DNA of 56,965 bases, from positions 1 to 56,965 of the IMG/VR virus record IMGVR_UViG_3300015200_000003. One strand, written 5' to 3'. The DNA is from a virus. Taxonomy: Duplodnaviria; Caudoviricetes. Made by a program: the position numbers and the translations under genes. Of this stretch, positions 1 to 56,965 are shown in pieces; position 1 is the stretch's first letter; every line of letters begins with the position of its first letter. The notes below the pieces were generated by a model. That model made no database searches, had not been told where the DNA came from, and worked only from the letters and a program-made list of their open reading frames with translations.

Positions 1-1194
1 ATCCCAGGCCATGCCGACGGACCAGGCCGCTTCGTCCCATGCCTCACCCGTTCCTCCCGACATGCCATTCGCAGCCATCCCAGACCAAACCGCGCCGACA
101 GACCCCGCCAGCCCCCTCTCGCCCCATCCGCCCCACACCGACACTCCTCCCCAGACTGGTCCGCTCAGATCCACTCCTGTCCTGCCCATACCGACCGTCC
201 GCTCCACCTCCGACCGCGCCGGAACGACGAGCCAAATCGCCCCACCACGAGCCGCGCTGACAAGCCGGACATCACCTGGCCACCCCGCAACGCACCAGAC
301 CGACAGCCCAAGCCGCAGCGCCTCAAGCCTCACCGCGCCGACGGGCCGTCCCGGACCTGGTCGATCCAGTTCGCACCGACTATCCCGCCCGACCTCACCC
401 TTGCCGGGCCAGCCCACACCGACGCTCCACTCCACCCCCTCCCGCGCCGGGCCAACGGTCCACACCCACCCCAGGCGGCCCTGCCCACGTCACACCGACA
501 TCCCGCCGCGTCCCCTCCCCCGCCGATCCGAGCCGACCAGCCAGGACATGCCCCGCCTCGCCACCCCAGGCCCAGCCCCGATGACAACCCTCCCCATCCC
601 GCGCCCGGCCCAGCCCTTCCGGACCGCACCGACGGTCCTCACAAGCCCGTCCCGCGCCAACCCTGGCCAAGCCGACACCCCGTTCTTGGCCTGGTCGTAC
701 CGGTCCCGCCCGCACCGACTACCCAGACCGCGCCGGGCCAACCCCACCCGGGCCGACAAAACAAACCAGACCGAACCACACCGTGCCGCCACGACGAGCC
801 GCGCCAGGCCCCTACGGCTCATACCGCACCAGGCCGACACCCCCATCCTCGCCCGGCCTCGTCTCCCCGAGCCGCACCAGTTCGACAGGCCAAACCCAGA
901 CGGCCCACTGCCTGCCAGCCCGAACCAGGCCGACGAGCCGAACCTTGTCTCCCCTTCCCAGCCCAGGCCGACCGTCCACCCCCAGCCCGGCCCGTCCAGC
1001 CGACATCCCTCGCCTCGCCTGGTCATACCCGACCAGCCTGACAAACCAGCCCGTCTCCCAACAATTCATGCCAGCCTGACGGTCCTTGCCGTCCCTGACC
1101 ATTCCGCCCCAGCCTGACGGACCTAGCCGCTCCTGGCCGGGCCACCCCAGGCCAGCCTGACCGCCCTAGCCCGCCCCGGCCAAGCCCGTGTGAC
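1..1194. repeat. Array of (NNNCC)n-GAC units, read as GTC-(GGNNN)n on the minus strand; putative non-coding guide-RNA array; left end truncated
   Basis: Parsed by hand into 29 complete units: 19-61, 62-99, 100-142, 143-195, 196-228, 229-261, 262-304, 305-342, 343-380, 381-423, 424-456, 457-499, 500-537, 538-585, 586-633, 634-676, 677-719, 720-757, 758-795, 796-838, 839-886, 887-934, 935-972, 973-1004, 1005-1042, 1043-1080, 1081-1118, 1119-1161, 1162-1194. Lengths are 33/38/43/48/53 nt, with one 32. Example 62-99: atgcc attcg cagcc atccc agacc aaacc gcgcc gac. Confidence is for the repeat; its function is inferred. Confidence 0.92.
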
Positions 1195-1241
1195 ATCCCT
1201 GACCCGCCCACCCGGAACCTGACCCCTCTGAGGAGCGACCG

Positions 1242-1799
1242 ATGCCCGAACAGCCCTACATCTTTACCCTGACCCGCGAGGCCGCCGCCGTGATGGACGC
1301 CCTGGCGAAGGAGCGCGGCGACAACTGGCGCAAGCGCAAGGTCGCTAGCCACAAGATCGATGTCGCCCGCACTGACTACGAGATCGATAGGATTGGGGCC
1401 TATGGCGAGTATGGCGTCTGCGCTATGCTGGGGATCCCGTTCAACTGGCGCACCGACCGCGCGGATAACGGCGTCGATGGCGTCCTCTGGGGCAAGACGA
1501 TCCAGATCAAAACCACCGAGCCACCCAAGAGCCTGATGGTGTTTCAGCACGACGACCACTTCCAGACCGACGTGGCGATCCTGGCGCTGGTCATGCTGGA
1601 GACCCGCACGGTGCGGATCGCCGGCTGGATCGGGCGCAAGGACTACCCGAAGGTCCGCAAGCTGGGCGCGCTCGCGGCGGACAAGGTGGAGCGCCCGTTC
1701 GTCCCGACGGAGAAGCTGCGTCCGATCAGTACCCTGTTCCCGATCCTGCATCCTGCGGACGTGGAGGCGTTGGAGGATCCGTTGGAGTTGATCCCGTGA
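1242..1799 (+). CDS. Hypothetical phage protein, possible PD-(D/E)XK nuclease fold
   Basis: RBS AGGAG at 1231-1235; motif GAYGE...NGVDG...IQIKT matches the E...D...(D/E/Q)xK pattern; GC3-rich codons. Confidence 0.6.
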   Translation: MPEQPYIFTLTREAAAVMDALAKERGDNWRKRKVASHKIDVARTDYEIDRIGAYGEYGVCAMLGIPFNWRTDRADNGVDGVLWGKTIQIKTTEPPKSLMVFQHDDHFQTDVAILALVMLETRTVRIAGWIGRKDYPKVRKLGALAADKVERPFVPTEKLRPISTLFPILHPADVEALEDPLELIP

Positions 1800-2284
1800 C
1801 GGAACCGAAGAAGCCGATCAGCTTCACCGCCCATCTCGAAGCGGATCTGTGGGAGGAGCGGGCCGACGCCCGACGGCTGGCCCGCGAGCGGGAGGTCGAG
1901 CAGCGCGAGCGGGTGCAGAAGGCGCTGCGAGCCGACGAGGATGCCAGGAAGCGGGCCTGGATCGAAGCCGGCCATGAAACCCGTCAGCCGCCCGAGTACC
2001 GTGGGCGGGTGTTCGATCACGCGGATCGGGACGGCGTCCACCCAACCGCTTTTCCACCTTTAAGGAATAGTCCCCAGGACAGCCTGAGCGACGAGTTCAT
2101 CGCCTTTCAGGCGTACAACCAGACGACGTTTGCCAGCCACCCCCGGTACTATTGTGTGCGGTGTCAGGCGCGGTACAACGCCAGGGATGGCGGGCTGTGC
2201 GGTCCCTGTATCGCCGCCACCGACGAGGTGGGCCAGATGCGCAAGCGTTTCAGCCGTGAGGTCCAGACGGAGTACCCGCTGTGA
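1796..2284 (+). CDS. Hypothetical protein with a C-terminal CxxC...CxxC zinc finger
   Basis: GTGA overlap with the upstream gene; CVRC...CGPC. Confidence 0.65.
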   Translation: MTEPKKPISFTAHLEADLWEERADARRLAREREVEQRERVQKALRADEDARKRAWIEAGHETRQPPEYRGRVFDHADRDGVHPTAFPPLRNSPQDSLSDEFIAFQAYNQTTFASHPRYYCVRCQARYNARDGGLCGPCIAATDEVGQMRKRFSREVQTEYPL

Positions 2285-3237
2285 AGAGGCCGTCCCCCGA
2301 GGAGCAGCTGGCCGCCGCCAAGGCCCGAGCGGAAGCGGCGGCCACGGCCGAGGCCGCCGCCAGGGCCAAGACACAGGCCGAGATGCTGGATGTGGCCCGC
2401 TGGTCGCGCTGGCAGGATGAGGCGCGCCAGTCTGACCCGCGTGCGCCGTGGATCATCCAGCCGCTTGCGGAGCCGCTGGTGGCTGCCCCGCTGACGGAAG
2501 GGACGCCGCCGTCGGAGTTGGGGATCGTCACCCAGTCGTTGCAGAAGATGAAGCGCGACCTCGAATTCCGTCAGCCGCGACTCCCAGAGGAGTCGTTCGA
2601 GTTCGTGCCAGCCGTGGCCAACACCCCCACCCGCGAGGAGGCGCGGCTGGCGCTGGGGCGGGCGCTGGAGAACGCGGTCACCTCCGGCCTGCTGTCCGAG
2701 GAGCGCGCCCTGGCCATGATCGCGGTCGGGCAGATCAACAACACCCCGTTGACGACGGCGGAGGCGCGCACGCACCTGCGCGCGGCGGTCTCCCAGGCGG
2801 TCGCCGCCGGCGGCTTGCTGATCGCCACGGCGCGCACGATCATGGACTTGCTGGAGGACGCAGTCCCGATCAACGAGGATCCCCCATTGCTGGAGCGGAT
2901 TGCCCTGCTGGAGGATCAGGTCTACCAGGCGCTGCTGATCCGCCCCTGCCACAAGATTGAACACGCCGGGCTGCATCGCTTCCAGGTCATGCCCTGCGCC
3001 ACCCAGTTCTCCTGGCTGGGGCAAGCCCTCTTGAGCGGCCGTGGCCTTGGGCTGCCCCCGAACGGTCTGCCCCGCATGGCCCATCTGCGTGAGGATGGGA
3101 CGCGCGAGGCGTGCTGTGATGATGAGCGGATCGACACCTGGCTGCGCTACGGCCAGACACAGGAGCCACCAGACCGCTATGATGGACGCGGCGAGGAGGA
3201 CGGCCCCGATGCGTCTGACGGTGACGATACGCGTTGA
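2281..3237 (+). CDS. Hypothetical protein
   Basis: GTGA-coupled 318-aa ORF with typical codon bias. Confidence 0.65.
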   Translation: MKRPSPEEQLAAAKARAEAAATAEAAARAKTQAEMLDVARWSRWQDEARQSDPRAPWIIQPLAEPLVAAPLTEGTPPSELGIVTQSLQKMKRDLEFRQPRLPEESFEFVPAVANTPTREEARLALGRALENAVTSGLLSEERALAMIAVGQINNTPLTTAEARTHLRAAVSQAVAAGGLLIATARTIMDLLEDAVPINEDPPLLERIALLEDQVYQALLIRPCHKIEHAGLHRFQVMPCATQFSWLGQALLSGRGLGLPPNGLPRMAHLREDGTREACCDDERIDTWLRYGQTQEPPDRYDGRGEEDGPDASDGDDTR

Positions 3238-3448
3238 GCATGACACCCTGGACGTGTCCACCCTGCTGTTCGCGCTCCCGCTGGCCCTGGACTCGGTCTC
3301 GACCGCCACCTCGGCGGGGGTCGCGGAGACCGGGCCGAACGGCATGGATGTCCAACCCCCTGGCGTCCCGGCCATCGTCAAGGTCCACTTTCGGCTCGAC
3401 ACCAGCGAGACGGTGCGGCGACTCCCGACAGCGGACGGTCCCCGCTGA
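3209..3448 (+). CDS. Hypothetical protein (79 aa, MRLTVTIRVE...)
   Basis: RBS GAGGAGG at about 3193-3199 before ATG 3209; TGATG-coupled to the next gene. Confidence 0.55.
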   Translation: MRLTVTIRVEHDTLDVSTLLFALPLALDSVSTATSAGVAETGPNGMDVQPPGVPAIVKVHFRLDTSETVRRLPTADGPR

Positions 3449-3783
3449 TGCGGTTGGTGAACCTGGCGACGGCGGATCTGGCGGTCGCGGGGCGCAACGG
3501 ACTGCCGCAGCCGGTCGAGGACGGCTTTCACGGGGTGGCCATCCACTGGGTGGCCGAATCACTGCCACGAGCGGGCCGTCGGCGCAAGCTGGCCCCGACC
3601 GTGCCGGTCCCGACCTGGATGCTCCAGCGGGTCCGGTTCGGGGCGCTGAACCTGAACCGCTCCGAGGAACCCCCCGCTGACGCGGTGACGGCCCAACGGA
3701 TGGTCCGTCACGCCTACGCCCTGGCCGCCTCGCAACACCCGATCCCCTCGGACACGCTGGTCTTCTTTGAAGTCTGCCCGTGA
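3448..3783 (+). CDS. Hypothetical protein
   Basis: Translationally coupled on both sides. Confidence 0.6.
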   Translation: MRLVNLATADLAVAGRNGLPQPVEDGFHGVAIHWVAESLPRAGRRRKLAPTVPVPTWMLQRVRFGALNLNRSEEPPADAVTAQRMVRHAYALAASQHPIPSDTLVFFEVCP

Positions 3784-4406
3784 CCATCATGGCCCTGGAC
3801 CTCAGTCTCACCGCCACCGGCCTCTTCCACGGCGACCCGACCGATCCCAAGGCTCCCTGCTCGCGGCTGGAGATCAGCACCCCGTCACGGCGGACGGGGG
3901 AATCCGACATCAGCTGGAACGCCCGTCGGTACAACCTGTTCTCGGGGACGCTCATCACCCACTTGCAAGAGCAGCGGCCGGATCTGCTGGTGATCGAGAT
4001 CACCACGCACGCCCACCAGGTGGTGACCCGCAACGGCAAGCGGGAGCCGACGACCCGTGGCCACGAGTTTCGGGCCGGACTGGGGCTGGGCCGCGCGATG
4101 GGCTGGATCGACGGGGTGCTGGTGCTGGCGCAGGCGTACGGGTGTCTGCCCGCGACGGTCGAGACGCTGGAGGCCAAGACGGTCAAGCTGCGGGTGGCCG
4201 GCAGCGAGTCGGCCTCCAAGGTCGCCGTGGCGGACTACCTGCGCCAGATCTTCGGCTGGGACACGACCGGCTGGAAGGAAAGCCAGATCGACGCCCTGGC
4301 GCTCGGGGTGGCCTGGTGCCGCGAGGTGGAGTACGCCGCCAAAGCAGCGAAACTCCAGGCGTTGGGCGGCTGGGCTGGCGGCCCACGGACACCCCGCGCT
4401 GGCTGA
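3780..4406 (+). CDS. ruvC: RuvC-like Holliday junction resolvase
   Basis: N-terminal IMALDLSLTATG, central LLVIE, ASK, and C-terminal ESQIDALA: the RuvC/RNase H acidic catalytic pattern. Confidence 0.85.
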   Translation: MTIMALDLSLTATGLFHGDPTDPKAPCSRLEISTPSRRTGESDISWNARRYNLFSGTLITHLQEQRPDLLVIEITTHAHQVVTRNGKREPTTRGHEFRAGLGLGRAMGWIDGVLVLAQAYGCLPATVETLEAKTVKLRVAGSESASKVAVADYLRQIFGWDTTGWKESQIDALALGVAWCREVEYAAKAAKLQALGGWAGGPRTPRAG

Positions 4407-4411
4407 TCTGA

Positions 4412-4420
4412 TGGTATGCT
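4412..4420 (+). promoter_or_regulatory. Candidate extended -10 promoter (TGG-TATGCT)
   Basis: Intergenic TGn-TAnnnT upstream of the AGGAGG RBS at 4437-4442. Confidence 0.4.
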
Positions 4421-4447
4421 GGCCGGAGTCTCGCGCAGGAGGGTCCG

Positions 4448-4504
4448 ATGAAGACGTGCAAATCGTGCGGGAAGCAGCACTCCGGCAAGTGTCCGAAGAA
4501 GTAG
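4448..4504 (+). CDS. 18-aa Cys/His micropeptide MKTCKSCGKQHSGKCPKK
   Basis: Perfect AGGAGG RBS 5 nt upstream; CxxC-x3-H-x3-C pattern; too short for the ORF track. Confidence 0.55.
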   Translation: MKTCKSCGKQHSGKCPKK

Positions 4505-4510
4505 GCCGCC

Positions 4511-4642
4511 ATGCCAATGAAGTCGAAGGCGCAACGCGGCTACCTGTGGGCCAACGATCCAAAGGTAGCCCGACGCTTCGAGCGGCACACCCGGAAGGGC
4601 GCGAAATTGCCCCGTAGGGTCAAGAAGAAGGGGCGTCGGTAG
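4511..4642 (+). CDS. 43-aa basic phage protein (MPMKSKAQRGYLWANDPKVARRF...)
   Basis: Resembles the recurrent small phage 'MPFKSKAQRR' proteins (from recollection); stop overlaps the next GTG. Confidence 0.7.
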   Translation: MPMKSKAQRGYLWANDPKVARRFERHTRKGAKLPRRVKKKGRR

Positions 4643-5199
4643 TGCAAGCACTGGCCTATGAGTTCCAGCCGTCTCCGCCCCCACCCACGGAGCCGCGACC
4701 TCCGCAGCAACGCTGGTACGGAGGGCGGCTCTGGGTTGGGCCATTCTTAGTACCAGACCACCCGTTCCTGCTGCATCCCCCCTGCCCCTGCTGTGGCGGC
4801 CCCGTCTACCACGACACCGGCGACTTCCGCTGCCTGCACTGTGGCCGCGACATGGTGATTCTCCAGATCTCTCCCGCTGGACGGGTGGTCGCCCTGGTTC
4901 CCCGCGACGGGGGCGTCCCGGCGCTGACCAGGATTGCGCCCAAGCAGGCGCGAGAAACCTATCGTGCGCTGTCCCGCGCTGACGGGACCAACGGGCTACA
5001 GGCCCGCGTGCTGCGCCTCCTCCCCCAGGGCGAATCCTACGCCGTGGTCGAGACCCTGGCGACCACGCTGTCGGTGCGACGGTCACAGGTGCGGGTAGCG
5101 TTGGAGCAGCTGGAGGCGCAGGGATTGGTCTGTCGCCATGTTTACGCCGCCGGCTACCGTACGGGCTGGCGACGGCTTGCACGGGAGGACCGTTCGTGA
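4642..5199 (+). CDS. Zn-ribbon plus C-terminal winged-HTH protein, possible transcription regulator
   Basis: CPCC...CLHC; VETLATTLSVRRSQVRVALEQLEAQGLV is wHTH-like. Confidence 0.65.
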   Translation: MQALAYEFQPSPPPPTEPRPPQQRWYGGRLWVGPFLVPDHPFLLHPPCPCCGGPVYHDTGDFRCLHCGRDMVILQISPAGRVVALVPRDGGVPALTRIAPKQARETYRALSRADGTNGLQARVLRLLPQGESYAVVETLATTLSVRRSQVRVALEQLEAQGLVCRHVYAAGYRTGWRRLAREDRS

Positions 5200-5645
5200 G
5201 CCTCAACGCCAGCGCCTTCGACTACGCCATGAGTTGCCTGGATGACGACGCGCCGCCCTACTTCGTCCTGCTGCCCGAGACGAACCTGGGATCGGTGTAC
5301 CGTGGCGACACGATCATCCTGCCGATCTGGGAAGCCCGCGACCAGCGCGGGGTGTTGATCCCGCTGGAGAGCGCCACGGTCTGGTTTACCGCCAAAGTGG
5401 ACCTGTCCGACGCCGACACGGACCCGCCGACGATCCAGCGTTCGACCGGGGTGGGTGGGGCTATCGTGGTGGACGCCGCGCTGGGCCTGTATCAGATCAC
5501 CATCAACCCGTCCGCGACCCAGAACCTGGAAGGCAACACCACCTTCATCTTCGACGTGCAGGTGCGGACACTCACCCCGATCACGGCGACCGTCAAGCGC
5601 GGGATCCTGACCGTCGTGGAAGACGTGACTCGCACCTCCGCCTAG
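5196..5645 (+). CDS. BppU-N-like (baseplate upper/Ig-like) structural protein
   Basis: YRGDT...WFTAK...YQITI.P..T..L...FDVQV...RG.L.V..DVT; paralogous to the C-terminus of 7928-10075. Confidence 0.65.
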   Translation: MSLNASAFDYAMSCLDDDAPPYFVLLPETNLGSVYRGDTIILPIWEARDQRGVLIPLESATVWFTAKVDLSDADTDPPTIQRSTGVGGAIVVDAALGLYQITINPSATQNLEGNTTFIFDVQVRTLTPITATVKRGILTVVEDVTRTSA

Positions 5646-5707
5646 CGTGTGGCGGTAGTCTGTCAGCGCCGCTCTGTGGCACGGTCGAGTCAGACCATCC
5701 CACAGGG
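5646..5707 (+). promoter_or_regulatory. Conserved intergenic element copy 1 (candidate -10 TAGTCT plus leader hairpin)
   Basis: 23 nt identical to 10105-10127; stems CTGTGG/CCACAG and GGTC/GACC. Confidence 0.6.
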
Positions 5708-5714
5708 GGGCGTT

Positions 5715-6329
5715 GTGCGACTTTCCGTTGCCGCCAAGAACACGATGCTGGAGGCCCTGGACGAGTCCCAGGCCGCTGGCATGAAGTTTGGATCACTGCA
5801 TAGCGCCTACTCCGCGACCGGGACCAACGAACTGACCGGAGGGTCGCCCGCGTACGCGCGCAAGGCCGCCACCTGGTCGGCCGCCGCCGCTGGAGCCAAG
5901 GCGACTTCCGCCTCGATGGCGTTCGACGTGGCGGGGGGATCCACCGTTCGCTTCGTCGGCTTCTGGGACGCCGTCACGGCCGGCAACTTCCTGGGGATGA
6001 GTCCGAACGGCGGCGGCATTCCGCAGGCGTTCGTCGTCCCGGACGCCTCGGCCGACATCCTGGAGTGTGTCGCCCACGGCTTCGCCAACGGCGACACCGT
6101 CACCGTCTGGGCCGTGCCGGGTGACCCGATCCCGACCGGCCTGGTCGAAGGCACCGTCTACTTCGTGATCAACGCCACGACCGACGATCTACAACTCTCG
6201 GCCACCTCCGGCGGCGCGTCGGTCGCGATCACGGCGATTGGGGCTGGGACGTTGCAGAAACTGGTGACCGAGGTGTTCGGCGCGCAGGGGACGCACACCA
6301 TCACCGGCGTCACGATGAGCCTGGACTAG
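5715..6329 (+). CDS. Virion structural/tail-fibre-associated protein
   Basis: GTG after a G-rich RBS; LHSA...GTNELTGGSPAYARK..W motif of small phage tail proteins; inserted beta domain HGFANGD...LVEGTVYFV. Confidence 0.7.
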   Translation: MRLSVAAKNTMLEALDESQAAGMKFGSLHSAYSATGTNELTGGSPAYARKAATWSAAAAGAKATSASMAFDVAGGSTVRFVGFWDAVTAGNFLGMSPNGGGIPQAFVVPDASADILECVAHGFANGDTVTVWAVPGDPIPTGLVEGTVYFVINATTDDLQLSATSGGASVAITAIGAGTLQKLVTEVFGAQGTHTITGVTMSLD

Positions 6330-6338
6330 GGAGGTCTC

Positions 6339-6776
6339 GTGGCGATCACCGCCAGGCTGTACGGACAGGTCTTCCTCAAAGCCTTTAACAAGGAAATCGA
6401 TATTCTGGACGACGCTATCGCTTGCACCCTGCACACCTCGGGCTACACGCCCGACCAGGACACCCACATCTACGTGTCGTCCCTGAACAGCGAGGTCGCC
6501 GCTGGCGGCGGGTACACCACGGGCGGCCAGAACCTGGCCAACGACACCCTGACCTACACGGCGGGGACCAACACCATCATGTACGACGCCGACGACGTGG
6601 TCTGGTCGGGCAGCATCACGGCGCGGACGGCCGTGCTGTCGGATCGGACGCCAGGCACCGCCGCGACCCAGCCGCTGCTCGTCTACCAGCAGTCGGACGT
6701 GGACATTGTCTCCAACAACGGCGAGTACCGCGTGGCCTGGGCCGCCGCAGGCGTTTTCACTATCGCGGTGGGATGA
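6339..6776 (+). CDS. Minor tail/structural protein
   Basis: RBS GGAGG; LHTSGYTPDQDTH...EV..GGGYTTGG.L motif seen in phage tail modules. Confidence 0.7.
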   Translation: MAITARLYGQVFLKAFNKEIDILDDAIACTLHTSGYTPDQDTHIYVSSLNSEVAAGGGYTTGGQNLANDTLTYTAGTNTIMYDADDVVWSGSITARTAVLSDRTPGTAATQPLLVYQQSDVDIVSNNGEYRVAWAAAGVFTIAVG

Positions 6777-6780
6777 ACGG

Positions 6781-7083
6781 ATGCCAGACGAGAACCGCGC
6801 CGCCCTCACCGATCTGCGGAAGCTGCTCAAGCAGCCCGGCCATCTCAAGATCATCACCAACGAGGTCCGCCCGTCGCTGCGGGTCGCGCAGAAAGATCCC
6901 CGCAGCCCAGCCAAAGACGGGGTCGATCTGACCACCCCCGCCAGCTTCGTCTGCCATGACGTGGTGGACCTCGAAGGCCCAGACGACAAGGGGCGGTACC
7001 TGGCCCGATCCGCCGAGGGCGACTGGACGCTGGGCTACCCGACCGCCCTGCTGGCCCGCTTGCAGCAGTGGCAGGAGCGCTAG
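6781..7083 (+). CDS. Hypothetical protein
   Basis: ATG 4 nt after the upstream stop; fills the gap exactly. Confidence 0.6.
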   Translation: MPDENRAALTDLRKLLKQPGHLKIITNEVRPSLRVAQKDPRSPAKDGVDLTTPASFVCHDVVDLEGPDDKGRYLARSAEGDWTLGYPTALLARLQQWQER

Positions 7084-7497
7084 GTGGCGAACCTCTGGTA
7101 CCCCAAGTTCAAGGCGGCCTTGCTGAAGAACGCCGTGGGGTACGACCTGAGCAGCGCGGGGACCAACGTGCGGGTCGTCATGATCGACCTGGCCGACTAC
7201 ACCTACAACGCCGCGCATGAGTTCCTGTCGGATGTGCCGTCCGCCGCCCGCGTCAACACGATCACCGCGCTGAACGGCAAGAACGTGACGAACGGCCTGT
7301 TCACCGCCGACAACCCCGCCTTCATCGCGCCGAGCGGGGACCAGTCGGAGGCCCAGATCCTCTACATCAACAGTGGGGCGGACGCCATCAGTCGCCTGAT
7401 CCTCTTCTTCGACACGTTCAGTTCGGGTGCGCCGTACATCCCGTCCGGGATCGACTTTGCCAACCACTGGAACCCGTCGGGCATCGCGCAACTGTAG
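7084..7497 (+). CDS. Structural protein, paralog A
   Basis: MANLWYPKFK...DLADYTY..HEFLSDVP...W..SGIAQL. Confidence 0.75.
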   Translation: MANLWYPKFKAALLKNAVGYDLSSAGTNVRVVMIDLADYTYNAAHEFLSDVPSAARVNTITALNGKNVTNGLFTADNPAFIAPSGDQSEAQILYINSGADAISRLILFFDTFSSGAPYIPSGIDFANHWNPSGIAQL

Positions 7498-7506
7498 GGG
7501 GACCGC

Positions 7507-7920
7507 ATGGCCAACATCTGGTACCCCAAGTTCAAAGATGCGCTGCTGAAAAACGCGGTGGGGGTCAGCCTGGACGGCGGCGCGACCGATATTCGGGTGA
7601 TCCTGGTCGATCTGGCCGACTACACCTACGCCGCCACCCATGAATTCCTCTCAGATGTGCCGTCCGCCGCCCGTGTCAGCGTGACCGCCGCGCTCACCGG
7701 GCGCAGCGTCAGCGACACCGGCCTGTTTGATGCGGCCGACTCGGTGTTCACGGCAGCCACCGGCGATCCGTCGGAGGCGATGATCCTCTATCTCCACACC
7801 GGGACGGAGGCGACCAGTCGGCTCATGCTGTACCTCGACACCAGTCCGGGCCTGCCGATGACGCCGACCGGGGTCGATCTGACCCTGACCTGGTCGGCCT
7901 CGGGCATCGCGCAACTGTGA
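7507..7920 (+). CDS. Structural protein, paralog B (tandem duplicate)
   Basis: Same length (137 aa) and same motifs as 7084-7497. Confidence 0.75.
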   Translation: MANIWYPKFKDALLKNAVGVSLDGGATDIRVILVDLADYTYAATHEFLSDVPSAARVSVTAALTGRSVSDTGLFDAADSVFTAATGDPSEAMILYLHTGTEATSRLMLYLDTSPGLPMTPTGVDLTLTWSASGIAQL

Positions 7921-7927
7921 GCGGCTG

Positions 7928-10075
7928 ATGGCGTTCACCCTGGTCAACAGCGCCTTCTACAGTACCTCCGGCACCTCGACCACGCCGAGCCGTGCGTTCG
8001 GCTCGACTCCGGTCGCCGGCAACCTGCTGGTCGCCTTTGTAGAAATCAATAGCGCGTCCGTGACCTCTACCGCGATCAACGGCTGGACCAGACTCCTTGG
8101 GACCGGCAACGGGACGGACTCTGTGGCGGCCCTCTACAAGGTGGCCGGCGTTAGCGAGAGCGCGACCGCCGCACCCTGCACGCTGAGCAGTTCCCAGTTG
8201 TGGACCATCTCGGTCGCAGAGTTCAGCGGGACCGACCCGTCCGCGCCGCTGGATACCTGGGCGTACACCAGCGCCTCGGCCGCGATCAAGACCATCACGA
8301 ACGCCTGCGACCCCGCTGACGGGGTCGAGCGCCTGCTGGTCGGTCACGCCATGACCGACGGCAGTTCGCGGACGTGGTCGGGTCACAAGTTCAACGGCTC
8401 GACCACCGGCGTGTCGTTCCAGGATGGCACCGCCACCGGCACCGCTGCTGGCGGTCTGGCTTCGACCAGTTGGTACAAGGTCGAAGCCACGACCGTCGCC
8501 GGCAACTACACCGCTGAGGCGGTCTGCTCGGTTGCCGACGCCGGCTTCATCTGGCTCCTGATCTTCAAGCCCGCACCCACCACCGTCCTGACCCCGCCAC
8601 TGGTCGCCTCGGGATCCGCCGTCTACCCGCCAGAGTGGCGCTACCGCAACCAGATCAACGCGACCACGGCCACGGCGACCGCCACCGCCCAGACGGCCAC
8701 CCTCTCAGGCGACACTCGCCTCCTGGCCCTGACCGCCACGGCCACGGCCGCCTCGCCCACGGCGGCCATCACGGCCGTGCGGAACGCCACCGTCGGGGCC
8801 GCGACCGCCACCGCCACGACGACCGCGCACGCAGCAGCCATCACGGGCGTCACGATGCAGGCGACCGTGGGGACCGTGGCGCTGCGCGGAACGGTGCGGC
8901 TCGCTGCGGTGGGGGTCGTCAGCCAGAACACCACCGCCACGACGGCGCTGCGTACGGCGGCTCGCACGACCCTGGTCGGGCTGAGCGCCACGCGGGCAAT
9001 CGTGACCCCGAGCGTGCGCCCCGCCGCCACCGTCGTCGGACGACATGACACCGCCCAGCCCGCCAGCCTGGCGGTGGCCGCGAGGAGTGTGGCCATCGGG
9101 CGACATGGGGTGAGCGCGGCGGCTGCGCTGCGAGGGCAGGTGGCCCTCCGTCCCACCGCCGCTGGTCGCGCTGTCGTCGCCTTGACCCAGCTGCGGGTCC
9201 GCTGGCGTGCGGCGGTCGCCGGACAACCCATCGAACTGCCACGGGCGACCAACGCGACGCTCACCCTGACCGCCCGCGCCCGCGCCACCCTGCCGTCCGG
9301 GCTGCACGCCGGGACGGGCCTGGCCGCCGCTCGCGCCCGTCCGCGCGCCAGCCTGATCGGTCAGGGAGTCCGCCTCGCGACCGCCAGTCTGCGGAGCGGC
9401 CTGCGGGCCGTCGCGCTTGGCCGGCTGGGGACGCGCGGGGTGGCGCGGGTCACGACGCAACCCGCCAGCCTGGCGGCGGCGTCGATCACCCGACAGGGGA
9501 CGGTTGCCCTGCGGGGTGTGTCCGTGGGTCTCCCGTCAGAAGGGGTCCACGGGAGTCTGGGTGACCTGGTCCTGACGGCCGCCTTGCGCAGTGACGGGGA
9601 GGCCGTCGCGCTGCGGCAGGCGCAGGCGGCTCTGGTGGTCTCCGCTTCGACGGCGTCAGCCGGTATCCGCGTGATCACCATCCAGCTGCCGTTCCACCCG
9701 CTCGATGTCATCAACCTCGGCCACGTCTACCGTGGCGACACGCTGACCCTGCCGATCTGGCGGGCGACGACCCGTGAGGGAACGACCATCGACCTGACCG
9801 GAGCCAGCCTCTGGTTCACGGCGAAGACGGACCTGTCGGCTATCGACGCCGAAGCGCCGACCATCCAGGTCTCGACGGCCGACGGTGGGATCGTCGTGAT
9901 CGACGCGGACGACGGGCTGTACCAGGTCACTCTCCAGCCGAACCACACCCAGGGGCTGACCGGCAACGCCGTCTTCACCTTCGATGTCCAGGTGGTGACC
10001 GCTGATCCGGTGACGCGAACCGTGCGACGAGGCACCCTGGTGGTGGTCTGTGACGTGACCCGCGCCGTCGCCTGA
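7928..10075 (+). CDS. Tail fibre-like protein with a C-terminal BppU-N-like domain
   Basis: Thr/Ser-rich beta N-terminal domain, Ala/Thr/Arg-rich shaft, C-terminal copy of the 5196-5645 domain. Confidence 0.65.
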   Translation: MAFTLVNSAFYSTSGTSTTPSRAFGSTPVAGNLLVAFVEINSASVTSTAINGWTRLLGTGNGTDSVAALYKVAGVSESATAAPCTLSSSQLWTISVAEFSGTDPSAPLDTWAYTSASAAIKTITNACDPADGVERLLVGHAMTDGSSRTWSGHKFNGSTTGVSFQDGTATGTAAGGLASTSWYKVEATTVAGNYTAEAVCSVADAGFIWLLIFKPAPTTVLTPPLVASGSAVYPPEWRYRNQINATTATATATAQTATLSGDTRLLALTATATAASPTAAITAVRNATVGAATATATTTAHAAAITGVTMQATVGTVALRGTVRLAAVGVVSQNTTATTALRTAARTTLVGLSATRAIVTPSVRPAATVVGRHDTAQPASLAVAARSVAIGRHGVSAAAALRGQVALRPTAAGRAVVALTQLRVRWRAAVAGQPIELPRATNATLTLTARARATLPSGLHAGTGLAAARARPRASLIGQGVRLATASLRSGLRAVALGRLGTRGVARVTTQPASLAAASITRQGTVALRGVSVGLPSEGVHGSLGDLVLTAALRSDGEAVALRQAQAALVVSASTASAGIRVITIQLPFHPLDVINLGHVYRGDTLTLPIWRATTREGTTIDLTGASLWFTAKTDLSAIDAEAPTIQVSTADGGIVVIDADDGLYQVTLQPNHTQGLTGNAVFTFDVQVVTADPVTRTVRRGTLVVVCDVTRAVA

Positions 10076-10076
10076 G

Positions 10077-10140
10077 CGTGTGACGGTAGCCTGACAGTCT
10101 CACCCTGTGGCACGGTCGAGTCAGACCCCCACCCACAGGG
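10077..10140 (+). promoter_or_regulatory. Conserved intergenic element copy 2 (candidate -10 TAGCCT plus leader hairpin)
   Basis: Matches copy 1; stem CCCTGTGG/CCACAGGG. Confidence 0.6.
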
Positions 10141-10148
10141 AGAGAACG

Positions 10149-10337
10149 ATGGCGAAGAAGGGCGGCCGTCCGTTTGGTGAGAACACCAACTCGGGCAAAG
10201 GCTTGATGACGGCGTACACCCGTGGCTTCACGGGATCTCGGACCCTCAAGGTCTCGGGGAAGAAGGCGTCCTCGAACGGCATGAAGCTGATGAAGGGGCA
10301 GGCCGCTCGCACCAAGGGGTGGCGGTCCAGCCCGTGA
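10149..10337 (+). CDS. Small basic protein (62 aa)
   Basis: RBS GGGAGAG; Lys/Gly-rich MAKKGGRPFG... Confidence 0.65.
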   Translation: MAKKGGRPFGENTNSGKGLMTAYTRGFTGSRTLKVSGKKASSNGMKLMKGQAARTKGWRSSP

Positions 10338-10362
10338 TCCCGAGATGGAACGGGGCGGACGC

Positions 10363-11097
10363 ATGACCTCAGTCTTCGAGCCGACGACGGTGCCACCGGA
10401 GCCGCCCACCTGGGAGGAGTTTCGCTCCCAGGTGGGTGACCCCGCCCTGACGTTCACCCTGGAACAGGGCGGACTGGAGATCCCGAACGGCCTGCTGGCC
10501 TGTTGTCGGGTGGTCCATCAAGCCCACTGCGCGCATCACGTCGCCGTCAGCCTGGTCGGCTGCCGCTTCAGCATGACCTACCCGGACGGGGAGGTCGTCC
10601 CCTGGGAGCCGCTCAAGCAGGAGTTTCTCGGGGATGTGTTGGCGCGACCCCGTGACCTCGGAGTGGCCGTCCAGATGACCGCGATGATGGTCAAGGAGAC
10701 GGCCGAGGCCGGCGGCGGAGCCGCCAGCGGACTCACCTTCGAGATCTGGCTGTTGGATCTGACCCAGGCCGAGATGTGGCGCTACCTCAAGGAGTGTCAG
10801 ACCGAGGAGAACACCGAGATCCTGGAGGCGGGCGAGACCTGGACCCCAGCCGAGATTGAGGCGCTGCCGATCCAGGTGCTGACGGACCCCGCCGAGGCCG
10901 CGAAGACGCTGGCGTCCCCTGGCTTCAAGCCGGTGGCCGCCTACGCGCGACGGGTCATGGTGCTGCCCTCCGAGATCGGCCACACCAAGCACGCCCGCTA
11001 CATCACCCAACAGGTCTGGGGGGATCCTGACGAGGTGCCATCGTCCGTCGCGGCGATTATGGGTGACCCCTTTGAGCAATGGAGAGAGCATGAGTAG
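10363..11097 (+). CDS. Hypothetical protein
   Basis: Long ORF with GC3 bias; start could be 10345. Confidence 0.7.
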   Translation: MTSVFEPTTVPPEPPTWEEFRSQVGDPALTFTLEQGGLEIPNGLLACCRVVHQAHCAHHVAVSLVGCRFSMTYPDGEVVPWEPLKQEFLGDVLARPRDLGVAVQMTAMMVKETAEAGGGAASGLTFEIWLLDLTQAEMWRYLKECQTEENTEILEAGETWTPAEIEALPIQVLTDPAEAAKTLASPGFKPVAAYARRVMVLPSEIGHTKHARYITQQVWGDPDEVPSSVAAIMGDPFEQWREHE

Positions 11098-11518
11098 TCT
11101 GGCTCCCCCGCCTGGGTTGCGGATCGAGCCGGCGTACGGGACAGGATCGATCCCCGGCCCGCTCTGGTTGCCACCCCGTCTGCGTCGTCAGCAACGCGAG
11201 GACACGCTGCTGCCCCAGAAGGTCATCTACTTCAAGGGGCGGTTGTTCCGCACCGGCGAGACCAACGACGACATCCGCTGGTACGGCGGCGTCCGCACCG
11301 CCCCCGAGGCGCTGGACCTGGACGAGCCAGGTGAGGACACCGTGACGGCCAGGGACCAGATCCATATCTACCTGACCGGCTTGCTGGAACGCGTCTACGG
11401 CGGCGCGTTCGTCCACCAGGACACCGACGAGCGACGGGTCACCACCATCATCGAAGAGTGGCCGATAGCCCAACACAGTGATGCGCGTTGGGCCAGGTTT
11501 TTCCGAAGGGACCGCTGA
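11090..11518 (+). CDS. Hypothetical protein
   Basis: GGAGAG RBS; TGATG-coupled to terS. Confidence 0.65.
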   Translation: MSSLAPPPGLRIEPAYGTGSIPGPLWLPPRLRRQQREDTLLPQKVIYFKGRLFRTGETNDDIRWYGGVRTAPEALDLDEPGEDTVTARDQIHIYLTGLLERVYGGAFVHQDTDERRVTTIIEEWPIAQHSDARWARFFRRDR

Positions 11519-12222
11519 TGCCGCGCCCAGACAGTATCGTCCCAGAAGAGGCGACCAGGCGTCCTGACGGGAAGGCCGTCTGTGGCGGTCTGCTCCGCAA
11601 GGGGGACGGTCGTCGCTGCCGTGACACGGCCATCCTGGAGAACGGGCGCTGCCGACGCCACGGCGGCAAGACCCCGCGTGGTCTCGCCAGTTCGTCGCTC
11701 AAGACCGGCCGCTACAGCATGGATCTGCCCACCCGCGTGGCCGCCCGCTACGAGCGCGCCATGGCCGACCCGGAACTGCTCTCGGTCCGCGACGACATCG
11801 CCTTGCTACAGGGCGCGATCACGGACGTGCTGGCGGAAGTCAAAGAGGCCGAGGCGTCGATGGACCTCGACTCGATCCTGGGGTCGGTCGAGAAGATCTG
11901 TCGCGAGTGGCAGGGCTGGGAATGGACCAAGATGCAGGGCGAACTGGACGCCCTCAAGGAGTTGATCTCCGGCAAGCGGTCCCAGAAGAGCGCCATGCGC
12001 GACGTGCGCGAACTGATCAAGGAGAAGTCCCAACTCGTCGCCCAGGAAAACCGCTTGCTCGCGGATCGCCAGCAGATGATTACCGTGGAACAATTCATGT
12101 TGGGGATGCGGGCGTTGGGCGCGGCCGTCCGCCGCCTGGTGGATGATCCGGCGACCCTGCGGGCCATCGACGTGGAGTTCCGTCGGCTGGCGAGCGTGCC
12201 GGACCGTGAGAAGCGCGACTGA
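11518..12222 (+). CDS. terS: Terminase small subunit (HGGxSTG-domain type)
   Basis: CGG...G..C......NGRCRRHGGKTP...KTGRYS; directly upstream of and coupled to terL. Confidence 0.8.
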   Translation: MPRPDSIVPEEATRRPDGKAVCGGLLRKGDGRRCRDTAILENGRCRRHGGKTPRGLASSSLKTGRYSMDLPTRVAARYERAMADPELLSVRDDIALLQGAITDVLAEVKEAEASMDLDSILGSVEKICREWQGWEWTKMQGELDALKELISGKRSQKSAMRDVRELIKEKSQLVAQENRLLADRQQMITVEQFMLGMRALGAAVRRLVDDPATLRAIDVEFRRLASVPDREKRD

Positions 12223-14147
12223 TGGCCGCGCCATCTGGCGGACTGCCGTTTGCGCCCGGCCGTGGGCGACCCAAGAAGTGGGCCGATTCCTGGTCGGAAC
12301 GGACGGTCGATCCGTTCGGCCTTGGCCCCGAGACGACCTCCTGGGTCGATGTGAACCCGAAGAGCGCCTATCAGCGCGGCCTCGACATGCTGTCGGTCTC
12401 GCTGGAGATCACCCCCGAGCAGGAAGAGACACGGCTGATGGAGCGGTCGCTGCGGGCGTTCGCCCAGCAGTCGCTGCCGCTGTTCGTGCCAGGCAACATC
12501 CGCTGGGGCTGGTGCCACGACGCCATCGTGGATCACCTCGAAGCGGTCTCGGCCGGCCAGATCCGCAACCTGATCGTGGACCTCCCGCCCCGCTGCCTGA
12601 AGTCGAGCCTGGTCTCGGTGGTCTGGCCGTCCTGGGAGTGGGTGACCGCCCCCCACCTGCGCTACCTGCTCTCCTCGTACGACCTGGACCTGACCATGCG
12701 CGACAACGAGTACGCGCGGCGGATCATCAAGTCCGGCTGGTTCCAGGCGCGCTGGGCCGACCGCTTCCAGATCCTGTCCTCGGCGGACGCCAAGCGGTTG
12801 TTCGAGAACGACAAGAGCGGACGACGCCTGGCGACCTCGGTCCGCTCCCGCGCCACGGGCGAGGGCGGTGACCGTCTGGTCTGCGACGACCCGCACGACG
12901 CCAGGAAGGTCGAGTCGGACTCCGAGCGCAAGGACGTGATCAAGTGGTGGCTGTCCACGATGTCCTCGCGCGTGAACTCCATCGAGGCCGCCAAGGTCAT
13001 CACCGCCCAGCGCACCCACCACGCCGACCTGGTGGGCCATGTCTGGGCGGAAATGCTGGCCGGCGGCGAGCCGTACGAACTGCTGATCCTGCCGATGGAG
13101 TACGACCCGAAGCTGTACGTCAGGGCTGAGGCGCTGCGTGCACCTGGCACCACTGACGATGACGGCGTGACCTGGAGCGGCTTCCGCGACGACACCGACG
13201 AGACCGAGATCGTGGTCTTTGACGAGACGGACGAGGCGGATGAGCCGACCCTGGCCGACTTCGAGATGGACGCCCTCTCCACCGAGCCAGATCGCGCGCT
13301 GCTGATCCCGCGCGTCAACGGGGTGGGGTTCGGTGACCCTCGATCTACCCCAGGCGAACTGCTGATCCCCGAGCAGTGGGACGCCGACTTCGTCCACCGC
13401 CAGAAGCGCAACCTGGGTCCGATGGCGTACGGCGCGCAGTACCAGCAGGTGCCGACGCCGGCCGAGGGCGGCCAGTTCAAGGAAGCCTACTGGCGTCGGT
13501 ACAACTTCGGGGTCATGTGGCATCAGGGACTCCGTCCCTCGATGGTCTTCGTGGACTCCTCGTACGGGACCGAGGGCGGCGACCCGACCGGCGTCAGCGT
13601 CTGGGGAACGCTGGGCGGACGGCTCTACGTGATGGCGGCGGCCGAGTTGGAACTGGAGACGCCGGACCTGCGCGCCCGCCTGCGGGACATCCACGCCCGC
13701 TGGCACGTCCCGTTCATGATCGAGAAGAAGGCCAACGGCATCGCGCTGATTCAGGACTTGCGGCGAGGGTCGGACGACGACGCCCTGCCATCACTGCCCG
13801 TGATGGAGTTCAACCCGGACGGTATGACTAAGGAGGCGCGGGCCTACTCGGTGGTGCCGTACGTGGCGGGCGGGCTGGTCTACCTGCCGGAGGGGGCGGA
13901 CTGGACTGACCACTGGATCCGCCAGCACAAGGAGTTCCCGAAGGGCCGCCACGACGACCTGGTGGACACCACGGCGATGGCGATCTGCTGGCTGGCGTTG
14001 CGGACGGACGACATCCGCGAACTGATCGGACGGCCGATGAAGGCGGCGTACGGCTCAAACTCGTCGGCAGGGGCCGGGATGAGCGGCGGGCTGCTGGGCG
14101 GCTCGCGCGCGTTGACCTCACGCAACCAGTCATATTGGCAGCGCTAG
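12222..14147 (+). CDS. terL: Terminase large subunit
   Basis: Walker A-like LPPRCLKS, TGEGG, Walker B LVCDDPHD, QRTH..DL, AQYQQ.P, nuclease FVDSS, IEKKANG, FPKGRHDDLVD. Confidence 0.95.
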   Translation: MAAPSGGLPFAPGRGRPKKWADSWSERTVDPFGLGPETTSWVDVNPKSAYQRGLDMLSVSLEITPEQEETRLMERSLRAFAQQSLPLFVPGNIRWGWCHDAIVDHLEAVSAGQIRNLIVDLPPRCLKSSLVSVVWPSWEWVTAPHLRYLLSSYDLDLTMRDNEYARRIIKSGWFQARWADRFQILSSADAKRLFENDKSGRRLATSVRSRATGEGGDRLVCDDPHDARKVESDSERKDVIKWWLSTMSSRVNSIEAAKVITAQRTHHADLVGHVWAEMLAGGEPYELLILPMEYDPKLYVRAEALRAPGTTDDDGVTWSGFRDDTDETEIVVFDETDEADEPTLADFEMDALSTEPDRALLIPRVNGVGFGDPRSTPGELLIPEQWDADFVHRQKRNLGPMAYGAQYQQVPTPAEGGQFKEAYWRRYNFGVMWHQGLRPSMVFVDSSYGTEGGDPTGVSVWGTLGGRLYVMAAAELELETPDLRARLRDIHARWHVPFMIEKKANGIALIQDLRRGSDDDALPSLPVMEFNPDGMTKEARAYSVVPYVAGGLVYLPEGADWTDHWIRQHKEFPKGRHDDLVDTTAMAICWLALRTDDIRELIGRPMKAAYGSNSSAGAGMSGGLLGGSRALTSRNQSYWQR

Positions 14148-14155
14148 GAGCGGTG

Positions 14156-14581
14156 ATGACACGCAGCGCGGAAGCGGACGCCGACATATTCCAGATGGCG
14201 GTTGAGGTACGCGCGCTCGAACTGGTAGGAGCGGTGATGTCGAGTACACCTGAGGGCCGCGCCACGGTCTCTCAACTAGCGCGCGAGATGACTGCGGCGG
14301 ACGAGGCTCCACCGCCACCTACGTTGCTGCAGGCCGGCGCGGCCGTCGCAGCCGTGATGCGCTACGGTGGGCAGAGTTTCGCCACGGCAGCTGACCGCCT
14401 GGAACGGCTCGACTCCCAGCCGTACCCGATCACCTACGTCATCATGAGCAATCATGTCGTCACCTTCCTGCGGGCGCTGGATCGCGCCCAGAACGCCCCA
14501 CCCGAACCCCCAGCTGAGCCAGCCGCCACGGCGGTCGTTGCCGGCCCACCCCTGCGGGAGTCCGGTCGATGGACGAGATGA
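14156..14581 (+). CDS. Hypothetical protein with two candidate in-frame starts
   Basis: AGGAG RBS before ATG 14156 and again before ATG 14237. Confidence 0.6.
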   Translation: MTRSAEADADIFQMAVEVRALELVGAVMSSTPEGRATVSQLAREMTAADEAPPPPTLLQAGAAVAAVMRYGGQSFATAADRLERLDSQPYPITYVIMSNHVVTFLRALDRAQNAPPEPPAEPAATAVVAGPPLRESGRWTR

Positions 14582-14811
14582 ACGCGATCCCCGTCTGGAA
14601 GCGGAGCAAGCTGGCGGCGGCGACCGTCATGCTGCTGAAGGGGTACGCCCCACCCCTGACGGTCTGCACGTCCTGTCATCGCTCACTGGAGCGCGCCGAC
14701 GGCGTGGTCACCGTGGAGTTCAGCGGAAAGAACGCGCGGTACGACTGCCCGCACTGCGGCAGCCCCAACGAGACACGGCTTGCCCCGCCCGAGGCAGATC
14801 CCTATGGCTGA
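14578..14811 (+). CDS. Zn-ribbon protein
   Basis: CTSC...CPHC; ATGA overlap with the upstream gene. Confidence 0.65.
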   Translation: MNAIPVWKRSKLAAATVMLLKGYAPPLTVCTSCHRSLERADGVVTVEFSGKNARYDCPHCGSPNETRLAPPEADPYG

Positions 14812-15304
14812 GCAGCGGGGCGAGCGGATTACCGTGGATCCGCGCCGCGCATTTCGCGAGCGGCAGGCGGCGCGCGAAGCAGGACTGCCCACGCGCGGCG
14901 TGGGCGACCCACCACCTGGCCTCCTGGACGATGTGTCCGCGCGGCCACGTTGGGATCCGAAGGTCATCACCCCGGGGCCAGCCCTGCCCGAGTCGTACGA
15001 CCCGTACCAGGAGGCGCTACGGATCCAGCTGCGCCCAGGTCAGAAGGCGAACCGTCACGCCAAGGTGCGGGTGTACCACCGCGTGGACTTCCAATCGGAC
15101 CCGTGCTGGGCGTTCACGATCACCCGGGCGGCCTGGGATCGCCTGCGCACCGAGGGGATCCTCGATTCCGAGGGCGCAACCAATCCCGACGGTGCGGCGA
15201 TTGTGGGGCCGGCGGACGACCCGATCCACACAGCAAGCGTGCGCTGTGGAACGTGCGGCACGTACTCAGTAGAGTGTCTACAGATGGAGTTTTTTCAGGA
15301 TTAG
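14804..15304 (+). CDS. Hypothetical protein with a possible Zn site
   Basis: GAGG RBS; H...C...CGTC. Confidence 0.6.
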   Translation: MAEQRGERITVDPRRAFRERQAAREAGLPTRGVGDPPPGLLDDVSARPRWDPKVITPGPALPESYDPYQEALRIQLRPGQKANRHAKVRVYHRVDFQSDPCWAFTITRAAWDRLRTEGILDSEGATNPDGAAIVGPADDPIHTASVRCGTCGTYSVECLQMEFFQD

Positions 15305-15367
15305 TGTGTAGCACGCCAGGGCGAGACCCGTTGGGCCTCTGGGGAGGGGCGCAGACGGAGTCCCTGG

Positions 15368-18349
15368 GTGGCCCAAACCATCACGTCGGTCGAAGGACCG
15401 GCTGCAAATCCGCTCTCGCCCTACCGCCCCACGCGGATCCGCCCGGGTCGTGTGACCCAGCAGCAGATCAGCGAGTTGTGGGAGGGCAATAGTCCGGCCT
15501 GGGCGGCGAACTACTGGGAGCGGCTGGACGATGTCCTCCACCACCTGCTGGGCGGCACCCGCTTCATCCTGCCCGACGAGTTCCTCGACGGCGTCGAGGG
15601 CCGCGAACACATGGTCGTCATCTTCCCCCAGAAGATCACGACCCCGCTGAAGATCGTCAACCTGCTGGGCAACCGCCGCCCCAAGGCGATGCGGTACGCG
15701 GTCGGCCTGTCGATGTCGCACGAGGCGATGGCCACCGACGCTGAGACCTGGCTGAACGCCGTCCTGGAACACGACATCGACGGGCGTCCGCTGGTCAACT
15801 ACCGCGAGTTGGTCGGTCGCTGCTTGATCGAGGGCGCGGTGGTGATCAAGTGCCTCTCGTCGGACGCCCACTGGCGGCAGTCCCCGACCTGGCTGGACCT
15901 GATCGATGAAGAGGAGTACGAAGACCTCTCGCCCAGGAAGAAGCGCCGCTACCGCGATGAGCAGGACGTGCTGTTCTCGGACGGCGAGATCGATGAGATT
16001 GAGGGTGGCTGGACCACCGAGGCCAAGCGAGAGAACCGCTACGGCGCGAAGCGGTACGTCCGCGTCGATAAGGACGGCCTGCCGGTCCCACGCTCACGGT
16101 ACCACCGCGACGGCAAGGGCCGTGGCCGCGATCATCCCTCCTGGACCCGCCAGCGGAAGGACAAGGACGGCAACAAGGCCGAATTCTCCGAGGACCGTGA
16201 GGCGTCCCGGCGGGCCTACCAGAAGGACCAGCGCGAGTGGCTCGCGCGGAGGCTGCCCTTCGAGGTCGAGATCATCTCGGCCCGCCACTGCATCCCGCTG
16301 ATGGACGACAACGAGCGCTGCGAGGCCATCCTCGTCATGCGCGAGTACGACGAGATCGAGGCCATCGGTAAGGATCTGATCTGGGGTGACGACCAGGACA
16401 TGCTGATCCCCGCGACGGGCGATCAGGGCGGCTCCGTCGTCGTCTACGAGTTGTGGCACACTGACGAGCGCCGCCGTCCCTACGTCGCCTACTTCGTGGA
16501 TGGGTTCGCCTGGACGGCCTTCCGTGAGGCTGAGGGCAGTATCCCCGGCGAGCCAACCCAGAGCGACTACATGCCGGGCGCGGCCGAGTCGGACGACGAC
16601 ACGGCGACCTCCAACCGTCGCGCCGACGCCGTCATCGACCTGCGCCGCGAGTACGGCTGCACCACGCTGCCGATCCGCTGGTTCTGGGGGCTGCACCTCC
16701 CGATTGACGATGTCAGCAAGAAGGCGATCCCGTTCATGTGGCCGGTGCTGAGCAGCATCAACGCCGCCGAGGGGATCGCGACGGCGATGCACATCTACAC
16801 CTGGCGCAACGCGTTCGCCGGCAGCTTCATCCAGCTGGACCCGCAGATCCTGGAGAAGTACGGCTCGCTGTTCGCCAAGAACGGCGACCTGTTCCGCTTC
16901 TCGCTTGGACCCATGGAGAACGTGGTCGTCCCTGGCCGCCCGCAGATCGCGAGCGCGCCGGATCCGGGCGCGGGCGCGCAGCAGCTGCTCCAGTTGCTGC
17001 TGCAATCCGCCTCGGCCATGAGTCCCAGTGACGCCGCCTTTGGTGGGGCTGGGGCGTCCTCGGGCCACGACCGCGCGCTGTCTCGGGAGTACCTGGAGGT
17101 CGCGCTGTCCCAGGTGCTGGAGTCGGCCAGGTTGGCGGTCAAGTTTATCGCGGAGCGGATCCTGGAGTACGCGGTCTGGATCGCAGAGAAGACGGGCCGC
17201 TGCGTGCCGGTCTATGCCAACACCCCGAACCCGCAGGTGTCCGCCCGCACCGGCAAGACCAAGTCGGTCAGCGACATCATCGAGTTGAAACCGGCCTGGC
17301 TGCGCACCAACCAGGAGGTTCACACCTACTTCGAGAACGACACCACCGACGAGATGAAGCGGCAGCAGTTGGCCCAGCAGCACATGCAGGGGTTGGTGCC
17401 GTGGGACCAGTATCGGATGGAGGCGTGGAACGACCCCGCCCCCGAGATGACGCTGATCAAGATCTTTGGGGATCAGGCGCTGCGGACCCCCGAGGGGCGC
17501 GCCGAGGTGCTGGAGTTCGCCCGTGAGTTGCGGTCGGACGAGCAGGACCAGATGAAGGAAGAACTCATCAAGGAGGGCTTGCTCTCCAAGGATGGCCTGC
17601 CGACCAAGGCCCGCGTCCCGTTCACCCCGCAGCGGTTGCTGGGACCGCCAGAAGAGCCTGAAGAGAACGGTCAAGGTGGCGACATGGCCGCCCTGGCCGC
17701 CCTGCTTGCCGAGGGAGGTGGACCACCGCCGGGTGGTGCGCCGCCCGGCCTCCCCGGCGGTGGTCCTCCAGGCGGCCCACCCGGTCTGTCCCCGGGTGGG
17801 TTGCCGGGCGGCCCTCCCATGGGCGCTCCAGTCGGACGTGGCCCCGGAGCCAACTCGGCGGTGCTGCCGCCAGGGATCACCCCGCCGCCTGGCGTTCCGC
17901 CCGAACTGCTTGCGCGCCACATGCAGCTGGACGCCTCCCACGCGGCCTCGCGTGCGTTGGCTGCGCCGCAGGGTCCACTGGGGGCTATCGGCGGCCCGGC
18001 TAATCCGGGGGGTGGGATGCCGCCGCCAGGGATGGGACCAGGAGGTCCGGTCGGCGGCCCCCCGATCAGTCCGGAGATGCTGGCGGCGCTGGCGTCGGCG
18101 CAGGCGGCTGGACCTCAGGGCGCGCCCCGTCCGGCGGGCCTGCCACCGGGAGCCGAGGGGGCGATGGACCAGGAGCGCTTCCCGCAGCAGGGCGCAGCCT
18201 CGCCCGTCCTGGCGGGCATGTCCGGCGGCAAGCTGGGCAAGGCGTCGATGGTGGACTCCCAGCTGGGCGGCGTGATCGCGGGACAGCTGCGCGCCGCCGC
18301 CAAGAAATATCACGAGAAGCGACAAGGCCCGCAGGTGCCACGGAGGTAG
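15368..18349 (+). CDS. Portal protein with a long Pro/Gly-rich C-terminal tail
   Basis: First large gene after terL; portal-like layout (KIVNLL...P; YELW; ASSG...L; ...RILE); assigned mainly by position and secondary-structure pattern. Confidence 0.7.
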   Translation: MAQTITSVEGPAANPLSPYRPTRIRPGRVTQQQISELWEGNSPAWAANYWERLDDVLHHLLGGTRFILPDEFLDGVEGREHMVVIFPQKITTPLKIVNLLGNRRPKAMRYAVGLSMSHEAMATDAETWLNAVLEHDIDGRPLVNYRELVGRCLIEGAVVIKCLSSDAHWRQSPTWLDLIDEEEYEDLSPRKKRRYRDEQDVLFSDGEIDEIEGGWTTEAKRENRYGAKRYVRVDKDGLPVPRSRYHRDGKGRGRDHPSWTRQRKDKDGNKAEFSEDREASRRAYQKDQREWLARRLPFEVEIISARHCIPLMDDNERCEAILVMREYDEIEAIGKDLIWGDDQDMLIPATGDQGGSVVVYELWHTDERRRPYVAYFVDGFAWTAFREAEGSIPGEPTQSDYMPGAAESDDDTATSNRRADAVIDLRREYGCTTLPIRWFWGLHLPIDDVSKKAIPFMWPVLSSINAAEGIATAMHIYTWRNAFAGSFIQLDPQILEKYGSLFAKNGDLFRFSLGPMENVVVPGRPQIASAPDPGAGAQQLLQLLLQSASAMSPSDAAFGGAGASSGHDRALSREYLEVALSQVLESARLAVKFIAERILEYAVWIAEKTGRCVPVYANTPNPQVSARTGKTKSVSDIIELKPAWLRTNQEVHTYFENDTTDEMKRQQLAQQHMQGLVPWDQYRMEAWNDPAPEMTLIKIFGDQALRTPEGRAEVLEFARELRSDEQDQMKEELIKEGLLSKDGLPTKARVPFTPQRLLGPPEEPEENGQGGDMAALAALLAEGGGPPPGGAPPGLPGGGPPGGPPGLSPGGLPGGPPMGAPVGRGPGANSAVLPPGITPPPGVPPELLARHMQLDASHAASRALAAPQGPLGAIGGPANPGGGMPPPGMGPGGPVGGPPISPEMLAALASAQAAGPQGAPRPAGLPPGAEGAMDQERFPQQGAASPVLAGMSGGKLGKASMVDSQLGGVIAGQLRAAAKKYHEKRQGPQVPRR

Positions 18350-18352
18350 GCG

Positions 18353-18853
18353 ATGTTCGCGCCGTTCGTCTCGCCATCGATCCTGGTGCGCCGCGACATT
18401 CTGGCTTTTGCGGCGACCGAGGCCGTGCGCTACGGCATCACGGTCAAGGACGTGATCGACTCGTTCTTCGCGGGAACCCCTCGCCCGGGGTTGGTGCTGA
18501 TGCTGGATCGGGCCTACGCCACCGCCGGCCTCCCGCCCGCCGAGGTCATGCAGCTGGTCTCCGGCTTCTTCAACGTAGACGAGGTCGAGACCGCCGACCT
18601 GCTGGTGGTGCTGGAAGCGCACCGCGACCACCTGCCGAACGGGGCGCAGGCGAAAGAACTGGTGGAGGCGGTCCAGCGCCTGGCAAAGCGCGCGCGGGCG
18701 CAAGAGAAGTTCATCAAGGCCGCCCAGAACGCCCACGATGCGCGGGTGGTCGAGATGGAGCCACCACCGGATGACTTGCCCGCGCCACCGATCCGCCGCA
18801 CGGTCAAGGCGCGATCCGTCCAGCGGTATAGCGGCCTGCAGGCGCGCCGATGA
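18353..18853 (+). CDS. Hypothetical protein
   Basis: GGAGG RBS; coupled to the next gene. Confidence 0.65.
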   Translation: MFAPFVSPSILVRRDILAFAATEAVRYGITVKDVIDSFFAGTPRPGLVLMLDRAYATAGLPPAEVMQLVSGFFNVDEVETADLLVVLEAHRDHLPNGAQAKELVEAVQRLAKRARAQEKFIKAAQNAHDARVVEMEPPPDDLPAPPIRRTVKARSVQRYSGLQARR

Positions 18854-19830
18854 GCAGCAACCCGTACGCGCCCGGTGGTCCACCGACGGGACTCCCACCA
18901 GAACTGGTCCAGTCCCTGGTCAGCCGCCTGATCACGCCCGCGCAGCAGTACCCGATGCCGGGGACGCAGCCGGGTGGGCCGGTGGGTGCGCCGCCAGCAG
19001 GGCCACCCCCTGGCCCACCACCGGCCGCCCCACCGGCGGGCGGGGGTGCCGCGCCCCCGCAGGGTGAGGGTGGGGAGAAGCCGCAGGGGCCACCGAAGGA
19101 CGAGAAGGACGGGCTGGACGACGAGCAGGCGGAAGCGCTCAAGGAGTTGATGTCCGACCCCAAGACCCGTGAGCAGATCCAGAAGATCGCACGGATGGTC
19201 TCGAAGGAGAAGCGCGGGCAGTCCGAGATCGAACTGGACCCGGTTCGTCGGCTGCAGCTGGCGCAGGGCTGGAACGCACGGGTGGGCGAACTCGCGGCCC
19301 AGATGAACGCGGCCCGCTCCCAGAACCCTGGAGCCTCGAAGGCGACCGACGAGGCGTTACTGCGGATCTACTACATGACCCCGATTGCCGAGTGGTCCCC
19401 GAAGGACACGCCGTTCCCGATCCCGCTCGAAGACATTGACGAGTACGCCGACGAGGTGCGCCTGCACCTGGTGAAGAGCGGCTGGACCGACATGGACAAG
19501 ATCGAGGATCAGACCACGCGCGAGTGCTTCCCGCTGCGCGAGCCGCTGATCTCGGCCGGGCGGACCTGGGACCAGCGGGTGGACTTCGTTGACCAGATGC
19601 TGCTGCTGACCGAGCGCTGGCTGAAAGAGTACGGACGGCTGCCGATCCCTGATCTACAGGTGCTGAAGGCGACCAGCGCGGGTAAGGGTGACCCCGAGTC
19701 ACAGGCGCGGGACACCGACAGCAGCGCCTACCCGCCAGGGGGCTATCGCAATCCGCCGAAGCCCAGGTCGAAGCCGAGCGGGGCGGCCAGGATGCGCGGG
19801 CAGATCCCGTCTGACGCGTTCCCCGAGTAA
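18850..19830 (+). CDS. Hypothetical protein with a Pro-rich N-terminus
   Basis: ATGA overlap; 326 aa; GC3 bias. Confidence 0.7.
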   Translation: MSSNPYAPGGPPTGLPPELVQSLVSRLITPAQQYPMPGTQPGGPVGAPPAGPPPGPPPAAPPAGGGAAPPQGEGGEKPQGPPKDEKDGLDDEQAEALKELMSDPKTREQIQKIARMVSKEKRGQSEIELDPVRRLQLAQGWNARVGELAAQMNAARSQNPGASKATDEALLRIYYMTPIAEWSPKDTPFPIPLEDIDEYADEVRLHLVKSGWTDMDKIEDQTTRECFPLREPLISAGRTWDQRVDFVDQMLLLTERWLKEYGRLPIPDLQVLKATSAGKGDPESQARDTDSSAYPPGGYRNPPKPRSKPSGAARMRGQIPSDAFPE

Positions 19831-19832
19831 CG

Positions 19833-19881
19833 CACACATCCCCACGTACGACGATGCCCATCACGTACGTGGGGATGTGTG
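19833..19881. terminator. Perfect 18-bp inverted repeat (hairpin: terminator or processing site)
   Basis: CACACATCCCCACGTACG (19833-19850) / CGTACGTGGGGATGTGTG (19864-19881), 2 nt after the stop; no U-tract. Confidence 0.6.
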
Positions 19882-20015
19882 AGGAAGATCCCGTTGCCCA
19901 ACGAGACCGACACCCGAAGCGAAACCCCTGAGGTCTCCCAGGCACTCTACACGCTGCGTTTCCAGCCGTCAAGCCAATAGTGACACTGTCTCGACAGCAC
20001 GTCGCATGGGTATGC

Positions 20016-20027
20016 CGGTAGCCTGTC
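20016..20027 (+). promoter_or_regulatory. Candidate promoter CGGTAGCCTGTC
   Basis: Third intergenic copy of CGGTAGYCTGWC (others at 5653-5664 and 10084-10095). Confidence 0.5.
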
Positions 20028-20090
20028 GCGGGCCAGACGGCTCATGCTCCGAAGCACAGGGTGTCAGCATCGGGTCTCCGAGGGATCAGC

Positions 20091-23000
20091 ATGACCGCTC
20101 AGTTTCCAGACATCAATATCACCGAGATCATCAACATGCTCAAGGGGACGATGGGGACGAACACCCCCACCGGCCTGTCTGATGAACTCGCCGCCGAGAT
20201 CATTCGCGCCCAGGGACAGCAGGGATCGCAGGCGGTCCAGTCGGCCGTCCAGATGGCGCTCCAGCAGCAACAGAATAAGTTGCGCTTCAACGAGTTGATG
20301 GGGAGCGCGGCCGGCCCGAACGGCACGACCGCGATGACCGACGCGGCCCGTCGCTGGCGCGATGAACTGACGGCCCAGCAGGGCGTTCAGAACCAGCGCC
20401 TGGCCCAGGAAATGGCTGGGCTGACGGGCTACGTCGATCCGACCTACCAGGGCGGATCTGGCAACGTTGGTGGCTACGGCTACAACGACGCCAACAGCTT
20501 CAAGGCGGCGCTGGAGTCGGCCCGTCAAGCCGGCACCTACACAGGTGGTCAGACGCTGGCCGAGCGCCAGCGGCAAGACACGAACACCCAGGCGGCGGCG
20601 GAGCGCGCGCTCCGTACCAGCCTGCAGCAAGGACAACAGTCCTGGCAGTCCGGCGAGTCGGCGGCGGAACGCGCCTCCAGGCTGGCGCTCCAGCAGGGCC
20701 AGCAAACCTGGCAGAGTCAGGAGTCGGCCTACGAGCGCGACCTCCGTGAGAAGTTGCAGGCGGGGCAACTCACCCAGCAGGAATCCGAGTTCGCTCGCAA
20801 CTACCTGAACCAGCGGGCTGCGCTGGGTGGGTACATGCTCGATGCGAACGGGAACTCCACGGGCCAGCTAACCGAGGCCGGTCGCGCCGCTCGATCCGCT
20901 GAAGCCGCCCGCATGGCGGAACTGTCGGGGCAGCTTGAGGGTGGCGGCCTGACCGAGGAGTCCCGAGCGGCCCGTGAGGGTGAGCGGAATCAGCGCGCCT
21001 CCCTGGCGGCGCAACTGCTCTCAGCCCCCAAGGATGTGTTCAAGGCGGGGGCGTTCTTCCGCAGTCTCGGAGGATCGGCCGGCAACATGATGGGGATGGG
21101 TGGGGGCGGCATCGCCGGCTTCAACTCCATGGCCAACCGCATGGCCACCCCCGGCACGGTCAGCCTGGAGGATGTCGAGCGGCAAGCCGGCGGCGCGATG
21201 GGCCAGCAGGGCCAGAACATGACGTACATGGGCGGGTCCACTACGCCCGGGGCCGCTCAGACGGGATCAGCAGCGGCAGCGCCGGTCACCCAGGACCAGC
21301 AGGCCGCAGCGTCCGGGCAGGCCAATCCGCAGGCCGACGCAATGGCGAAGCTGCTCGGGACCGGGTCAGCTGCCGCTCCGGCGCAACCAGACCCGGCCAT
21401 GGCGCAGTTGCAGGGGGTGCTTCCCGCCGCCGACGAGCAGAGCGCCTCGCCCGCTGCGACACCGCCCGCCGACGACGAGCAGCCCATCCCCGGCTCGCAG
21501 CCCGGCGGACCCGTTGGTGAGGGTGGGCAGGAACGTGGGCGTGGTCGCCGCCGCCGCCGCCGCGAGGGTCAACTCACCGAGGATCCGGCCGAACTCCTGC
21601 GGGCCGCCATGAGCGGGCAGCAGGACCAGAGGACGACCCAGACCACCGAGCCGTCCCAACAGCTACGGCAGGCGCTCGGTCTCGAACAGGAACAGCGCGC
21701 GCGTGGCAAGAAGCGCAGTGCGGACCAGCAGCAGTCGCAGGCAGCCGCGCCCACCGACGAGATGGCTCGTCTCCAGGAAGTCCTGGGGACCGCGCAGGGC
21801 GGAGGGACGGCCGACGCCGCCGCGCGCCAGCAGGCCGAGTTGGCCCAGATGGTCGCCCAGCAGCAGCAGCTTCAGGGTGGGGCGCTCCCCGGTGGGACGC
21901 CAGCAGGCGGTATGGCCGACCCGCTGGCGGCAGCCATGGCCCAGATTCAGGGGGGTATGCCGCAACCTGGAGCGGCCAGTGCGCAGGGTATGCAAGAGAT
22001 GGCGGCCCGCCAGGCACTCCAGGCATCCCAGGCCGCAACGCCAGGGGCGTCAGGGGACATGTCGTCGTGGCTGCAGCAGCTTCAGGGGGGCATGGGCGGC
22101 GCAGGGATGGCGGACGAGGCTGCGCAACGGGAAGCGCTGACCCGTCAAGCGCAGACCATGCAGGCGCAGTTGTCTGGGCTGGCCGCCCCGCAGATGCAGC
22201 TAGACCCGGCCATGACCCAGCTGCGGGGGGTGCTTCCTGCTGGCAACGATCAGATCAGTGCCGCCGTGATGAATGCCGATCCGAACGCTGCCGCCAATCG
22301 CTGGAATGCCGAACTGATGGCCCAGCGGGGGGTGCAGGAGCAGCGCATGGGTGGCGACCTCCAGCAGCTGCTCCAGAAATTCCAGGGACCGGCCACTGCT
22401 ACCACTGAGATGGAACGGTCCCTGACACCCTCGAACGCCCCACAACTCAGTACCGATTGGCTGTCCTCCCTCATGGGGCAGACGGGTGCGGCCCAGACCG
22501 AAGCGGGGCGGCTCCAGACACCCCAGATCCCTCAGCAACCCGGTACCGATTGGCTGTCCTCCCTCGCGGGGCAGACGGGTGGGGCGTCGGCCCAGTCGGC
22601 TCAAGAAGAGATGATGAGGAAGGCGCTGGGCCAAGCTGCCGCACCTCAACCCAGTACCGATTGGGCGTCCACCCTCGGGGGGCAGACGGGTACAGGGATG
22701 GCCGAGGACGAGAAGATGCGGTCAGCCCTGTCCTCGACTACGCCCCAGAACGCCGAGTGGGGGTCCGCCACAACGGGGCAGACGGGTACAGGGATGGGCG
22801 AGGACGAGAAGATGCGGTCGGCGCTGTCCTCGGCCACCAGCGATTGGGGGTCCGCCGCAACGGGGACGCCGTCGTCGGGAATGGCCGAGGACGAGAAACT
22901 CCGGTCGGCTACGTCCATGGACGCCGCTAGCCCTGGCATGTCGCCCGGCGGTCCGGTCGGTGACATCGTCGCAGCCGGCCTGGGTGACCTGGGGCTGGGT

Positions 23001-23693
23001 GGCGGCGGGAATTTTACGGGCCGCGTACAGCCCTCTTCGGTTACCGATCCGATCCCGTACGTCGATCCACGGGTGCTAGAAGAGCCGGAGTTGCAGGCCA
23101 TGTTCCGCGACATGCGGCAACAGGGTGTGCGCGAAGCCGCAGCGAATCGGGCGGCGGCGAGCGGCGTACGGCCATCCGGCCCAGGCGGCCCGACCGGACG
23201 CACGGGGAAACCGGCCGGACCCGGCCCGCACCGTTTCGGCCAGAAGACAGCGGAGGGGCGACGGAACTCTAGCGAGCGGATGCTGCTGGGACTCAACCGC
23301 ATTCTCCAGAAGGCCAGCATTCCAGGAACGCAGCCCGGCGGACCGGTCGACGCCCCGCTCTGGCCGGCTGACGGCGGCAATGCGGCGATGCCCTCCCTGC
23401 AAGATCCAGGTTCGCTGGGGAGCGGCGGTGGTAGCTTCCAGGCACCGTCACCCAGTGCATCCCCGATTGCCTCCGTGGACCAGGGGAACCAACAGGCGGC
23501 GCTGGACGAGATGAAGTACCGCCTGATGCAGGGTCCAGGCTCGATGGGGCCACAGACCCTGGAGCGGATGTCCGGCACCCAGCGCGGGGTCATGGAGGGC
23601 GCGCTCGAAGCGTTGGGGCTGCGACCAGAAGACTTTATGGAGGCTTACAGCCAGACAAGATTCGCGAACACTGGAAACGTTCTCTCAGCCTAG
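20091..23693 (+). CDS. Q/A/G-rich putative internal virion (ejection) protein with internal repeats
   Basis: GAGGG RBS; about 1200 aa of low-complexity helical sequence; repeats DW.S.L.GQTG and GMAEDEKMRSALSS. Confidence 0.65.
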   Translation: MTAQFPDINITEIINMLKGTMGTNTPTGLSDELAAEIIRAQGQQGSQAVQSAVQMALQQQQNKLRFNELMGSAAGPNGTTAMTDAARRWRDELTAQQGVQNQRLAQEMAGLTGYVDPTYQGGSGNVGGYGYNDANSFKAALESARQAGTYTGGQTLAERQRQDTNTQAAAERALRTSLQQGQQSWQSGESAAERASRLALQQGQQTWQSQESAYERDLREKLQAGQLTQQESEFARNYLNQRAALGGYMLDANGNSTGQLTEAGRAARSAEAARMAELSGQLEGGGLTEESRAAREGERNQRASLAAQLLSAPKDVFKAGAFFRSLGGSAGNMMGMGGGGIAGFNSMANRMATPGTVSLEDVERQAGGAMGQQGQNMTYMGGSTTPGAAQTGSAAAAPVTQDQQAAASGQANPQADAMAKLLGTGSAAAPAQPDPAMAQLQGVLPAADEQSASPAATPPADDEQPIPGSQPGGPVGEGGQERGRGRRRRRREGQLTEDPAELLRAAMSGQQDQRTTQTTEPSQQLRQALGLEQEQRARGKKRSADQQQSQAAAPTDEMARLQEVLGTAQGGGTADAAARQQAELAQMVAQQQQLQGGALPGGTPAGGMADPLAAAMAQIQGGMPQPGAASAQGMQEMAARQALQASQAATPGASGDMSSWLQQLQGGMGGAGMADEAAQREALTRQAQTMQAQLSGLAAPQMQLDPAMTQLRGVLPAGNDQISAAVMNADPNAAANRWNAELMAQRGVQEQRMGGDLQQLLQKFQGPATATTEMERSLTPSNAPQLSTDWLSSLMGQTGAAQTEAGRLQTPQIPQQPGTDWLSSLAGQTGGASAQSAQEEMMRKALGQAAAPQPSTDWASTLGGQTGTGMAEDEKMRSALSSTTPQNAEWGSATTGQTGTGMGEDEKMRSALSSATSDWGSAATGTPSSGMAEDEKLRSATSMDAASPGMSPGGPVGDIVAAGLGDLGLGGGGNFTGRVQPSSVTDPIPYVDPRVLEEPELQAMFRDMRQQGVREAAANRAAASGVRPSGPGGPTGRTGKPAGPGPHRFGQKTAEGRRNSSERMLLGLNRILQKASIPGTQPGGPVDAPLWPADGGNAAMPSLQDPGSLGSGGGSFQAPSPSASPIASVDQGNQQAALDEMKYRLMQGPGSMGPQTLERMSGTQRGVMEGALEALGLRPEDFMEAYSQTRFANTGNVLSA

Positions 23694-24265
23694 CGAATTT
23701 TGGGGATGCGATGTTCAGGCAGAAAGTAGGGATTCTCTCCTTGAGGGATGCAGTAGGGGTTCCGCCCCTTCTTGATCATGTCCTGGGTGTTGTCCCTCTT
23801 GGTGCCGGCCCACAGGTGGCGAGGGTTCGAGCAGGGCGGGTTGTCGCAGGCGTGGAGAACGCAGGGCTTTTCCGGGGTCAGTACGCCGCCGTGCAACGTG
23901 AACGAGTAGACGTGTGCGCTGACATGCGTGGCGTCACCCCTTGGCCCGTAGGCGAAGTGGCCATATCCGAAACTCACCTTGCCGCCCAGCCAGTCCCAGC
24001 AGGCGTCAGGTGTGGTGCCACACAGGATGAAGCTGTAGAAGCGGGCGTTGATTGCGAGGCGGTCGTAGGCCCGCTTGCGATCATGGATCAGACGGCAGGC
24101 TCGCCCACAGAACGGGACGAATCCGCCACTGATTCGAGCGCGGGCTGGTGTGACCTCGAACGTAGTTGCGCAGACCTGGCAGACGAAGGAGAGTTTCGGG
24201 CCAGGCGGTCTGCCCCCTCGCGAGTACAGACAGCGATCAGGACAGGTACAGTTATGGCGCGGCAC
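23690..24265 (-). CDS. Free-standing HNH (homing) endonuclease with N-terminal Zn fingers
   Basis: CWDWLG...GYG.F...SAHVYS...VLHACDNPPCSNPRHL..GT..DN..DM..KGR; GGAGG RBS on the minus strand; the only convincing minus-strand gene. Confidence 0.92.
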   Translation of the reverse strand: MPRHNCTCPDRCLYSRGGRPPGPKLSFVCQVCATTFEVTPARARISGGFVPFCGRACRLIHDRKRAYDRLAINARFYSFILCGTTPDACWDWLGGKVSFGYGHFAYGPRGDATHVSAHVYSFTLHGGVLTPEKPCVLHACDNPPCSNPRHLWAGTKRDNTQDMIKKGRNPYCIPQGENPYFLPEHRIPKIR

Positions 24266-24294
24266 GATGTCCTCCAGGTTAGTCGTGGCGTCAC

Positions 24295-24338
24295 CCCCGG
24301 GCTGTCACAAGCAGCGCCGGGGATTCCTGCGCAGTATA
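24295..24338 (-). promoter_or_regulatory. HNH gene candidate -10 (TATACT) and leader hairpin
   Basis: AGTATA at 24333-24338 reads TATACT on minus; stem CCCCGG-GCTG / CAGC-G-CCGGGG at 24295-24322. Confidence 0.5.
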
Positions 24339-24342
24339 TCTG

Positions 24343-25395
24343 ATGGCAACACGCAACTCCAATTTGCCCAATTGGATGATCGACGCGGCCGGAGCGCCGA
24401 GATCCGGCCGTATCCTGGACGACCCACCCCCCGAGGAGGAGGAGCGACCGATGGCGCTGCCACCACCACCCCCGCCCGATGGCGGCCTGCCGCCGATGCC
24501 CGGTGGTGGTGCCGACCCGATGGCTGCGCTCGCGGGAGCCGCTCCTGGTATCCTGGGTGGTGGGGGTCCACCTCCGCCGCCGCCTGGCCCGAGTTTCATG
24601 CCGCCACCTGACCTGGGTCCGCCCGGCGGCCTACCTCCGCTAGGCGGCCCAGGGATGCCCGGCCCCGGTGTTGGCCCGGGGCCGGGGCTTCCGCCTGGGG
24701 GTGGTCCTCCTCTTCCACCTCCGGGTGGCCCGCCTCCGGGTATTGGTCCGGGTATTCCAGGTATGCCTCCGGGTATTGGTCCGGGTATTCCGCCGCCCGG
24801 CACACCCATGCCGCTGATCCCGCCGACGGGTCCGCTGGCCGACCTGCCACCCCTGATGGAGCAGCGCCCACCCGCGCCGACGGGGCCGACCCCGCCGACC
24901 ATTGGTGTGGCGGGCGGCGGTGCGCCCGGCGCGCAGGCTCCGACCATGAACATCAGCAACTCCGTGGTCAACGTCGGCCAGCAGGATGTGGGAACGCAGG
25001 GCAACCCGGCCGCCCCTGCCTCGGTGCGACCAGGGGGCAGGGAACCATCCCCGCCACCGCCTTCAGCTGGACTCGGTGGTAACCTGTCCGACCTGCTGGG
25101 ACCACCCGAGGGTGTGTCAGATGTGGCACCCGCGCCATCGAGCGCGGCGGCGTTACCACCGTTTGAGCCGATTGCGGGCGCGGGCGCGCCGCCCCCACCA
25201 GGCCCGATGAACCTGCCGTCGGTGGAGGCTCCGCCGATGGAGCCTGCGCCGCTGCCTGAGGCTCCGATGGATCTGCCACCAGAGCCGCCGCTCGATCTTG
25301 GCGCTGCGCCGCTTGACCTGGGACCACCCGCCCTGCCAATGGAGGCTGGTCCGCTTGGCCCGTCCTGGAATTCTGAGGCGGGTGGCTATATCTGA
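24343..25395 (+). CDS. Extremely Pro/Gly-rich protein (350 aa)
   Basis: Open 1 kb frame, TGATG-coupled to the giant gene. Confidence 0.65.
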   Translation: MATRNSNLPNWMIDAAGAPRSGRILDDPPPEEEERPMALPPPPPPDGGLPPMPGGGADPMAALAGAAPGILGGGGPPPPPPGPSFMPPPDLGPPGGLPPLGGPGMPGPGVGPGPGLPPGGGPPLPPPGGPPPGIGPGIPGMPPGIGPGIPPPGTPMPLIPPTGPLADLPPLMEQRPPAPTGPTPPTIGVAGGGAPGAQAPTMNISNSVVNVGQQDVGTQGNPAAPASVRPGGREPSPPPPSAGLGGNLSDLLGPPEGVSDVAPAPSSAAALPPFEPIAGAGAPPPPGPMNLPSVEAPPMEPAPLPEAPMDLPPEPPLDLGAAPLDLGPPALPMEAGPLGPSWNSEAGGYI

Positions 25396-28300
25396 TGGCC
25401 GCCGAGTGGGAGGACTGGGGGTACGAGTACGAGGAGCCGGAGGCCGAGTACTACGACGACGCCTACGCCTACGAGGAGCCGGAGTGGGAGTACAACGACG
25501 ACGAGTACGAGTACGAGTACGACCCGTCGGAACTGTGGGCGGAGAGTGACGAGGACTACGGTGACGGGGGCGGCTACAGCTACGAGCCGCAAGAGTACGC
25601 CGAGTCGGTAGAGGCCGCTTACGCCCCGCTCCCGGAGCCAGAGCCGCTTGCCTATGCCGATCCGTACGCCCAGGCTGCACCTGAGACGGGTGAACTCGCT
25701 GCCACCGGTGACTGGTGGAGCGACCTGTGGAATGACACTGCGGCTACGCCAGCGAAACCCGTCGCCGCCAAGCCAGGCGAGAAGCCACCGATCAGTGATG
25801 ACTGGTGGACGAACCTCTGGAACGAGACCCAGCCAGCCGCCAAGCCAGCCGCGCAGCCAGCCGCCAAGGCCCAGAACCCGAACACCGTCGGCACCATCAC
25901 CACCTGGGCCGACGGCACGCCCATGTCCGAGAAGGAACAGAAGCAGGCCCGCGTCTACCAGATCGCCCTCGAAGAGGGGCTGAATGCAGAAGGTGCGCGG
26001 ACGATGGTCGCGGTCACCGAGACCGAGAACGGCCTGTTCGGCGCGGTGGGCGACACCGAACTGAACCCGCTCGGGTCACGCGGTCCCTACCAGTTCTACG
26101 AGGGCGGGCAGATGCCGGCCTTCCGCGCGTGGCTGAAGAACGAAGGCATCCCCGGCGACCCGAACGTGCTGGTCAACGACGTGGACCTGGCGACCCGATT
26201 CGCTGCGCGGAACTACCTGGGCGAGACGATCAAACGCGGTCAGTCGCAGGGGTTGGCTGGCGCGGACCTGGGGACGTTTACCCAACGGTACGGCCAGGTG
26301 TCGGTCAATCCCGAGAAGACCGGCCGCAACTACACCGCGCTATTCGGCGCAGGTGACCGGTACGCGGACGCCTTGCGGGTGGCCGTGCCGGACCCGGCCT
26401 CGCGTCAGACCGCCAACCAGAAGATCCCGCCAGGCCACTACGACGGCGATGGCCATGACCACGGGGTGGCCACCCCCTACACCCAACAGCAGACCGACAA
26501 GGCCGGCAACGTCTACACGGTCGCGTTCGACTACGACGCGCCGTACGACAACCCGTTCAACCCGGCGATCCCCCGCCACCGTGGGGTCGATCTCCAGGTG
26601 ACCGGGGTGCCGAACGGCGGCATGGACACGCCGTACACGGCGTTCAGAAGTGGCAAGGTCGCCCACATCACCAATGACCCGCACGGTGGGATCGGGATCA
26701 TTGTCGATACCGGCGATCCGAACGCCAGGTATGACCGCTACTTCCACAACAACGCCGTCTCGGTGAAGGTGGGCGACACCGTCACGGCTGGCGAGACCAA
26801 CCTGGGTCTGATCGGTGAGAGCGGGACGAAGGGCTTCCCGCACCTGCACTACGAGGTCTCCCAGGGCATCAACGGCGACCCGTCCGGGCAGACGATTGAC
26901 CCGCGCCCGTACATGAGCCGCCCGGTCGCTACCCCGGCCACCCGCGAGCAGGCGCGCACGCAGATCGCCGGCACCCAGTACCGCCCGGAGACGATCCCTG
27001 ACTGGTGGGCGGACTACTTTGGGCCGCAGGCCGCGCCCCCCACGCAAGGGCGTCCGCTTGTCGCCGCCGCCGCACCGGCCGCCGCACCAGCAGCGGCCCC
27101 CGTCCCACCCCCGCGCCAGATCGCCCTGAACACGCCGTACACCTCGGGCAAGCGCACCCAGACCGCTGGGGTGGTGATCCACGCGACCCACGGCGGGGCA
27201 GCCACGCCGCAGGAGGAGTTCGACTGGACCCTGCGCCACTTCGGGAACAACGCGGACCAGGTGTCCGCGAACGCCGTGATCGGCGCGGATGGGACGGTGG
27301 CCCTGGTTGGGGACTGGGACGCGACCACCCACCACGCGGGCGAGAACAACAAAACGATGTTCGGCATCGAACTGGCCCGCGCCAGGCCGGGTGAGGCGTA
27401 CACGGACGCGCAATACGCGAGCCTGGGCTGGCTGCTGGGCGAGGTCAGTAAGCGGTACAACCTGCCGCTGACCCGCCAGACCGTGGTCGGCCACGAGGAA
27501 CTGGAGCAGGGCAAGCGGTCGAACAAGATCGACCCTGGTCCCGAGTTCAGCTTCGAGCGGGCGATCACGGCTGCGGCTCCTCGTCCCGCCGCTCCCGCCC
27601 CGTCTACCCCCGCGCCTGCCCCAACGCAGGGTGCGGCGCGTCCAGCGCCACGAGGTGACGCTGACGTGGGACCACGCACCGGGGCTGGGGCAGCCGCCGC
27701 ACCAGCGCAACAGCAAGCGCTGCCAGCGGAGACCCAGACGGCGCTGACCGAGTGGCAGCGCTTCCGCCGCTCACGGGGGGAGTCCGAGACAGACATCGGA
27801 GCCTTCCGCGCCCACCTGGGACGGCTAGGCGCACCGGACCCGTGGGCGGCCGACGAGCAGGCGCGGGCTGCGGTGGAGCAACAGAACGCCGAGAGCCGCT
27901 CGACGTTCCTGGCCCAGCTTCCAGGACCGACCCAGCAGGCGTACATCGAGTGGGAAGCGATGCGGCGCTCGCGTGGCGAGGATGTCTCTGACATCCCGGC
28001 CTTTCGCGCGCACCTGGATCGACTGGGTGCGCCGAACCCGTGGACCCAACAGGAACAAGAGCGGGCGCGCGCCGAGACTGAGCGCGCGCAGATCGCGACC
28101 CGCAACGCCGAGATCGCGCGGCAGAACGCCGAAATCACGCGGCGGAACGCGGCGGTCCAGAGCGAGATTGATCGTCAGAACGCGGCGATCACCAGCATGA
28201 ACACCCACTATACCGAGCAGTTCGCCGCCGCCAAGCGTGAAGAGGCCGCGCTCGCGGAGTGGCAGCAGGCGACCCGTCTGCGTGCGGGCGACATGATGGA

Positions 28301-31300
28301 GCCAGATCCTGGCCCGCGCCCGTCAACCCCGAACCTGGATTGGCTCCAGCAGCGACAGGCCGCCGATCAGGACACCGGCCCGCGCGAGCAGACAGCTGTT
28401 CAGCGAGCGCCGCTGATCGCGCACACCGAGCAGCTGATCGCCAATCCTGACGCAGGGCCGCGCGAGGCGACTCGCGCCCAGAACCTCCAGCTTGCCGAGA
28501 ATCTGCGCCTTGCCGCTCCGCCACCACCACCACCGACGATTGCGCCGACGATTCCGGAACCCAGGGGCTGGGTGGACGACGCCAAGGACTGGATGCGGGA
28601 GAACCTGCCGCAGGATGGGTCACCGACCCCGGTGGGCCAGGTCGATCCGTACTGGCGCGACTGGTATCTGAGAAGTGGCGTTTCACCTGAAGAGGCGGAT
28701 CGTCTGGCGACCGTCACCGGCGAGACGCCGATCCAGGCGGGTGGACGGCTGGTGCGGGGTGCGGGCGAGGCCATCGCACCGTACGTCCCACCGGATGAGC
28801 CGAGGTACGGCCCTGGCGGCATCTACTCGGTCCCATCGGGCCAGGTCGATCCCGTCTGGCGCGACTGGTATCTGAGAAGTGGCGTTTCACCCGAGGAGGC
28901 GGATCGCCTGGCGACCGTGCCGACCTACACGACCGAGGTCTCGAAGGACCGCGAGGTCGTCATCCCAGCCCAGCCTGAGCGGTTCAGCGAGCAAGACTAC
29001 AACTGGATGATCGGAGCCGGTATCTCCGAGGAGGAGGCGCGGCGTCGGGCCACGTCCCCCGCCACGCCTGAACGGCGGACCCGCGTCAGTTACGGTGCGC
29101 CCGAGCAGATCGTGGACCCCAACCTGTCGGCTATCGACATCACCCAGCACGCTCTGGACCGTGCCAAGACTGGCGTCCAGACCGCGCTTCTGGGGGCCGC
29201 CACCGACATCGCTCAGCGAGTCGGGCGGCAGGACTGGGCGGACCAATTCCTGACTCAGCGTCAGGATGTCGAGGATGCTGCCATCGCCCGTGGTGCCTAC
29301 ATCACGGCGGCTGAGGGAGTACTCGACCCCCACACCCTGATCAACCCGACCGGACTCTACGAGTCGCTGATCGAGAACGCGCCTTCGACCGTTGCGAACC
29401 TCGCATCGCTCGCATTGGGTGGGTCGGGAATTCTGGCGAACGCGGCGCGTCTGCCGCGACTGGCCTCCGCGCTCTACACGACTGGTCGGGTGGCGGGGTA
29501 CGGTGGCCTTGCCCTTGGCGTGGTGCAGCAGGCTGCCGACACGCGCCGCGAGTTGGATGCTGAGGTGGCCAGCGGGCGCATCTCCCCCCAGATGGCGGAT
29601 CTCGCGGCGGTGTTCACGGGGTCGCTGGAAGGGGTCACCGAGCAGATCTTCCCTGGCGCTGATCGTGAGATCCGCCGTGGGTTGAACCACGCGGTGGCCG
29701 AGAATGTCATCCAGGCTGCCCGCCGACGAGGTGTCCATCTGGTTGGCGACCTGGGTCGTGAAATGGGTACCGAGGCTGCCGAGGAGATGCTCTCACAGAT
29801 CGGCCAGGAGGGAGTGACCCAGGCGCTCCAACAGGAGAAGCCGGGTCTGCTGGAAGCGCTCAAGAACGTCGTTGAGGCCGGGTTGGTCGGTGGTGCTTCT
29901 GGTGGTGGCCTGTCTCTCGCCAGCAACGCCGTTCAGGCTGGTGGCGCTGCCCTGGCTGAGCGTCGTCAGCAAGCGGCCTACGAGGCGTTTGTGGCAACCG
30001 CTGGTGACCCAGGCTTCCAGCTTGGGACACGGAACTGGGAGCAGGGGGCGAGAGCCGCGCAGCTTCCAGACTTCGTGCCGCTCGCGGACGCCCCGGCCCC
30101 GTTCGACATCCTGGCCGATCACGGTCTGCAGATGCAGCCGTCGAAGGCGGACTCTAGCCAGTTCATCGTGCGGCAGGTCTTGCCCGCCGAGCCAGGCGGG
30201 CAGCCAGGGGTGCGCACGTTCACCTTGAACCTGACGCCGCAGGGTACCTACCTGGCGCGCGAGTACAACGGCGAGCAGCCGGTGACCGCCGCCGCCTGGG
30301 CTGCGCCCAACCCAGCCACGGGCGCGGTCGGTGGGACGCCTGCCGATGTCGAGTTGGCGTCGAATCGCTTCCAGGCCGCGACCGCCACCCTGGCCGCGCG
30401 CGGGCTGTTCAGTGATGAGACCTCTCAGCAGTTAGGCGAGTCGTACCGCGCGCACATCCAGGGAGCGCTTGACCGCGCGAATGCAGCGCCATCCGCCACC
30501 GGTCAGGCGGGTGTGGCCCCACGGGCGTACCACATGCCTGAGAACCAGGCGGGCTACGAGGCGCGACGGGCTGCCGCGTACCAGCGGCAGGTTGAGGCGG
30601 CGCAGGCGCGCGGTGAGCCAATCCCACCCCCACCTGCGCACGAGGATGTGATCCCGCCAGAGAAGTGGGTCGATGTCGGTGTGGCTGCGGGGACGAACGT
30701 TCCCTTCCTGGCTGGTGCGCATCTGCCGGGTGATCTGGTCACGGCGATGCGTGACGACCCCGTCAACGCCGGCATCCTGGCGATGTCGGCGGGCGCGATG
30801 GCGTACGGCGACCAGTTTGCCCGCGAGGCCGGGGTGTTGCCACCTGGCGGCGAACGGCAGATGGTGGGGTCCGTCGCCCCAGGCGTCAACGCCTACAACG
30901 ACAATCGTGGCGCATACGACCCCAGGACTGGCACCAGCGCCCCTGGTCAGTACCACGTCAACTCGGGCCAGATCCTTATGTCGGCGCTGTATCGGCTGGC
31001 GAAGCGGCCGGTCCAACTCCCGAACGGGCAGACGACCACGCTACAGGCGGTGGCGGAGGCGAAGGGCGACACGATCTGGGACTTGCGCCGCAGTCGGTTG
31101 TTCCCGAGTTACGTGGCGCGGGTGATCGTGGAGCAGGCGGCGCACGAGTCACCGCACGATCTGGTCAAGGACCACAGTGCGATCCACGGGAACCTAACCG
31201 CCGGGTTCATGAACACGATGGTCGCTCACTACCAGCAAGTCCTACCGCTCGTCCAGCAGTGGCACGCATCGGGCGCACTGGACACCACCCTGCGGACCTA

Positions 31301-34300
31301 TGGCCGCCTCTTACAGGCGTCATCCGAGAATCCGACGTGGCAGAGGGAGGGGAACAACCTTGTTGCCGCACTCGAACAGCAACAGACTGGAAACCGAGGC
31401 GATGCAGGAGGTGCTGGTGTCGATGCTGGTGCGCTCAGCCGAGGAGGGCAACCAGGAGAAAGCGCAGTTCTACCTGCGGTCGGCGGAGCAGGCCGGAATG
31501 GATCCGGAGCAGGCGTTGCAGGCGGCGCAGCAACAACTCCCGGACAACGCACTGCTGGCGTCCCTGATCTCGGCCCGCCCAGCACCGACGGACGACCCAT
31601 CGCCGGCGTCCCCGATCTTGGACCCCCGCCTGCCCCAGGATCTCCGGCCGCTGGGACCGCTGCCGCCGGAGTAAGGGGAGCCAACCTGCCCAGGCTGCCG
31701 CGCGGGCGGCGGGGCGGTGTGGTCACGCCAGGGCGAACCCCGACGCCGCAGCAAAGCTGGAAGCAGGCCCAGAACCAGGCTGTCCGTCAGGATGCAGCCC
31801 TGAGGCAGGCCAGGCAAGCGCGGATTCCCATCGATGCGGGAGTCGCGGCGGCGCAGAGCATCACGGGGATGTTTGCTCGCCCAGACCAGATCGCGGCGAT
31901 GGGTGCGGATGGCCGTCCGCTGGCTGGACCCTCAGCGATGGTCAGCCAGGAAGTCGCGGCCTCGCTCCCGATCAAGGTCCGCCCGCTCGCCTCGTACCCA
32001 GAGGGATTCATGAAGGCGGCGGCGAACTCCTGGAAGATGGACAACGAACATACCCAGAATCCGCCGTACTTCGTTCCAGGGGTCGGGATGGTCTTCCCTG
32101 ACGTGTACCGTCAGGCGAACAAGGTGGACACCGACCGTCGCGCTCCACGCCAGATCGTCTACTACACCCTTTGGGTGGGCTATGACCCGGGCTACGGCGG
32201 CGGGCTGGCAAAGAACGATGTCGGGATTACCACCAAGGAGAAGGGTAAGGGGTCCAAGATCTTTGGTGAGCATGTGATGCGGAACCCGCTGGTGTACCAC
32301 GGCGGGGTGCTGCTCTCCGATCACATCAACCAGTTGCTCGACATCGTGGGTGAGTCACGCGACTACACCAACGCCGTGATCATCCCGATGTTCCAGGACG
32401 CCGCGACCTCGACGCCGACGGTCGAAAGCGTGACCTCGCTGATGACGCAGATGGGGTACGGGGATCCGACCCAGGCTCCGCTGCTGCTCGCGGCTTCTAA
32501 TGGCAAGTGGGGCTTCGACGCAGGCGGGCTGGCCGACCTGATCATCACCTCGATGCTGGGCTATGAGGGACGCGCCCGTGGATATGACGGGGTCATCACC
32601 TGGGCCGATCAGGGCGACGAGTACGGCGGTCGCTTCAAGCGAGCGTACCCGGTGGTCACCGAGGGTGCCAGCTTCATCGAGTGGACCAACCCTGGTACAG
32701 ACAACCAGGGGATCGCGCAGCTTGAACCGGGCATGTTCCAGAACCTGCCGACGCCGGTGATGGAGGCGCTCCTCGAATCCCACCGCCTCAAGAACGATCC
32801 GGAGGTCAACTCAGACCGCGTCCAAGCGTTGCTCGCAGAGGCGGACGCGGTGGTGCACGCGCACCCCATACGGCCGCACCTCAAGGGGTACTCCGTCCGG
32901 GACGGGCGGCTGATGTATCGCAACCGCGACGGGCTGCACGATACGGGGTACGCCGTCGAGGGCAATCAGCTGGTGTACCAGGGCAAGGTCCGCGAGGGGT
33001 ACGAGGTTCGCAACGGCCAGCTGTACTACACCGGCGGCGTCTCCTCGACCGAGGGGGGCGTCCCAGCGCCGCCGCCAACAGAACGTCTCACCTATGGCGA
33101 GTTCTTTGAGCAGTACCGTCGTCTGACGGCTATGCGCCAGACGATTGAGGGGTTCCCGCTGAATCATGTCCGTCGTGGAACAGCGCTGCAGGCCATTGTG
33201 GATGAGACGCGTGCATTGGTTGATGCGAACCCTGACCTGATGAAGCGGCTGCGCGAACAGGTGCGCCAGAAGAAACTCCAGAGGCAGCAGCAAGGGGGCC
33301 AACTCCAAGCGCCGTCCGCGATGGCAGCGGAGCGTCCGCCGAACCCCGACTTCCCGCACGGCCTCTACCCCGACGAGATGGTCACCCCGACCGCCCGCGA
33401 GGCGATGGCCTCCAAGGTCGCGCCGCCGCCGCGCCTGGACGAGAACGGGGATCCTGTCCCCGGCACGGGTGGCTGGGCTGGTCCGGGCGAACTGTCGCGG
33501 ATCGCCTACGAAGACCTGCCGAACCGCGAGATCTACGAGCAGGCTGGCTGGGTCATCCTCGATAACGGCTTCATCCCGCCGGGCATGGCAGCGGCGGCGG
33601 CGGCGTCGGAGGACGCCGAGGCCAGCGACGTAGTCAAGCCGAGCCGCAAGGAGTTGACGGCCCAAGCGACGGCGGATCGGTGGGCGGTCTGGCGACAGGT
33701 CATGCCGAACCTGCGCCTACCGCCGGGGATGCAGAACCTCGAAATGGAGGCGTTCCTCGACTACCTGGCGTCGTTCCGCTCGGGGATCGTGGACGGCACC
33801 ACCAAGCCCGAGGTTGGCGTGCTGGGGTCGCTGCTAGCGCTGGGATCGGTCAAGCGCTCCGGGCGGTCGTACGTCAAGACCCTGAACGCCCTGTCCGCCA
33901 CCATGGGACGGGAGCGCGCCTACGAACTGGTGATGCGGACGCTGCCCGACATCTACCCGCAGGGGCCGCCGTCGCCGCAGGAGAAGGGCCAGCTGATGCG
34001 GCCCGAAATCCTCTGGGCGATGTTGGCGGGCGACACCACCGACCCGGTCATGATGAAGATGCTGGTCGGCATCGCGCGCCCGGACAGCTTCCGCACCGAG
34101 GAGGAGCGGAGCGCTGCTATCGAGGCGGGGGTCAACCTGCTCTATCAGCGGATCGGCGCGCGTGGTCCTGACAACGAGCCGATCCTGGGGCGGGATGAGA
34201 CCCGCAGCAGTGCGTACCCGCAGGGCAAGCCGATCATGCCGGCTGTTCATGGGCGGGGCGAGGATCCCCAGAAGATCCTGGGAGCCTCCAGGACGCGCGT

Positions 34301-37300
34301 CAACCCCGAGACTGGGGTGGCCGAGATCCAGAAGGCCGGCACACCCTGGAGTCGCTCTGAGCCTGTTCGCTGGAACGAGTTGGTGCAGGCGGCGCAGGCT
34401 GTTGAGGGGGTCGCTGATCCGGACTCGCCGTACGCGGGGATGGAGCCAGGTGGCGAGGAGATGCGGCAGGCGATCATCAATCGCTTGATCGACGCCCACG
34501 CCGCTGGGATCGGGCCGGTCAAGTCGCGGTTCGCCGCCAGTATGACCGCGTTCCCAGACTACGCCACGCTCGACACACGGATGCTGCGTGACGTGTTCGG
34601 CCTCTCCCCGAAGCTGGTGATCCCGACCGTCGAGGAGTACGAGTACCTCTCGGCCAAGCTGGCTTCCATCGGGTCCGACAGCAAGTATCTGTACGGCCAC
34701 CAGTGGCTGCCGTGGGAGTACCTGACCGGCGAGAAGACCACCTACACGGCCCTGATCGGGGTGTACCAGCGGGTCAACGCCTACCTGCAGAACGCCGAGG
34801 CTCGAGCGGCCGAGGAGGGCGTCCCGCTGGCGGATGTCCTGGAGGAGACCAGCCTGGCCGAGCAGCGGCGGCTGGTCAGCTACGCCAAGCCGGAGGACAC
34901 GACCGCGAGGATCGGGTTGGCGTTCCGCCCAGCGGAGGTTGACCAGGACGCCGAGGGTCACGAGGCGATCATCCAGGCGCTGGAAGCTGGCACGGCCGGG
35001 GTCGGAGCGATCAAGACGGCGTTCCCGCAGCTGTTCAACCTGCTGGACGACGCCGGCCTGGAGATCGTAGACAAGATCGGAATTGGCCTCGGCGGCTGGA
35101 AGCAGCAGAAGGACGGGACGTACTACCTGGACCGCAACTTCAACCTCCAGGTGACCGGTCCGAAGGCGTCGGTTCGCTGGTTCTCTGCCGCCATGCTCCA
35201 GGCGCTGCCCGAAGAGAAGGCGGTGATGCTGGTCTACGAGGGACCAGGATCCGTCAAGCAGGATCACTGGGGCGGCCTGACCGTTACGGGCATGACCCGC
35301 GAACACTTGACCGCGTTCACCGCCGAACTGTCAGACGTGTTCGGGGACGGCTGGACCATCACCGCCAAAGCGCGGACGGCCAAGGGCTACCCGGGGGTGA
35401 AAGACCCGACCACCGGCAAGCGAGGTGCGCGGGACGACCGCGAGATCGAGCGAGCCGGCAAGGGTGGCGAGGTCTTCGACGTGCAGGTGCTGGCCGGCGC
35501 GGTCAAGGCGTACGGCGGTAACGGGATCGCGCTGCGCAAGCAAGTATCGAACGTCATGCGAGGTCTTAGCAGAAGAGGCTATACTCCTGAGAGATCTGAG
35601 ACCGTACGGGCTGAACTGGAGTTCATGGACCGTGCAGAAGCAAGAGAGGTCGTCCGTGGAGGACCAGCCGGAGCAATTGCCTACGAAGGACCAACGCCTG
35701 TTCGACTTCAGCGGATGGCGCGACGAACCCGACCTGACGCCCGAAGAAGAGGCGGCGTACCTCCAGGAGATCGAGGAGGCGACCGCGAGGCGGGACAAGG
35801 AAGGGTACCGAGCGACGATCTATCTGGGCGGGAAGAACTTCTAGCCGGCCCGTCAGCGATGGTGGCGGAGCCGATTGCCCGCACCCTCGCTGGCCCGGTC
35901 ACCATCCCCGAGGATCCGTCCTTCCGTGAGGCGGTTGCCAACACACCCGGCGCGGCCTTGACCGACGACGGGTTGGCGGTGGACTTCATCCGCTATCAGG
36001 TGCCAGAGCAGGAGGCCGCAGAGTCGGTCCGCTCGGGCGTCTTCACGATGGCAGCGGGTGTGCCATCCCGTGATCGCACCTACAAGGTCCAGCCGGGGAC
36101 GGTAGGGCGGTACCACGGCGGCACCCAGCGGGTGGCTGGGCGGACCCTGTTCAAGCGCCCGCTGGTCGTCAAAGCCGGTCAGGGTGGCGCGCTGGCCGGA
36201 AATGCCTTCAACCGCATGTACGCGGACGAGCATGGCGACTGGCAGACCGAGGCGCGGCGTGAGCAACGGGCGGCCAAGGCGGCCCTGGACGCTCACCAGG
36301 CGACCGCCGAAGCGGATGCCGCGCAGCATAACCGCGCTGACGGGTACACGCAGTCGGAGGGCTTCTACGAGCGACTGCGGACGCTCCAGTGGCAGGAGCG
36401 CGCCGCTGGCGGCCGTCCGTACGACCGGCTTCTGACGGAGATCGACCTCGCCCTGATTGAAGGCGGCACGGATCCAGACCAGCGATCCGAGTCCCTGGCC
36501 CCGGTCCTAGAGAAGTGGGGAGTGGACGACGGGAGCGCCTACGAGAGGGCCGAGAACATCGCCTACAACGCCAACCGTGGTAACCAGTCGCGCTTCGCCG
36601 CCTCGGAACTGGTGACGGCGTACGTGCTGCGACGGAACGGCTACGACGGGGCGGTCGCCTACTCGGGTAGCTACGGCAACGCGGCACAACTGGGCGAGTT
36701 GTTCGATGTCAGGGCGATCACCTACCCGACCGAGTCTGGCGATGTAACGCTGCACCCGGACTTCCAGCCGTCAGAGATGGGGCCGTCCGCCATGGCGGCC
36801 CAGGGGCCGTCACACCCCGCCCTGATCCGTGCGCAGGCGCGCGCCGTCGAGCGTGGCGTTGCCCGCATTCGCGACGACGCCGCCGAGTACGTGCAGCTGG
36901 CGGGCATCCGTCCGTCGATCCCGCTGACGGCGTACGGTCGGCCGGACCCCGACCTGGGTCAGCGGATCGCGGAGTTCTACGACACCGCGCCCGATAGCCC
37001 GGACGACCCCCAGGTTCGGGCTGCGTACGACGCCCTGAACGACGAGGTCAACGACCAGTACCGGTTCCTGGTCGATAAGGGCGTGACGTTCGTCCCGTAC
37101 TACCTGGAGGGGCCGGCTGGCGACGGGGCCGACTTCAACGGGTACGCCTCCAGCCGCGACATGGTCCGTGATCTGGGCGAGAACAACCGCCTGTACGTGT
37201 TCGCGGACGCGCTCGATCACCCGCTGATGTCGCCGCCAGGCATCCCGTACGACCAGTCCGACAACTGGAAGTTCCGCGCGGTCCACGACTACTTCGGCCA

Positions 37301-40300
37301 CGCCAGCCTGGGCAACGAGTTCGGTCCACAGGGCGAACTGAACGCGTGGCTTGAACACATGAAGATGTTCACGCCGCTGGCGATGCGGGCCGCCTCCACC
37401 GAACTGCGCGGCCAGAACAGCTGGACCAACTACCTGCCAGCGAACGCCCCGATGCCGCTGCCTGACCGACCGTTCGCGGACCAGAAGGCGTTCCTGCTGC
37501 CGCCCTGGGCGACCAACGTCCCTGAGGTGTACCCAGAGGCCGGTCCCAGCCGTGCGACCGAGGGACCGGTCACCGAGACCCGCCAGAAGGTCGAGTACGA
37601 AGCGGCCCAGTTTGGCAGGCTGCAGAACCTGGATGAGGTGGCGGTCATCCACTTCTCCCCAGAAGGCAACACCGCGACTGCCAGCTTGACACTGGGTGAT
37701 CCGTCAGCGGCTGACCTGGTGGCGGATGCGTTCGAGGAGACGGGCTGGCACGTCGAGACGCGACCGGTTGAGGGCGGGGTCGAGGTCTTTGTGGCGGCCC
37801 GCGACACCCGCTACGCCGAGGGGCGTGAGCGGATCGATCAGATCGTTGAGACGCTGTCTGGGCGCGGTGTGGATGTCACGCCATCGCACGCCTTGGCAGA
37901 TCTGGTAACATTTGGGCCAGGAGATTACGATGCCATTATCCGACGCGGACCGGGAGAGTTTGAGGCTGGAGTTGCGGGAAGTGCTGTCGCGACGGCTGTC
38001 CCCGGAGGAGTTGGCACGGGGACAGGCCAACTCGGAACAAACACGTCAGGAACAGGATCCGCAGACGCGCTCGGTGATCGGGATACCCCGCAGCTAGCTG
38101 GCCCGTCGGCCATGGCGTCCCAGCCAGCCGACCCGGAGTTGGTTGAGCGGGCCGTTGCTGAGTTCGGGCTGACCGAAGATCCAGCCGAGGCGTTCTACGT
38201 CCTGCCTGACGGGCGGATGCTCAACGCTAGCCTGCCTGGTCGCGCCGGTCGTCGTATCGACCACGACCAGATCCTGCGGGCCTACGACGGCGAGGGCGAT
38301 GACCGCGTCGAGCGCCGCCCCAGGAGCGCGGGCGAGCGACTGAACTACACGTCGTACGTTGACGACTTCCTGGAGCGCACCGGTGCGATGCGGTGGAGCC
38401 TGGGATATCCGTCAGGGTCGCTTCGTGCATCGGTTGCGCACCCGCCCACGCGATCCCAGCAAGATCTCGTATTGGCGGAAGCACGCTACGTCGATGAGGT
38501 GGTGTTTGAGCAGCCAGGGGTGGACCCGTCGGCTACGCAGTACGACATGCCACAGGATAGAGGCCGCTTGGCCACCGATGTTCGTCGTGGTGGTGCTGCG
38601 CCGCTAGGTCCGTCCGCGATGGCGTCGGCCCTTCCTGACGACTCACGTCTTGATGCGGCGATACGCGGGACGGCAGGGGTTCACCGCACACCAAACGGAA
38701 TCCGCGTCGAACACGCCGCCCGTATGCAGACAGAAGAGCAAGGTGGGCAACCCGCCCTGCGTCCCCTGCACTACCTGTTGAGCGCTGAGGACGCACGAGA
38801 GTACTACACCTACGATCCTTCGGTTGCAGGGTTGCAGGCTGCTGGTGGCGGCGTCCTGATTGATGTCCCGAAGCTGCTGCGACGGCCATATGTCGTGGAG
38901 ACGGAGCAGTACGTCGCAGCGCAAGCCCTGTGGGATCTGTTCCCAGCCGCTCCTGACGGAAACGGGACTGTCGTTGATGCTGATCTTCGTGCTGTTCTTG
39001 ACCCGTTCAATGCGAGCGGATACGAGGTAACGCCTGAACTCCAGCAAGCGACCGCCGCTCTCGCGCAGCGGTACGGCCTGGACGACGGGTATACGGACAC
39101 GCTGCTGGGCATCGCGTCCAGGTTGTCGCCCGCGCAACGGTCACCCTTCATCTATGACGCCCTGGCCGAAGAGATTGCTGGGGCCGAGTTGCGCCGACAA
39201 GGTTATGACTCAATTATCGGTGTGAGTGAAGCCACCGGCTCCTGGGTGATCTCTGAAATCGCTGACTTGCAAGAGGCGGCGAGTCCGATCCCGGGGCGAC
39301 CGCCGTTCCTGCGCCCCGAGTACCAACAGGCAGGGCCGTCCGCGATGGCGTCCGACCGCCCGTTCGGCGGGTCTGCCAGCGCCTACCACGCTGCCGTCAT
39401 CCAGCAGTCCCCCACCCTCCAGGCCGCAGCCGCCGAGTCCGCCGCCACCCTCCGAGACAACCTAGCCGACGCGCTCTCCGAAGACGAACTGTTCAGCTTC
39501 GGGGTAGACGAGCGCGACCAGCGGGTTATCGACGGATTTGCGCAGTTCTATACCAGCGCGGTCATTGGTCTCGCCGCGAACGATGCTGAGCGGCTCGACT
39601 CCATCGGGCTGACGCCAGCCCAGGCGGAAGTCGAGCGCGAGCGGGCGCTCGATCTGCTCGGGACCAATGAGCGGATGACGGCGCTGTACGAGGCCGAGGC
39701 GGCCTGGTCCGTCCTTGCTGGGCCAGCCTACGGTGAGCGGCTGGGACCGTCAGCGATGGCGGCCACAGGGCCACCGAAACTGGCCGAGCCGTTCTTCTCG
39801 CCGCTGCTCCGTCACACGGGCAACTTGCCCGAGATCATGACGGGCGTCGATGAGGTTCGCACCCCCGACAGGACCGTGCCGGAGCGCGTCGTCCGCCGCG
39901 CCAACACGATCCGCCCAGGCGAGACCCCGAGACCGAACCGTGACGGCACGGTAACGACCGTGGTCGCGCCTAACGGCGACTGGGTCCAGCCGGAGCGCAC
40001 CCTGCCTGGCGAGGTGACGCCCGCTATGACCCCTGGTCAGCAGGCGCTGGCGATCCTGGTCGAGGCCGGTGCCAAGCCAGACGAACTGACCTGGACGGGG
40101 CTGCGGCAGTGGCTGACCCAGCACACGGGCGAGCAGCTGACTCGCGTGGAGGTGTCCGACTACCTTCAGGACAACCAGGTGCAGATCGAGGAGGTGTTGT
40201 ACGAAGGGAGGGACGCGCGCTGGGCTGGCCCCGACTATGACCTCCTCACGCCAGGCGGCGAGAACCAACGCGAATTGCTGCTGACGTTGCCGCAGTCAGC

Positions 40301-43300
40301 CGTAGCAGACGCCAATGATCGCGCCGTTGCCGCCCTGGAGGCCGAGGTCGCAGCACTCGGCCTGCCGACCAACACGACGGAAGACCGGATCAAGGAGGCC
40401 GGCGGCACCGAGGATCTAGCCAAGCGCTGGACCCGTTTCAAGCTGTACGGCGACATCGGGTTGCCGTACGACGCCTTCAGAAGCAGCCACTGGGAGGATC
40501 CGAACGTCGTAGTCTGGGTCCGCTTCAATGAACGTATCGACGCTGACGGCAAGCGGGTGCTGTTCATTGAGGAAGTCCAGAGCGACTGGCACCAGACCGG
40601 CCGCAAGGGGGGCTACGCCGGTGCACCGCGCGCCCTGACAGCAGCAGAGGCGTCGGAGCGCGAGGCGTTGCGAGAGCGCCTGAAGGCGATCCAGGCGGAG
40701 CAGCGCCAGATCAATGAGCAGTACCTGGCGGATATCCCGCTCTGGAGCGCGGCGGCGGCGAATGCACTGCCGCGCGATGCACGCGCGCGCCGCGATGCAC
40801 TCCACCGCGAAGGTGTTGATGCCAACGTCCGCCTGGCTACGCTGGGAAACATGGAGAAAGGGATTGGTGCCGTCCCTGACGCCCCGTGGAAGGCCACCCC
40901 AGCCTGGACCGGGCTGGCCATGCGGCGGATGATCCGATGGGCGGCCGAGAACGGGTTCGAGCGGATCGCCTGGACGACGGGTGACCAGCAGAACAAGCGC
41001 AGCAGCCTCACCAAGCACATCAGCGCCGTCGCGTACAGTGGGTCCGACTTCCGCGCCTGGAACCACGATGGAGAGGAAGTCATCAGCCAGACCGGCGTCC
41101 GCGAGGAAGACCTCCCCAAGTACCTGGGTGAGGAGGTAGCCGCACGGCTGCTGGCCCAGCCGCCCGAAGGGACACTGCGTCGTCTGCATGGGCTGCAACT
41201 GGAGACCGGCGGCAAGCCGATGCGCGACTTCTACGACCAGATCCTGCCTGGTGTCGCGGAGGACATCGGTAAGACCTGGGGCGTCAAGGTCACGACGACC
41301 ATCCTGCCCGCCCCCGAGGGCCAGGATCCGTACATCCAGGATCGTGGCGGTTGGTATTCGGTTCACGACAGCGACGATAAAGAGATCGAGCAGTTCGACC
41401 GAGAGGATCAGGCCGAGGCGTACCTGGAAGACCACTGGTGGGATATGGTGGCCGGTCAGCCCGCCGAAGTCCACGCCATGGACCTACCGCCGCTGATGCT
41501 GCGGTCTGCCCTGGAAGAGGGCCAGCCGATGTTCATGGCCAGCGGTCGTCCTGAGCCTGAGGGGATGCTGCCGCTCTGGGACGAGATGGACTCGCCCGAC
41601 GTGCTGGACCAGGAGATCATCGACGCCATCGAAGCCTACTCCGCCGGCATGGAGATCGATGACCCCAACGCCCTGCCGCGCACCGACGGGCCTGAGCAGA
41701 TCGGCCTGATCCTGCCGACCCCCGAGCCGCCCGTGCGCCCCGAGGATATGCCGACCCCGGACCCCATGCTGGGACCAGCCCTGCCAGGCGCAGCCGTGCC
41801 AGACATGTCTCTGCTGGGGCCGGTCTATCCCGACGACATGAACCTGGATCAATTCCCAGAGTGGGCGCAGGGAATGCTCCAGCTGGGTGACTGGGCCGAC
41901 CCAGGGCAGCTACCCGGGACTAAGAGCGAGATCGATGACGTACTCGACCTGGTGGCGAACGGGGGGCAAAAGGGGCTGCTCAACGCCCAGGAGCAGAAGG
42001 TGTTGGCCGCCGCCATCCTGCTGCAGTGGGCGCGGCTGAAGCGGGCGACGGAGCAGACGACGGAAGGCAACCTCTCGCCGTACGGTGCCGCCAAGGTCGT
42101 GGAGGAGTCCCGTCGGTACACCGCGTTGCGTGGCCTCGCGGCCCTCCCGCGCGCGCAATGGCCGGTGCTGGCCGAGGTCTGGCAGTCGTCTCCGATCACG
42201 CAGGGTGAAGGCCAGACGCTTGAAGACTTCCTGCAGGCGCAGAACGTGGCCCGCTCGGCTGGGGATACCGAGGGCGAGAAGCAGGCCCAGCAGGCGGCGA
42301 TTCAGCGGACGGCGAAACTGGCTGGCGGGTCGAGTAGCCGGAAGTTCGGGATCGGCCCGACCCGTCCGAGTGACGAGGCGCAGAAGGCGCGGAAGCTGGG
42401 TGCGGCCGTGGCGGGGGCGATCAATTCGCCAACCACCAATCCGTCGAACGCGGGTGCGGCGCTGGCCGACGCTGACCTGTCGGTCTCTCCCGTCGAGTTC
42501 TTGCTGGCGATGCGCTACAACAACGTGCTGCTCGGGCCGAGAGGCATCCTGGTGGACTACGTCACCAACTCGGGGATGCTGTTCGGCAAGATGATGGCTG
42601 ACCCGTTCCTGCTGACTGCCTCCGAGGGGGTGGTCAACCCGGTTGCCTGGGCCGCCATCAACGCTGCCGAGTACGCGGCGCTCGCGCGGGCGGTCCCGCT
42701 GATGATGGCCCGCATCGGACGGACGCTGATGACGGGCGTCTCGGATCTCGAATCCGAGGTGACGGGTACCCCGCGCACGATCAGCGGGCGGTTCGGGCGA
42801 CGGATCGAGATGGCTCAGGACGAAGGTGTTCACTGGTACGAGCCGAGGATGCTGGCCCTCCAGACCAGTCGGGTCGCGGCGATCACCTTCGCTGAGGCGG
42901 CAGGGCGGCTGAAGTCGATTGCCGACGTGGGGATCAAGGAACTGGCGTTTGGGATGGAGCAGACCCGGCAGGCTGCCATCATGGCCTACCGTGAGGGGAA
43001 CCACAAGGTCGGCTCGAAGGCGTGGCACGCCCGTGTCGCGGAGATCCTGGCGGGCAACATCAACCCGCAGGCGAAGACCCGTGAAGAGAAGGCGGCGGCC
43101 CAGAACACCTACGAGCAGATGCTGGCGAACAGCAAGCGAGAGGCCGAGCGCACCACCTTCCAGGGACCGATGGGGCAGCTGGGGCGGATGATGGAGCCGC
43201 TCCAGCGCCACCCACTCGGGCAGTTCGTCCTGATGTTCCTGCGGGCGCTCTACCACATCCAGCACTGGGCGATTGACCTCTCCCCCATCGGGGCGATGGC

Positions 43301-44942
43301 CACCCTGGGTGACGTGATTCGGGGCGGGATCTATCGCGGGCTGATGAAGACGGAGCGTGGCGAGCGGTTCCTGGCGAAGACCGGCAACCTGGGCGGCTTC
43401 CGTCGTGGCCCGTTCAGCAGCGGTGGCCTGCTGGGTGGACCGTACCAGCAGGCGTGGAAGGGGGCGCAGGTGGGGCCGGGCGTGGCCGACCTGGACCGAC
43501 GGATACTCGCCAACGCCATCGGCACGGGCCTCTTCTTCCACTTCCTCGGGCTGGTGTTCCAGGGTGCGCTCAGCGGGATTGGGCCACCTGACGATCCCAT
43601 TGTGTTGCTCGATCCGGAGCGGCCAGACTTTGCCGACGTGCAGCTGCGCGCCACGATGGAGGCCAAGGGTTGGCGGCGGTACAGCATCCGGGTTGACTGG
43701 TTCAACGGCAAGTCCTACTGGGTCAACTACCAGAACTGGGGACCACTGGGCTACATGCTGGCGTCGGCGGCGGCGGTCGGTGAGACCTATATGTATGGGC
43801 TGGCGGCCGACAAGAAGCGGGCGACCGGGACACTTGGCAAGCTGGGGGAACTCCTCCAGTTCGCGGTCCGAGGGGACGCCGATGTCTTCCGGTCCGGAAC
43901 CCGCCGATTCTTTGGGGTGGCGGCGGACTTGAGTTACCTGCAAGGGGCCGTGGACCTGCTGGAGGTCATCGAGACCACGAAGTCGGCCTGGGGATCCCAC
44001 CCAGGCGAGACCCCCAGCGAGCGGACCAAGCGGGAGCGCGCGACCCAGGCAAAGATCGGTGGCTGGATCTCGTGGAGCATCGTCTCGTCGTTCCTGCCCA
44101 ACAGTCAGCTGGTCAACACGATTGCCCAGAGCCAGGATCCCTACGCGCGCAGCACCGAGTTCGGCAACATCTCGGAAGGTCTGGCGTACCGCATCCCAAA
44201 TACCATCGGGCCGCCAGTGTTGAACACGAACGCCATCCCCTCGATGCTGGACGACCCGCTGGGCAGCCCGACCGGGCGGCGGCAGGGGTTCGCGGTGAAG
44301 GTGGACGCGCTCGGACGGCCGTTGGCGAACGAGTACGCGGGCGCGTTCGCGTGGCTGCCGTTCCGGGCGGTCCAGGAAGAGATGAACAATAAGACGCTCG
44401 ACACCCTGATCAAAGCGGGGGTGGGCGCGCCGACCCCGCCCTCCGAGATGTACTACAAGCTGCCCGGCACGCAGGGCGCGTTGATGGTCAAGCTGCCCCA
44501 GGCGATGCGGCAGGAGATCGCGGCCAAGGTGGGCCAGGCGGCCGACGCACGCGTCCAGAAGATGATCGCGGAGACCCCCGTCGCCCAGCAGCAGGGTCCG
44601 GAGTGGAGCGACAAGCTGAAGGCCGCCATGAAGGACGTGTACTTCACGACGACGCGGCAGATCTCGGATGCGCCGGAGACTCAGGCCAGGCTGGCACCGC
44701 TGATCAGCGACTCCAATAACACGCGGATGTTCGAGTCGAACGCCCAGGAGGATGTCATCAAGGGCGGTGGCGCAGCGCCAACACCAACCCCAGGTCCGGG
44801 CGCTGCGCCAGCGGCTACCCCAAAGACAGGTGCCACCCCCCGCCCGGGCGCTACCCCAGTGCCGGCTGCGCCTACCCTGTCGCCAGCACAGCTTGAAGAG
44901 CAGCGCCAGAAGGCTCGCGACCGCGCCGGAGTCGGGCGGTGA
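25395..44942 (+). CDS. Giant polyvalent virion/ejection protein (6515 aa) with lysozyme-like, M23 peptidase, amidase_2, HExxH, ART-like, HhH-like and large-polyvalent-type domains
   Basis: Uninterrupted 19.5 kb ORF. Motifs: ETENG...GPYQF (~26019-26096); HRGVD (26577) with HLH (26841); IH..H...GIEL...GHEE...DPG (27177-27540); HESPH (31143); GYD(G/S) modules (32580, 36639, 39201); GIGPVK...LDTRM (34506-34583); FRAVHDYFGH (37272); EEVQSDWHQ (40569). Confidence 0.88.
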   Translation: MAAEWEDWGYEYEEPEAEYYDDAYAYEEPEWEYNDDEYEYEYDPSELWAESDEDYGDGGGYSYEPQEYAESVEAAYAPLPEPEPLAYADPYAQAAPETGELAATGDWWSDLWNDTAATPAKPVAAKPGEKPPISDDWWTNLWNETQPAAKPAAQPAAKAQNPNTVGTITTWADGTPMSEKEQKQARVYQIALEEGLNAEGARTMVAVTETENGLFGAVGDTELNPLGSRGPYQFYEGGQMPAFRAWLKNEGIPGDPNVLVNDVDLATRFAARNYLGETIKRGQSQGLAGADLGTFTQRYGQVSVNPEKTGRNYTALFGAGDRYADALRVAVPDPASRQTANQKIPPGHYDGDGHDHGVATPYTQQQTDKAGNVYTVAFDYDAPYDNPFNPAIPRHRGVDLQVTGVPNGGMDTPYTAFRSGKVAHITNDPHGGIGIIVDTGDPNARYDRYFHNNAVSVKVGDTVTAGETNLGLIGESGTKGFPHLHYEVSQGINGDPSGQTIDPRPYMSRPVATPATREQARTQIAGTQYRPETIPDWWADYFGPQAAPPTQGRPLVAAAAPAAAPAAAPVPPPRQIALNTPYTSGKRTQTAGVVIHATHGGAATPQEEFDWTLRHFGNNADQVSANAVIGADGTVALVGDWDATTHHAGENNKTMFGIELARARPGEAYTDAQYASLGWLLGEVSKRYNLPLTRQTVVGHEELEQGKRSNKIDPGPEFSFERAITAAAPRPAAPAPSTPAPAPTQGAARPAPRGDADVGPRTGAGAAAAPAQQQALPAETQTALTEWQRFRRSRGESETDIGAFRAHLGRLGAPDPWAADEQARAAVEQQNAESRSTFLAQLPGPTQQAYIEWEAMRRSRGEDVSDIPAFRAHLDRLGAPNPWTQQEQERARAETERAQIATRNAEIARQNAEITRRNAAVQSEIDRQNAAITSMNTHYTEQFAAAKREEAALAEWQQATRLRAGDMMEPDPGPRPSTPNLDWLQQRQAADQDTGPREQTAVQRAPLIAHTEQLIANPDAGPREATRAQNLQLAENLRLAAPPPPPPTIAPTIPEPRGWVDDAKDWMRENLPQDGSPTPVGQVDPYWRDWYLRSGVSPEEADRLATVTGETPIQAGGRLVRGAGEAIAPYVPPDEPRYGPGGIYSVPSGQVDPVWRDWYLRSGVSPEEADRLATVPTYTTEVSKDREVVIPAQPERFSEQDYNWMIGAGISEEEARRRATSPATPERRTRVSYGAPEQIVDPNLSAIDITQHALDRAKTGVQTALLGAATDIAQRVGRQDWADQFLTQRQDVEDAAIARGAYITAAEGVLDPHTLINPTGLYESLIENAPSTVANLASLALGGSGILANAARLPRLASALYTTGRVAGYGGLALGVVQQAADTRRELDAEVASGRISPQMADLAAVFTGSLEGVTEQIFPGADREIRRGLNHAVAENVIQAARRRGVHLVGDLGREMGTEAAEEMLSQIGQEGVTQALQQEKPGLLEALKNVVEAGLVGGASGGGLSLASNAVQAGGAALAERRQQAAYEAFVATAGDPGFQLGTRNWEQGARAAQLPDFVPLADAPAPFDILADHGLQMQPSKADSSQFIVRQVLPAEPGGQPGVRTFTLNLTPQGTYLAREYNGEQPVTAAAWAAPNPATGAVGGTPADVELASNRFQAATATLAARGLFSDETSQQLGESYRAHIQGALDRANAAPSATGQAGVAPRAYHMPENQAGYEARRAAAYQRQVEAAQARGEPIPPPPAHEDVIPPEKWVDVGVAAGTNVPFLAGAHLPGDLVTAMRDDPVNAGILAMSAGAMAYGDQFAREAGVLPPGGERQMVGSVAPGVNAYNDNRGAYDPRTGTSAPGQYHVNSGQILMSALYRLAKRPVQLPNGQTTTLQAVAEAKGDTIWDLRRSRLFPSYVARVIVEQAAHESPHDLVKDHSAIHGNLTAGFMNTMVAHYQQVLPLVQQWHASGALDTTLRTYGRLLQASSENPTWQREGNNLVAALEQQQTGNRGDAGGAGVDAGALSRGGQPGESAVLPAVGGAGRNGSGAGVAGGAATTPGQRTAGVPDLGPPSTDGRPIAGVPDLGPPPAPGSPAAGTAAAGVRGANLPRLPRGRRGGVVTPGRTPTPQQSWKQAQNQAVRQDAALRQARQARIPIDAGVAAAQSITGMFARPDQIAAMGADGRPLAGPSAMVSQEVAASLPIKVRPLASYPEGFMKAAANSWKMDNEHTQNPPYFVPGVGMVFPDVYRQANKVDTDRRAPRQIVYYTLWVGYDPGYGGGLAKNDVGITTKEKGKGSKIFGEHVMRNPLVYHGGVLLSDHINQLLDIVGESRDYTNAVIIPMFQDAATSTPTVESVTSLMTQMGYGDPTQAPLLLAASNGKWGFDAGGLADLIITSMLGYEGRARGYDGVITWADQGDEYGGRFKRAYPVVTEGASFIEWTNPGTDNQGIAQLEPGMFQNLPTPVMEALLESHRLKNDPEVNSDRVQALLAEADAVVHAHPIRPHLKGYSVRDGRLMYRNRDGLHDTGYAVEGNQLVYQGKVREGYEVRNGQLYYTGGVSSTEGGVPAPPPTERLTYGEFFEQYRRLTAMRQTIEGFPLNHVRRGTALQAIVDETRALVDANPDLMKRLREQVRQKKLQRQQQGGQLQAPSAMAAERPPNPDFPHGLYPDEMVTPTAREAMASKVAPPPRLDENGDPVPGTGGWAGPGELSRIAYEDLPNREIYEQAGWVILDNGFIPPGMAAAAAASEDAEASDVVKPSRKELTAQATADRWAVWRQVMPNLRLPPGMQNLEMEAFLDYLASFRSGIVDGTTKPEVGVLGSLLALGSVKRSGRSYVKTLNALSATMGRERAYELVMRTLPDIYPQGPPSPQEKGQLMRPEILWAMLAGDTTDPVMMKMLVGIARPDSFRTEEERSAAIEAGVNLLYQRIGARGPDNEPILGRDETRSSAYPQGKPIMPAVHGRGEDPQKILGASRTRVNPETGVAEIQKAGTPWSRSEPVRWNELVQAAQAVEGVADPDSPYAGMEPGGEEMRQAIINRLIDAHAAGIGPVKSRFAASMTAFPDYATLDTRMLRDVFGLSPKLVIPTVEEYEYLSAKLASIGSDSKYLYGHQWLPWEYLTGEKTTYTALIGVYQRVNAYLQNAEARAAEEGVPLADVLEETSLAEQRRLVSYAKPEDTTARIGLAFRPAEVDQDAEGHEAIIQALEAGTAGVGAIKTAFPQLFNLLDDAGLEIVDKIGIGLGGWKQQKDGTYYLDRNFNLQVTGPKASVRWFSAAMLQALPEEKAVMLVYEGPGSVKQDHWGGLTVTGMTREHLTAFTAELSDVFGDGWTITAKARTAKGYPGVKDPTTGKRGARDDREIERAGKGGEVFDVQVLAGAVKAYGGNGIALRKQVSNVMRGLSRRGYTPERSETVRAELEFMDRAEAREVVRGGPAGAIAYEGPTPVRLQRMARRTRPDARRRGGVPPGDRGGDREAGQGRVPSDDLSGREELLAGPSAMVAEPIARTLAGPVTIPEDPSFREAVANTPGAALTDDGLAVDFIRYQVPEQEAAESVRSGVFTMAAGVPSRDRTYKVQPGTVGRYHGGTQRVAGRTLFKRPLVVKAGQGGALAGNAFNRMYADEHGDWQTEARREQRAAKAALDAHQATAEADAAQHNRADGYTQSEGFYERLRTLQWQERAAGGRPYDRLLTEIDLALIEGGTDPDQRSESLAPVLEKWGVDDGSAYERAENIAYNANRGNQSRFAASELVTAYVLRRNGYDGAVAYSGSYGNAAQLGELFDVRAITYPTESGDVTLHPDFQPSEMGPSAMAAQGPSHPALIRAQARAVERGVARIRDDAAEYVQLAGIRPSIPLTAYGRPDPDLGQRIAEFYDTAPDSPDDPQVRAAYDALNDEVNDQYRFLVDKGVTFVPYYLEGPAGDGADFNGYASSRDMVRDLGENNRLYVFADALDHPLMSPPGIPYDQSDNWKFRAVHDYFGHASLGNEFGPQGELNAWLEHMKMFTPLAMRAASTELRGQNSWTNYLPANAPMPLPDRPFADQKAFLLPPWATNVPEVYPEAGPSRATEGPVTETRQKVEYEAAQFGRLQNLDEVAVIHFSPEGNTATASLTLGDPSAADLVADAFEETGWHVETRPVEGGVEVFVAARDTRYAEGRERIDQIVETLSGRGVDVTPSHALADLVTFGPGDYDAIIRRGPGEFEAGVAGSAVATAVPGGVGTGTGQLGTNTSGTGSADALGDRDTPQLAGPSAMASQPADPELVERAVAEFGLTEDPAEAFYVLPDGRMLNASLPGRAGRRIDHDQILRAYDGEGDDRVERRPRSAGERLNYTSYVDDFLERTGAMRWSLGYPSGSLRASVAHPPTRSQQDLVLAEARYVDEVVFEQPGVDPSATQYDMPQDRGRLATDVRRGGAAPLGPSAMASALPDDSRLDAAIRGTAGVHRTPNGIRVEHAARMQTEEQGGQPALRPLHYLLSAEDAREYYTYDPSVAGLQAAGGGVLIDVPKLLRRPYVVETEQYVAAQALWDLFPAAPDGNGTVVDADLRAVLDPFNASGYEVTPELQQATAALAQRYGLDDGYTDTLLGIASRLSPAQRSPFIYDALAEEIAGAELRRQGYDSIIGVSEATGSWVISEIADLQEAASPIPGRPPFLRPEYQQAGPSAMASDRPFGGSASAYHAAVIQQSPTLQAAAAESAATLRDNLADALSEDELFSFGVDERDQRVIDGFAQFYTSAVIGLAANDAERLDSIGLTPAQAEVERERALDLLGTNERMTALYEAEAAWSVLAGPAYGERLGPSAMAATGPPKLAEPFFSPLLRHTGNLPEIMTGVDEVRTPDRTVPERVVRRANTIRPGETPRPNRDGTVTTVVAPNGDWVQPERTLPGEVTPAMTPGQQALAILVEAGAKPDELTWTGLRQWLTQHTGEQLTRVEVSDYLQDNQVQIEEVLYEGRDARWAGPDYDLLTPGGENQRELLLTLPQSAVADANDRAVAALEAEVAALGLPTNTTEDRIKEAGGTEDLAKRWTRFKLYGDIGLPYDAFRSSHWEDPNVVVWVRFNERIDADGKRVLFIEEVQSDWHQTGRKGGYAGAPRALTAAEASEREALRERLKAIQAEQRQINEQYLADIPLWSAAAANALPRDARARRDALHREGVDANVRLATLGNMEKGIGAVPDAPWKATPAWTGLAMRRMIRWAAENGFERIAWTTGDQQNKRSSLTKHISAVAYSGSDFRAWNHDGEEVISQTGVREEDLPKYLGEEVAARLLAQPPEGTLRRLHGLQLETGGKPMRDFYDQILPGVAEDIGKTWGVKVTTTILPAPEGQDPYIQDRGGWYSVHDSDDKEIEQFDREDQAEAYLEDHWWDMVAGQPAEVHAMDLPPLMLRSALEEGQPMFMASGRPEPEGMLPLWDEMDSPDVLDQEIIDAIEAYSAGMEIDDPNALPRTDGPEQIGLILPTPEPPVRPEDMPTPDPMLGPALPGAAVPDMSLLGPVYPDDMNLDQFPEWAQGMLQLGDWADPGQLPGTKSEIDDVLDLVANGGQKGLLNAQEQKVLAAAILLQWARLKRATEQTTEGNLSPYGAAKVVEESRRYTALRGLAALPRAQWPVLAEVWQSSPITQGEGQTLEDFLQAQNVARSAGDTEGEKQAQQAAIQRTAKLAGGSSSRKFGIGPTRPSDEAQKARKLGAAVAGAINSPTTNPSNAGAALADADLSVSPVEFLLAMRYNNVLLGPRGILVDYVTNSGMLFGKMMADPFLLTASEGVVNPVAWAAINAAEYAALARAVPLMMARIGRTLMTGVSDLESEVTGTPRTISGRFGRRIEMAQDEGVHWYEPRMLALQTSRVAAITFAEAAGRLKSIADVGIKELAFGMEQTRQAAIMAYREGNHKVGSKAWHARVAEILAGNINPQAKTREEKAAAQNTYEQMLANSKREAERTTFQGPMGQLGRMMEPLQRHPLGQFVLMFLRALYHIQHWAIDLSPIGAMATLGDVIRGGIYRGLMKTERGERFLAKTGNLGGFRRGPFSSGGLLGGPYQQAWKGAQVGPGVADLDRRILANAIGTGLFFHFLGLVFQGALSGIGPPDDPIVLLDPERPDFADVQLRATMEAKGWRRYSIRVDWFNGKSYWVNYQNWGPLGYMLASAAAVGETYMYGLAADKKRATGTLGKLGELLQFAVRGDADVFRSGTRRFFGVAADLSYLQGAVDLLEVIETTKSAWGSHPGETPSERTKRERATQAKIGGWISWSIVSSFLPNSQLVNTIAQSQDPYARSTEFGNISEGLAYRIPNTIGPPVLNTNAIPSMLDDPLGSPTGRRQGFAVKVDALGRPLANEYAGAFAWLPFRAVQEEMNNKTLDTLIKAGVGAPTPPSEMYYKLPGTQGALMVKLPQAMRQEIAAKVGQAADARVQKMIAETPVAQQQGPEWSDKLKAAMKDVYFTTTRQISDAPETQARLAPLISDSNNTRMFESNAQEDVIKGGGAAPTPTPGPGAAPAATPKTGATPRPGATPVPAAPTLSPAQLEEQRQKARDRAGVGR
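31360..31674 (+). CDS. Nested +1-frame ORF 1 inside the giant gene
   Basis: GGAGG at 31346-31350 before TTG 31360 (alternative ATG 31402); helical, protein-like product, while the main frame here is a G/A/R filler. Confidence 0.45.
   Translation: MLPHSNSNRLETEAMQEVLVSMLVRSAEEGNQEKAQFYLRSAEQAGMDPEQALQAAQQQLPDNALLASLISARPAPTDDPSPASPILDPRLPQDLRPLGPLPPE
35656..35844 (+). CDS. Nested +1-frame ORF 2 (62 aa, acidic)
   Basis: TATACT at 35580-35585; AGAGAGGT RBS; GTG 35656; MEDQPEQLPTKDQRLFDFSGWRDEPDLTPEEEAAYLQEIEE... Confidence 0.55.
   Translation: MEDQPEQLPTKDQRLFDFSGWRDEPDLTPEEEAAYLQEIEEATARRDKEGYRATIYLGGKNF
37930..38097 (+). CDS. Nested +1-frame ORF 3 (55 aa)
   Basis: TGG-TAACAT at 37903-37911; AGGAG at 37919-37923; ATG 37930; MPLSDADRESLRLELREVLSRRLSPEEL... 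Confidence 0.55.
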   Translation: MPLSDADRESLRLELREVLSRRLSPEELARGQANSEQTRQEQDPQTRSVIGIPRS

Positions 44943-45013
44943 GGTGTGGCGGAAGCATCTAACCACCCAGGCACGGTATAGACCTCAGAGACGGGGTGAT
45001 AGGAGCAACTGCG

Positions 45014-47239
45014 ATGTCGGTGCCGCGACCACCTAGCGGGGGGTATGACGACCTGGTCCCTGGGTTCAACCCGACCCCGACACGCACGCCGTACCCGACG
45101 CGCACGCCGTACCCGACCAAGGAGCCGACGCCGACGAGGACGCCGTCCCCGACGCGCACACCAGCCCCGACCAGGACGCCGTACCCGACCAAGGAACCGA
45201 CGCCGACGCGCACCCCGACGCCGACGCGCACCCCGACGCCGACGAAGGAACCAACGCCCACCCATACTCCAGGACCAATCGGTCCCGGATCCCGTGGTGG
45301 GCAGATCACCATCCGCGATGTCAAGCCAGCCACCATCGACAATGAGCGCTGGGTTCAGATCAAGGAACTGGTCTACTCGCCAGCGGTTGAGGCGGCTATC
45401 GCCAAGCAGGCCCGAGGGGAGCGGCTGGACGAGGAAGAGCGCCGCGAACTCAACGCGGCCAACGCGGTCATGGCGTCAGAGGTTCGCCGCGCAGAGCGGA
45501 AGGAGCCGATGTACCCGGACCTCGTTCCAGGGACACCTCCAGCGGCGGACGCGACCGCGACCCCTGGTCCGCTTGAGGAGATCACGGGAGCCGCCGCGTC
45601 GGCCACGGTCGTCCCAGGGACACCAACTCTGGAAGCCACGCCAGACCTGGGGCCGCCGGCCGCTGGCGCTGGTCCGTACGCACCGGGTGTCCCGCTCGAA
45701 GTGATCGACCAGAGCGGCACGCGCATGACCATGACGCCCGAGGAGTTCTACGAGATCCCCGAGTACATCCGAAGCACGATGACGGTGGTCGGCCCCGACC
45801 CGGCGACGGCGGCAAGGACGGCATCGCCATCGAGCGCAGCGCTGGATCCGATCTACGGGGGCGAGTCAGGGCCAGCGCTGACACCACAGTCCGTGCTGAC
45901 GCCACCTGCCGAGGTAGTTCCACCACCGTCGCCAGAGCAGGCACCCATAGTCCCGCCACTGACGCCTGCGCAGCTTGCTGCGGCGAGTCCGGGGTCCGAA
46001 GATGCACTGTTGGGTCAGGCGCAGAAGGACGCCGCTGCACGAGCAGCCGCTGCCCCGAAAGCGCCACCGAAAGCGCCGCCTCCACGCCGTGAGCCGCTCG
46101 CGCCAAGCTATCCCGGTGAGGGGCCGAGCGGCCGACCGGGTACCCCGACGACCAAGCCGGCTCCACCACCGGACCTGTCGCCGCCGAAGCCAGCAGCGCC
46201 CCCACCGCCCCCACGGCCACCGTTCGCAGACGATCCCGAGGGTAAACCGCTGGCCCCGAATCGATTCACCCGCGCCATCGCACGGGCTGGTGGGAAGCCG
46301 ACCCAGAAGGTAGCCGAGCAGGCCGCTGGTGAGATCCGCGACGTGTTCCGCCCAGGAGATCAGGGTGGCTGGCGCGGCGACACCGGTGGCTGGCGGACGC
46401 TGGCGCAGCGGGCGGCTGAGGCGTGGGAGGAGCAGTTCAAGGCTGACCCCAACTCACTGCGACCCTCTGAGCGCGAGGCGTACCGTGCGGATCCGAAAGC
46501 GTTGTACCGCACGATTCTGGACGCCAACAGCCCGTTTGCCGACTACCGCGAGTCCTACATCGGCGCGGTCCGCGCAGGTCAGCTGGGTGTGCCAGGGGGA
46601 GCCGAGTTCGCAGAGGAACTCCGTCCGTACGGCGCGGCCCCCTCACGAGACATCCAGACGACGGATCACCCGGGTGTCCCCCGTGAGATGACACCGTCCG
46701 GGCGGACGCTGCCTGGCGCACCACTGCCAGCGGCGCGCGACATTCAGACGACCGATCATCCAGGTGTCCCCCGCGAGATGACCCCGAACGAGCGAACGCT
46801 TGAGGGCGCACCGCTGCCAGGCGGCCCAGACCTGTCAGGCACCGGCAGCCTGGTAGACGACCTGACGACCGCGCCGGAGCCTGGACGGGTCGTGCCGTTG
46901 CCTGGCGAGGAAGTACTACCCGAATCCGACGCGGCCGTGATCATCCTCGGGACACCGGACCTGTCAGCGCCGCAGTCGGCGGACCAGATGATCGAGCCAG
47001 AGATCGACCAGGGCATCGTCGCGTACGGGGATGAGGGCGCGTACGATCAGGGCAGCTATGACCAGGGCGAGTACGCGGGCAGCGACTACAGCCTGGATGA
47101 CCTCTACGCCTCCGAGGAGCCGGTCTACGAGTACGACGAGTACGGCGAGGGCGGCGACGACGAATACGAGGGTGAGGGTGACACCTACGCCTACGAGGAA
47201 CCCTCCTACGAGTACGAAGAGTACGTGGAGTACGCCTGA
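45014..47239 (+). CDS. Pro/Thr-repeat protein with an acidic Tyr-rich C-terminus (putative virion protein)
   Basis: AGGAG at 45001-45005; PTRTP(Y/T)PT repeats at 45071-45270; duplicated [17 protein letters not shown]. Confidence 0.7.
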
Positions 47240-49860
47240 TGAGCCTGCCGCCGCTCAACCTTGCCCCGCCGGATCTCGGGGAATTTCCGGAGATCAGGTT
47301 CACCCCAGGCGCACCGGGTACACCAGGGACGCCTGGTGGTGGGACCGGCGACCCGGGCTTAGACCTGCGCGGGGCGGTTCGCACCCAGATCCGCGAGTCG
47401 CTGATGAACGATGCGATCCGCGCGATCCTGGCCAAGCAGAGCGGCAACCAGACCCTCTCGGGTGATGAGCAGCGCACCCTGCAAGGCTGGGAAGACCTGG
47501 TCGAGTCTGAGTACGCCAAGAAGATCGGCTACGCCGTCCCTGACGATGTCCAGCGGCGGCTCGAAGCGCTCGACAAGATGAACGAGGACAAGTCCAGCGG
47601 CGGCGGCAAGAGCGGTGGCGGCGGCGGCGGCGCTGCCAAGAAGCCGAGTGGCGGCGGTGGCGCTGGCGCAGGTGGCGCACCTCCAGGCGGCGCACGTCCT
47701 CCGACCGGGGCTGGGGCGGCCGGGTCTGCTGCCGCACGGGCTGCGGCGGCAGGACAGCCCAGGGCGCTCACGCCGGCCGCTCAGGCGGCTGAGGCGGCGC
47801 GGCTGAACCATCGCAAGCAGCTGGACCAACGGGCGGCGCTGCTGCTCCGGAAGGCGACCGAGATCACGCTGCTGGCCGAGACGCGCCGACTGGCGGAACC
47901 GCAGTGGGTTGACGCGCTGATCAAGACGGGGATGACTCCGGAGCAGGCGCAGGCGCAGGCCAAGATCGAAGTCGCGAAGATCGACAAGCCGCAGACCCCG
48001 ATGACCGACGAGATGTACAGCCAGATGTCTCGCCAGGTTGGCACCCTGATCGCAAAACCGGGTGGACCAGCGGCCGACCCGTCCAACCACGAAGAGGTGG
48101 TGGCGGCGCAGACGCTGAAGAACCTCGGACGCCTGACCTGGGCGGACCAGATCCAGCGTGGCGAGATCGACAAGCTGTCGCCTGAGGACCGCCAACTCCT
48201 GGCCGATAACCGGATGCTGGTGCAGGATGCGCAGGGCAACGTGCATCTGAAGATCAGCACCGACGCCGATAGAGCGGCGATGAGCAGGCTGTTGAGCGGG
48301 CTGAACGATCCGAACTCGCCGGTCAGTCAGCGGGCCGACCAGTTCACGGAAGGCTGGATCCCTCAATTCGTCGCCGGGACCGACCCGTACGCCACGTCAC
48401 CAGCCGTGCGCGCCGAGATGACACGTCTGGGTATCCCGATAACGGGTAGCCAGGTGGTCGTGGCCGCCCCAGCAGAGACGACTCCTGGCGAGATCGTCCC
48501 GTCCGTTGCTCCACCCACGGAGCCTGGCATCGCGCCAGGTGAGGACACCAGCGGCTTTCTGCCAACCGACGATGGGCTGACCGCTGGCGGCGTTGTCGGG
48601 GGCAGCAGGTTCACCGACACCGGGGTGCTGGACGAGAAAACCACCCCCCAACGCACCTGGGACGACATGGCGAATAACGCCTGGTACGCCCAGCGTGACC
48701 ACGACATCCTGACCGGGGTCGCTGGGACGGACAAGGCAACCCTCGATCCGAATGAGGATGCGCCGACCCAGGAGTACCGAGACGCCTGGAAGGGCTGGTA
48801 CCAGGCGGAGAAGGACGCGGGGCGCACCCCCAACCTGAACATGCTGTACGGGGAAGGCGCGACCCAGCGGTACCGAGAACAGCAACAGGCCACCAACCCT
48901 GGCTGGACAGCCGCCCCAACCGCCCCAGGGACGCCGCTGCGGCCAGTCAAACCCAGCGGCACGATCCTCGGTGAGTATCCCGGCGACGACGGACAGACGT
49001 ACGCTCAGGTCCAACTGGGAGATGGCGAACTGGTCGCCGTCCGTCAGCAGCCTGGGCAGTCGCTCTGGGATGTCCTGGCGCGCGCCGAAACCGAGGGCAA
49101 GCCGATTGAGCAAGATGAGTCGGAGATCAAGCGAGACTTCGAGCGGGGTGTCGCAGAGGTTCCTATCGAGGGCGAAATCGTTGAGGTGACGCTCTGGAAC
49201 GGCGCAACTGACGCGGATCTGGAGAACGCCGCCGCCGTCGAACTTGACCAGCGAGAGGTCGCCCAGCAGCAGGTTGATGTCTCGGTGCCGGAGGGTGAAG
49301 AGCCAGCGCCGGAGCCTGAAGACCAGGGCGAGGGTGCGAACCTCCAGAGCGACTCACCGAGTGAGGAACTGCGCCAGTTGGTCGCCGGGTTCCAGGGATA
49401 CGACCCGAGGTATGACCCCGCCGCCAACGAAGACCTGAGCCAGCTGTCGGAAGAAGAACTGGTCGAACGAGCCACGGGCGACGAGGACGAGGACAAGGAC
49501 GAACCAGAAGCCGAGATCTTTGCGTCTGATGACTACGACTATGACGACGATGACGATGATGATGACGATGATGATGACGACGACGACGATGATGACGATG
49601 ATGATGACGATGATGATGACGATGATGATGACGATGATGACGATGACGATGACGACTGGAGCGATTGGTACGACGACGACGAAGATGATGACGACGATGA
49701 CGGGGACGATGAGGGCGGGGATGACGGCGAGGATGACGACGACGATGACGATGGCGGCGACGACGGCGGGGATGACGACGACGGCGGGGATGACGACGAC
49801 GGCGGGGATGAGGAAGACGAGGACGACGAGGAAGAGGAAGACGAGTGGGAGGAGTGGTAG
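47239..49860 (+). CDS. Putative virion protein with a poly-Asp C-terminus
   Basis: TGATG-coupled; 873 aa; Asp run at 49543-49656. Confidence 0.75.
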   Translation: MSLPPLNLAPPDLGEFPEIRFTPGAPGTPGTPGGGTGDPGLDLRGAVRTQIRESLMNDAIRAILAKQSGNQTLSGDEQRTLQGWEDLVESEYAKKIGYAVPDDVQRRLEALDKMNEDKSSGGGKSGGGGGGAAKKPSGGGGAGAGGAPPGGARPPTGAGAAGSAAARAAAAGQPRALTPAAQAAEAARLNHRKQLDQRAALLLRKATEITLLAETRRLAEPQWVDALIKTGMTPEQAQAQAKIEVAKIDKPQTPMTDEMYSQMSRQVGTLIAKPGGPAADPSNHEEVVAAQTLKNLGRLTWADQIQRGEIDKLSPEDRQLLADNRMLVQDAQGNVHLKISTDADRAAMSRLLSGLNDPNSPVSQRADQFTEGWIPQFVAGTDPYATSPAVRAEMTRLGIPITGSQVVVAAPAETTPGEIVPSVAPPTEPGIAPGEDTSGFLPTDDGLTAGGVVGGSRFTDTGVLDEKTTPQRTWDDMANNAWYAQRDHDILTGVAGTDKATLDPNEDAPTQEYRDAWKGWYQAEKDAGRTPNLNMLYGEGATQRYREQQQATNPGWTAAPTAPGTPLRPVKPSGTILGEYPGDDGQTYAQVQLGDGELVAVRQQPGQSLWDVLARAETEGKPIEQDESEIKRDFERGVAEVPIEGEIVEVTLWNGATDADLENAAAVELDQREVAQQQVDVSVPEGEEPAPEPEDQGEGANLQSDSPSEELRQLVAGFQGYDPRYDPAANEDLSQLSEEELVERATGDEDEDKDEPEAEIFASDDYDYDDDDDDDDDDDDDDDDDDDDDDDDDDDDDDDDDDDDDDWSDWYDDDEDDDDDDGDDEGGDDGEDDDDDDDGGDDGGDDDDGGDDDDGGDEEDEDDEEEEDEWEEW
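49543..49850 (+). repeat. GAY codon tract (about 38 consecutive Asp) followed by D/G/E repeats
   Basis: Mixed GAT/GAC codons, in frame with 47239-49860. Confidence 0.9.
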
Positions 49861-50096
49861 TGAGCGCCTCGTCGCTGCGGCTTGATGGTCGGAACGTCCT
49901 GCGCTGCGCCATGAAACGAGCGCGGGGTGCGGGGCTGGATTGCGACACACCGGTCGCCCGTCCGGATGGAACCCAGCTGGTCATTCGCTGCCGCAACTGC
50001 CACACCGACCATGCCTTCGGGGTTGCTGACGGCAAAATCGTCCCGCTGGAGCCGCGTTCGGTGTGCCGGTTGCCCCAGGATCGGCCGATGCCCTAG
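49860..50096 (+). CDS. Small Zn-finger protein, Mu Com-like
   Basis: LRC...C...VAR......VIRCRNCH; GTG overlaps the upstream TAG. Confidence 0.5.
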   Translation: MSASSLRLDGRNVLRCAMKRARGAGLDCDTPVARPDGTQLVIRCRNCHTDHAFGVADGKIVPLEPRSVCRLPQDRPMP

Positions 50097-50241
50097 CGTC
50101 TAACCACGAGGGGATCATCCGTCGGCACGGACCTCCCAGCCCGGTGGCGGACTCCCCTCTCCCTCGACAACTACAGAGCAGCCCGAGAGGCCAGTTCCAC
50201 GTTCGCGTGGACTGGCCTTTCGTTGTTCCAGGAGTATCCCC

Positions 50242-51531
50242 GTGGCGCAGAACCGAAGCGGTGCAGGGTCCGACCCGATGGCGCAGCTTGACGCAGCGAT
50301 GAATGAGACGTTCCAGGAGATTGCCGAGCAAGGCTCCGGGGTCGCACCGTCTGATGTCGTTCGCGCCACACCAGATCGCCCGCGCCGACGGCGTGCCGCT
50401 GAGAGCGATGACGCCGCTGACGGCAGCTGGCTCGAACGCGAGCAGCGCGAGCAGCCACGGCCGCCCCTGCGACGACGCGGTGCAGCCGCCGAAGACGACC
50501 CGGCCAAGGTGATCCTGGACGAGGCCGATGATGACAGCGATGACGACGGGGACACCCGTCGTCAGGGTGCCACCGGACGCGATAGCCGAGGGCGGTTCCT
50601 ACCCTCACGCGCGGTTACCGACGATGACGCTGACGACGATTCCGATGAGGATGACCGTCAAGTCACGGGCGGGCGTCGCTACGACGAAGCTGAGGAGGCC
50701 GACGACGATGATGACGCCGTCGAGCCGGAAGGTCGGCGTCGAGCGAATGACGATGAGGAGCGGGACGACTCACGGACGGAGCGTCGGGGACGCCGTCGAT
50801 TCCCTCGCGAGGTGCGGCAGGAGATCGACCGCCAGGTCCGAGCGCAAGTGGAGCGGGTTACCAGGGAGAACGAAGCCCTGCGCGCCCAGCAGCAGCAATC
50901 GCAGCAGATTGAAGGTCAAGCGCTGCAATTTCTGTCACAAGCCATCGGTACCCAGGAGATTCGGGACCGCCTCCAGAGCCAGGTGATGAACACCCGCCTG
51001 CCCCTCCAGCAACGGAATCAGGCGGCGGCGCTGCTGGAGCGGTACCAGAACAACGAGAAGTACGTCCGTACCTACCGTGTCGCGCTCTTAGCGACGATTC
51101 GTTCCGAGCAGGCCGACCGTGACAAGCAAGTCGCGGCCGAACTCGCGAAGTACAAGATCCGTCTCGATCCTGCCATCGTGGCCAAGGGTGACCGTTCGGA
51201 AACCCTGGTGCACGCCGTTCGGACAGGGATCCTGCTCGAACGGAAGCGGAACGAGGCGGAGATGGAGCGGCTGCGACGGTCGGCCTCCAACCGCCGTGGT
51301 GTCCGCGACGAACAGGCTGTCCGCAACGGCAGCTTCGGTCGTGACTCGATGGCGTCGTCCAATGGACGGCGCGCCAACGGGCGAGTCGCCACCGTGGATC
51401 GCCTGCGTGGCGCACTCGGGAACGACCGTGGGTTGGCAGCCGGCACCCAGGTGCCAATGCCGACCGATGCCATCTTGACCAAGCTTCGGAACGGCGAGGT
51501 CACGCTGAGAGATCTCGGGTTGGACAGATGA
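50242..51531 (+). CDS. Capsid scaffolding-like protein
   Basis: AGGAG RBS; acidic disordered N-half with RDSRGRF, coiled-coil C-half; directly upstream of the major capsid gene. Confidence 0.7.
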   Translation: MAQNRSGAGSDPMAQLDAAMNETFQEIAEQGSGVAPSDVVRATPDRPRRRRAAESDDAADGSWLEREQREQPRPPLRRRGAAAEDDPAKVILDEADDDSDDDGDTRRQGATGRDSRGRFLPSRAVTDDDADDDSDEDDRQVTGGRRYDEAEEADDDDDAVEPEGRRRANDDEERDDSRTERRGRRRFPREVRQEIDRQVRAQVERVTRENEALRAQQQQSQQIEGQALQFLSQAIGTQEIRDRLQSQVMNTRLPLQQRNQAAALLERYQNNEKYVRTYRVALLATIRSEQADRDKQVAAELAKYKIRLDPAIVAKGDRSETLVHAVRTGILLERKRNEAEMERLRRSASNRRGVRDEQAVRNGSFGRDSMASSNGRRANGRVATVDRLRGALGNDRGLAAGTQVPMPTDAILTKLRNGEVTLRDLGLDR

Positions 51532-51568
51532 TCCCGCAGCACCGCTGCGGATGGGATGAGGGAAGACC

Positions 51569-52690
51569 GTGGTAAACAGGATTCAGTCGCTGATCACGCC
51601 AGACGGTGGCCCCACCGCTGGTGGGACGTACCACAACTTCCTGGGTACGGCCGCCCAGCAGAAGTTCTTTATCTTGACCTTGACCAAGCGGGCCGTTCCG
51701 TATCTCGTCCTCTTTGAGGACGCGCAGATGACCACCATCCCGAAGAACTCGGGTGGCTTCGGGGCGAACGGCCAGATCTCGTTCCGCAAGGTCTCCGCGC
51801 TCTGGGATCCGGCCGTGGACGGGGTCACCGAGCCGGTGGCGCTGATCGAGGGTGAGCCGCCGGCCTCCAAGGACTTGGAGATCACCGAGGTCAACGCCGG
51901 CCTCAAGCAGTACGGCGACTGGATCAAGGTCTCGGACCTCGCAGAGACCGCATCCGTGGACGGAATTCTCGTTCACGCGGCGGAAGCGCTGGGCGAGTAT
52001 GAGGGACAAAAGCTGCATCGCGTGATGCTGTATGCGTTGGAGGCGACCACGAATTCGTGGTGGGGCGATGCGTCTGCTCCAATCGCGTACGCCACGCCGT
52101 TCTATACGCCCACCCCGTCCGCCATCGCGGGCGGCGCGATTGACACCGACCTGGAAGTCCCCGACGCCGCGAAACTGACCTCGGCCATGGTGCAGAAGGT
52201 CGTGCGTTCCTTGAAGCGCATGAATGCGGCCAGGTTCCCAGACGGTTTCTACCACTGGATCATCGATCCGTATCAGTCGTACGACCTCATCTCGGATCCG
52301 CTGTTCACCGACATCGCCAAGTACAACGGCGGCGCGGCCAACAACGGTGGGCCGAACCTGCTGACCGGTGAGGTTGGTAAGGGCTGGGGCGTCCGCTTCA
52401 AGGAAGCGAACGAACTGCTGACGGGCGTCAATACCGGTGGCAAGAAGACCTACCACAGCTACTGCTACGGGCCGAATGGATTCGGAATGCTCGATCTGGC
52501 CGGCATGGCCGTCGGCAAGATCAACCCCACGACCAACCGTGGCGTCTCGATCTACAGCCAGCCGGTGAACTCGCCCGACAAGACCGACCCGCTTGGTCAG
52601 GTCGGCTTCGTGTCGGCCAAGGTGGCGTTCGCGGGCATCGTGTTCGATCCCGTCCAGGTGATGAAGGTCGTGACGACCGCGTCGGCCTAA
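51569..52690 (+). CDS. Major capsid protein, N4-gp56 family (HK97 fold)
   Basis: IP...G..ISF...LIEG.PP...LKQYGDW..VSDL; IDP....DL; GEVG...GVRF.E; DPLGQ.G....K. Confidence 0.92.
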   Translation: MVNRIQSLITPDGGPTAGGTYHNFLGTAAQQKFFILTLTKRAVPYLVLFEDAQMTTIPKNSGGFGANGQISFRKVSALWDPAVDGVTEPVALIEGEPPASKDLEITEVNAGLKQYGDWIKVSDLAETASVDGILVHAAEALGEYEGQKLHRVMLYALEATTNSWWGDASAPIAYATPFYTPTPSAIAGGAIDTDLEVPDAAKLTSAMVQKVVRSLKRMNAARFPDGFYHWIIDPYQSYDLISDPLFTDIAKYNGGAANNGGPNLLTGEVGKGWGVRFKEANELLTGVNTGGKKTYHSYCYGPNGFGMLDLAGMAVGKINPTTNRGVSIYSQPVNSPDKTDPLGQVGFVSAKVAFAGIVFDPVQVMKVVTTASA

Positions 52691-52699
52691 CGATGGCGC

Positions 52700-52755
52700 G
52701 TGTGGGGGAGAGAGTTGCATCTCTCCCCCGAAAGCGTCCCACACATCTCGTGTGT
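52700..52755 (+). terminator. Hairpin(s) downstream of the major capsid gene
   Basis: GGGGGAGAGA (52704-52713) / TCTCTCCCCC (52720-52729); no U-tract. Confidence 0.5.
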
Positions 52756-52770
52756 CCAGGAGTAACTTCG

Positions 52771-53472
52771 ATGGCTGAGAACAAGACTGACACCAAGGCT
52801 GACGAAGAAGTCCTCGCCAACATGCAGCGGTCGCGTGAGAACACCTTCGCCGGCAATGCGCGCATCAACCTGACGGCCGAGGAGACGCCGACCCCGCCGC
52901 TGGCCGAGGAGACGCCCGCGCTCCCCGAGGGGATGACGATGGTCTACCCGGCCAACGACGCGCTGGTGAAGGCCCGGCCGGCTGAGCCTGCCACCTCCGC
53001 TGCGCCCGTGGGTCTGAGCGAGCGCAGCTGGTCGCCCGAGGTGACCGCGCGTGACACCCGCCTGATCGCTGAGGAACTCGACGCGATGGCGGGAGAGGCC
53101 GGGTCCGCCGCGAAGGACGCGGAGATTGACCCCAACGATGCGGCGGCGCTGGACGCGGCCGTGCGTGAGGGCGGCTTCCTTGAGGTGCGGATGGACATGG
53201 CCCGCATGAACGCGGTCAACCGCCTCAACGACCGTCTCGCCAACGGCATCGGGGAGATCCAGGCGGCCATCCCTGTCGCCCGTGCGGCGATAGAGCAAGC
53301 TGCGGAGCAGGCCAAGGCCAGGCTCGAAGCGGTGGGCGAGGAGCGCGCGGCGCGGCAGGTCCATCGGGAGACCCGACGGGAGGCTCGACGGGAGACTCCG
53401 ACCACCCCGCCTCCGACCACGACCGCATCGACCCCGCCAGCCCCACCGGCTCGCACACGCACGAACGAGTAA
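52771..53472 (+). CDS. Hypothetical protein
   Basis: AGGAG at 52758-52762; ATG 52771. Confidence 0.7.
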   Translation: MAENKTDTKADEEVLANMQRSRENTFAGNARINLTAEETPTPPLAEETPALPEGMTMVYPANDALVKARPAEPATSAAPVGLSERSWSPEVTARDTRLIAEELDAMAGEAGSAAKDAEIDPNDAAALDAAVREGGFLEVRMDMARMNAVNRLNDRLANGIGEIQAAIPVARAAIEQAAEQAKARLEAVGEERAARQVHRETRREARRETPTTPPPTTTASTPPAPPARTRTNE

Positions 53473-53475
53473 GCC

Positions 53476-54276
53476 ATGCCAAGCAAACCCACCAAGCCAA
53501 CCAGCGAGCAGGATCCTGGTCACCCTTCATTGGGTGACCAGGAGCAACTCGCCGGCCCCAGCCTGGGGCCGCTAGAGACCCTGGCGTTCGAGGGAGCGCT
53601 GGACGAACTGCACGGCTCGCCAGACGACGACGCCCCAGACGACCAGGACGATGACCAGGAGGACGACCAGGAGGACGAGCGGCCAGCGCCTCGGCCTCGG
53701 GTCACGACGCCAGCTGAAGGCGCATCGACGGGTCTCAGCCCGGAGATGGCGGCGATGATGGCGCACTTCTCCTCGATCATGGCTGACCGCGATGAGCGGC
53801 TCTACGCCCGGTTTGAGGAACGGCTGGCCAACCTTGCGCCGAAGGAGCCAACGGCGAACGGGGCGGTGCACTACCCCTCCATCGATCAGGCGGAGATGGC
53901 GGCGGCTCCGGGGCAGTACCCGCCCAGCATGACGATGCCGCTGTCGCAGCCCGCCCCCGCTGAGCAGCAGCAGCCACGCCCGCAGCGGATGGTCGCCTTC
54001 ATCCCGAAGGAGGATCCGTACAACCCGCGCCAGACGACGTTCAAGACCTGGCTCAATGGGCGTGAACTGCGGTCGAAGCGGGGCCAGGTGATGATCCTGA
54101 CCCTCGGACACGGGATCGACCTGGCGAAAAACGGCCACGGCAATTGCGTGGACATCGCGGCCATGCAGGGGGCCGGCGTGATGTCGCCCATGCAGGTGCA
54201 GCAACAGCCAGATTACGCACGACCAAACAACTGGGACGGGCTGCCGTTGGACAACCGAACGTCGGTCCCCCTCTAA
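53476..54276 (+). CDS. Hypothetical capsid-associated protein
   Basis: C-terminal IP.EDP.N...WLNG.....KRG..M motif; position after the major capsid gene. Confidence 0.65.
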   Translation: MPSKPTKPTSEQDPGHPSLGDQEQLAGPSLGPLETLAFEGALDELHGSPDDDAPDDQDDDQEDDQEDERPAPRPRVTTPAEGASTGLSPEMAAMMAHFSSIMADRDERLYARFEERLANLAPKEPTANGAVHYPSIDQAEMAAAPGQYPPSMTMPLSQPAPAEQQQPRPQRMVAFIPKEDPYNPRQTTFKTWLNGRELRSKRGQVMILTLGHGIDLAKNGHGNCVDIAAMQGAGVMSPMQVQQQPDYARPNNWDGLPLDNRTSVPL

Positions 54277-54284
54277 CACTGACC

Positions 54285-54344
54285 GTCTGATCGGCCGGGT
54301 GGACGCCACGCGCCCCTCCCCAGTCCACTCGGCCGACCTCAGAC
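54285..54344. other. Intergenic long hairpin
   Basis: TCGGCCGGGTGGAC (54291-54304) / GTCCACTCGGCCGA (54323-54336), with outer GTCTGA/TCAGAC. Confidence 0.55.
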
Positions 54345-54359
54345 CCTCCAGGAGAGCAG

Positions 54360-55865
54360 ATGCCGACCCTTGCCGACTACCGTGACGCGGTCCTCCAGGA
54401 GGAGGGCGGGGTACTCGGCGTCTTCAGGGGAACGGTCACCCTCGACCCAGACCTGGCCGACCGTGACGCCGCCCGCTCGTTGATCTCGTCCGCCCTGTTC
54501 GATGACGAGAAACTGTCCGGGGCGTACGGGTCGCAGTACGTCTGGATCCCGAAGTGGTCCGACCAGCGCCGCACCATCCAGCGCGGCTACCGCATTCGCT
54601 ACGCTTCGACGTTCGCGCCGCCCCCCGAGGGGTCGTACCGCTTGCAGTTCTATGGCTACGGTCAGACGCGCGAGTTGCCCCACAACACGTCAGCGCGGAC
54701 CGTCCAGGAAGAGATCGCCAAGATCGACGCGGACTTGATCGATGTCGAAGTCGAGGCGGACCCCCTCGGCCTGACCTTCCACCTGCCCACGCGGATCGGG
54801 GTGGGCGCGACCGCTGGACGGATGCTGGCCGGTGGTGGCGTCGGCATCTGCCTGGTCAACCGCGACTTCTCCAACCCGCTGACCAAAGGCACCCGCTTCC
54901 TACTCAGTCCTCGCATCCCGTTCGAGACTGAGGACGAACTGCTGGGGCTGCACGAGTGCATCAATCTGGCGCTCGCAGACATCACCCACCACGATCTGGT
55001 GCCGGTCGTCTCGCCCTTCGCGGCAGCGCAACGTTCCGCTGTCATCCGCCTCTCGGACATCGCGCCCTGGCTTGAGGGCAGCATGGTCACCGGCTTCTAC
55101 GCCCCGACCGACTGGCAATCCGTGACCGTCTTTCAGCCGCCGACCTCTGGCACCTATCTGCTGCGCCCGGAGACCTCGGCTGCCTGGAGTCCGATCCCCA
55201 CCCCGCTGGTCTGGGATGCCACGGGTGCCGAGATCGAGATCGCGTTGAAAGCGGTCGTCGGCGCTGGAAACCTGCGGGTTGTCCCGCAAGGGCCAGCCCT
55301 ACGCTACGAGATCATCTGGCACACGCAGCACCATGAGGCAACCGTGGTCGCCTCGGCGGGGCAGATCGTCGGCTACTCGTCGGAGCGGATGAAAGACCCG
55401 TATCCCACGACGATCCCGCCCGCATTTACCACCGACTTCGAGTCCGACACGTTCTCGGATCCGGGCTACGCCGCCGATCAGTCCTGGTTCATTGGCTGCT
55501 ACCGCCCCGATTCGACCAGGATCTGCCCGCAGACCTACCCACGCCGATCTGACGGCACGCTCGACACGACGTGCGAGCCGATCCCTGGCCGCCAGTGGGT
55601 CGAGTCGGTGAGCGGGCTGGTGCATGATCTCGATCAGGCCCGTACGCCGGTGGAGCAGGTTGCCCCGGCGGCGCTGCGGTACGCCTGCCTCGCCGTTGCC
55701 AACGTGGCTCCAGCTGGCGAGGCGTCCCGCTGGGAGGCGCTGGCAGACAAGGCCGCGATGCAGGCGGCGGCGCGCGTGGTCTACGGGCGTCAAGTCTACC
55801 GTCGGATGTCCAACCGTCCTAGCTGGCCGCCACTGGACGGCAGTCGAGGCTTCTGGCTCCCGTGA
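54360..55865 (+). CDS. Putative head-tail adaptor/structural protein
   Basis: AGGAG RBS; MPTLADYRDAV N-terminus, INLALAD helix, two internal G.Y.L.....T..L..(N/D).(S/T)A..(V/I)..(I/L) repeats. Confidence 0.55.
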   Translation: MPTLADYRDAVLQEEGGVLGVFRGTVTLDPDLADRDAARSLISSALFDDEKLSGAYGSQYVWIPKWSDQRRTIQRGYRIRYASTFAPPPEGSYRLQFYGYGQTRELPHNTSARTVQEEIAKIDADLIDVEVEADPLGLTFHLPTRIGVGATAGRMLAGGGVGICLVNRDFSNPLTKGTRFLLSPRIPFETEDELLGLHECINLALADITHHDLVPVVSPFAAAQRSAVIRLSDIAPWLEGSMVTGFYAPTDWQSVTVFQPPTSGTYLLRPETSAAWSPIPTPLVWDATGAEIEIALKAVVGAGNLRVVPQGPALRYEIIWHTQHHEATVVASAGQIVGYSSERMKDPYPTTIPPAFTTDFESDTFSDPGYAADQSWFIGCYRPDSTRICPQTYPRRSDGTLDTTCEPIPGRQWVESVSGLVHDLDQARTPVEQVAPAALRYACLAVANVAPAGEASRWEALADKAAMQAAARVVYGRQVYRRMSNRPSWPPLDGSRGFWLP

Positions 55866-56965
55866 GACGAGTCGCGCTTGACGGGTACGACCTCACGCTT
55901 GACGGTCGCATCGGCCTGAACTTGTACCGCGACGGCCGGAAGCCGGCGACCCAGGGCGGGCGGTTCGGTCCCTCCGAGCAGATGCGCGCGCCTGGTGGGT
56001 TCGAGCAGCCGGTCATCCTGGACCGTCTAGACGGCGGGGTCGGAGCCATCGAGCGGCTGGTGCCGCACACCTACCCGCTGGCGATTGACGGCTGCACACG
56101 GTTCTCGCGAGCCTGGACACCGTCCGGGGAGATCACCCACCTGCCGCCACTGGCCGCGTTCGGAGGCGTGAACCCCACATCGATCCGCGCAATGCTCCCC
56201 TGGAATGACACGCTGTTGGTTGCCGCTGGCGCGGTCATCTACAAGATCACCTACCCCTACACCCTGGCCGTCCCCGTCGAGACTGTTGCTTTTGGCGAGG
56301 TTGTCCAGGACATGCTGGTCTTCGAGGGGGTCTTGCTCGCCTCGACTACCAGTTTGGCGACGGGCGGGCCAGGTCACCTGTACGCCTCGATGAACGGGGA
56401 CGACTGGGTCTCGTCAACGAGCGCCATCGCCCCGGCCTTTCGCCAGCATCTGATGGTGACCTATCAGGTGATCAACGATGTCGGGGCGTACCGCCTGATC
56501 TCGAACGACACCCCGTTCACCTTCCGCTTCATCGCGACCGGTGACACGGCGACCACCATGGCCAACATCCTGGAAGACACGGCCTGGGCTGGCGAAGGAG
56601 GCGACTACCCGGTCGGTGACCGCAGCGCCCGCATCACCAACGTGGCCGGCAGCCCACTCGTGGGTTTCTTCTGTAAGGAGGACGGGGTCTACCATGTTGG
56701 CCCTGACGGGCGCTCCGCGCGCATCGTGGACTGGTCCGACTCGGTGCACCGCACCAACGGCGAGGTGTTCCGCTTCGCCTACGGCGGCCTGTACGCCTCG
56801 CACATCCGCTGGGGGTTGGTCCGCATCGACGTGGCCAATCTCCAGGTGCAGTGGCAGACCAACGCCTGCGCACCGGGAGCCAACCTGCCTCGGGTGGTGC
56901 CGTCCTCTGGCATGACCACCGGGTTCACGATGGACGGCGAGTGGATGGTGACCTCGATCTTCAAC
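55862..56965 (+). CDS. Putative tail/nozzle beta-propeller protein, 3' truncated
   Basis: GTGA-coupled; frame runs to the window end (368 codons) and so is missing from the ORF track; short beta-strand pattern. Confidence 0.6.
   Translation, partial: MRRVALDGYDLTLDGRIGLNLYRDGRKPATQGGRFGPSEQMRAPGGFEQPVILDRLDGGVGAIERLVPHTYPLAIDGCTRFSRAWTPSGEITHLPPLAAFGGVNPTSIRAMLPWNDTLLVAAGAVIYKITYPYTLAVPVETVAFGEVVQDMLVFEGVLLASTTSLATGGPGHLYASMNGDDWVSSTSAIAPAFRQHLMVTYQVINDVGAYRLISNDTPFTFRFIATGDTATTMANILEDTAWAGEGGDYPVGDRSARITNVAGSPLVGFFCKEDGVYHVGPDGRSARIVDWSDSVHRTNGEVFRFAYGGLYASHIRWGLVRIDVANLQVQWQTNACAPGANLPRVVPSSGMTTGFTMDGEWMVTSIFN

What the first reader, a model, noticed from the sequence alone, without database searches (positions are those of the whole stretch)
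1..1194. Array of 29+ units of (NNNCC)n-GAC: candidate programmable gapped-code guide-RNA system
Seen: a 5-nt lattice with CC usually at positions 4-5 and variable bases at positions 1-3, reset every 6-10 pentamers by a 3-nt GAC spacer (once AAC). 28 of 29 units are exactly 5n+3 nt. No two units are the same, so simple slippage does not explain it, and a period of 5 does not fit codon structure. The junction is usually RCCGAC (GTCGGY on minus). Established: Cas7 filaments bind RNA with a fixed nucleotide period, and CRISPR arrays are processed at a short conserved motif. From memory, and to be verified: recently reported viral VIPR arrays use alternating GGY/NN motifs with a Cas7-like protein; the minus strand here reads GG-N-NN, a relaxed version with its own delimiter. 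Inference: each unit is a 33-53 nt guide in which the CC/GG positions bind protein subunits and the variable bases spell a non-contiguous target, perhaps against competing phages or host genes. No Cas7/RAMP gene is visible in the window; it would be expected left of position 1.
Basis: partly seen in the sequence, partly recalled or inferred. Interest (0 to 1): 0.96.

Follow-up and report, generated by a model that had tools for sequence, protein, structure and literature searches.

The report
Tail-less VIPR guide-RNA array in phage
The left end of this soil phage contig is a long array of about 31 short guide units of the recently described VIPR system, in which a Cas7-like protein reads RNA in steps of five bases to find DNA by a gapped code, so it is a good new example of a known system rather than a new kind.

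Summary
Window 1-1232 parses into 31 units of (NNNCC)6-10 closed by a 3-nt GAC; the fit to this unit grammar scores 335 against 78 +/- 16 in simulations. The first unit is cut by the contig end.

The same array grammar occurs in 70 of 119 viral stretches found by pattern. It lies directly beside a ~240-aa protein family (Fam1) homologous to phage SUSP1's Vipr (hhalign E 3.9e-6).

Natural guides in these arrays match other elements' vipr genes perfectly only when pentamer bases 1-2 are read and one target base is skipped: 30 perfect hits, about 0.2 expected. The skipped base is the codon's third position in 55 of 55 hits.

Not shown for the window itself:
- The vipr gene: the contig starts inside the array, and none lies in the 57 kb.
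- Expression or processing of the units.
- Any target.

An open point is the strand. The C-rich strand is the vipr-sense strand in 46 of 48 protein-ascertained loci, and arrays sit inside co-directional operons. Published vrRNAs are G-based.

Verdict: new member of a known kind, possibly the preprint's 'staggered arrays'.

The parts
1..1232 (+). Array of 31 guide units, (NNNCC)6-10 + GAC. It runs off the contig's left end. The strand is given as the C-rich, gene-sense strand; the transcribed guide strand is not proven.
143..195 (+). Longest unit (10 pentamers + GAC, 53 nt). It was used for exact gapped-pattern scans, which found no target.
424..456 (+). The only complete internal unit whose delimiter is AAC instead of GAC.
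973..1004 (+). Irregular unit of 32 nt: one extra base breaks the lattice, and there is an internal GTC.
1005..1042 (+). Unit shared with relative L122 (97% identical) and, as a variant (84%), with L121.
1119..1161 (+). Unit shared with relative L122 (98% identical). Its neighbours 1043-1118 and 1162-1194 are not shared.
1195..1232 (+). Terminal unit ending in GAG. It is conserved in L121 (92%) and L122 (89%) and runs straight into the ribosome-binding site of the next gene.
1038..1065 (+). The only sigma-70-like promoter match in 1-2500, on the + strand inside the array. It is a consensus match only.
1242..1799 (+). First gene after the array (185 aa). It is a DUF5843 / phrog_18407-like phage protein, not a Vipr homologue, and starts 10 nt after the array with its own GAGGAG ribosome-binding site.

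Best explanation
Window 1-1232 is the right-hand part of a VIPR-type guide array belonging to a soil phage that probably infects Actinomycetes.

Each unit of 6-10 pentamers is one guide. A Vipr protein, a minimal Cas7-like RAMP, is inferred to bind one pentamer per protomer. It would hide the conserved CC (GG on the other strand) together with the base next to it, and present the other two bases.

The presented dinucleotides pair with DNA while every third target base is skipped, so a 33-53 nt unit specifies 12-20 target bases. The 3-nt GAC shifts the 5-nt register, so it ends one filament and starts the next. This would let many guides lie head to tail without the roughly 60-nt structured tail of the SUSP1 type.

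Binding is expected to silence genes of competing phages. In related arrays those targets include other elements' vipr genes.

What is shown:
- the array grammar;
- its linkage to Vipr homologues in related loci;
- the reading rule, from natural guide-target pairs;
- cassette-like unit turnover.

What is inferred:
- that this phage has or borrows a Vipr;
- that the units are expressed and separated;
- which strand is the guide. I put the C-rich, gene-sense strand at about 0.6.
For: 1. Grammar.

2. Same grammar elsewhere.
- 70 of these hold an array. Among parsed units, GAC was the delimiter 290 times, with CGAC next at 23.
- GAC was part of the search pattern, so this count is biased upward.

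3. Linked protein.
- All-against-all BLAST of flanking ORFs gives one family (Fam1, about 225-260 aa) in 33 of the 70 array-bearing loci. It lies directly beside the array (median gap 25 nt) and is on the C-rich strand in 32 of 33.
- In the reverse test, 78 loci were fetched by Fam1 protein alone. 48 have an array within 1.5 kb: 46 read CC on the vipr-sense strand, 1 has both orientations and 1 reads GG. The other 30 have none by a strict criterion.
- Of 12 genome loci, 9 have a CC array upstream of vipr. They come from Streptomyces, Nocardiopsis, Streptosporangium, Streptacidiphilus and others.

4. Fam1 is a Vipr homologue.
- Profile-profile comparison with five SUSP1-type Viprs gives probability 87%, E 3.9e-6, over 131 columns ending at the C-terminal glycine-rich loop.
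- There are weak hits to the same loop of Csm4, Cas5, Cas7 and Cas6.

5. Reading rule.
- 577 unique guides were scanned against 98 unique vipr genes. Reading bases 1-2 with a 1-nt skip gave 18 perfect hits for n=7, 9 for n=8 and 3 for n>=9. Shuffled guides gave 0.0, 0.2 and 0.0.
- The two other rules that finished gave 0 perfect hits for n>=7.
- Against 3.67 Mb of all loci, the same rule gave 12 perfect hits against 1 in the control. Eight other rules stayed at control level (first run).
- The 30 perfect hits come from 3 independent guides aimed at three conserved Vipr motifs. The skipped base is codon position 3 in 55 of 55 hits with at most one mismatch.
- Two of the three guides mismatch their own vipr gene, at 14/16 and 14/18.

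6. Turnover.
- Two relatives share the downstream gene at 93% and 81% amino-acid identity.
- They share only 2 of 5 and 3 of 11 units with the window. The remaining units are unrelated.
Against: - No Vipr homologue lies in the 56,965-base contig. HMMs (sequence profiles) built from the two alignments, A1 (Fam1) and A2 (SUSP1-type Viprs), gave best E-values of 4.1 and 0.99 over 751 six-frame pieces.
- The left flank is not available, because the genome held is the window only.
- None of 29 window units has a gapped match better than its own shuffles in 3.67 Mb of related phage DNA or in the window itself.
- Exact gapped patterns of three long units found 0 matches in viral contigs, and one found 0 in genome contigs.
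- The published defining feature 'invariable 3' tail' is absent.
- 30 of 78 Fam1 loci show no array by my strict lattice criterion.
- GAC was part of the search pattern, so its frequency in that set is inflated.
Confidence: 0.85

Rival explanations
1. Same VIPR system, but the guide is the G-rich minus strand, 5'-GUC(GG-N-NN)n. It would be transcribed antisense to vipr and to the window's genes. This is what the published GGY/NN geometry and the preprint's 'NNNGG' and 'staggered array' classes would predict.
For: - The derived rule reads bases 1-2 of NNNCC. On the minus strand that is GG, one unread base, then NN, which is exactly the published 5'-GGY-NN-3' order. On the plus strand the order is CC-NN-N.
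- In four type II loci (SUSP1, MakoManhole, LittleE, Trine) the guide strand is G-based.
- Read on the minus strand, GUCGG is itself a pentamer, and successive units overlap by 1-2 nt. This fits the legend of the preprint's fig. S18. That last point is my inference; the figure was not seen.
Against: - The C-rich strand is the vipr-sense strand in 46 of 48 and 32 of 33 loci.
- Arrays are wedged between co-directional genes with gaps only large enough for a ribosome-binding site, in the window and in L005, L008, L019, L068, L102 and L207. That leaves no room for an antisense promoter outside coding sequence.
- Where an intrinsic terminator adjoins an array, it sits at the 3' end of the C-rich reading. 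This holds in L077, L014, L018 and in L174, whose array is inverted. L058 is a counter-example for both readings.
- No minus-strand promoter match occurs in window 1-2500.
- The two SUSP1 G-loop residues that contact the guanines (D177 and W178, paper section read) align to S-S in the Fam1 member of the hhalign output. In alignment A1 those two columns hold small or polar residues and never D-W, while the following Arg is invariant.
Confidence: 0.35
2. A 'solo' array: this phage carries guides but no vipr gene, and borrows Vipr from a co-infecting phage or a resident prophage.
For: - No Vipr homologue lies in 57 kb.
- Solo vrRNA loci in VIPR-null phages and satellites are reported in 10.64898/2026.10.15.759431 (passages read).
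- Here the gene after the array is an unrelated DUF5843-like gene.
Against: - The contig begins inside the array, and public contigs continue 1220 and 268 nt further left.
- In 18 of the 48 protein-ascertained loci with an array, the array lies only downstream of vipr. In several pattern-found loci vipr ends about 25 nt before the array. A vipr gene just left of position 1 is therefore the commoner expectation.
Confidence: 0.2
3. A DNA-level element, not a guide array. It could be a set of protein-binding sites, a replication or packaging region, or i-motif / G-quadruplex-forming DNA at a genome end.
For: It lies at a contig end. Its CC/GG period of 5 bp is close to half a helical turn. No transcript has been shown.
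Against: - This does not explain the hypervariable bases, the 3-nt register resets, or the constant linkage to a RAMP homologue.
- It does not explain the perfect gapped matches of related units to coding sequences in codon phase.
- Contigs of other runs continue beyond position 1, so this is not a genome terminus.
Confidence: 0.04
4. A proline-rich protein encoded by the open frame 11-1117.
For: Frames 1 and 2 stay open for 346 and 371 codons.
Against: - A sequence that is 50% C and 11% T has few stop codons in any frame.
- The period is 5, not 3.
- Units of 38, 43 and 53 nt are gained, lost and replaced whole between relatives, which would shift the frame.
- Translations of the array frames were not searched against any library.
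Confidence: 0.01

Closest known systems
VIPR type II (Escherichia phage SUSP1; Vipr + vap1 + vrRNAs), bioRxiv 10.64898/2026.04.26.720920 and 10.64898/2026.04.26.720927
   Same: - Both are phage-borne.
- Both use a 5-nt repeat with a fixed dinucleotide and two read bases.
- Both use a 1-nt skip on the target that falls on codon third positions.
- Both carry guides aimed at rival elements, including other vipr genes.
- The partner protein is homologous (E 3.9e-6).
   Different: - Units have 6-10 repeats, against 9-16 in SUSP1.
- There is no structured 3' tail, only a 3-nt delimiter.
- More than 31 guides lie head to tail, against 4 in SUSP1.
- The third fixed base is relaxed from Y to N.
- The fixed dinucleotide reads CC on the vipr-sense strand, whereas type II reads GG on that strand.
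- The guanine-contacting D-W of the glycine-rich loop is replaced.
- The accessory family Fam2 is unrelated to vap1 (E 0.09).
'Staggered vrRNA arrays' and 'NNNGG' repeat classes of the same preprint (fig. S18 and the methods on type classification)
   Same: The legend describes vrRNAs that follow each other without spacer, with the end of one marking the start of the next and a 1-nt overlap. The window's array read on the minus strand fits this. NNNGG repeats are listed as an alternative class.
   Different: I could not see the figure, the type tables or the supplements. Identity with that class is therefore my inference. The text I read names no 3-nt GAC/GUC delimiter and no arrays antisense to vipr.
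Non-canonical period-5 VIPR-like clusters (bioRxiv 10.64898/2026.10.21.760802)
   Same: These are period-5 arrays beside Vipr-like folds whose fixed motifs differ from GGY: 21 of 99 clusters.
   Different: The motifs named in the passages I read are GAC/NN, CAC/NN, WGT/NN and TGH/NN, each repeated about 10 times. No CC- or GG-N-based array with a register reset is named.
CRISPR arrays with a Cas7 backbone (class 1)
   Same: Both have a RAMP filament on a guide with a fixed nucleotide period, an array of many guides, and cassette-like turnover between relatives.
   Different: There are no direct repeats of 20-40 nt and no contiguous spacers. No cas genes were seen among the 20 left-hand ORFs scanned. 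The reading is gapped, and nothing is known about how new units are acquired.

Membership tests
VIPR system | Tandem 5-nt repeats with a fixed di- or trinucleotide and hypervariable remaining bases | tested here: met
   Of 222 pentamers, 176 have CC at positions 4-5, and positions 1-3 are variable. The parse score lies about 16 SD above simulations.
VIPR system | A vipr gene (minimal RAMP with a glycine-rich loop) next to the repeats | tested here: inconclusive
   In the window: none in 57 kb, and the contig starts inside the array.
In related loci: met. Fam1 lies beside arrays of the same grammar and is homologous to SUSP1-type Vipr.
VIPR system | RAMP fold of the partner protein (RRM core, thumb, G-loop) | not tested
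Only sequence-profile evidence is available, plus an ESM Atlas lead to a RAMP cluster at score 0.75, which is a lead only.
VIPR system | Non-contiguous target code: two bases read per repeat, one target base skipped | tested here: met
   Met for the array family: 30 perfect hits in vipr genes against about 0.2 expected. Of the rules run to completion, no other gave a perfect hit for guides of 7 or more pentamers; two rules were left unrun by the crash but stayed at control level. The skipped base is the wobble position in 55 of 55 hits.
For the window's own 29 units no target was found.
VIPR system | Invariable structured 3' tail after the repeat tract (types characterised so far) | tested here: not met
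   Units are separated by 3 nt only, and no Rfam family matches the window. The preprint itself lists tail-less 'staggered' arrays, so this feature does not define all types.
VIPR system | vrRNAs are expressed, cut to unit size and bound by Vipr | not testable with these tools
   No RNA run holds the stretch. The 24 listed holders are DNA contigs or carry only a small share of its sampled words.
VIPR system | Carried by phages or prophages | tested here: met
   The window encodes a large terminase subunit, head and tail proteins, and a RuvC-like resolvase. Related loci are viral contigs and Actinomycete genomes.
CRISPR array | Direct repeats of about 23-50 nt alternating with contiguous spacers | tested here: not met
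   TRF finds no such repeat. The only shared element is the 3-nt delimiter.

The most novel reading that the evidence does not exclude
In this Actinomycete-phage clade of VIPR the guide is the C-rich strand, 5'-(NN-N-CC)n-GAC-3', made as part of the vipr operon transcript. If so, a Vipr lineage has swapped its anchor from GG to CC, having lost the Asp-Trp pair of the glycine-rich loop that holds the guanines in SUSP1 Vipr. It has also replaced the long structured tail by a 3-nt register shift that alone sets guide boundaries. That would show that the RAMP filament's anchor and punctuation are evolvable. It would also allow dozens of guides in about 1 kb without processing signals.
Probability: 0.45. 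Interest if true: 0.8.

Novelty: new member of a known kind. Interest (0 to 1): 0.45.

Why it matters
VIPR was described only in 2026 and has been tested experimentally in a few systems (types II, III and V, per the text I read).

This window and its roughly 120 relatives form a large, uncultured-phage and Actinomycete-prophage branch with three useful properties:
- Very compact, tail-less arrays of more than 31 guides per kb.
- A reading rule that can be read straight from natural anti-vipr guides.
- Cultured carriers in which it can be tested, namely Nocardiopsis tropica JCM 10877 and Streptacidiphilus carbonis NBRC 100919 (record titles).

The unresolved strand question is directly testable. 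If the C-rich strand is the guide, the known chemistry of RAMP-RNA recognition would widen. If the G-rich strand is the guide, it would be a case of guides always encoded antisense within an operon.

Tried and rejected
**Left flank**
- The genome held is only the window.
- Relatives of the first and last genes are absent from viral contigs.
- Two metagenome relatives (L121, L122) also break inside the array.
- Laying contigs of four runs showed records reaching 1220 and 268 nt beyond position 1, but the tool gives no sequence there.

**Expression**
- No RNA holder is listed.

**Targets of the window's units**
- No unit beat its own shuffles in 3.67 Mb.
- Exact gapped patterns of units 143-195, 586-633 and 839-886 gave 0 hits in viral contigs.
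- The pattern of unit 143-195 gave 0 hits in genome contigs.
- Exact matching only was possible, so targets at 80-95% match would be missed.

**Finding the reading rule**
- A first seed-and-extend search over 16 rules showed nothing, because short guides match by chance.
- Per-guide composition over-dispersion gave no clear signal for which bases are read.

**Guide strand**
- Mismatch types in one-mismatch hits showed no G:U wobble pattern that could tell the guide strand.
- A home-made terminator scan of 56 downstream and 63 upstream flanks was weak and ambiguous: 4 against 6, and 4 against 11. Only the strongest cases are used in this report.

**Protein annotation**
- Candidate proteins 1796-2284 and 2281-3237 have no PDB relatives.
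- Pfam and PHROGs gave no RAMP among the first 20 ORFs.
- Fam2 has no Pfam family and is not related to type II vap.

**RNA families**
- Rfam has no match on the array.

- Supplements of the papers were closed, and figures are not held. Fig. S16-S18 and data S4 of 10.64898/2026.04.26.720920 may already show this array type.

**Papers: what I saw**
- 10.64898/2026.04.26.720920: outline, sections 4, 18 and 20, and found passages.
- 10.64898/2026.04.26.720927: outline and section 5.
- 10.64898/2026.10.21.760802 and 10.64898/2026.10.15.759431: search listing and found passages only.
- The statement that a CC-anchored or GAC-delimited array is not named in print rests on two searches and on the passages. 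It does not rest on the figures or supplements.
Full report
**1. The observation**

- The first 1232 bases of the window are 50% C on the + strand, against 33% for the whole window. C autocorrelation peaks at lags 5, 10 and 15.
- A dynamic-programming parse (a best-scoring cut into tokens) was run. It cuts the stretch into 31 units.
- The first unit is truncated by the contig end, and one (973-1004) is off by a base. The other 29 are exactly 5n+3 nt with n = 6-10.
- 29 of 31 units end in GAC, one in AAC, and the last in GAG.
- 176 of 222 pentamers carry CC at positions 4-5.
- The parse score is 335, against 77.8 +/- 16.3 in 300 first-order Markov simulations.
- There is no second such array in the window.

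**2. What is in print**

- VIPR is real: Vipr is a minimal RAMP encoded mostly by phages. Its vrRNAs hold 9-16 YNNGG repeats followed by an invariable tail. One protomer binds each repeat, GGY is flipped out, and NN pairs with DNA while every third target base is skipped.
- Two later preprints report non-canonical period-5 arrays, solo vrRNAs, and guides against vipr genes.
- I read text only. Figures and supplements were not available.

**3. The window's surroundings**

- The genome held is this one contig.
- All plausible genes lie on the + strand. The last ORF runs off the right end.
- The gene content is that of a tailed phage: a large terminase subunit, head and fibre-like proteins, a RuvC-like resolvase, and a 6515-codon ORF.
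- Neither the Fam1 profile nor a SUSP1-type Vipr profile finds anything in the six frames.
- The DNA is held by soil and leaf-litter runs of 21 studies. No holder is on record as RNA. Contigs of two runs continue 1220 and 268 nt left of position 1, but their letters are not given.

**4. Related arrays and their partner**

70 of them hold an array by a strict lattice criterion.
- Clustering of flanking ORFs gave two families:
  - Fam1, about 225-260 aa, in 33 loci. It lies either just upstream of the array (median gap 25 nt) or just downstream.
  - Fam2, about 171-185 aa, in 19 loci, upstream of the array in 'Fam2-array-Fam1' loci.
- Fam1 ends in a glycine-rich loop. Its profile matches a profile of five SUSP1-type Viprs over 131 columns (probability 87%, E 3.9e-6). 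It also hits the same loop of Csm4, Cas5, Cas7 and Cas6 weakly.
- The reverse test holds. Of 78 further loci fetched by Fam1 protein alone, 48 have an array within 1.5 kb.
- Of 12 loci in genomes, nearly all Actinomycetes by record title, 9 have an array.
- Fam2 has no Pfam family and is unrelated to the type II accessory protein.

**5. The reading rule**

- I parsed 577 unique guides from all arrays, masked the arrays, and scanned the remaining DNA under different choices of read bases and skip lengths. Guides with shuffled pentamer order served as controls.
- Only 'bases 1-2 of NNNCC, skip one' stands out:
  - 3 perfect hits against 0 in the first set.
  - 12 against 1 in the larger set. Eight other rules stayed at control level.
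  - Against 98 unique vipr genes: 18, 9 and 3 perfect hits for guides of 7, 8 and 9 or more pentamers, against 0.0, 0.2 and 0.0 in controls. Guides of 6 pentamers gave 1 perfect hit against 1.4 in controls, so the excess begins at 7.
- All 30 perfect hits come from three independent guides:
  - One from L077/L177 matches the sense strand at the codons of the glycine-rich loop.
  - One from L059/L142 matches the antisense strand of an N-terminal motif.
  - One from L184 matches the antisense strand of a central motif.
- In 55 of 55 hits with at most one mismatch, the skipped base is the codon's third position.
- Two of these guides mismatch their own element's vipr gene (14/16 and 14/18). The L077 guide matches its own gene 14/14, 56 nt upstream of itself.
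- This reproduces, for this array type, the published 1-nt skip rule and the published finding that some guides attack other VIPR systems.

**6. The window's own guides**

- None of 29 units has a match better than its shuffles in the 3.67 Mb at hand, the window included.
- Exact gapped patterns of the three longest clean units found nothing in viral contigs, and one found nothing in genome contigs.
- Only exact matching was possible, so this says little.
- The two close relatives keep the neighbouring gene (93% and 81% amino-acid identity). They share only 2 of 5 and 3 of 11 units with the window. The shared units are 84-98% identical, and the others sit at the roughly 60% that the lattice alone gives.
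- Units therefore turn over as cassettes.

**7. Which strand is the guide?**

For the G-rich strand:
- The read bases sit, on that strand, in the published order GG, one unread base, NN.
- In four type II loci the guide strand is G-based and co-directional with vipr.

For the C-rich strand:
- It is the vipr-sense strand in 46 of 48 and 32 of 33 loci.
- Arrays sit between co-directional genes with only a ribosome-binding site on either side, in the window and in at least six loci. A C-rich transcript must therefore exist if the downstream gene is expressed from upstream.
- Clear intrinsic terminators adjoining arrays lie at the 3' end of the C-rich reading in L077, L014 and L018.
- The same holds in L174, where the array is inverted relative to vipr and the terminator still lies at that end.
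- L058 fits neither reading.
- The Asp-Trp pair that holds the two guanines in SUSP1 Vipr aligns to small or polar residues in Fam1, while the next Arg is invariant.

I put the C-rich strand at about 0.6. This is inference, not a result.

**8. Comparison and verdict**

- The array works like, and by the tests I could run belongs to, VIPR.
- The defining features met are the pentamer grammar, phage carriage, the homologous partner in related loci, and the gapped code.
- Not met is the structured tail, which the preprint itself does not require of all types.
- Untested are the RAMP fold, expression, and the presence of vipr in this phage.
- Read on the minus strand, the array fits the legend of the preprint's 'staggered arrays'. 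I therefore file it as a new member of a known kind rather than a new variant. The strand and anchor question is the part that could still surprise.

Noticed in passing
window 25395-44942 (+): A single open reading frame of 6515 codons, following the structural genes. This is very large for a contig of this size (about 57 kb). It was not searched against any library.
   Followed up: no
window 6339-6776, 7084-7497, 7507-7920 (+): Three paralogous genes of PHROG family 644 (unknown function) lie in a row. This is the only part of the first 8 kb with DNA similarity to known phages (Rhodococcus, Tsukamurella).
   Followed up: partly
L077 7546-7580 and 7490-7510: The first unit of this array is a perfect 14/14 gapped match to the glycine-rich-loop codons of its own vipr gene, 56 nt upstream. 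It also matches 18 of 98 other unique vipr genes perfectly. This could be autoregulation, or a broad anti-vipr guide that does not spare its own element.
   Followed up: partly
L174 2042-2933: One of the two Fam1 loci among the 48 that carry an array inverted relative to vipr (L158 has both orientations). A 16-bp bidirectional terminator separates the vipr operon from the array.
   Followed up: partly
L123 1350-1500 and 2590-2960; L124 2640-3020: In the type II VIPR loci of Gordonia phage MakoManhole and Mycobacterium phage LittleE, the tails after the GGYNN tracts contain a GGTTCGA-type stretch in a GC-rich stem. By my reading of the letters it resembles a tRNA T-arm. ARAGORN and Rfam call no tRNA there.
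   Followed up: partly
L005, L019, L038, L047, L056, L071, L093, L103, L107, L116 and others: Fam2 is a conserved protein of about 175 aa, without a Pfam family, that sits directly upstream of the array in 'Fam2-array-vipr' operons. It is a candidate accessory (vap-like) gene and is unrelated to the type II vap.
   Followed up: partly
window 1-1232, L121 1-175, L122 1-410: All three contigs of this phage lineage break inside the array, and the Logan contigs of four runs are fragmented there. This suggests the arrays are systematically lost or split in short-read assemblies.
   Followed up: no
L214 (record title: Burkholderiaceae MAG): This is the one Fam1 locus in a genome bin not labelled Actinomycetes. 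It may be a binning error or a wider host range.
   Followed up: no

What the first reader, a model, noticed from the sequence alone, without database searches (positions are those of the whole stretch)
31346..38097. Three nested +1-frame genes with their own RBS hidden in the giant ORF: candidate built-in antidotes
Seen: ORFs 31360-31674, 35656-35844 and 37930-38097 are all in the +1 frame and each has an SD sequence. Two have -10-like boxes (TATACT 35580; TGG-TAACAT 37903). Over these stretches the main frame becomes G/R/A filler with many A/T-ending codons, while the +1 frame reads as charged helical protein. The stops are made by rare main-frame codons (GTA-AGG; CTA-G), and two lie 2 nt before a GPSAM linker. 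Inference: each module ends with a separately expressed small protein that could inhibit or chaperone the adjacent enzymatic domain, i.e. toxin-immunity pairs overprinted within a polyprotein.
Basis: partly seen in the sequence, partly recalled or inferred. Interest (0 to 1): 0.8.

Follow-up and report, generated by a model that had tools for sequence, protein, structure and literature searches.

The report
Small genes nested in giant phage gene
Inside the 6,515-codon virion-protein gene of an uncultured soil phage, three short stretches carry the marks of protein-coding DNA in a second reading frame; one is very probably, one possibly and one doubtfully a real hidden small gene, and nothing yet shows that they act as antidotes.

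Summary
The window is a 57-kb viral contig. ORF 25395-44942 is a giant polyvalent virion protein cut into modules by eight (G/A)PSAM linkers. In 40-codon windows over the whole ORF, another frame beats the main frame in only three places. These are the three reported stretches, and the frame is always +1. Main-frame GC3 falls there to 0.36-0.48, against 0.81 overall and 0.60-0.67 in ordinary linkers. Each +1 ORF has a Shine-Dalgarno sequence and a start codon where the signal begins. Two of the stops lie 2 nt before a linker. Independent metagenome assemblies repeat the sequence, and relatives at 82-98% protein identity keep all three ORFs at full length.

The three ORFs are not equally convincing.
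- **ORF1:** its head (codons 2-54) is invariant in relatives, beats a synonymous-codon permutation null (p=0.0008), and folds as a confident helical bundle.
- **ORF2:** only the last 24 codons look selected in +1.
- **ORF3:** the evidence is weak.

Most +1 replacements are synonymous in the main frame, so the linker reading is selected too.

My best reading is older small genes that the giant frame reads through, still translated from their own start sites. The toxin-immunity idea, the -10 boxes and "each module" are not supported.

The parts
25395..44942 (+). Giant ORF (6515 codons). A polyvalent virion protein of a phage, carrying Peptidase_M23 and Amidase_2 domains near the N-terminus.
   Evidence: TerL lies upstream at 12222-14147. 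One module matches genes annotated 'large polyvalent protein' or 'lysin' in GenBank phages.
31345..31352 (+). Shine-Dalgarno-like GGGAGGGG. Its GGAGG core ends 9 nt before TTG 31360.
31360..31674 (+). ORF1, +1 frame, 104 codons (TTG to TAA). An alternative start is ATG 31402.
   Evidence: The exact protein was called by gene finders on 6 contigs, and 5 variants at 95-99% identity exist.
31363..31521 (+). ORF1 head (codons 2-54). No amino-acid replacement in 5 variants. Part of the predicted helical bundle.
   Evidence: 0 of 53 codons replaced against 7 of 50 in the tail, Fisher p=0.005. AF2 pLDDT 86-94 for residues 11-70.
31554..31628 (+). Main-frame repeat AGVPDLGPP, two copies (31554-31580 and 31602-31628) lying under the ORF1 tail. 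The 6 nucleotide differences between the copies are all synonymous in the main frame.
   Evidence: Read directly. One search shows the tail replacements are all main-synonymous.
31143..31175 (+). The only HExxH motif of the giant protein (spacing HExxHxxxxxH), about 70 codons upstream of ORF1. A candidate zinc-peptidase site.
   Evidence: 1 found against 0.085 expected. No family support.
35643..35649 (+). Shine-Dalgarno-like AGAGAGG, 6 nt before GTG 35656.
   Evidence: Unchanged in L002.
35656..35844 (+). ORF2, +1 frame, 62 codons (GTG to TAG). The stop lies 2 nt before the linker.
   Evidence: Variants of 62 aa at 87-90% identity. DNA of a relative is in L002.
35770..35841 (+). ORF2 last 24 codons. 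All 4 substitutions against L002 are synonymous in +1 and non-synonymous in the main frame.
37919..37923 (+). Shine-Dalgarno AGGAG, 6 nt before ATG 37930.
37930..38097 (+). ORF3, +1 frame, 55 codons (ATG to TAG). The stop lies 2 nt before the linker. This is the weakest of the three.
   Evidence: Variants of 55 aa at 91-89% and 82% identity.
31926..31940 (+). GPSAM linker 1.
33309..33323 (+). APSAM linker 2.
35847..35861 (+). GPSAM linker 3, preceded by CTA-G, which gives the +1 TAG.
36780..36794 (+). GPSAM linker 4.
38100..38114 (+). GPSAM linker 5, preceded by CTA-G, which gives the +1 TAG.
38607..38621 (+). GPSAM linker 6, also preceded by CTA-G (+1 TAG), but with no coding-like +1 ORF upstream.
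39333..39347 (+). GPSAM linker 7.
39744..39758 (+). GPSAM linker 8.
35859..36791 (+). Module between linkers 3 and 4. It is absent from the relative L002, a cassette gain or loss exactly at the linkers.

Best explanation
The giant gene encodes a head-packaged polyvalent protein made of modules joined by a conserved peptide linker, (G/A)PSAM. The linker is most likely a protease cutting site.

Three of the connecting stretches are older small coding sequences lying one base out of frame. The giant frame reads through them and obtains a Gly/Ala/Arg/Pro-rich flexible linker. The small ORFs keep their own ribosome-binding site, start and stop. On this reading they are still translated by internal initiation on the late mRNA, as separate small proteins.

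Selection is shared out along the DNA:
- The head of ORF1 (about 55-70 residues, a helical bundle) is held in the +1 frame.
- The last 24 codons of ORF2 are held in the +1 frame.
- The rest is held in the main frame.

Shown: the coding signature, the signals, intactness in relatives, and the substitution pattern.
Inferred: translation of the +1 frame, and any function.

My odds that each is a functioning gene are about 0.65-0.7 for ORF1, 0.45 for ORF2 and 0.3 for ORF3. A partner or inhibitor role for ORF1 towards the HExxH domain just upstream is a guess, at about 0.1-0.15.
For: 1. **Codon signature.** It switches to +1 only in these three places: 18 of about 648 windows (map). ORF1 and ORF2 score like real genes, 0.45 and 0.51 against 0.38 +/- 0.18. 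The antisense frames score lower.
2. **GC3.** Main-frame GC3 of 0.36-0.48 is below that of three ordinary linkers, 0.60-0.67. The G/A linker of gene 47239-49860 gives a junk +1 reading.
3. **Start signals.** Each ORF has an SD plus a start codon at the onset of the signal, with spacing like the GGAG sites of this phage's own genes.
4. **Not an assembly artefact.** Identical contigs from other runs cover 35056-35693, 34995-35694, 37553-38271, 37968-38477 and 37808-38028. The stretch is held in runs of 22 studies.
5. **Relatives keep start, stop and length.** ORF1 has 5 variants of 103-104 aa. ORF2 has 3 variants of 62 aa. ORF3 has 2 variants of 55 aa, down to 82% identity.
6. **ORF1 specifically.**
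   - Permuting synonymous main-frame codons gives a lower +1 score in all but 0.08% of 5000 trials, and the +1 frame stays open in only 11.5% of them.
   - AF2 gives pLDDT 86-94 over residues 11-70, with 63 of 104 residues at 70 or more. A control +1 ORF from the same gene gets a mean of 44, with 0 of 104 at 70 or more.
   - 0 of 53 head codons are replaced, against 7 of 50 tail codons.
7. **ORF2 against L002, at 91% nucleotide identity.**
   - In the last 24 codons, 0 changes fall at main position 3. The flank rate is 0.172, giving P=0.011, and Fisher against the flanks gives 0.019.
   - All 4 changes there are +1-synonymous, including AGG>CGG, and all alter the main-frame residue.
   - The TAG stop survives a 3-nt deletion in the linker.
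   - L002 has a +1 stop two codons before the GTG, so entry from upstream is excluded there.
Against: - There are no expression data of any kind.
- 21 of 28 +1 replacements in relatives are main-synonymous (binomial p=0.006). The main frame is therefore selected, and large parts of the +1 ORFs evolve as if free.
- The first 38 codons of ORF2 change at main position 3 at 0.158 per codon, against a baseline of 0.172.
- The permutation test is not significant for ORF2 (p=0.08) or ORF3 (p=0.18). Most of the +1 score follows from the main-frame residues and codon counts.
- ORF3 scores 0.03, like the junk +1 reading of an ordinary G/A linker at 0.06.
- Within ORF2 alone the 5'/3' contrast is marginal (Fisher 0.07; 0.053). 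The zone boundaries were chosen after seeing the data.
- The variants were found through intact ORFs of similar length, so broken copies would have been missed.
- SD+start sites are common in this purine-rich frame: 36 in the giant ORF, 12 of them inside the stretches.
- Outside this lineage the only hits are to repeat proteins, matching a short motif.
- The ORF2 fold was uncertain in the complex job, with pLDDT under 50.
- The AF2 comparison has only one control.
Confidence: 0.5

Rival explanations
1. Fossil frames. The three stretches are remnants of coding sequence, either small genes captured whole or gene ends put out of frame when the modules were fused. They are no longer translated or no longer useful. 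Only the giant frame matters now, and the low GC3 has simply not yet decayed.
For: - 21 of 28 +1 replacements are main-synonymous and often radical.
- The first 38 codons of ORF2 and of ORF3, and the ORF1 tail, drift at about the neutral rate.
- There are no homologues elsewhere.
- Module homologues are separate genes in a distant relative and in Streptomyces phage Dagobah, so fusion did happen.
- Out-of-frame remodelling of genes is documented in E. coli (PMC8788219; I saw only the search listing and abstract).
Against: - The ORF1 head has no replacement, against 7 in the tail.
- The last 24 codons of ORF2 show the opposite pattern to drift.
- ORF1 beats the permutation null and folds confidently.
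- An intact SD, start and ORF on a late mRNA would be translated by default.
Confidence: 0.28
2. By-product of the linker. The main frame is selected for Gly/Ala/Arg/Pro residues with rare A/T-ending codons and SD-like GGA-GG runs, for example to pause ribosomes at module borders. That composition by itself gives an open, Glu/Asp/Gln-rich, high-GC3 +1 frame with chance SD+start sites.
For: - The permutation null already gives +1 scores of 0.29, 0.40 and -0.05.
- GGA is enriched 29 of 224 against 47 of 6291.
- CTA precedes 3 of the 8 linkers, one of them without any coding-like ORF upstream.
- Ordinary linkers also have lowered GC3, at 0.60-0.67.
Against: - Main position 3 in the first 38 codons of ORF2 changes at the neutral rate, so it is not held A/T.
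- ORF1 exceeds the null (p=0.0008) and folds.
- The last 24 codons of ORF2 show a +1-synonymous pattern.
- A G/A linker elsewhere in the phage gives a junk +1 reading.
Confidence: 0.08
3. Recoding. Ribosomes on the giant frame shift +1 inside the stretches. This gives the upstream part an alternative structured C-terminus and ends translation just before the next module. A related version has ribosomes that finish a nested ORF restarting at the Met of the linker, 11-14 nt downstream.
For: - In ORF2 and ORF3, constraint appears to hand over from the main frame (5' part) to the +1 frame (3' part), ending in a stop next to the linker.
- SD-like runs lie inside the stretches.
- The +1 stops lie 14 nt before the ATG of linkers 3 and 5, and 11 nt before it in L002 and at linker 6.
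Against: - There is no main-frame stop and no recognisable slippery site. I compared with the release-factor-2 type of site from memory, not by a tool.
- In ORF1 the order is reversed: the +1-constrained head comes first.
- The codon signature starts at the SD/start, not in mid-stretch.
- L002 has a +1 stop just before the GTG.
Confidence: 0.09
4. Assembly or sequencing artefact: paired indels.
For: The source is a metagenome-derived contig.
Against: - Identical independent contigs exist from other runs.
- The exact ORF1 protein is recorded on 6 contigs.
- The relative L002 has the same frame layout at 91% identity.
- The +1 frames end in stops, so no in-frame repair exists.
Confidence: 0.01

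Closest known systems
Embedded spanin genes Rz1 inside Rz of phage lambda (PMC5295617 and PMC6139136; I saw only the search listing and abstracts)
   Same: A small phage gene with its own start lies wholly inside a larger gene.
   Different: - Here the host gene is a 6515-codon polyvalent virion protein.
- There are three nested ORFs, all lying in inter-module linkers.
- The small frame, not the large one, carries the native codon signature.
- There is no lipoprotein signal and no lysis context.
- Partnership between the two products is unknown.
Polyvalent proteins of phages and conjugative elements (Iyer et al. 2017, PMC5512222; I read passages found by term search)
   Same: - A giant multi-domain protein encoded beside virion genes.
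- It has peptidoglycan-hydrolase domains.
- Proteolytic release of its modules is proposed.
- One module matches a gene annotated 'large polyvalent protein'.
   Different: - A repeated (G/A)PSAM linker is not mentioned in the passages I saw. The words 'linker' and 'frameshift' occur 0 times in that paper.
- No Pfam large-polyvalent-protein domain or metallopeptidase model matched here.
Toxin-immunity or toxin-antitoxin gene pairs (general knowledge)
   Same: A small ORF lies directly behind an enzymatic-looking domain.
   Different: No toxin domain, no immunity family and no supported contact were found. The pairing is by position only.
Out-of-frame remodelled genes and overprinting in viruses (PMC8788219, PMC8227390; I saw only search listings and abstracts)
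   Same: One stretch of DNA carries a coding history in two frames.
   Different: In classic overprinting the new frame looks atypical. Here the nested frame looks like the older one, and the host frame is the newcomer.

Membership tests
Embedded overlapping gene (Rz/Rz1 type) | ORF lies wholly inside a longer ORF on the same strand, in another frame | tested here: met
Embedded overlapping gene (Rz/Rz1 type) | Own ribosome-binding site and start codon | tested here: met
   Such sites are not rare in this frame: 36 in the giant ORF.
Embedded overlapping gene (Rz/Rz1 type) | Purifying selection on the nested frame | tested here: inconclusive
   There are signs of it in the ORF1 head (0 of 53 against 7 of 50 codons replaced) and in the last 24 codons of ORF2 (P=0.011). 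It is absent from the other parts. DNA of only one relative was available.
Embedded overlapping gene (Rz/Rz1 type) | Both products are made | not testable with these tools
   No RNA holder was listed. No proteomics data were available.
Polyvalent protein (Iyer et al. 2017) | Very large multi-domain protein of a phage, encoded among the virion or late genes | tested here: met
Polyvalent protein (Iyer et al. 2017) | Zincin-like metallopeptidase (MPTase) or another processing domain | tested here: inconclusive
   There is one HExxH motif but no model match.
Toxin-immunity pair | A recognisable toxin domain next to the small ORF | tested here: not met
   No family match in Pfam, PHROGs or by PDB sequence for the domains upstream.
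Toxin-immunity pair | The small protein belongs to an immunity or antitoxin family | tested here: not met
   only DUF7466 at E=0.044, below its cut-off. add nothing.
Toxin-immunity pair | The small protein binds and neutralises its neighbour | not testable with these tools
   This needs an experiment. The one complex job gave no answer (see Tried and rejected).
Programmed +1 frameshift site (release-factor-2 type; its features are recalled from memory) | A slippery codon with an in-frame stop or hungry codon, and an SD-like stimulator just upstream | tested here: not met
   The main frame has no stop in the stretches. L002 has a +1 stop two codons before the GTG.
Listeria-Bacteroides repeat (Flg_new, PF09479), considered for ORF2 | Match to the family model | tested here: not met
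   The model was not matched at E<=1. The phmmer hits rest on summed 28-residue repeats.

The most novel reading that the evidence does not exclude
The nested ORFs are working parts of how the giant polyprotein is made and cut.

- ORF1, encoded right after the only HExxH (candidate peptidase) domain, would be a separately made helical partner or inhibitor. It would hold the protease in check until the protein is packaged.
- ORF2 and ORF3 end 14 nt before the Met of the next module. They would act as ribosome on-ramps: ribosomes enter at their SD, stop next to the linker and restart at that Met. The phage could then make downstream modules without translating the first 10-13 kb.

Unchecked earlier notes of this scan suggest that small genes nested in the linkers of giant phage virion genes are a recurrent design.
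Probability: 0.1. Interest if true: 0.8.

Novelty: new variant of a known kind. Interest (0 to 1): 0.55.

Why it matters
Gene finders suppress genes nested on the same strand inside a longer gene. Small proteins hidden in the linkers of giant phage genes would therefore be missed as a class.

If these ORFs are real, three things follow:
- Polyvalent virion proteins can grow by reading through neighbouring small genes in another frame without killing them.
- A disordered linker and a folded small protein can share the same DNA, with selection divided between them along its length.
- The giant protein gains candidate regulators, for example of its presumed processing protease.

Two further features make this locus a good case for studying how such giant modular proteins are assembled and processed. 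One is the (G/A)PSAM linker. The other is a relative that differs by one whole module exactly at two linkers.

Tried and rejected
- **Complex prediction.** The C-terminal 330 residues of the upstream module (34665-35654) with ORF2 gave score 0.00, meaning 'no answer'. This is not evidence either way.
- **RNA.** No RNA holder was listed for 31000-38500. Nothing can be said about expression.
- **Population variants.** Laid contigs were mostly identical, and the table of differences was cut (69 rows not shown). No SNP test was possible in the stretches.
- **Homology of the three peptides.**
  - Pfam: nothing above cut-off.
  - tblastn against GenBank phages: 0 hits each at E<=1.
  - IMG/VR pattern scans: 0 relatives.
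  - GTDB genome scans with the ORF3 and ORF1 alignments: 0.
  - ESM Atlas for ORF1: no usable hit.
  - No similarity among the three peptides or to the rest of the window.
  - phmmer of ORF2 against 1.84 billion representatives: one true relative. The other 67 hits were read as motif-level matches. The 7 that I scanned included 6 Listeria-Bacteroides repeat proteins.
- **Giant homologues.** None of 3583-11402 aa. No close relative of the modules in 35859-37928 in IMG/VR.
- **Upstream domains.** No family in Pfam, PHROGs, PDB sequences, Atlas or tblastn. The exception is phrog_3170 (unknown function) for the module before ORF3.
- **Fold search.** The ORF1 model against the PDB gave 0 matches at E<=0.001, only generic helical bundles.
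- **Promoters.** 0 promoter-like sites.
- **GPSAM as a nucleotide signal.** Rejected, because synonymous positions vary among the 8 copies.
- **Antisense genes as the source of the signal.** Rejected, because they score lower.
- **Earlier notes of this scan searched by sequence.** Nothing.
- **Supplementary files.** Those of PMC5512222 were not seen and may list related architectures.

Full report
**What the locus is.** The window is a whole IMG/VR viral record of 56,965 bases with 67.4% G+C, judged 62% complete. A large terminase gene lies at 12222-14147. ORF 25395-44942 encodes 6515 residues. It has Peptidase_M23 and Amidase_2 domains near the N-terminus. One module matches genes that GenBank phages annotate as 'large polyvalent protein' or 'lysin'.

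In a distant relative that also shares the terminase (MW202675.1), the matching module lies in one of several separate large genes behind the portal gene. In Streptomyces phage Dagobah it is a free-standing 188-codon gene. The giant ORF is therefore a fused polyvalent virion protein in the sense of Iyer et al. 2017 (PMC5512222; I read passages by term search).

Eight (G/A)PSAM motifs divide the ORF into nine segments. Their synonymous positions differ, so the motif is kept as a peptide and not as DNA. I read it as a protease cutting site. That is an inference.

**The observation.**
- All three ORFs are present as described, in the +1 frame.
- Each has a Shine-Dalgarno-like sequence 6-9 nt before its start. 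The spacing resembles the GGAG sites in front of this phage's ordinary genes.
- The ORF2 and ORF3 stops are formed by the rare Leu codon CTA followed by G, 2 nt before the linker. CTA is 17 of 497 Leu codons.
- Main-frame GC3 is 0.81 overall but 0.36, 0.38 and 0.48 in the ORF1 head, ORF2 and ORF3. Three ordinary low-complexity linkers of this phage have 0.60-0.67.
- With a codon model trained on the phage's own genes, 18 of about 648 forty-codon windows of the giant ORF have another frame beating the main frame by more than 0.25 bit per codon. All 18 lie in the three stretches and all are +1. A six-frame map shows the same three switches and no others.
- ORF1 (+0.45) and ORF2 (+0.51) score like real genes (0.38 +/- 0.18). 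ORF3 (+0.03) does not, though it is far above ordinary +1 chunks (-0.64 +/- 0.24). Antisense frames score lower.
- ORF length alone is unremarkable: there are 39 +1 gaps of 60 codons or more.

**It is not an artefact.** The stretch is held in runs of 22 studies of soil and leaf litter. Identical contigs from other runs cover the start of ORF2 and all of ORF3. The exact ORF1 protein is on record from 6 contigs.

**Relatives.**
- ORF2 searched against 1.84 billion representatives found one true relative, of 62 aa and 90% identity. Its cluster has 3 members.
- ORF1 has 5 variants at 95-99% identity.
- ORF3 has two variants of exactly 55 aa, at 89-91% and 82% identity.
- Start, stop and length are kept in all of them. 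The searches could only find ORFs of similar length, so this result is biased towards intact copies.
- One metagenome contig, L002 (1642 nt), gave DNA. It is 91% identical to 35337-35870 and to 36780-37914. It lacks the whole module between linkers 3 and 4.

**Which frame is selected.**

*ORF2 against L002.*
- The flanks change at main codon positions 1, 2 and 3 at 0.067, 0.028 and 0.172 per codon (459 codons).
- The first 38 codons of ORF2 behave the same way (0.026, 0.053, 0.158). They carry 7 amino-acid changes in the +1 frame.
- The last 24 codons behave in the opposite way (0.125, 0.042, 0). All 4 changes there are synonymous in +1, including AGG>CGG, and all alter the main-frame residue.
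- P for zero position-3 changes is 0.011, and Fisher against the flanks gives 0.019.
- Within ORF2 alone the contrast is only marginal (Fisher 0.07).
- L002 keeps the TAG stop despite a 3-nt deletion in the linker. It has a +1 stop two codons before the GTG.

*ORF1 and ORF3, protein variants only.* I mapped each replacement to its minimal nucleotide change.
- ORF1: 7 of 7 are single changes at +1 position 2, synonymous in the main frame.
- ORF2: 5 of 7.
- ORF3: 9 of 14.
- Together that is 21 of 28 (binomial p=0.006).
- The so-called filler is therefore itself under purifying selection.
- The ORF1 tail overlies a main-frame repeat, AGVPDLGPP in two copies, whose six differences are all main-synonymous (read).
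- Replacements avoid ORF1 codons 2-54 (0 of 53 against 7 of 50, Fisher 0.005) and ORF3 codons 39-54 (p about 0.03, boundary chosen after the fact).

**Is the +1 signal more than composition?** I permuted synonymous main-frame codons, keeping the residues and the codon counts. The +1 score stays high in the null: 0.29, 0.40 and -0.05. Much of the signal therefore follows from the odd main-frame residues and codons. ORF1 still exceeds the null (z=3.0, p=0.0008; +1 open in only 11.5% of trials). ORF2 (p=0.08) and ORF3 (p=0.18) do not.

AlphaFold2 folds ORF1 into four helices with pLDDT 86-94 over residues 11-70 and a low-confidence tail. That boundary matches the conservation pattern. A control +1 ORF of the same length from the same gene gets a mean of 44, with no residue at 70 or more. 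There was only one control. The fold has no specific match in the PDB.

**Interpretation.** The three stretches are best read as older small coding sequences that the giant frame reads through to obtain a flexible linker.
- ORF1 is very probably still a working small gene. Its product would be a helical bundle of 55-70 residues plus a drifting tail.
- ORF2 may work through its last 25 residues.
- ORF3 is doubtful.
- I favour translation by internal initiation. The signals sit at the onset of the signature, and in L002 the +1 frame is closed just upstream of the ORF2 start.
- The rivals (fossil frames, a by-product of linker composition, and recoding) are not excluded and are scored separately.

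Only three of the nine segments carry such a stretch. No neighbouring domain or nested peptide matches a toxin or immunity family. The -10 boxes get no support.

One lead remains. The only HExxH motif of the 6515 residues (0.085 expected by chance), with the spacing HExxHxxxxxH, lies about 70 codons before ORF1. That this spacing resembles metzincins is my recollection. No model confirms a peptidase.

Earlier unchecked notes of this scan describe small +1 genes nested in the linkers of giant phage genes in at least six other genomes, some of them behind zinc-peptidase domains. None shares sequence with these ORFs. I did not test those notes.

**Novelty.** Embedded same-strand genes are known in phages; Rz1 in Rz is the example (PMC5295617, PMC6139136; listing and abstracts only). 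My searches found no report of small genes nested in the linkers of polyvalent proteins, and 'frameshift' and 'linker' occur 0 times in PMC5512222. The searched library omits most subscription journals, and I could not see supplementary files. I rate this a new variant of a known kind.

Noticed in passing
window 35859-36791, compared with L002 positions 508-531: A relative at 91% nucleotide identity lacks one whole 311-codon module exactly between two GPSAM linkers. The modules therefore behave as cassettes that are gained or lost at the linkers.
   Followed up: partly
window 35841, 38094, 38604: The rare Leu codon CTA (17 of 497 Leu codons) directly precedes 3 of the 8 linkers and each time makes a +1 TAG 11-14 nt before the module's Met. 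The third case has no coding-like +1 ORF upstream.
   Followed up: partly
window 31143-31175: The single HExxH motif of the giant protein, with a third His ten residues after the first. It is a candidate processing peptidase with no family match.
   Followed up: partly
window 25395-25620: The first 75 or so residues of the giant protein are extremely acidic and rich in Tyr, Glu and Asp.
   Followed up: no
window 49500-49860: The 873-codon gene after the giant ORF ends in a very long poly-Asp/Glu tail. Its G/A-rich linker at 47590-47790 served as a control.
   Followed up: no
window about 27700-29300 (main frame): The giant protein has internal repeats. A segment of about 35 residues beginning ALTEWQRFRRSRGE occurs twice, and a motif like DPYWRDWYLRSGVSPEEADRLATV occurs two to three times (read).
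   Followed up: no
window 35668-35754 (ORF2 residues 5-33): A short motif, PTK...F.FSGW..EP, resembles the core of Listeria-Bacteroides (Flg_new) repeats. This produced the summed phmmer hits. The Pfam model itself does not match.
   Followed up: yes
L003 (MW202675.1) 8057-16719: A distant relative has three to four separate large genes behind the portal gene where this phage has one fused giant gene.
   Followed up: partly
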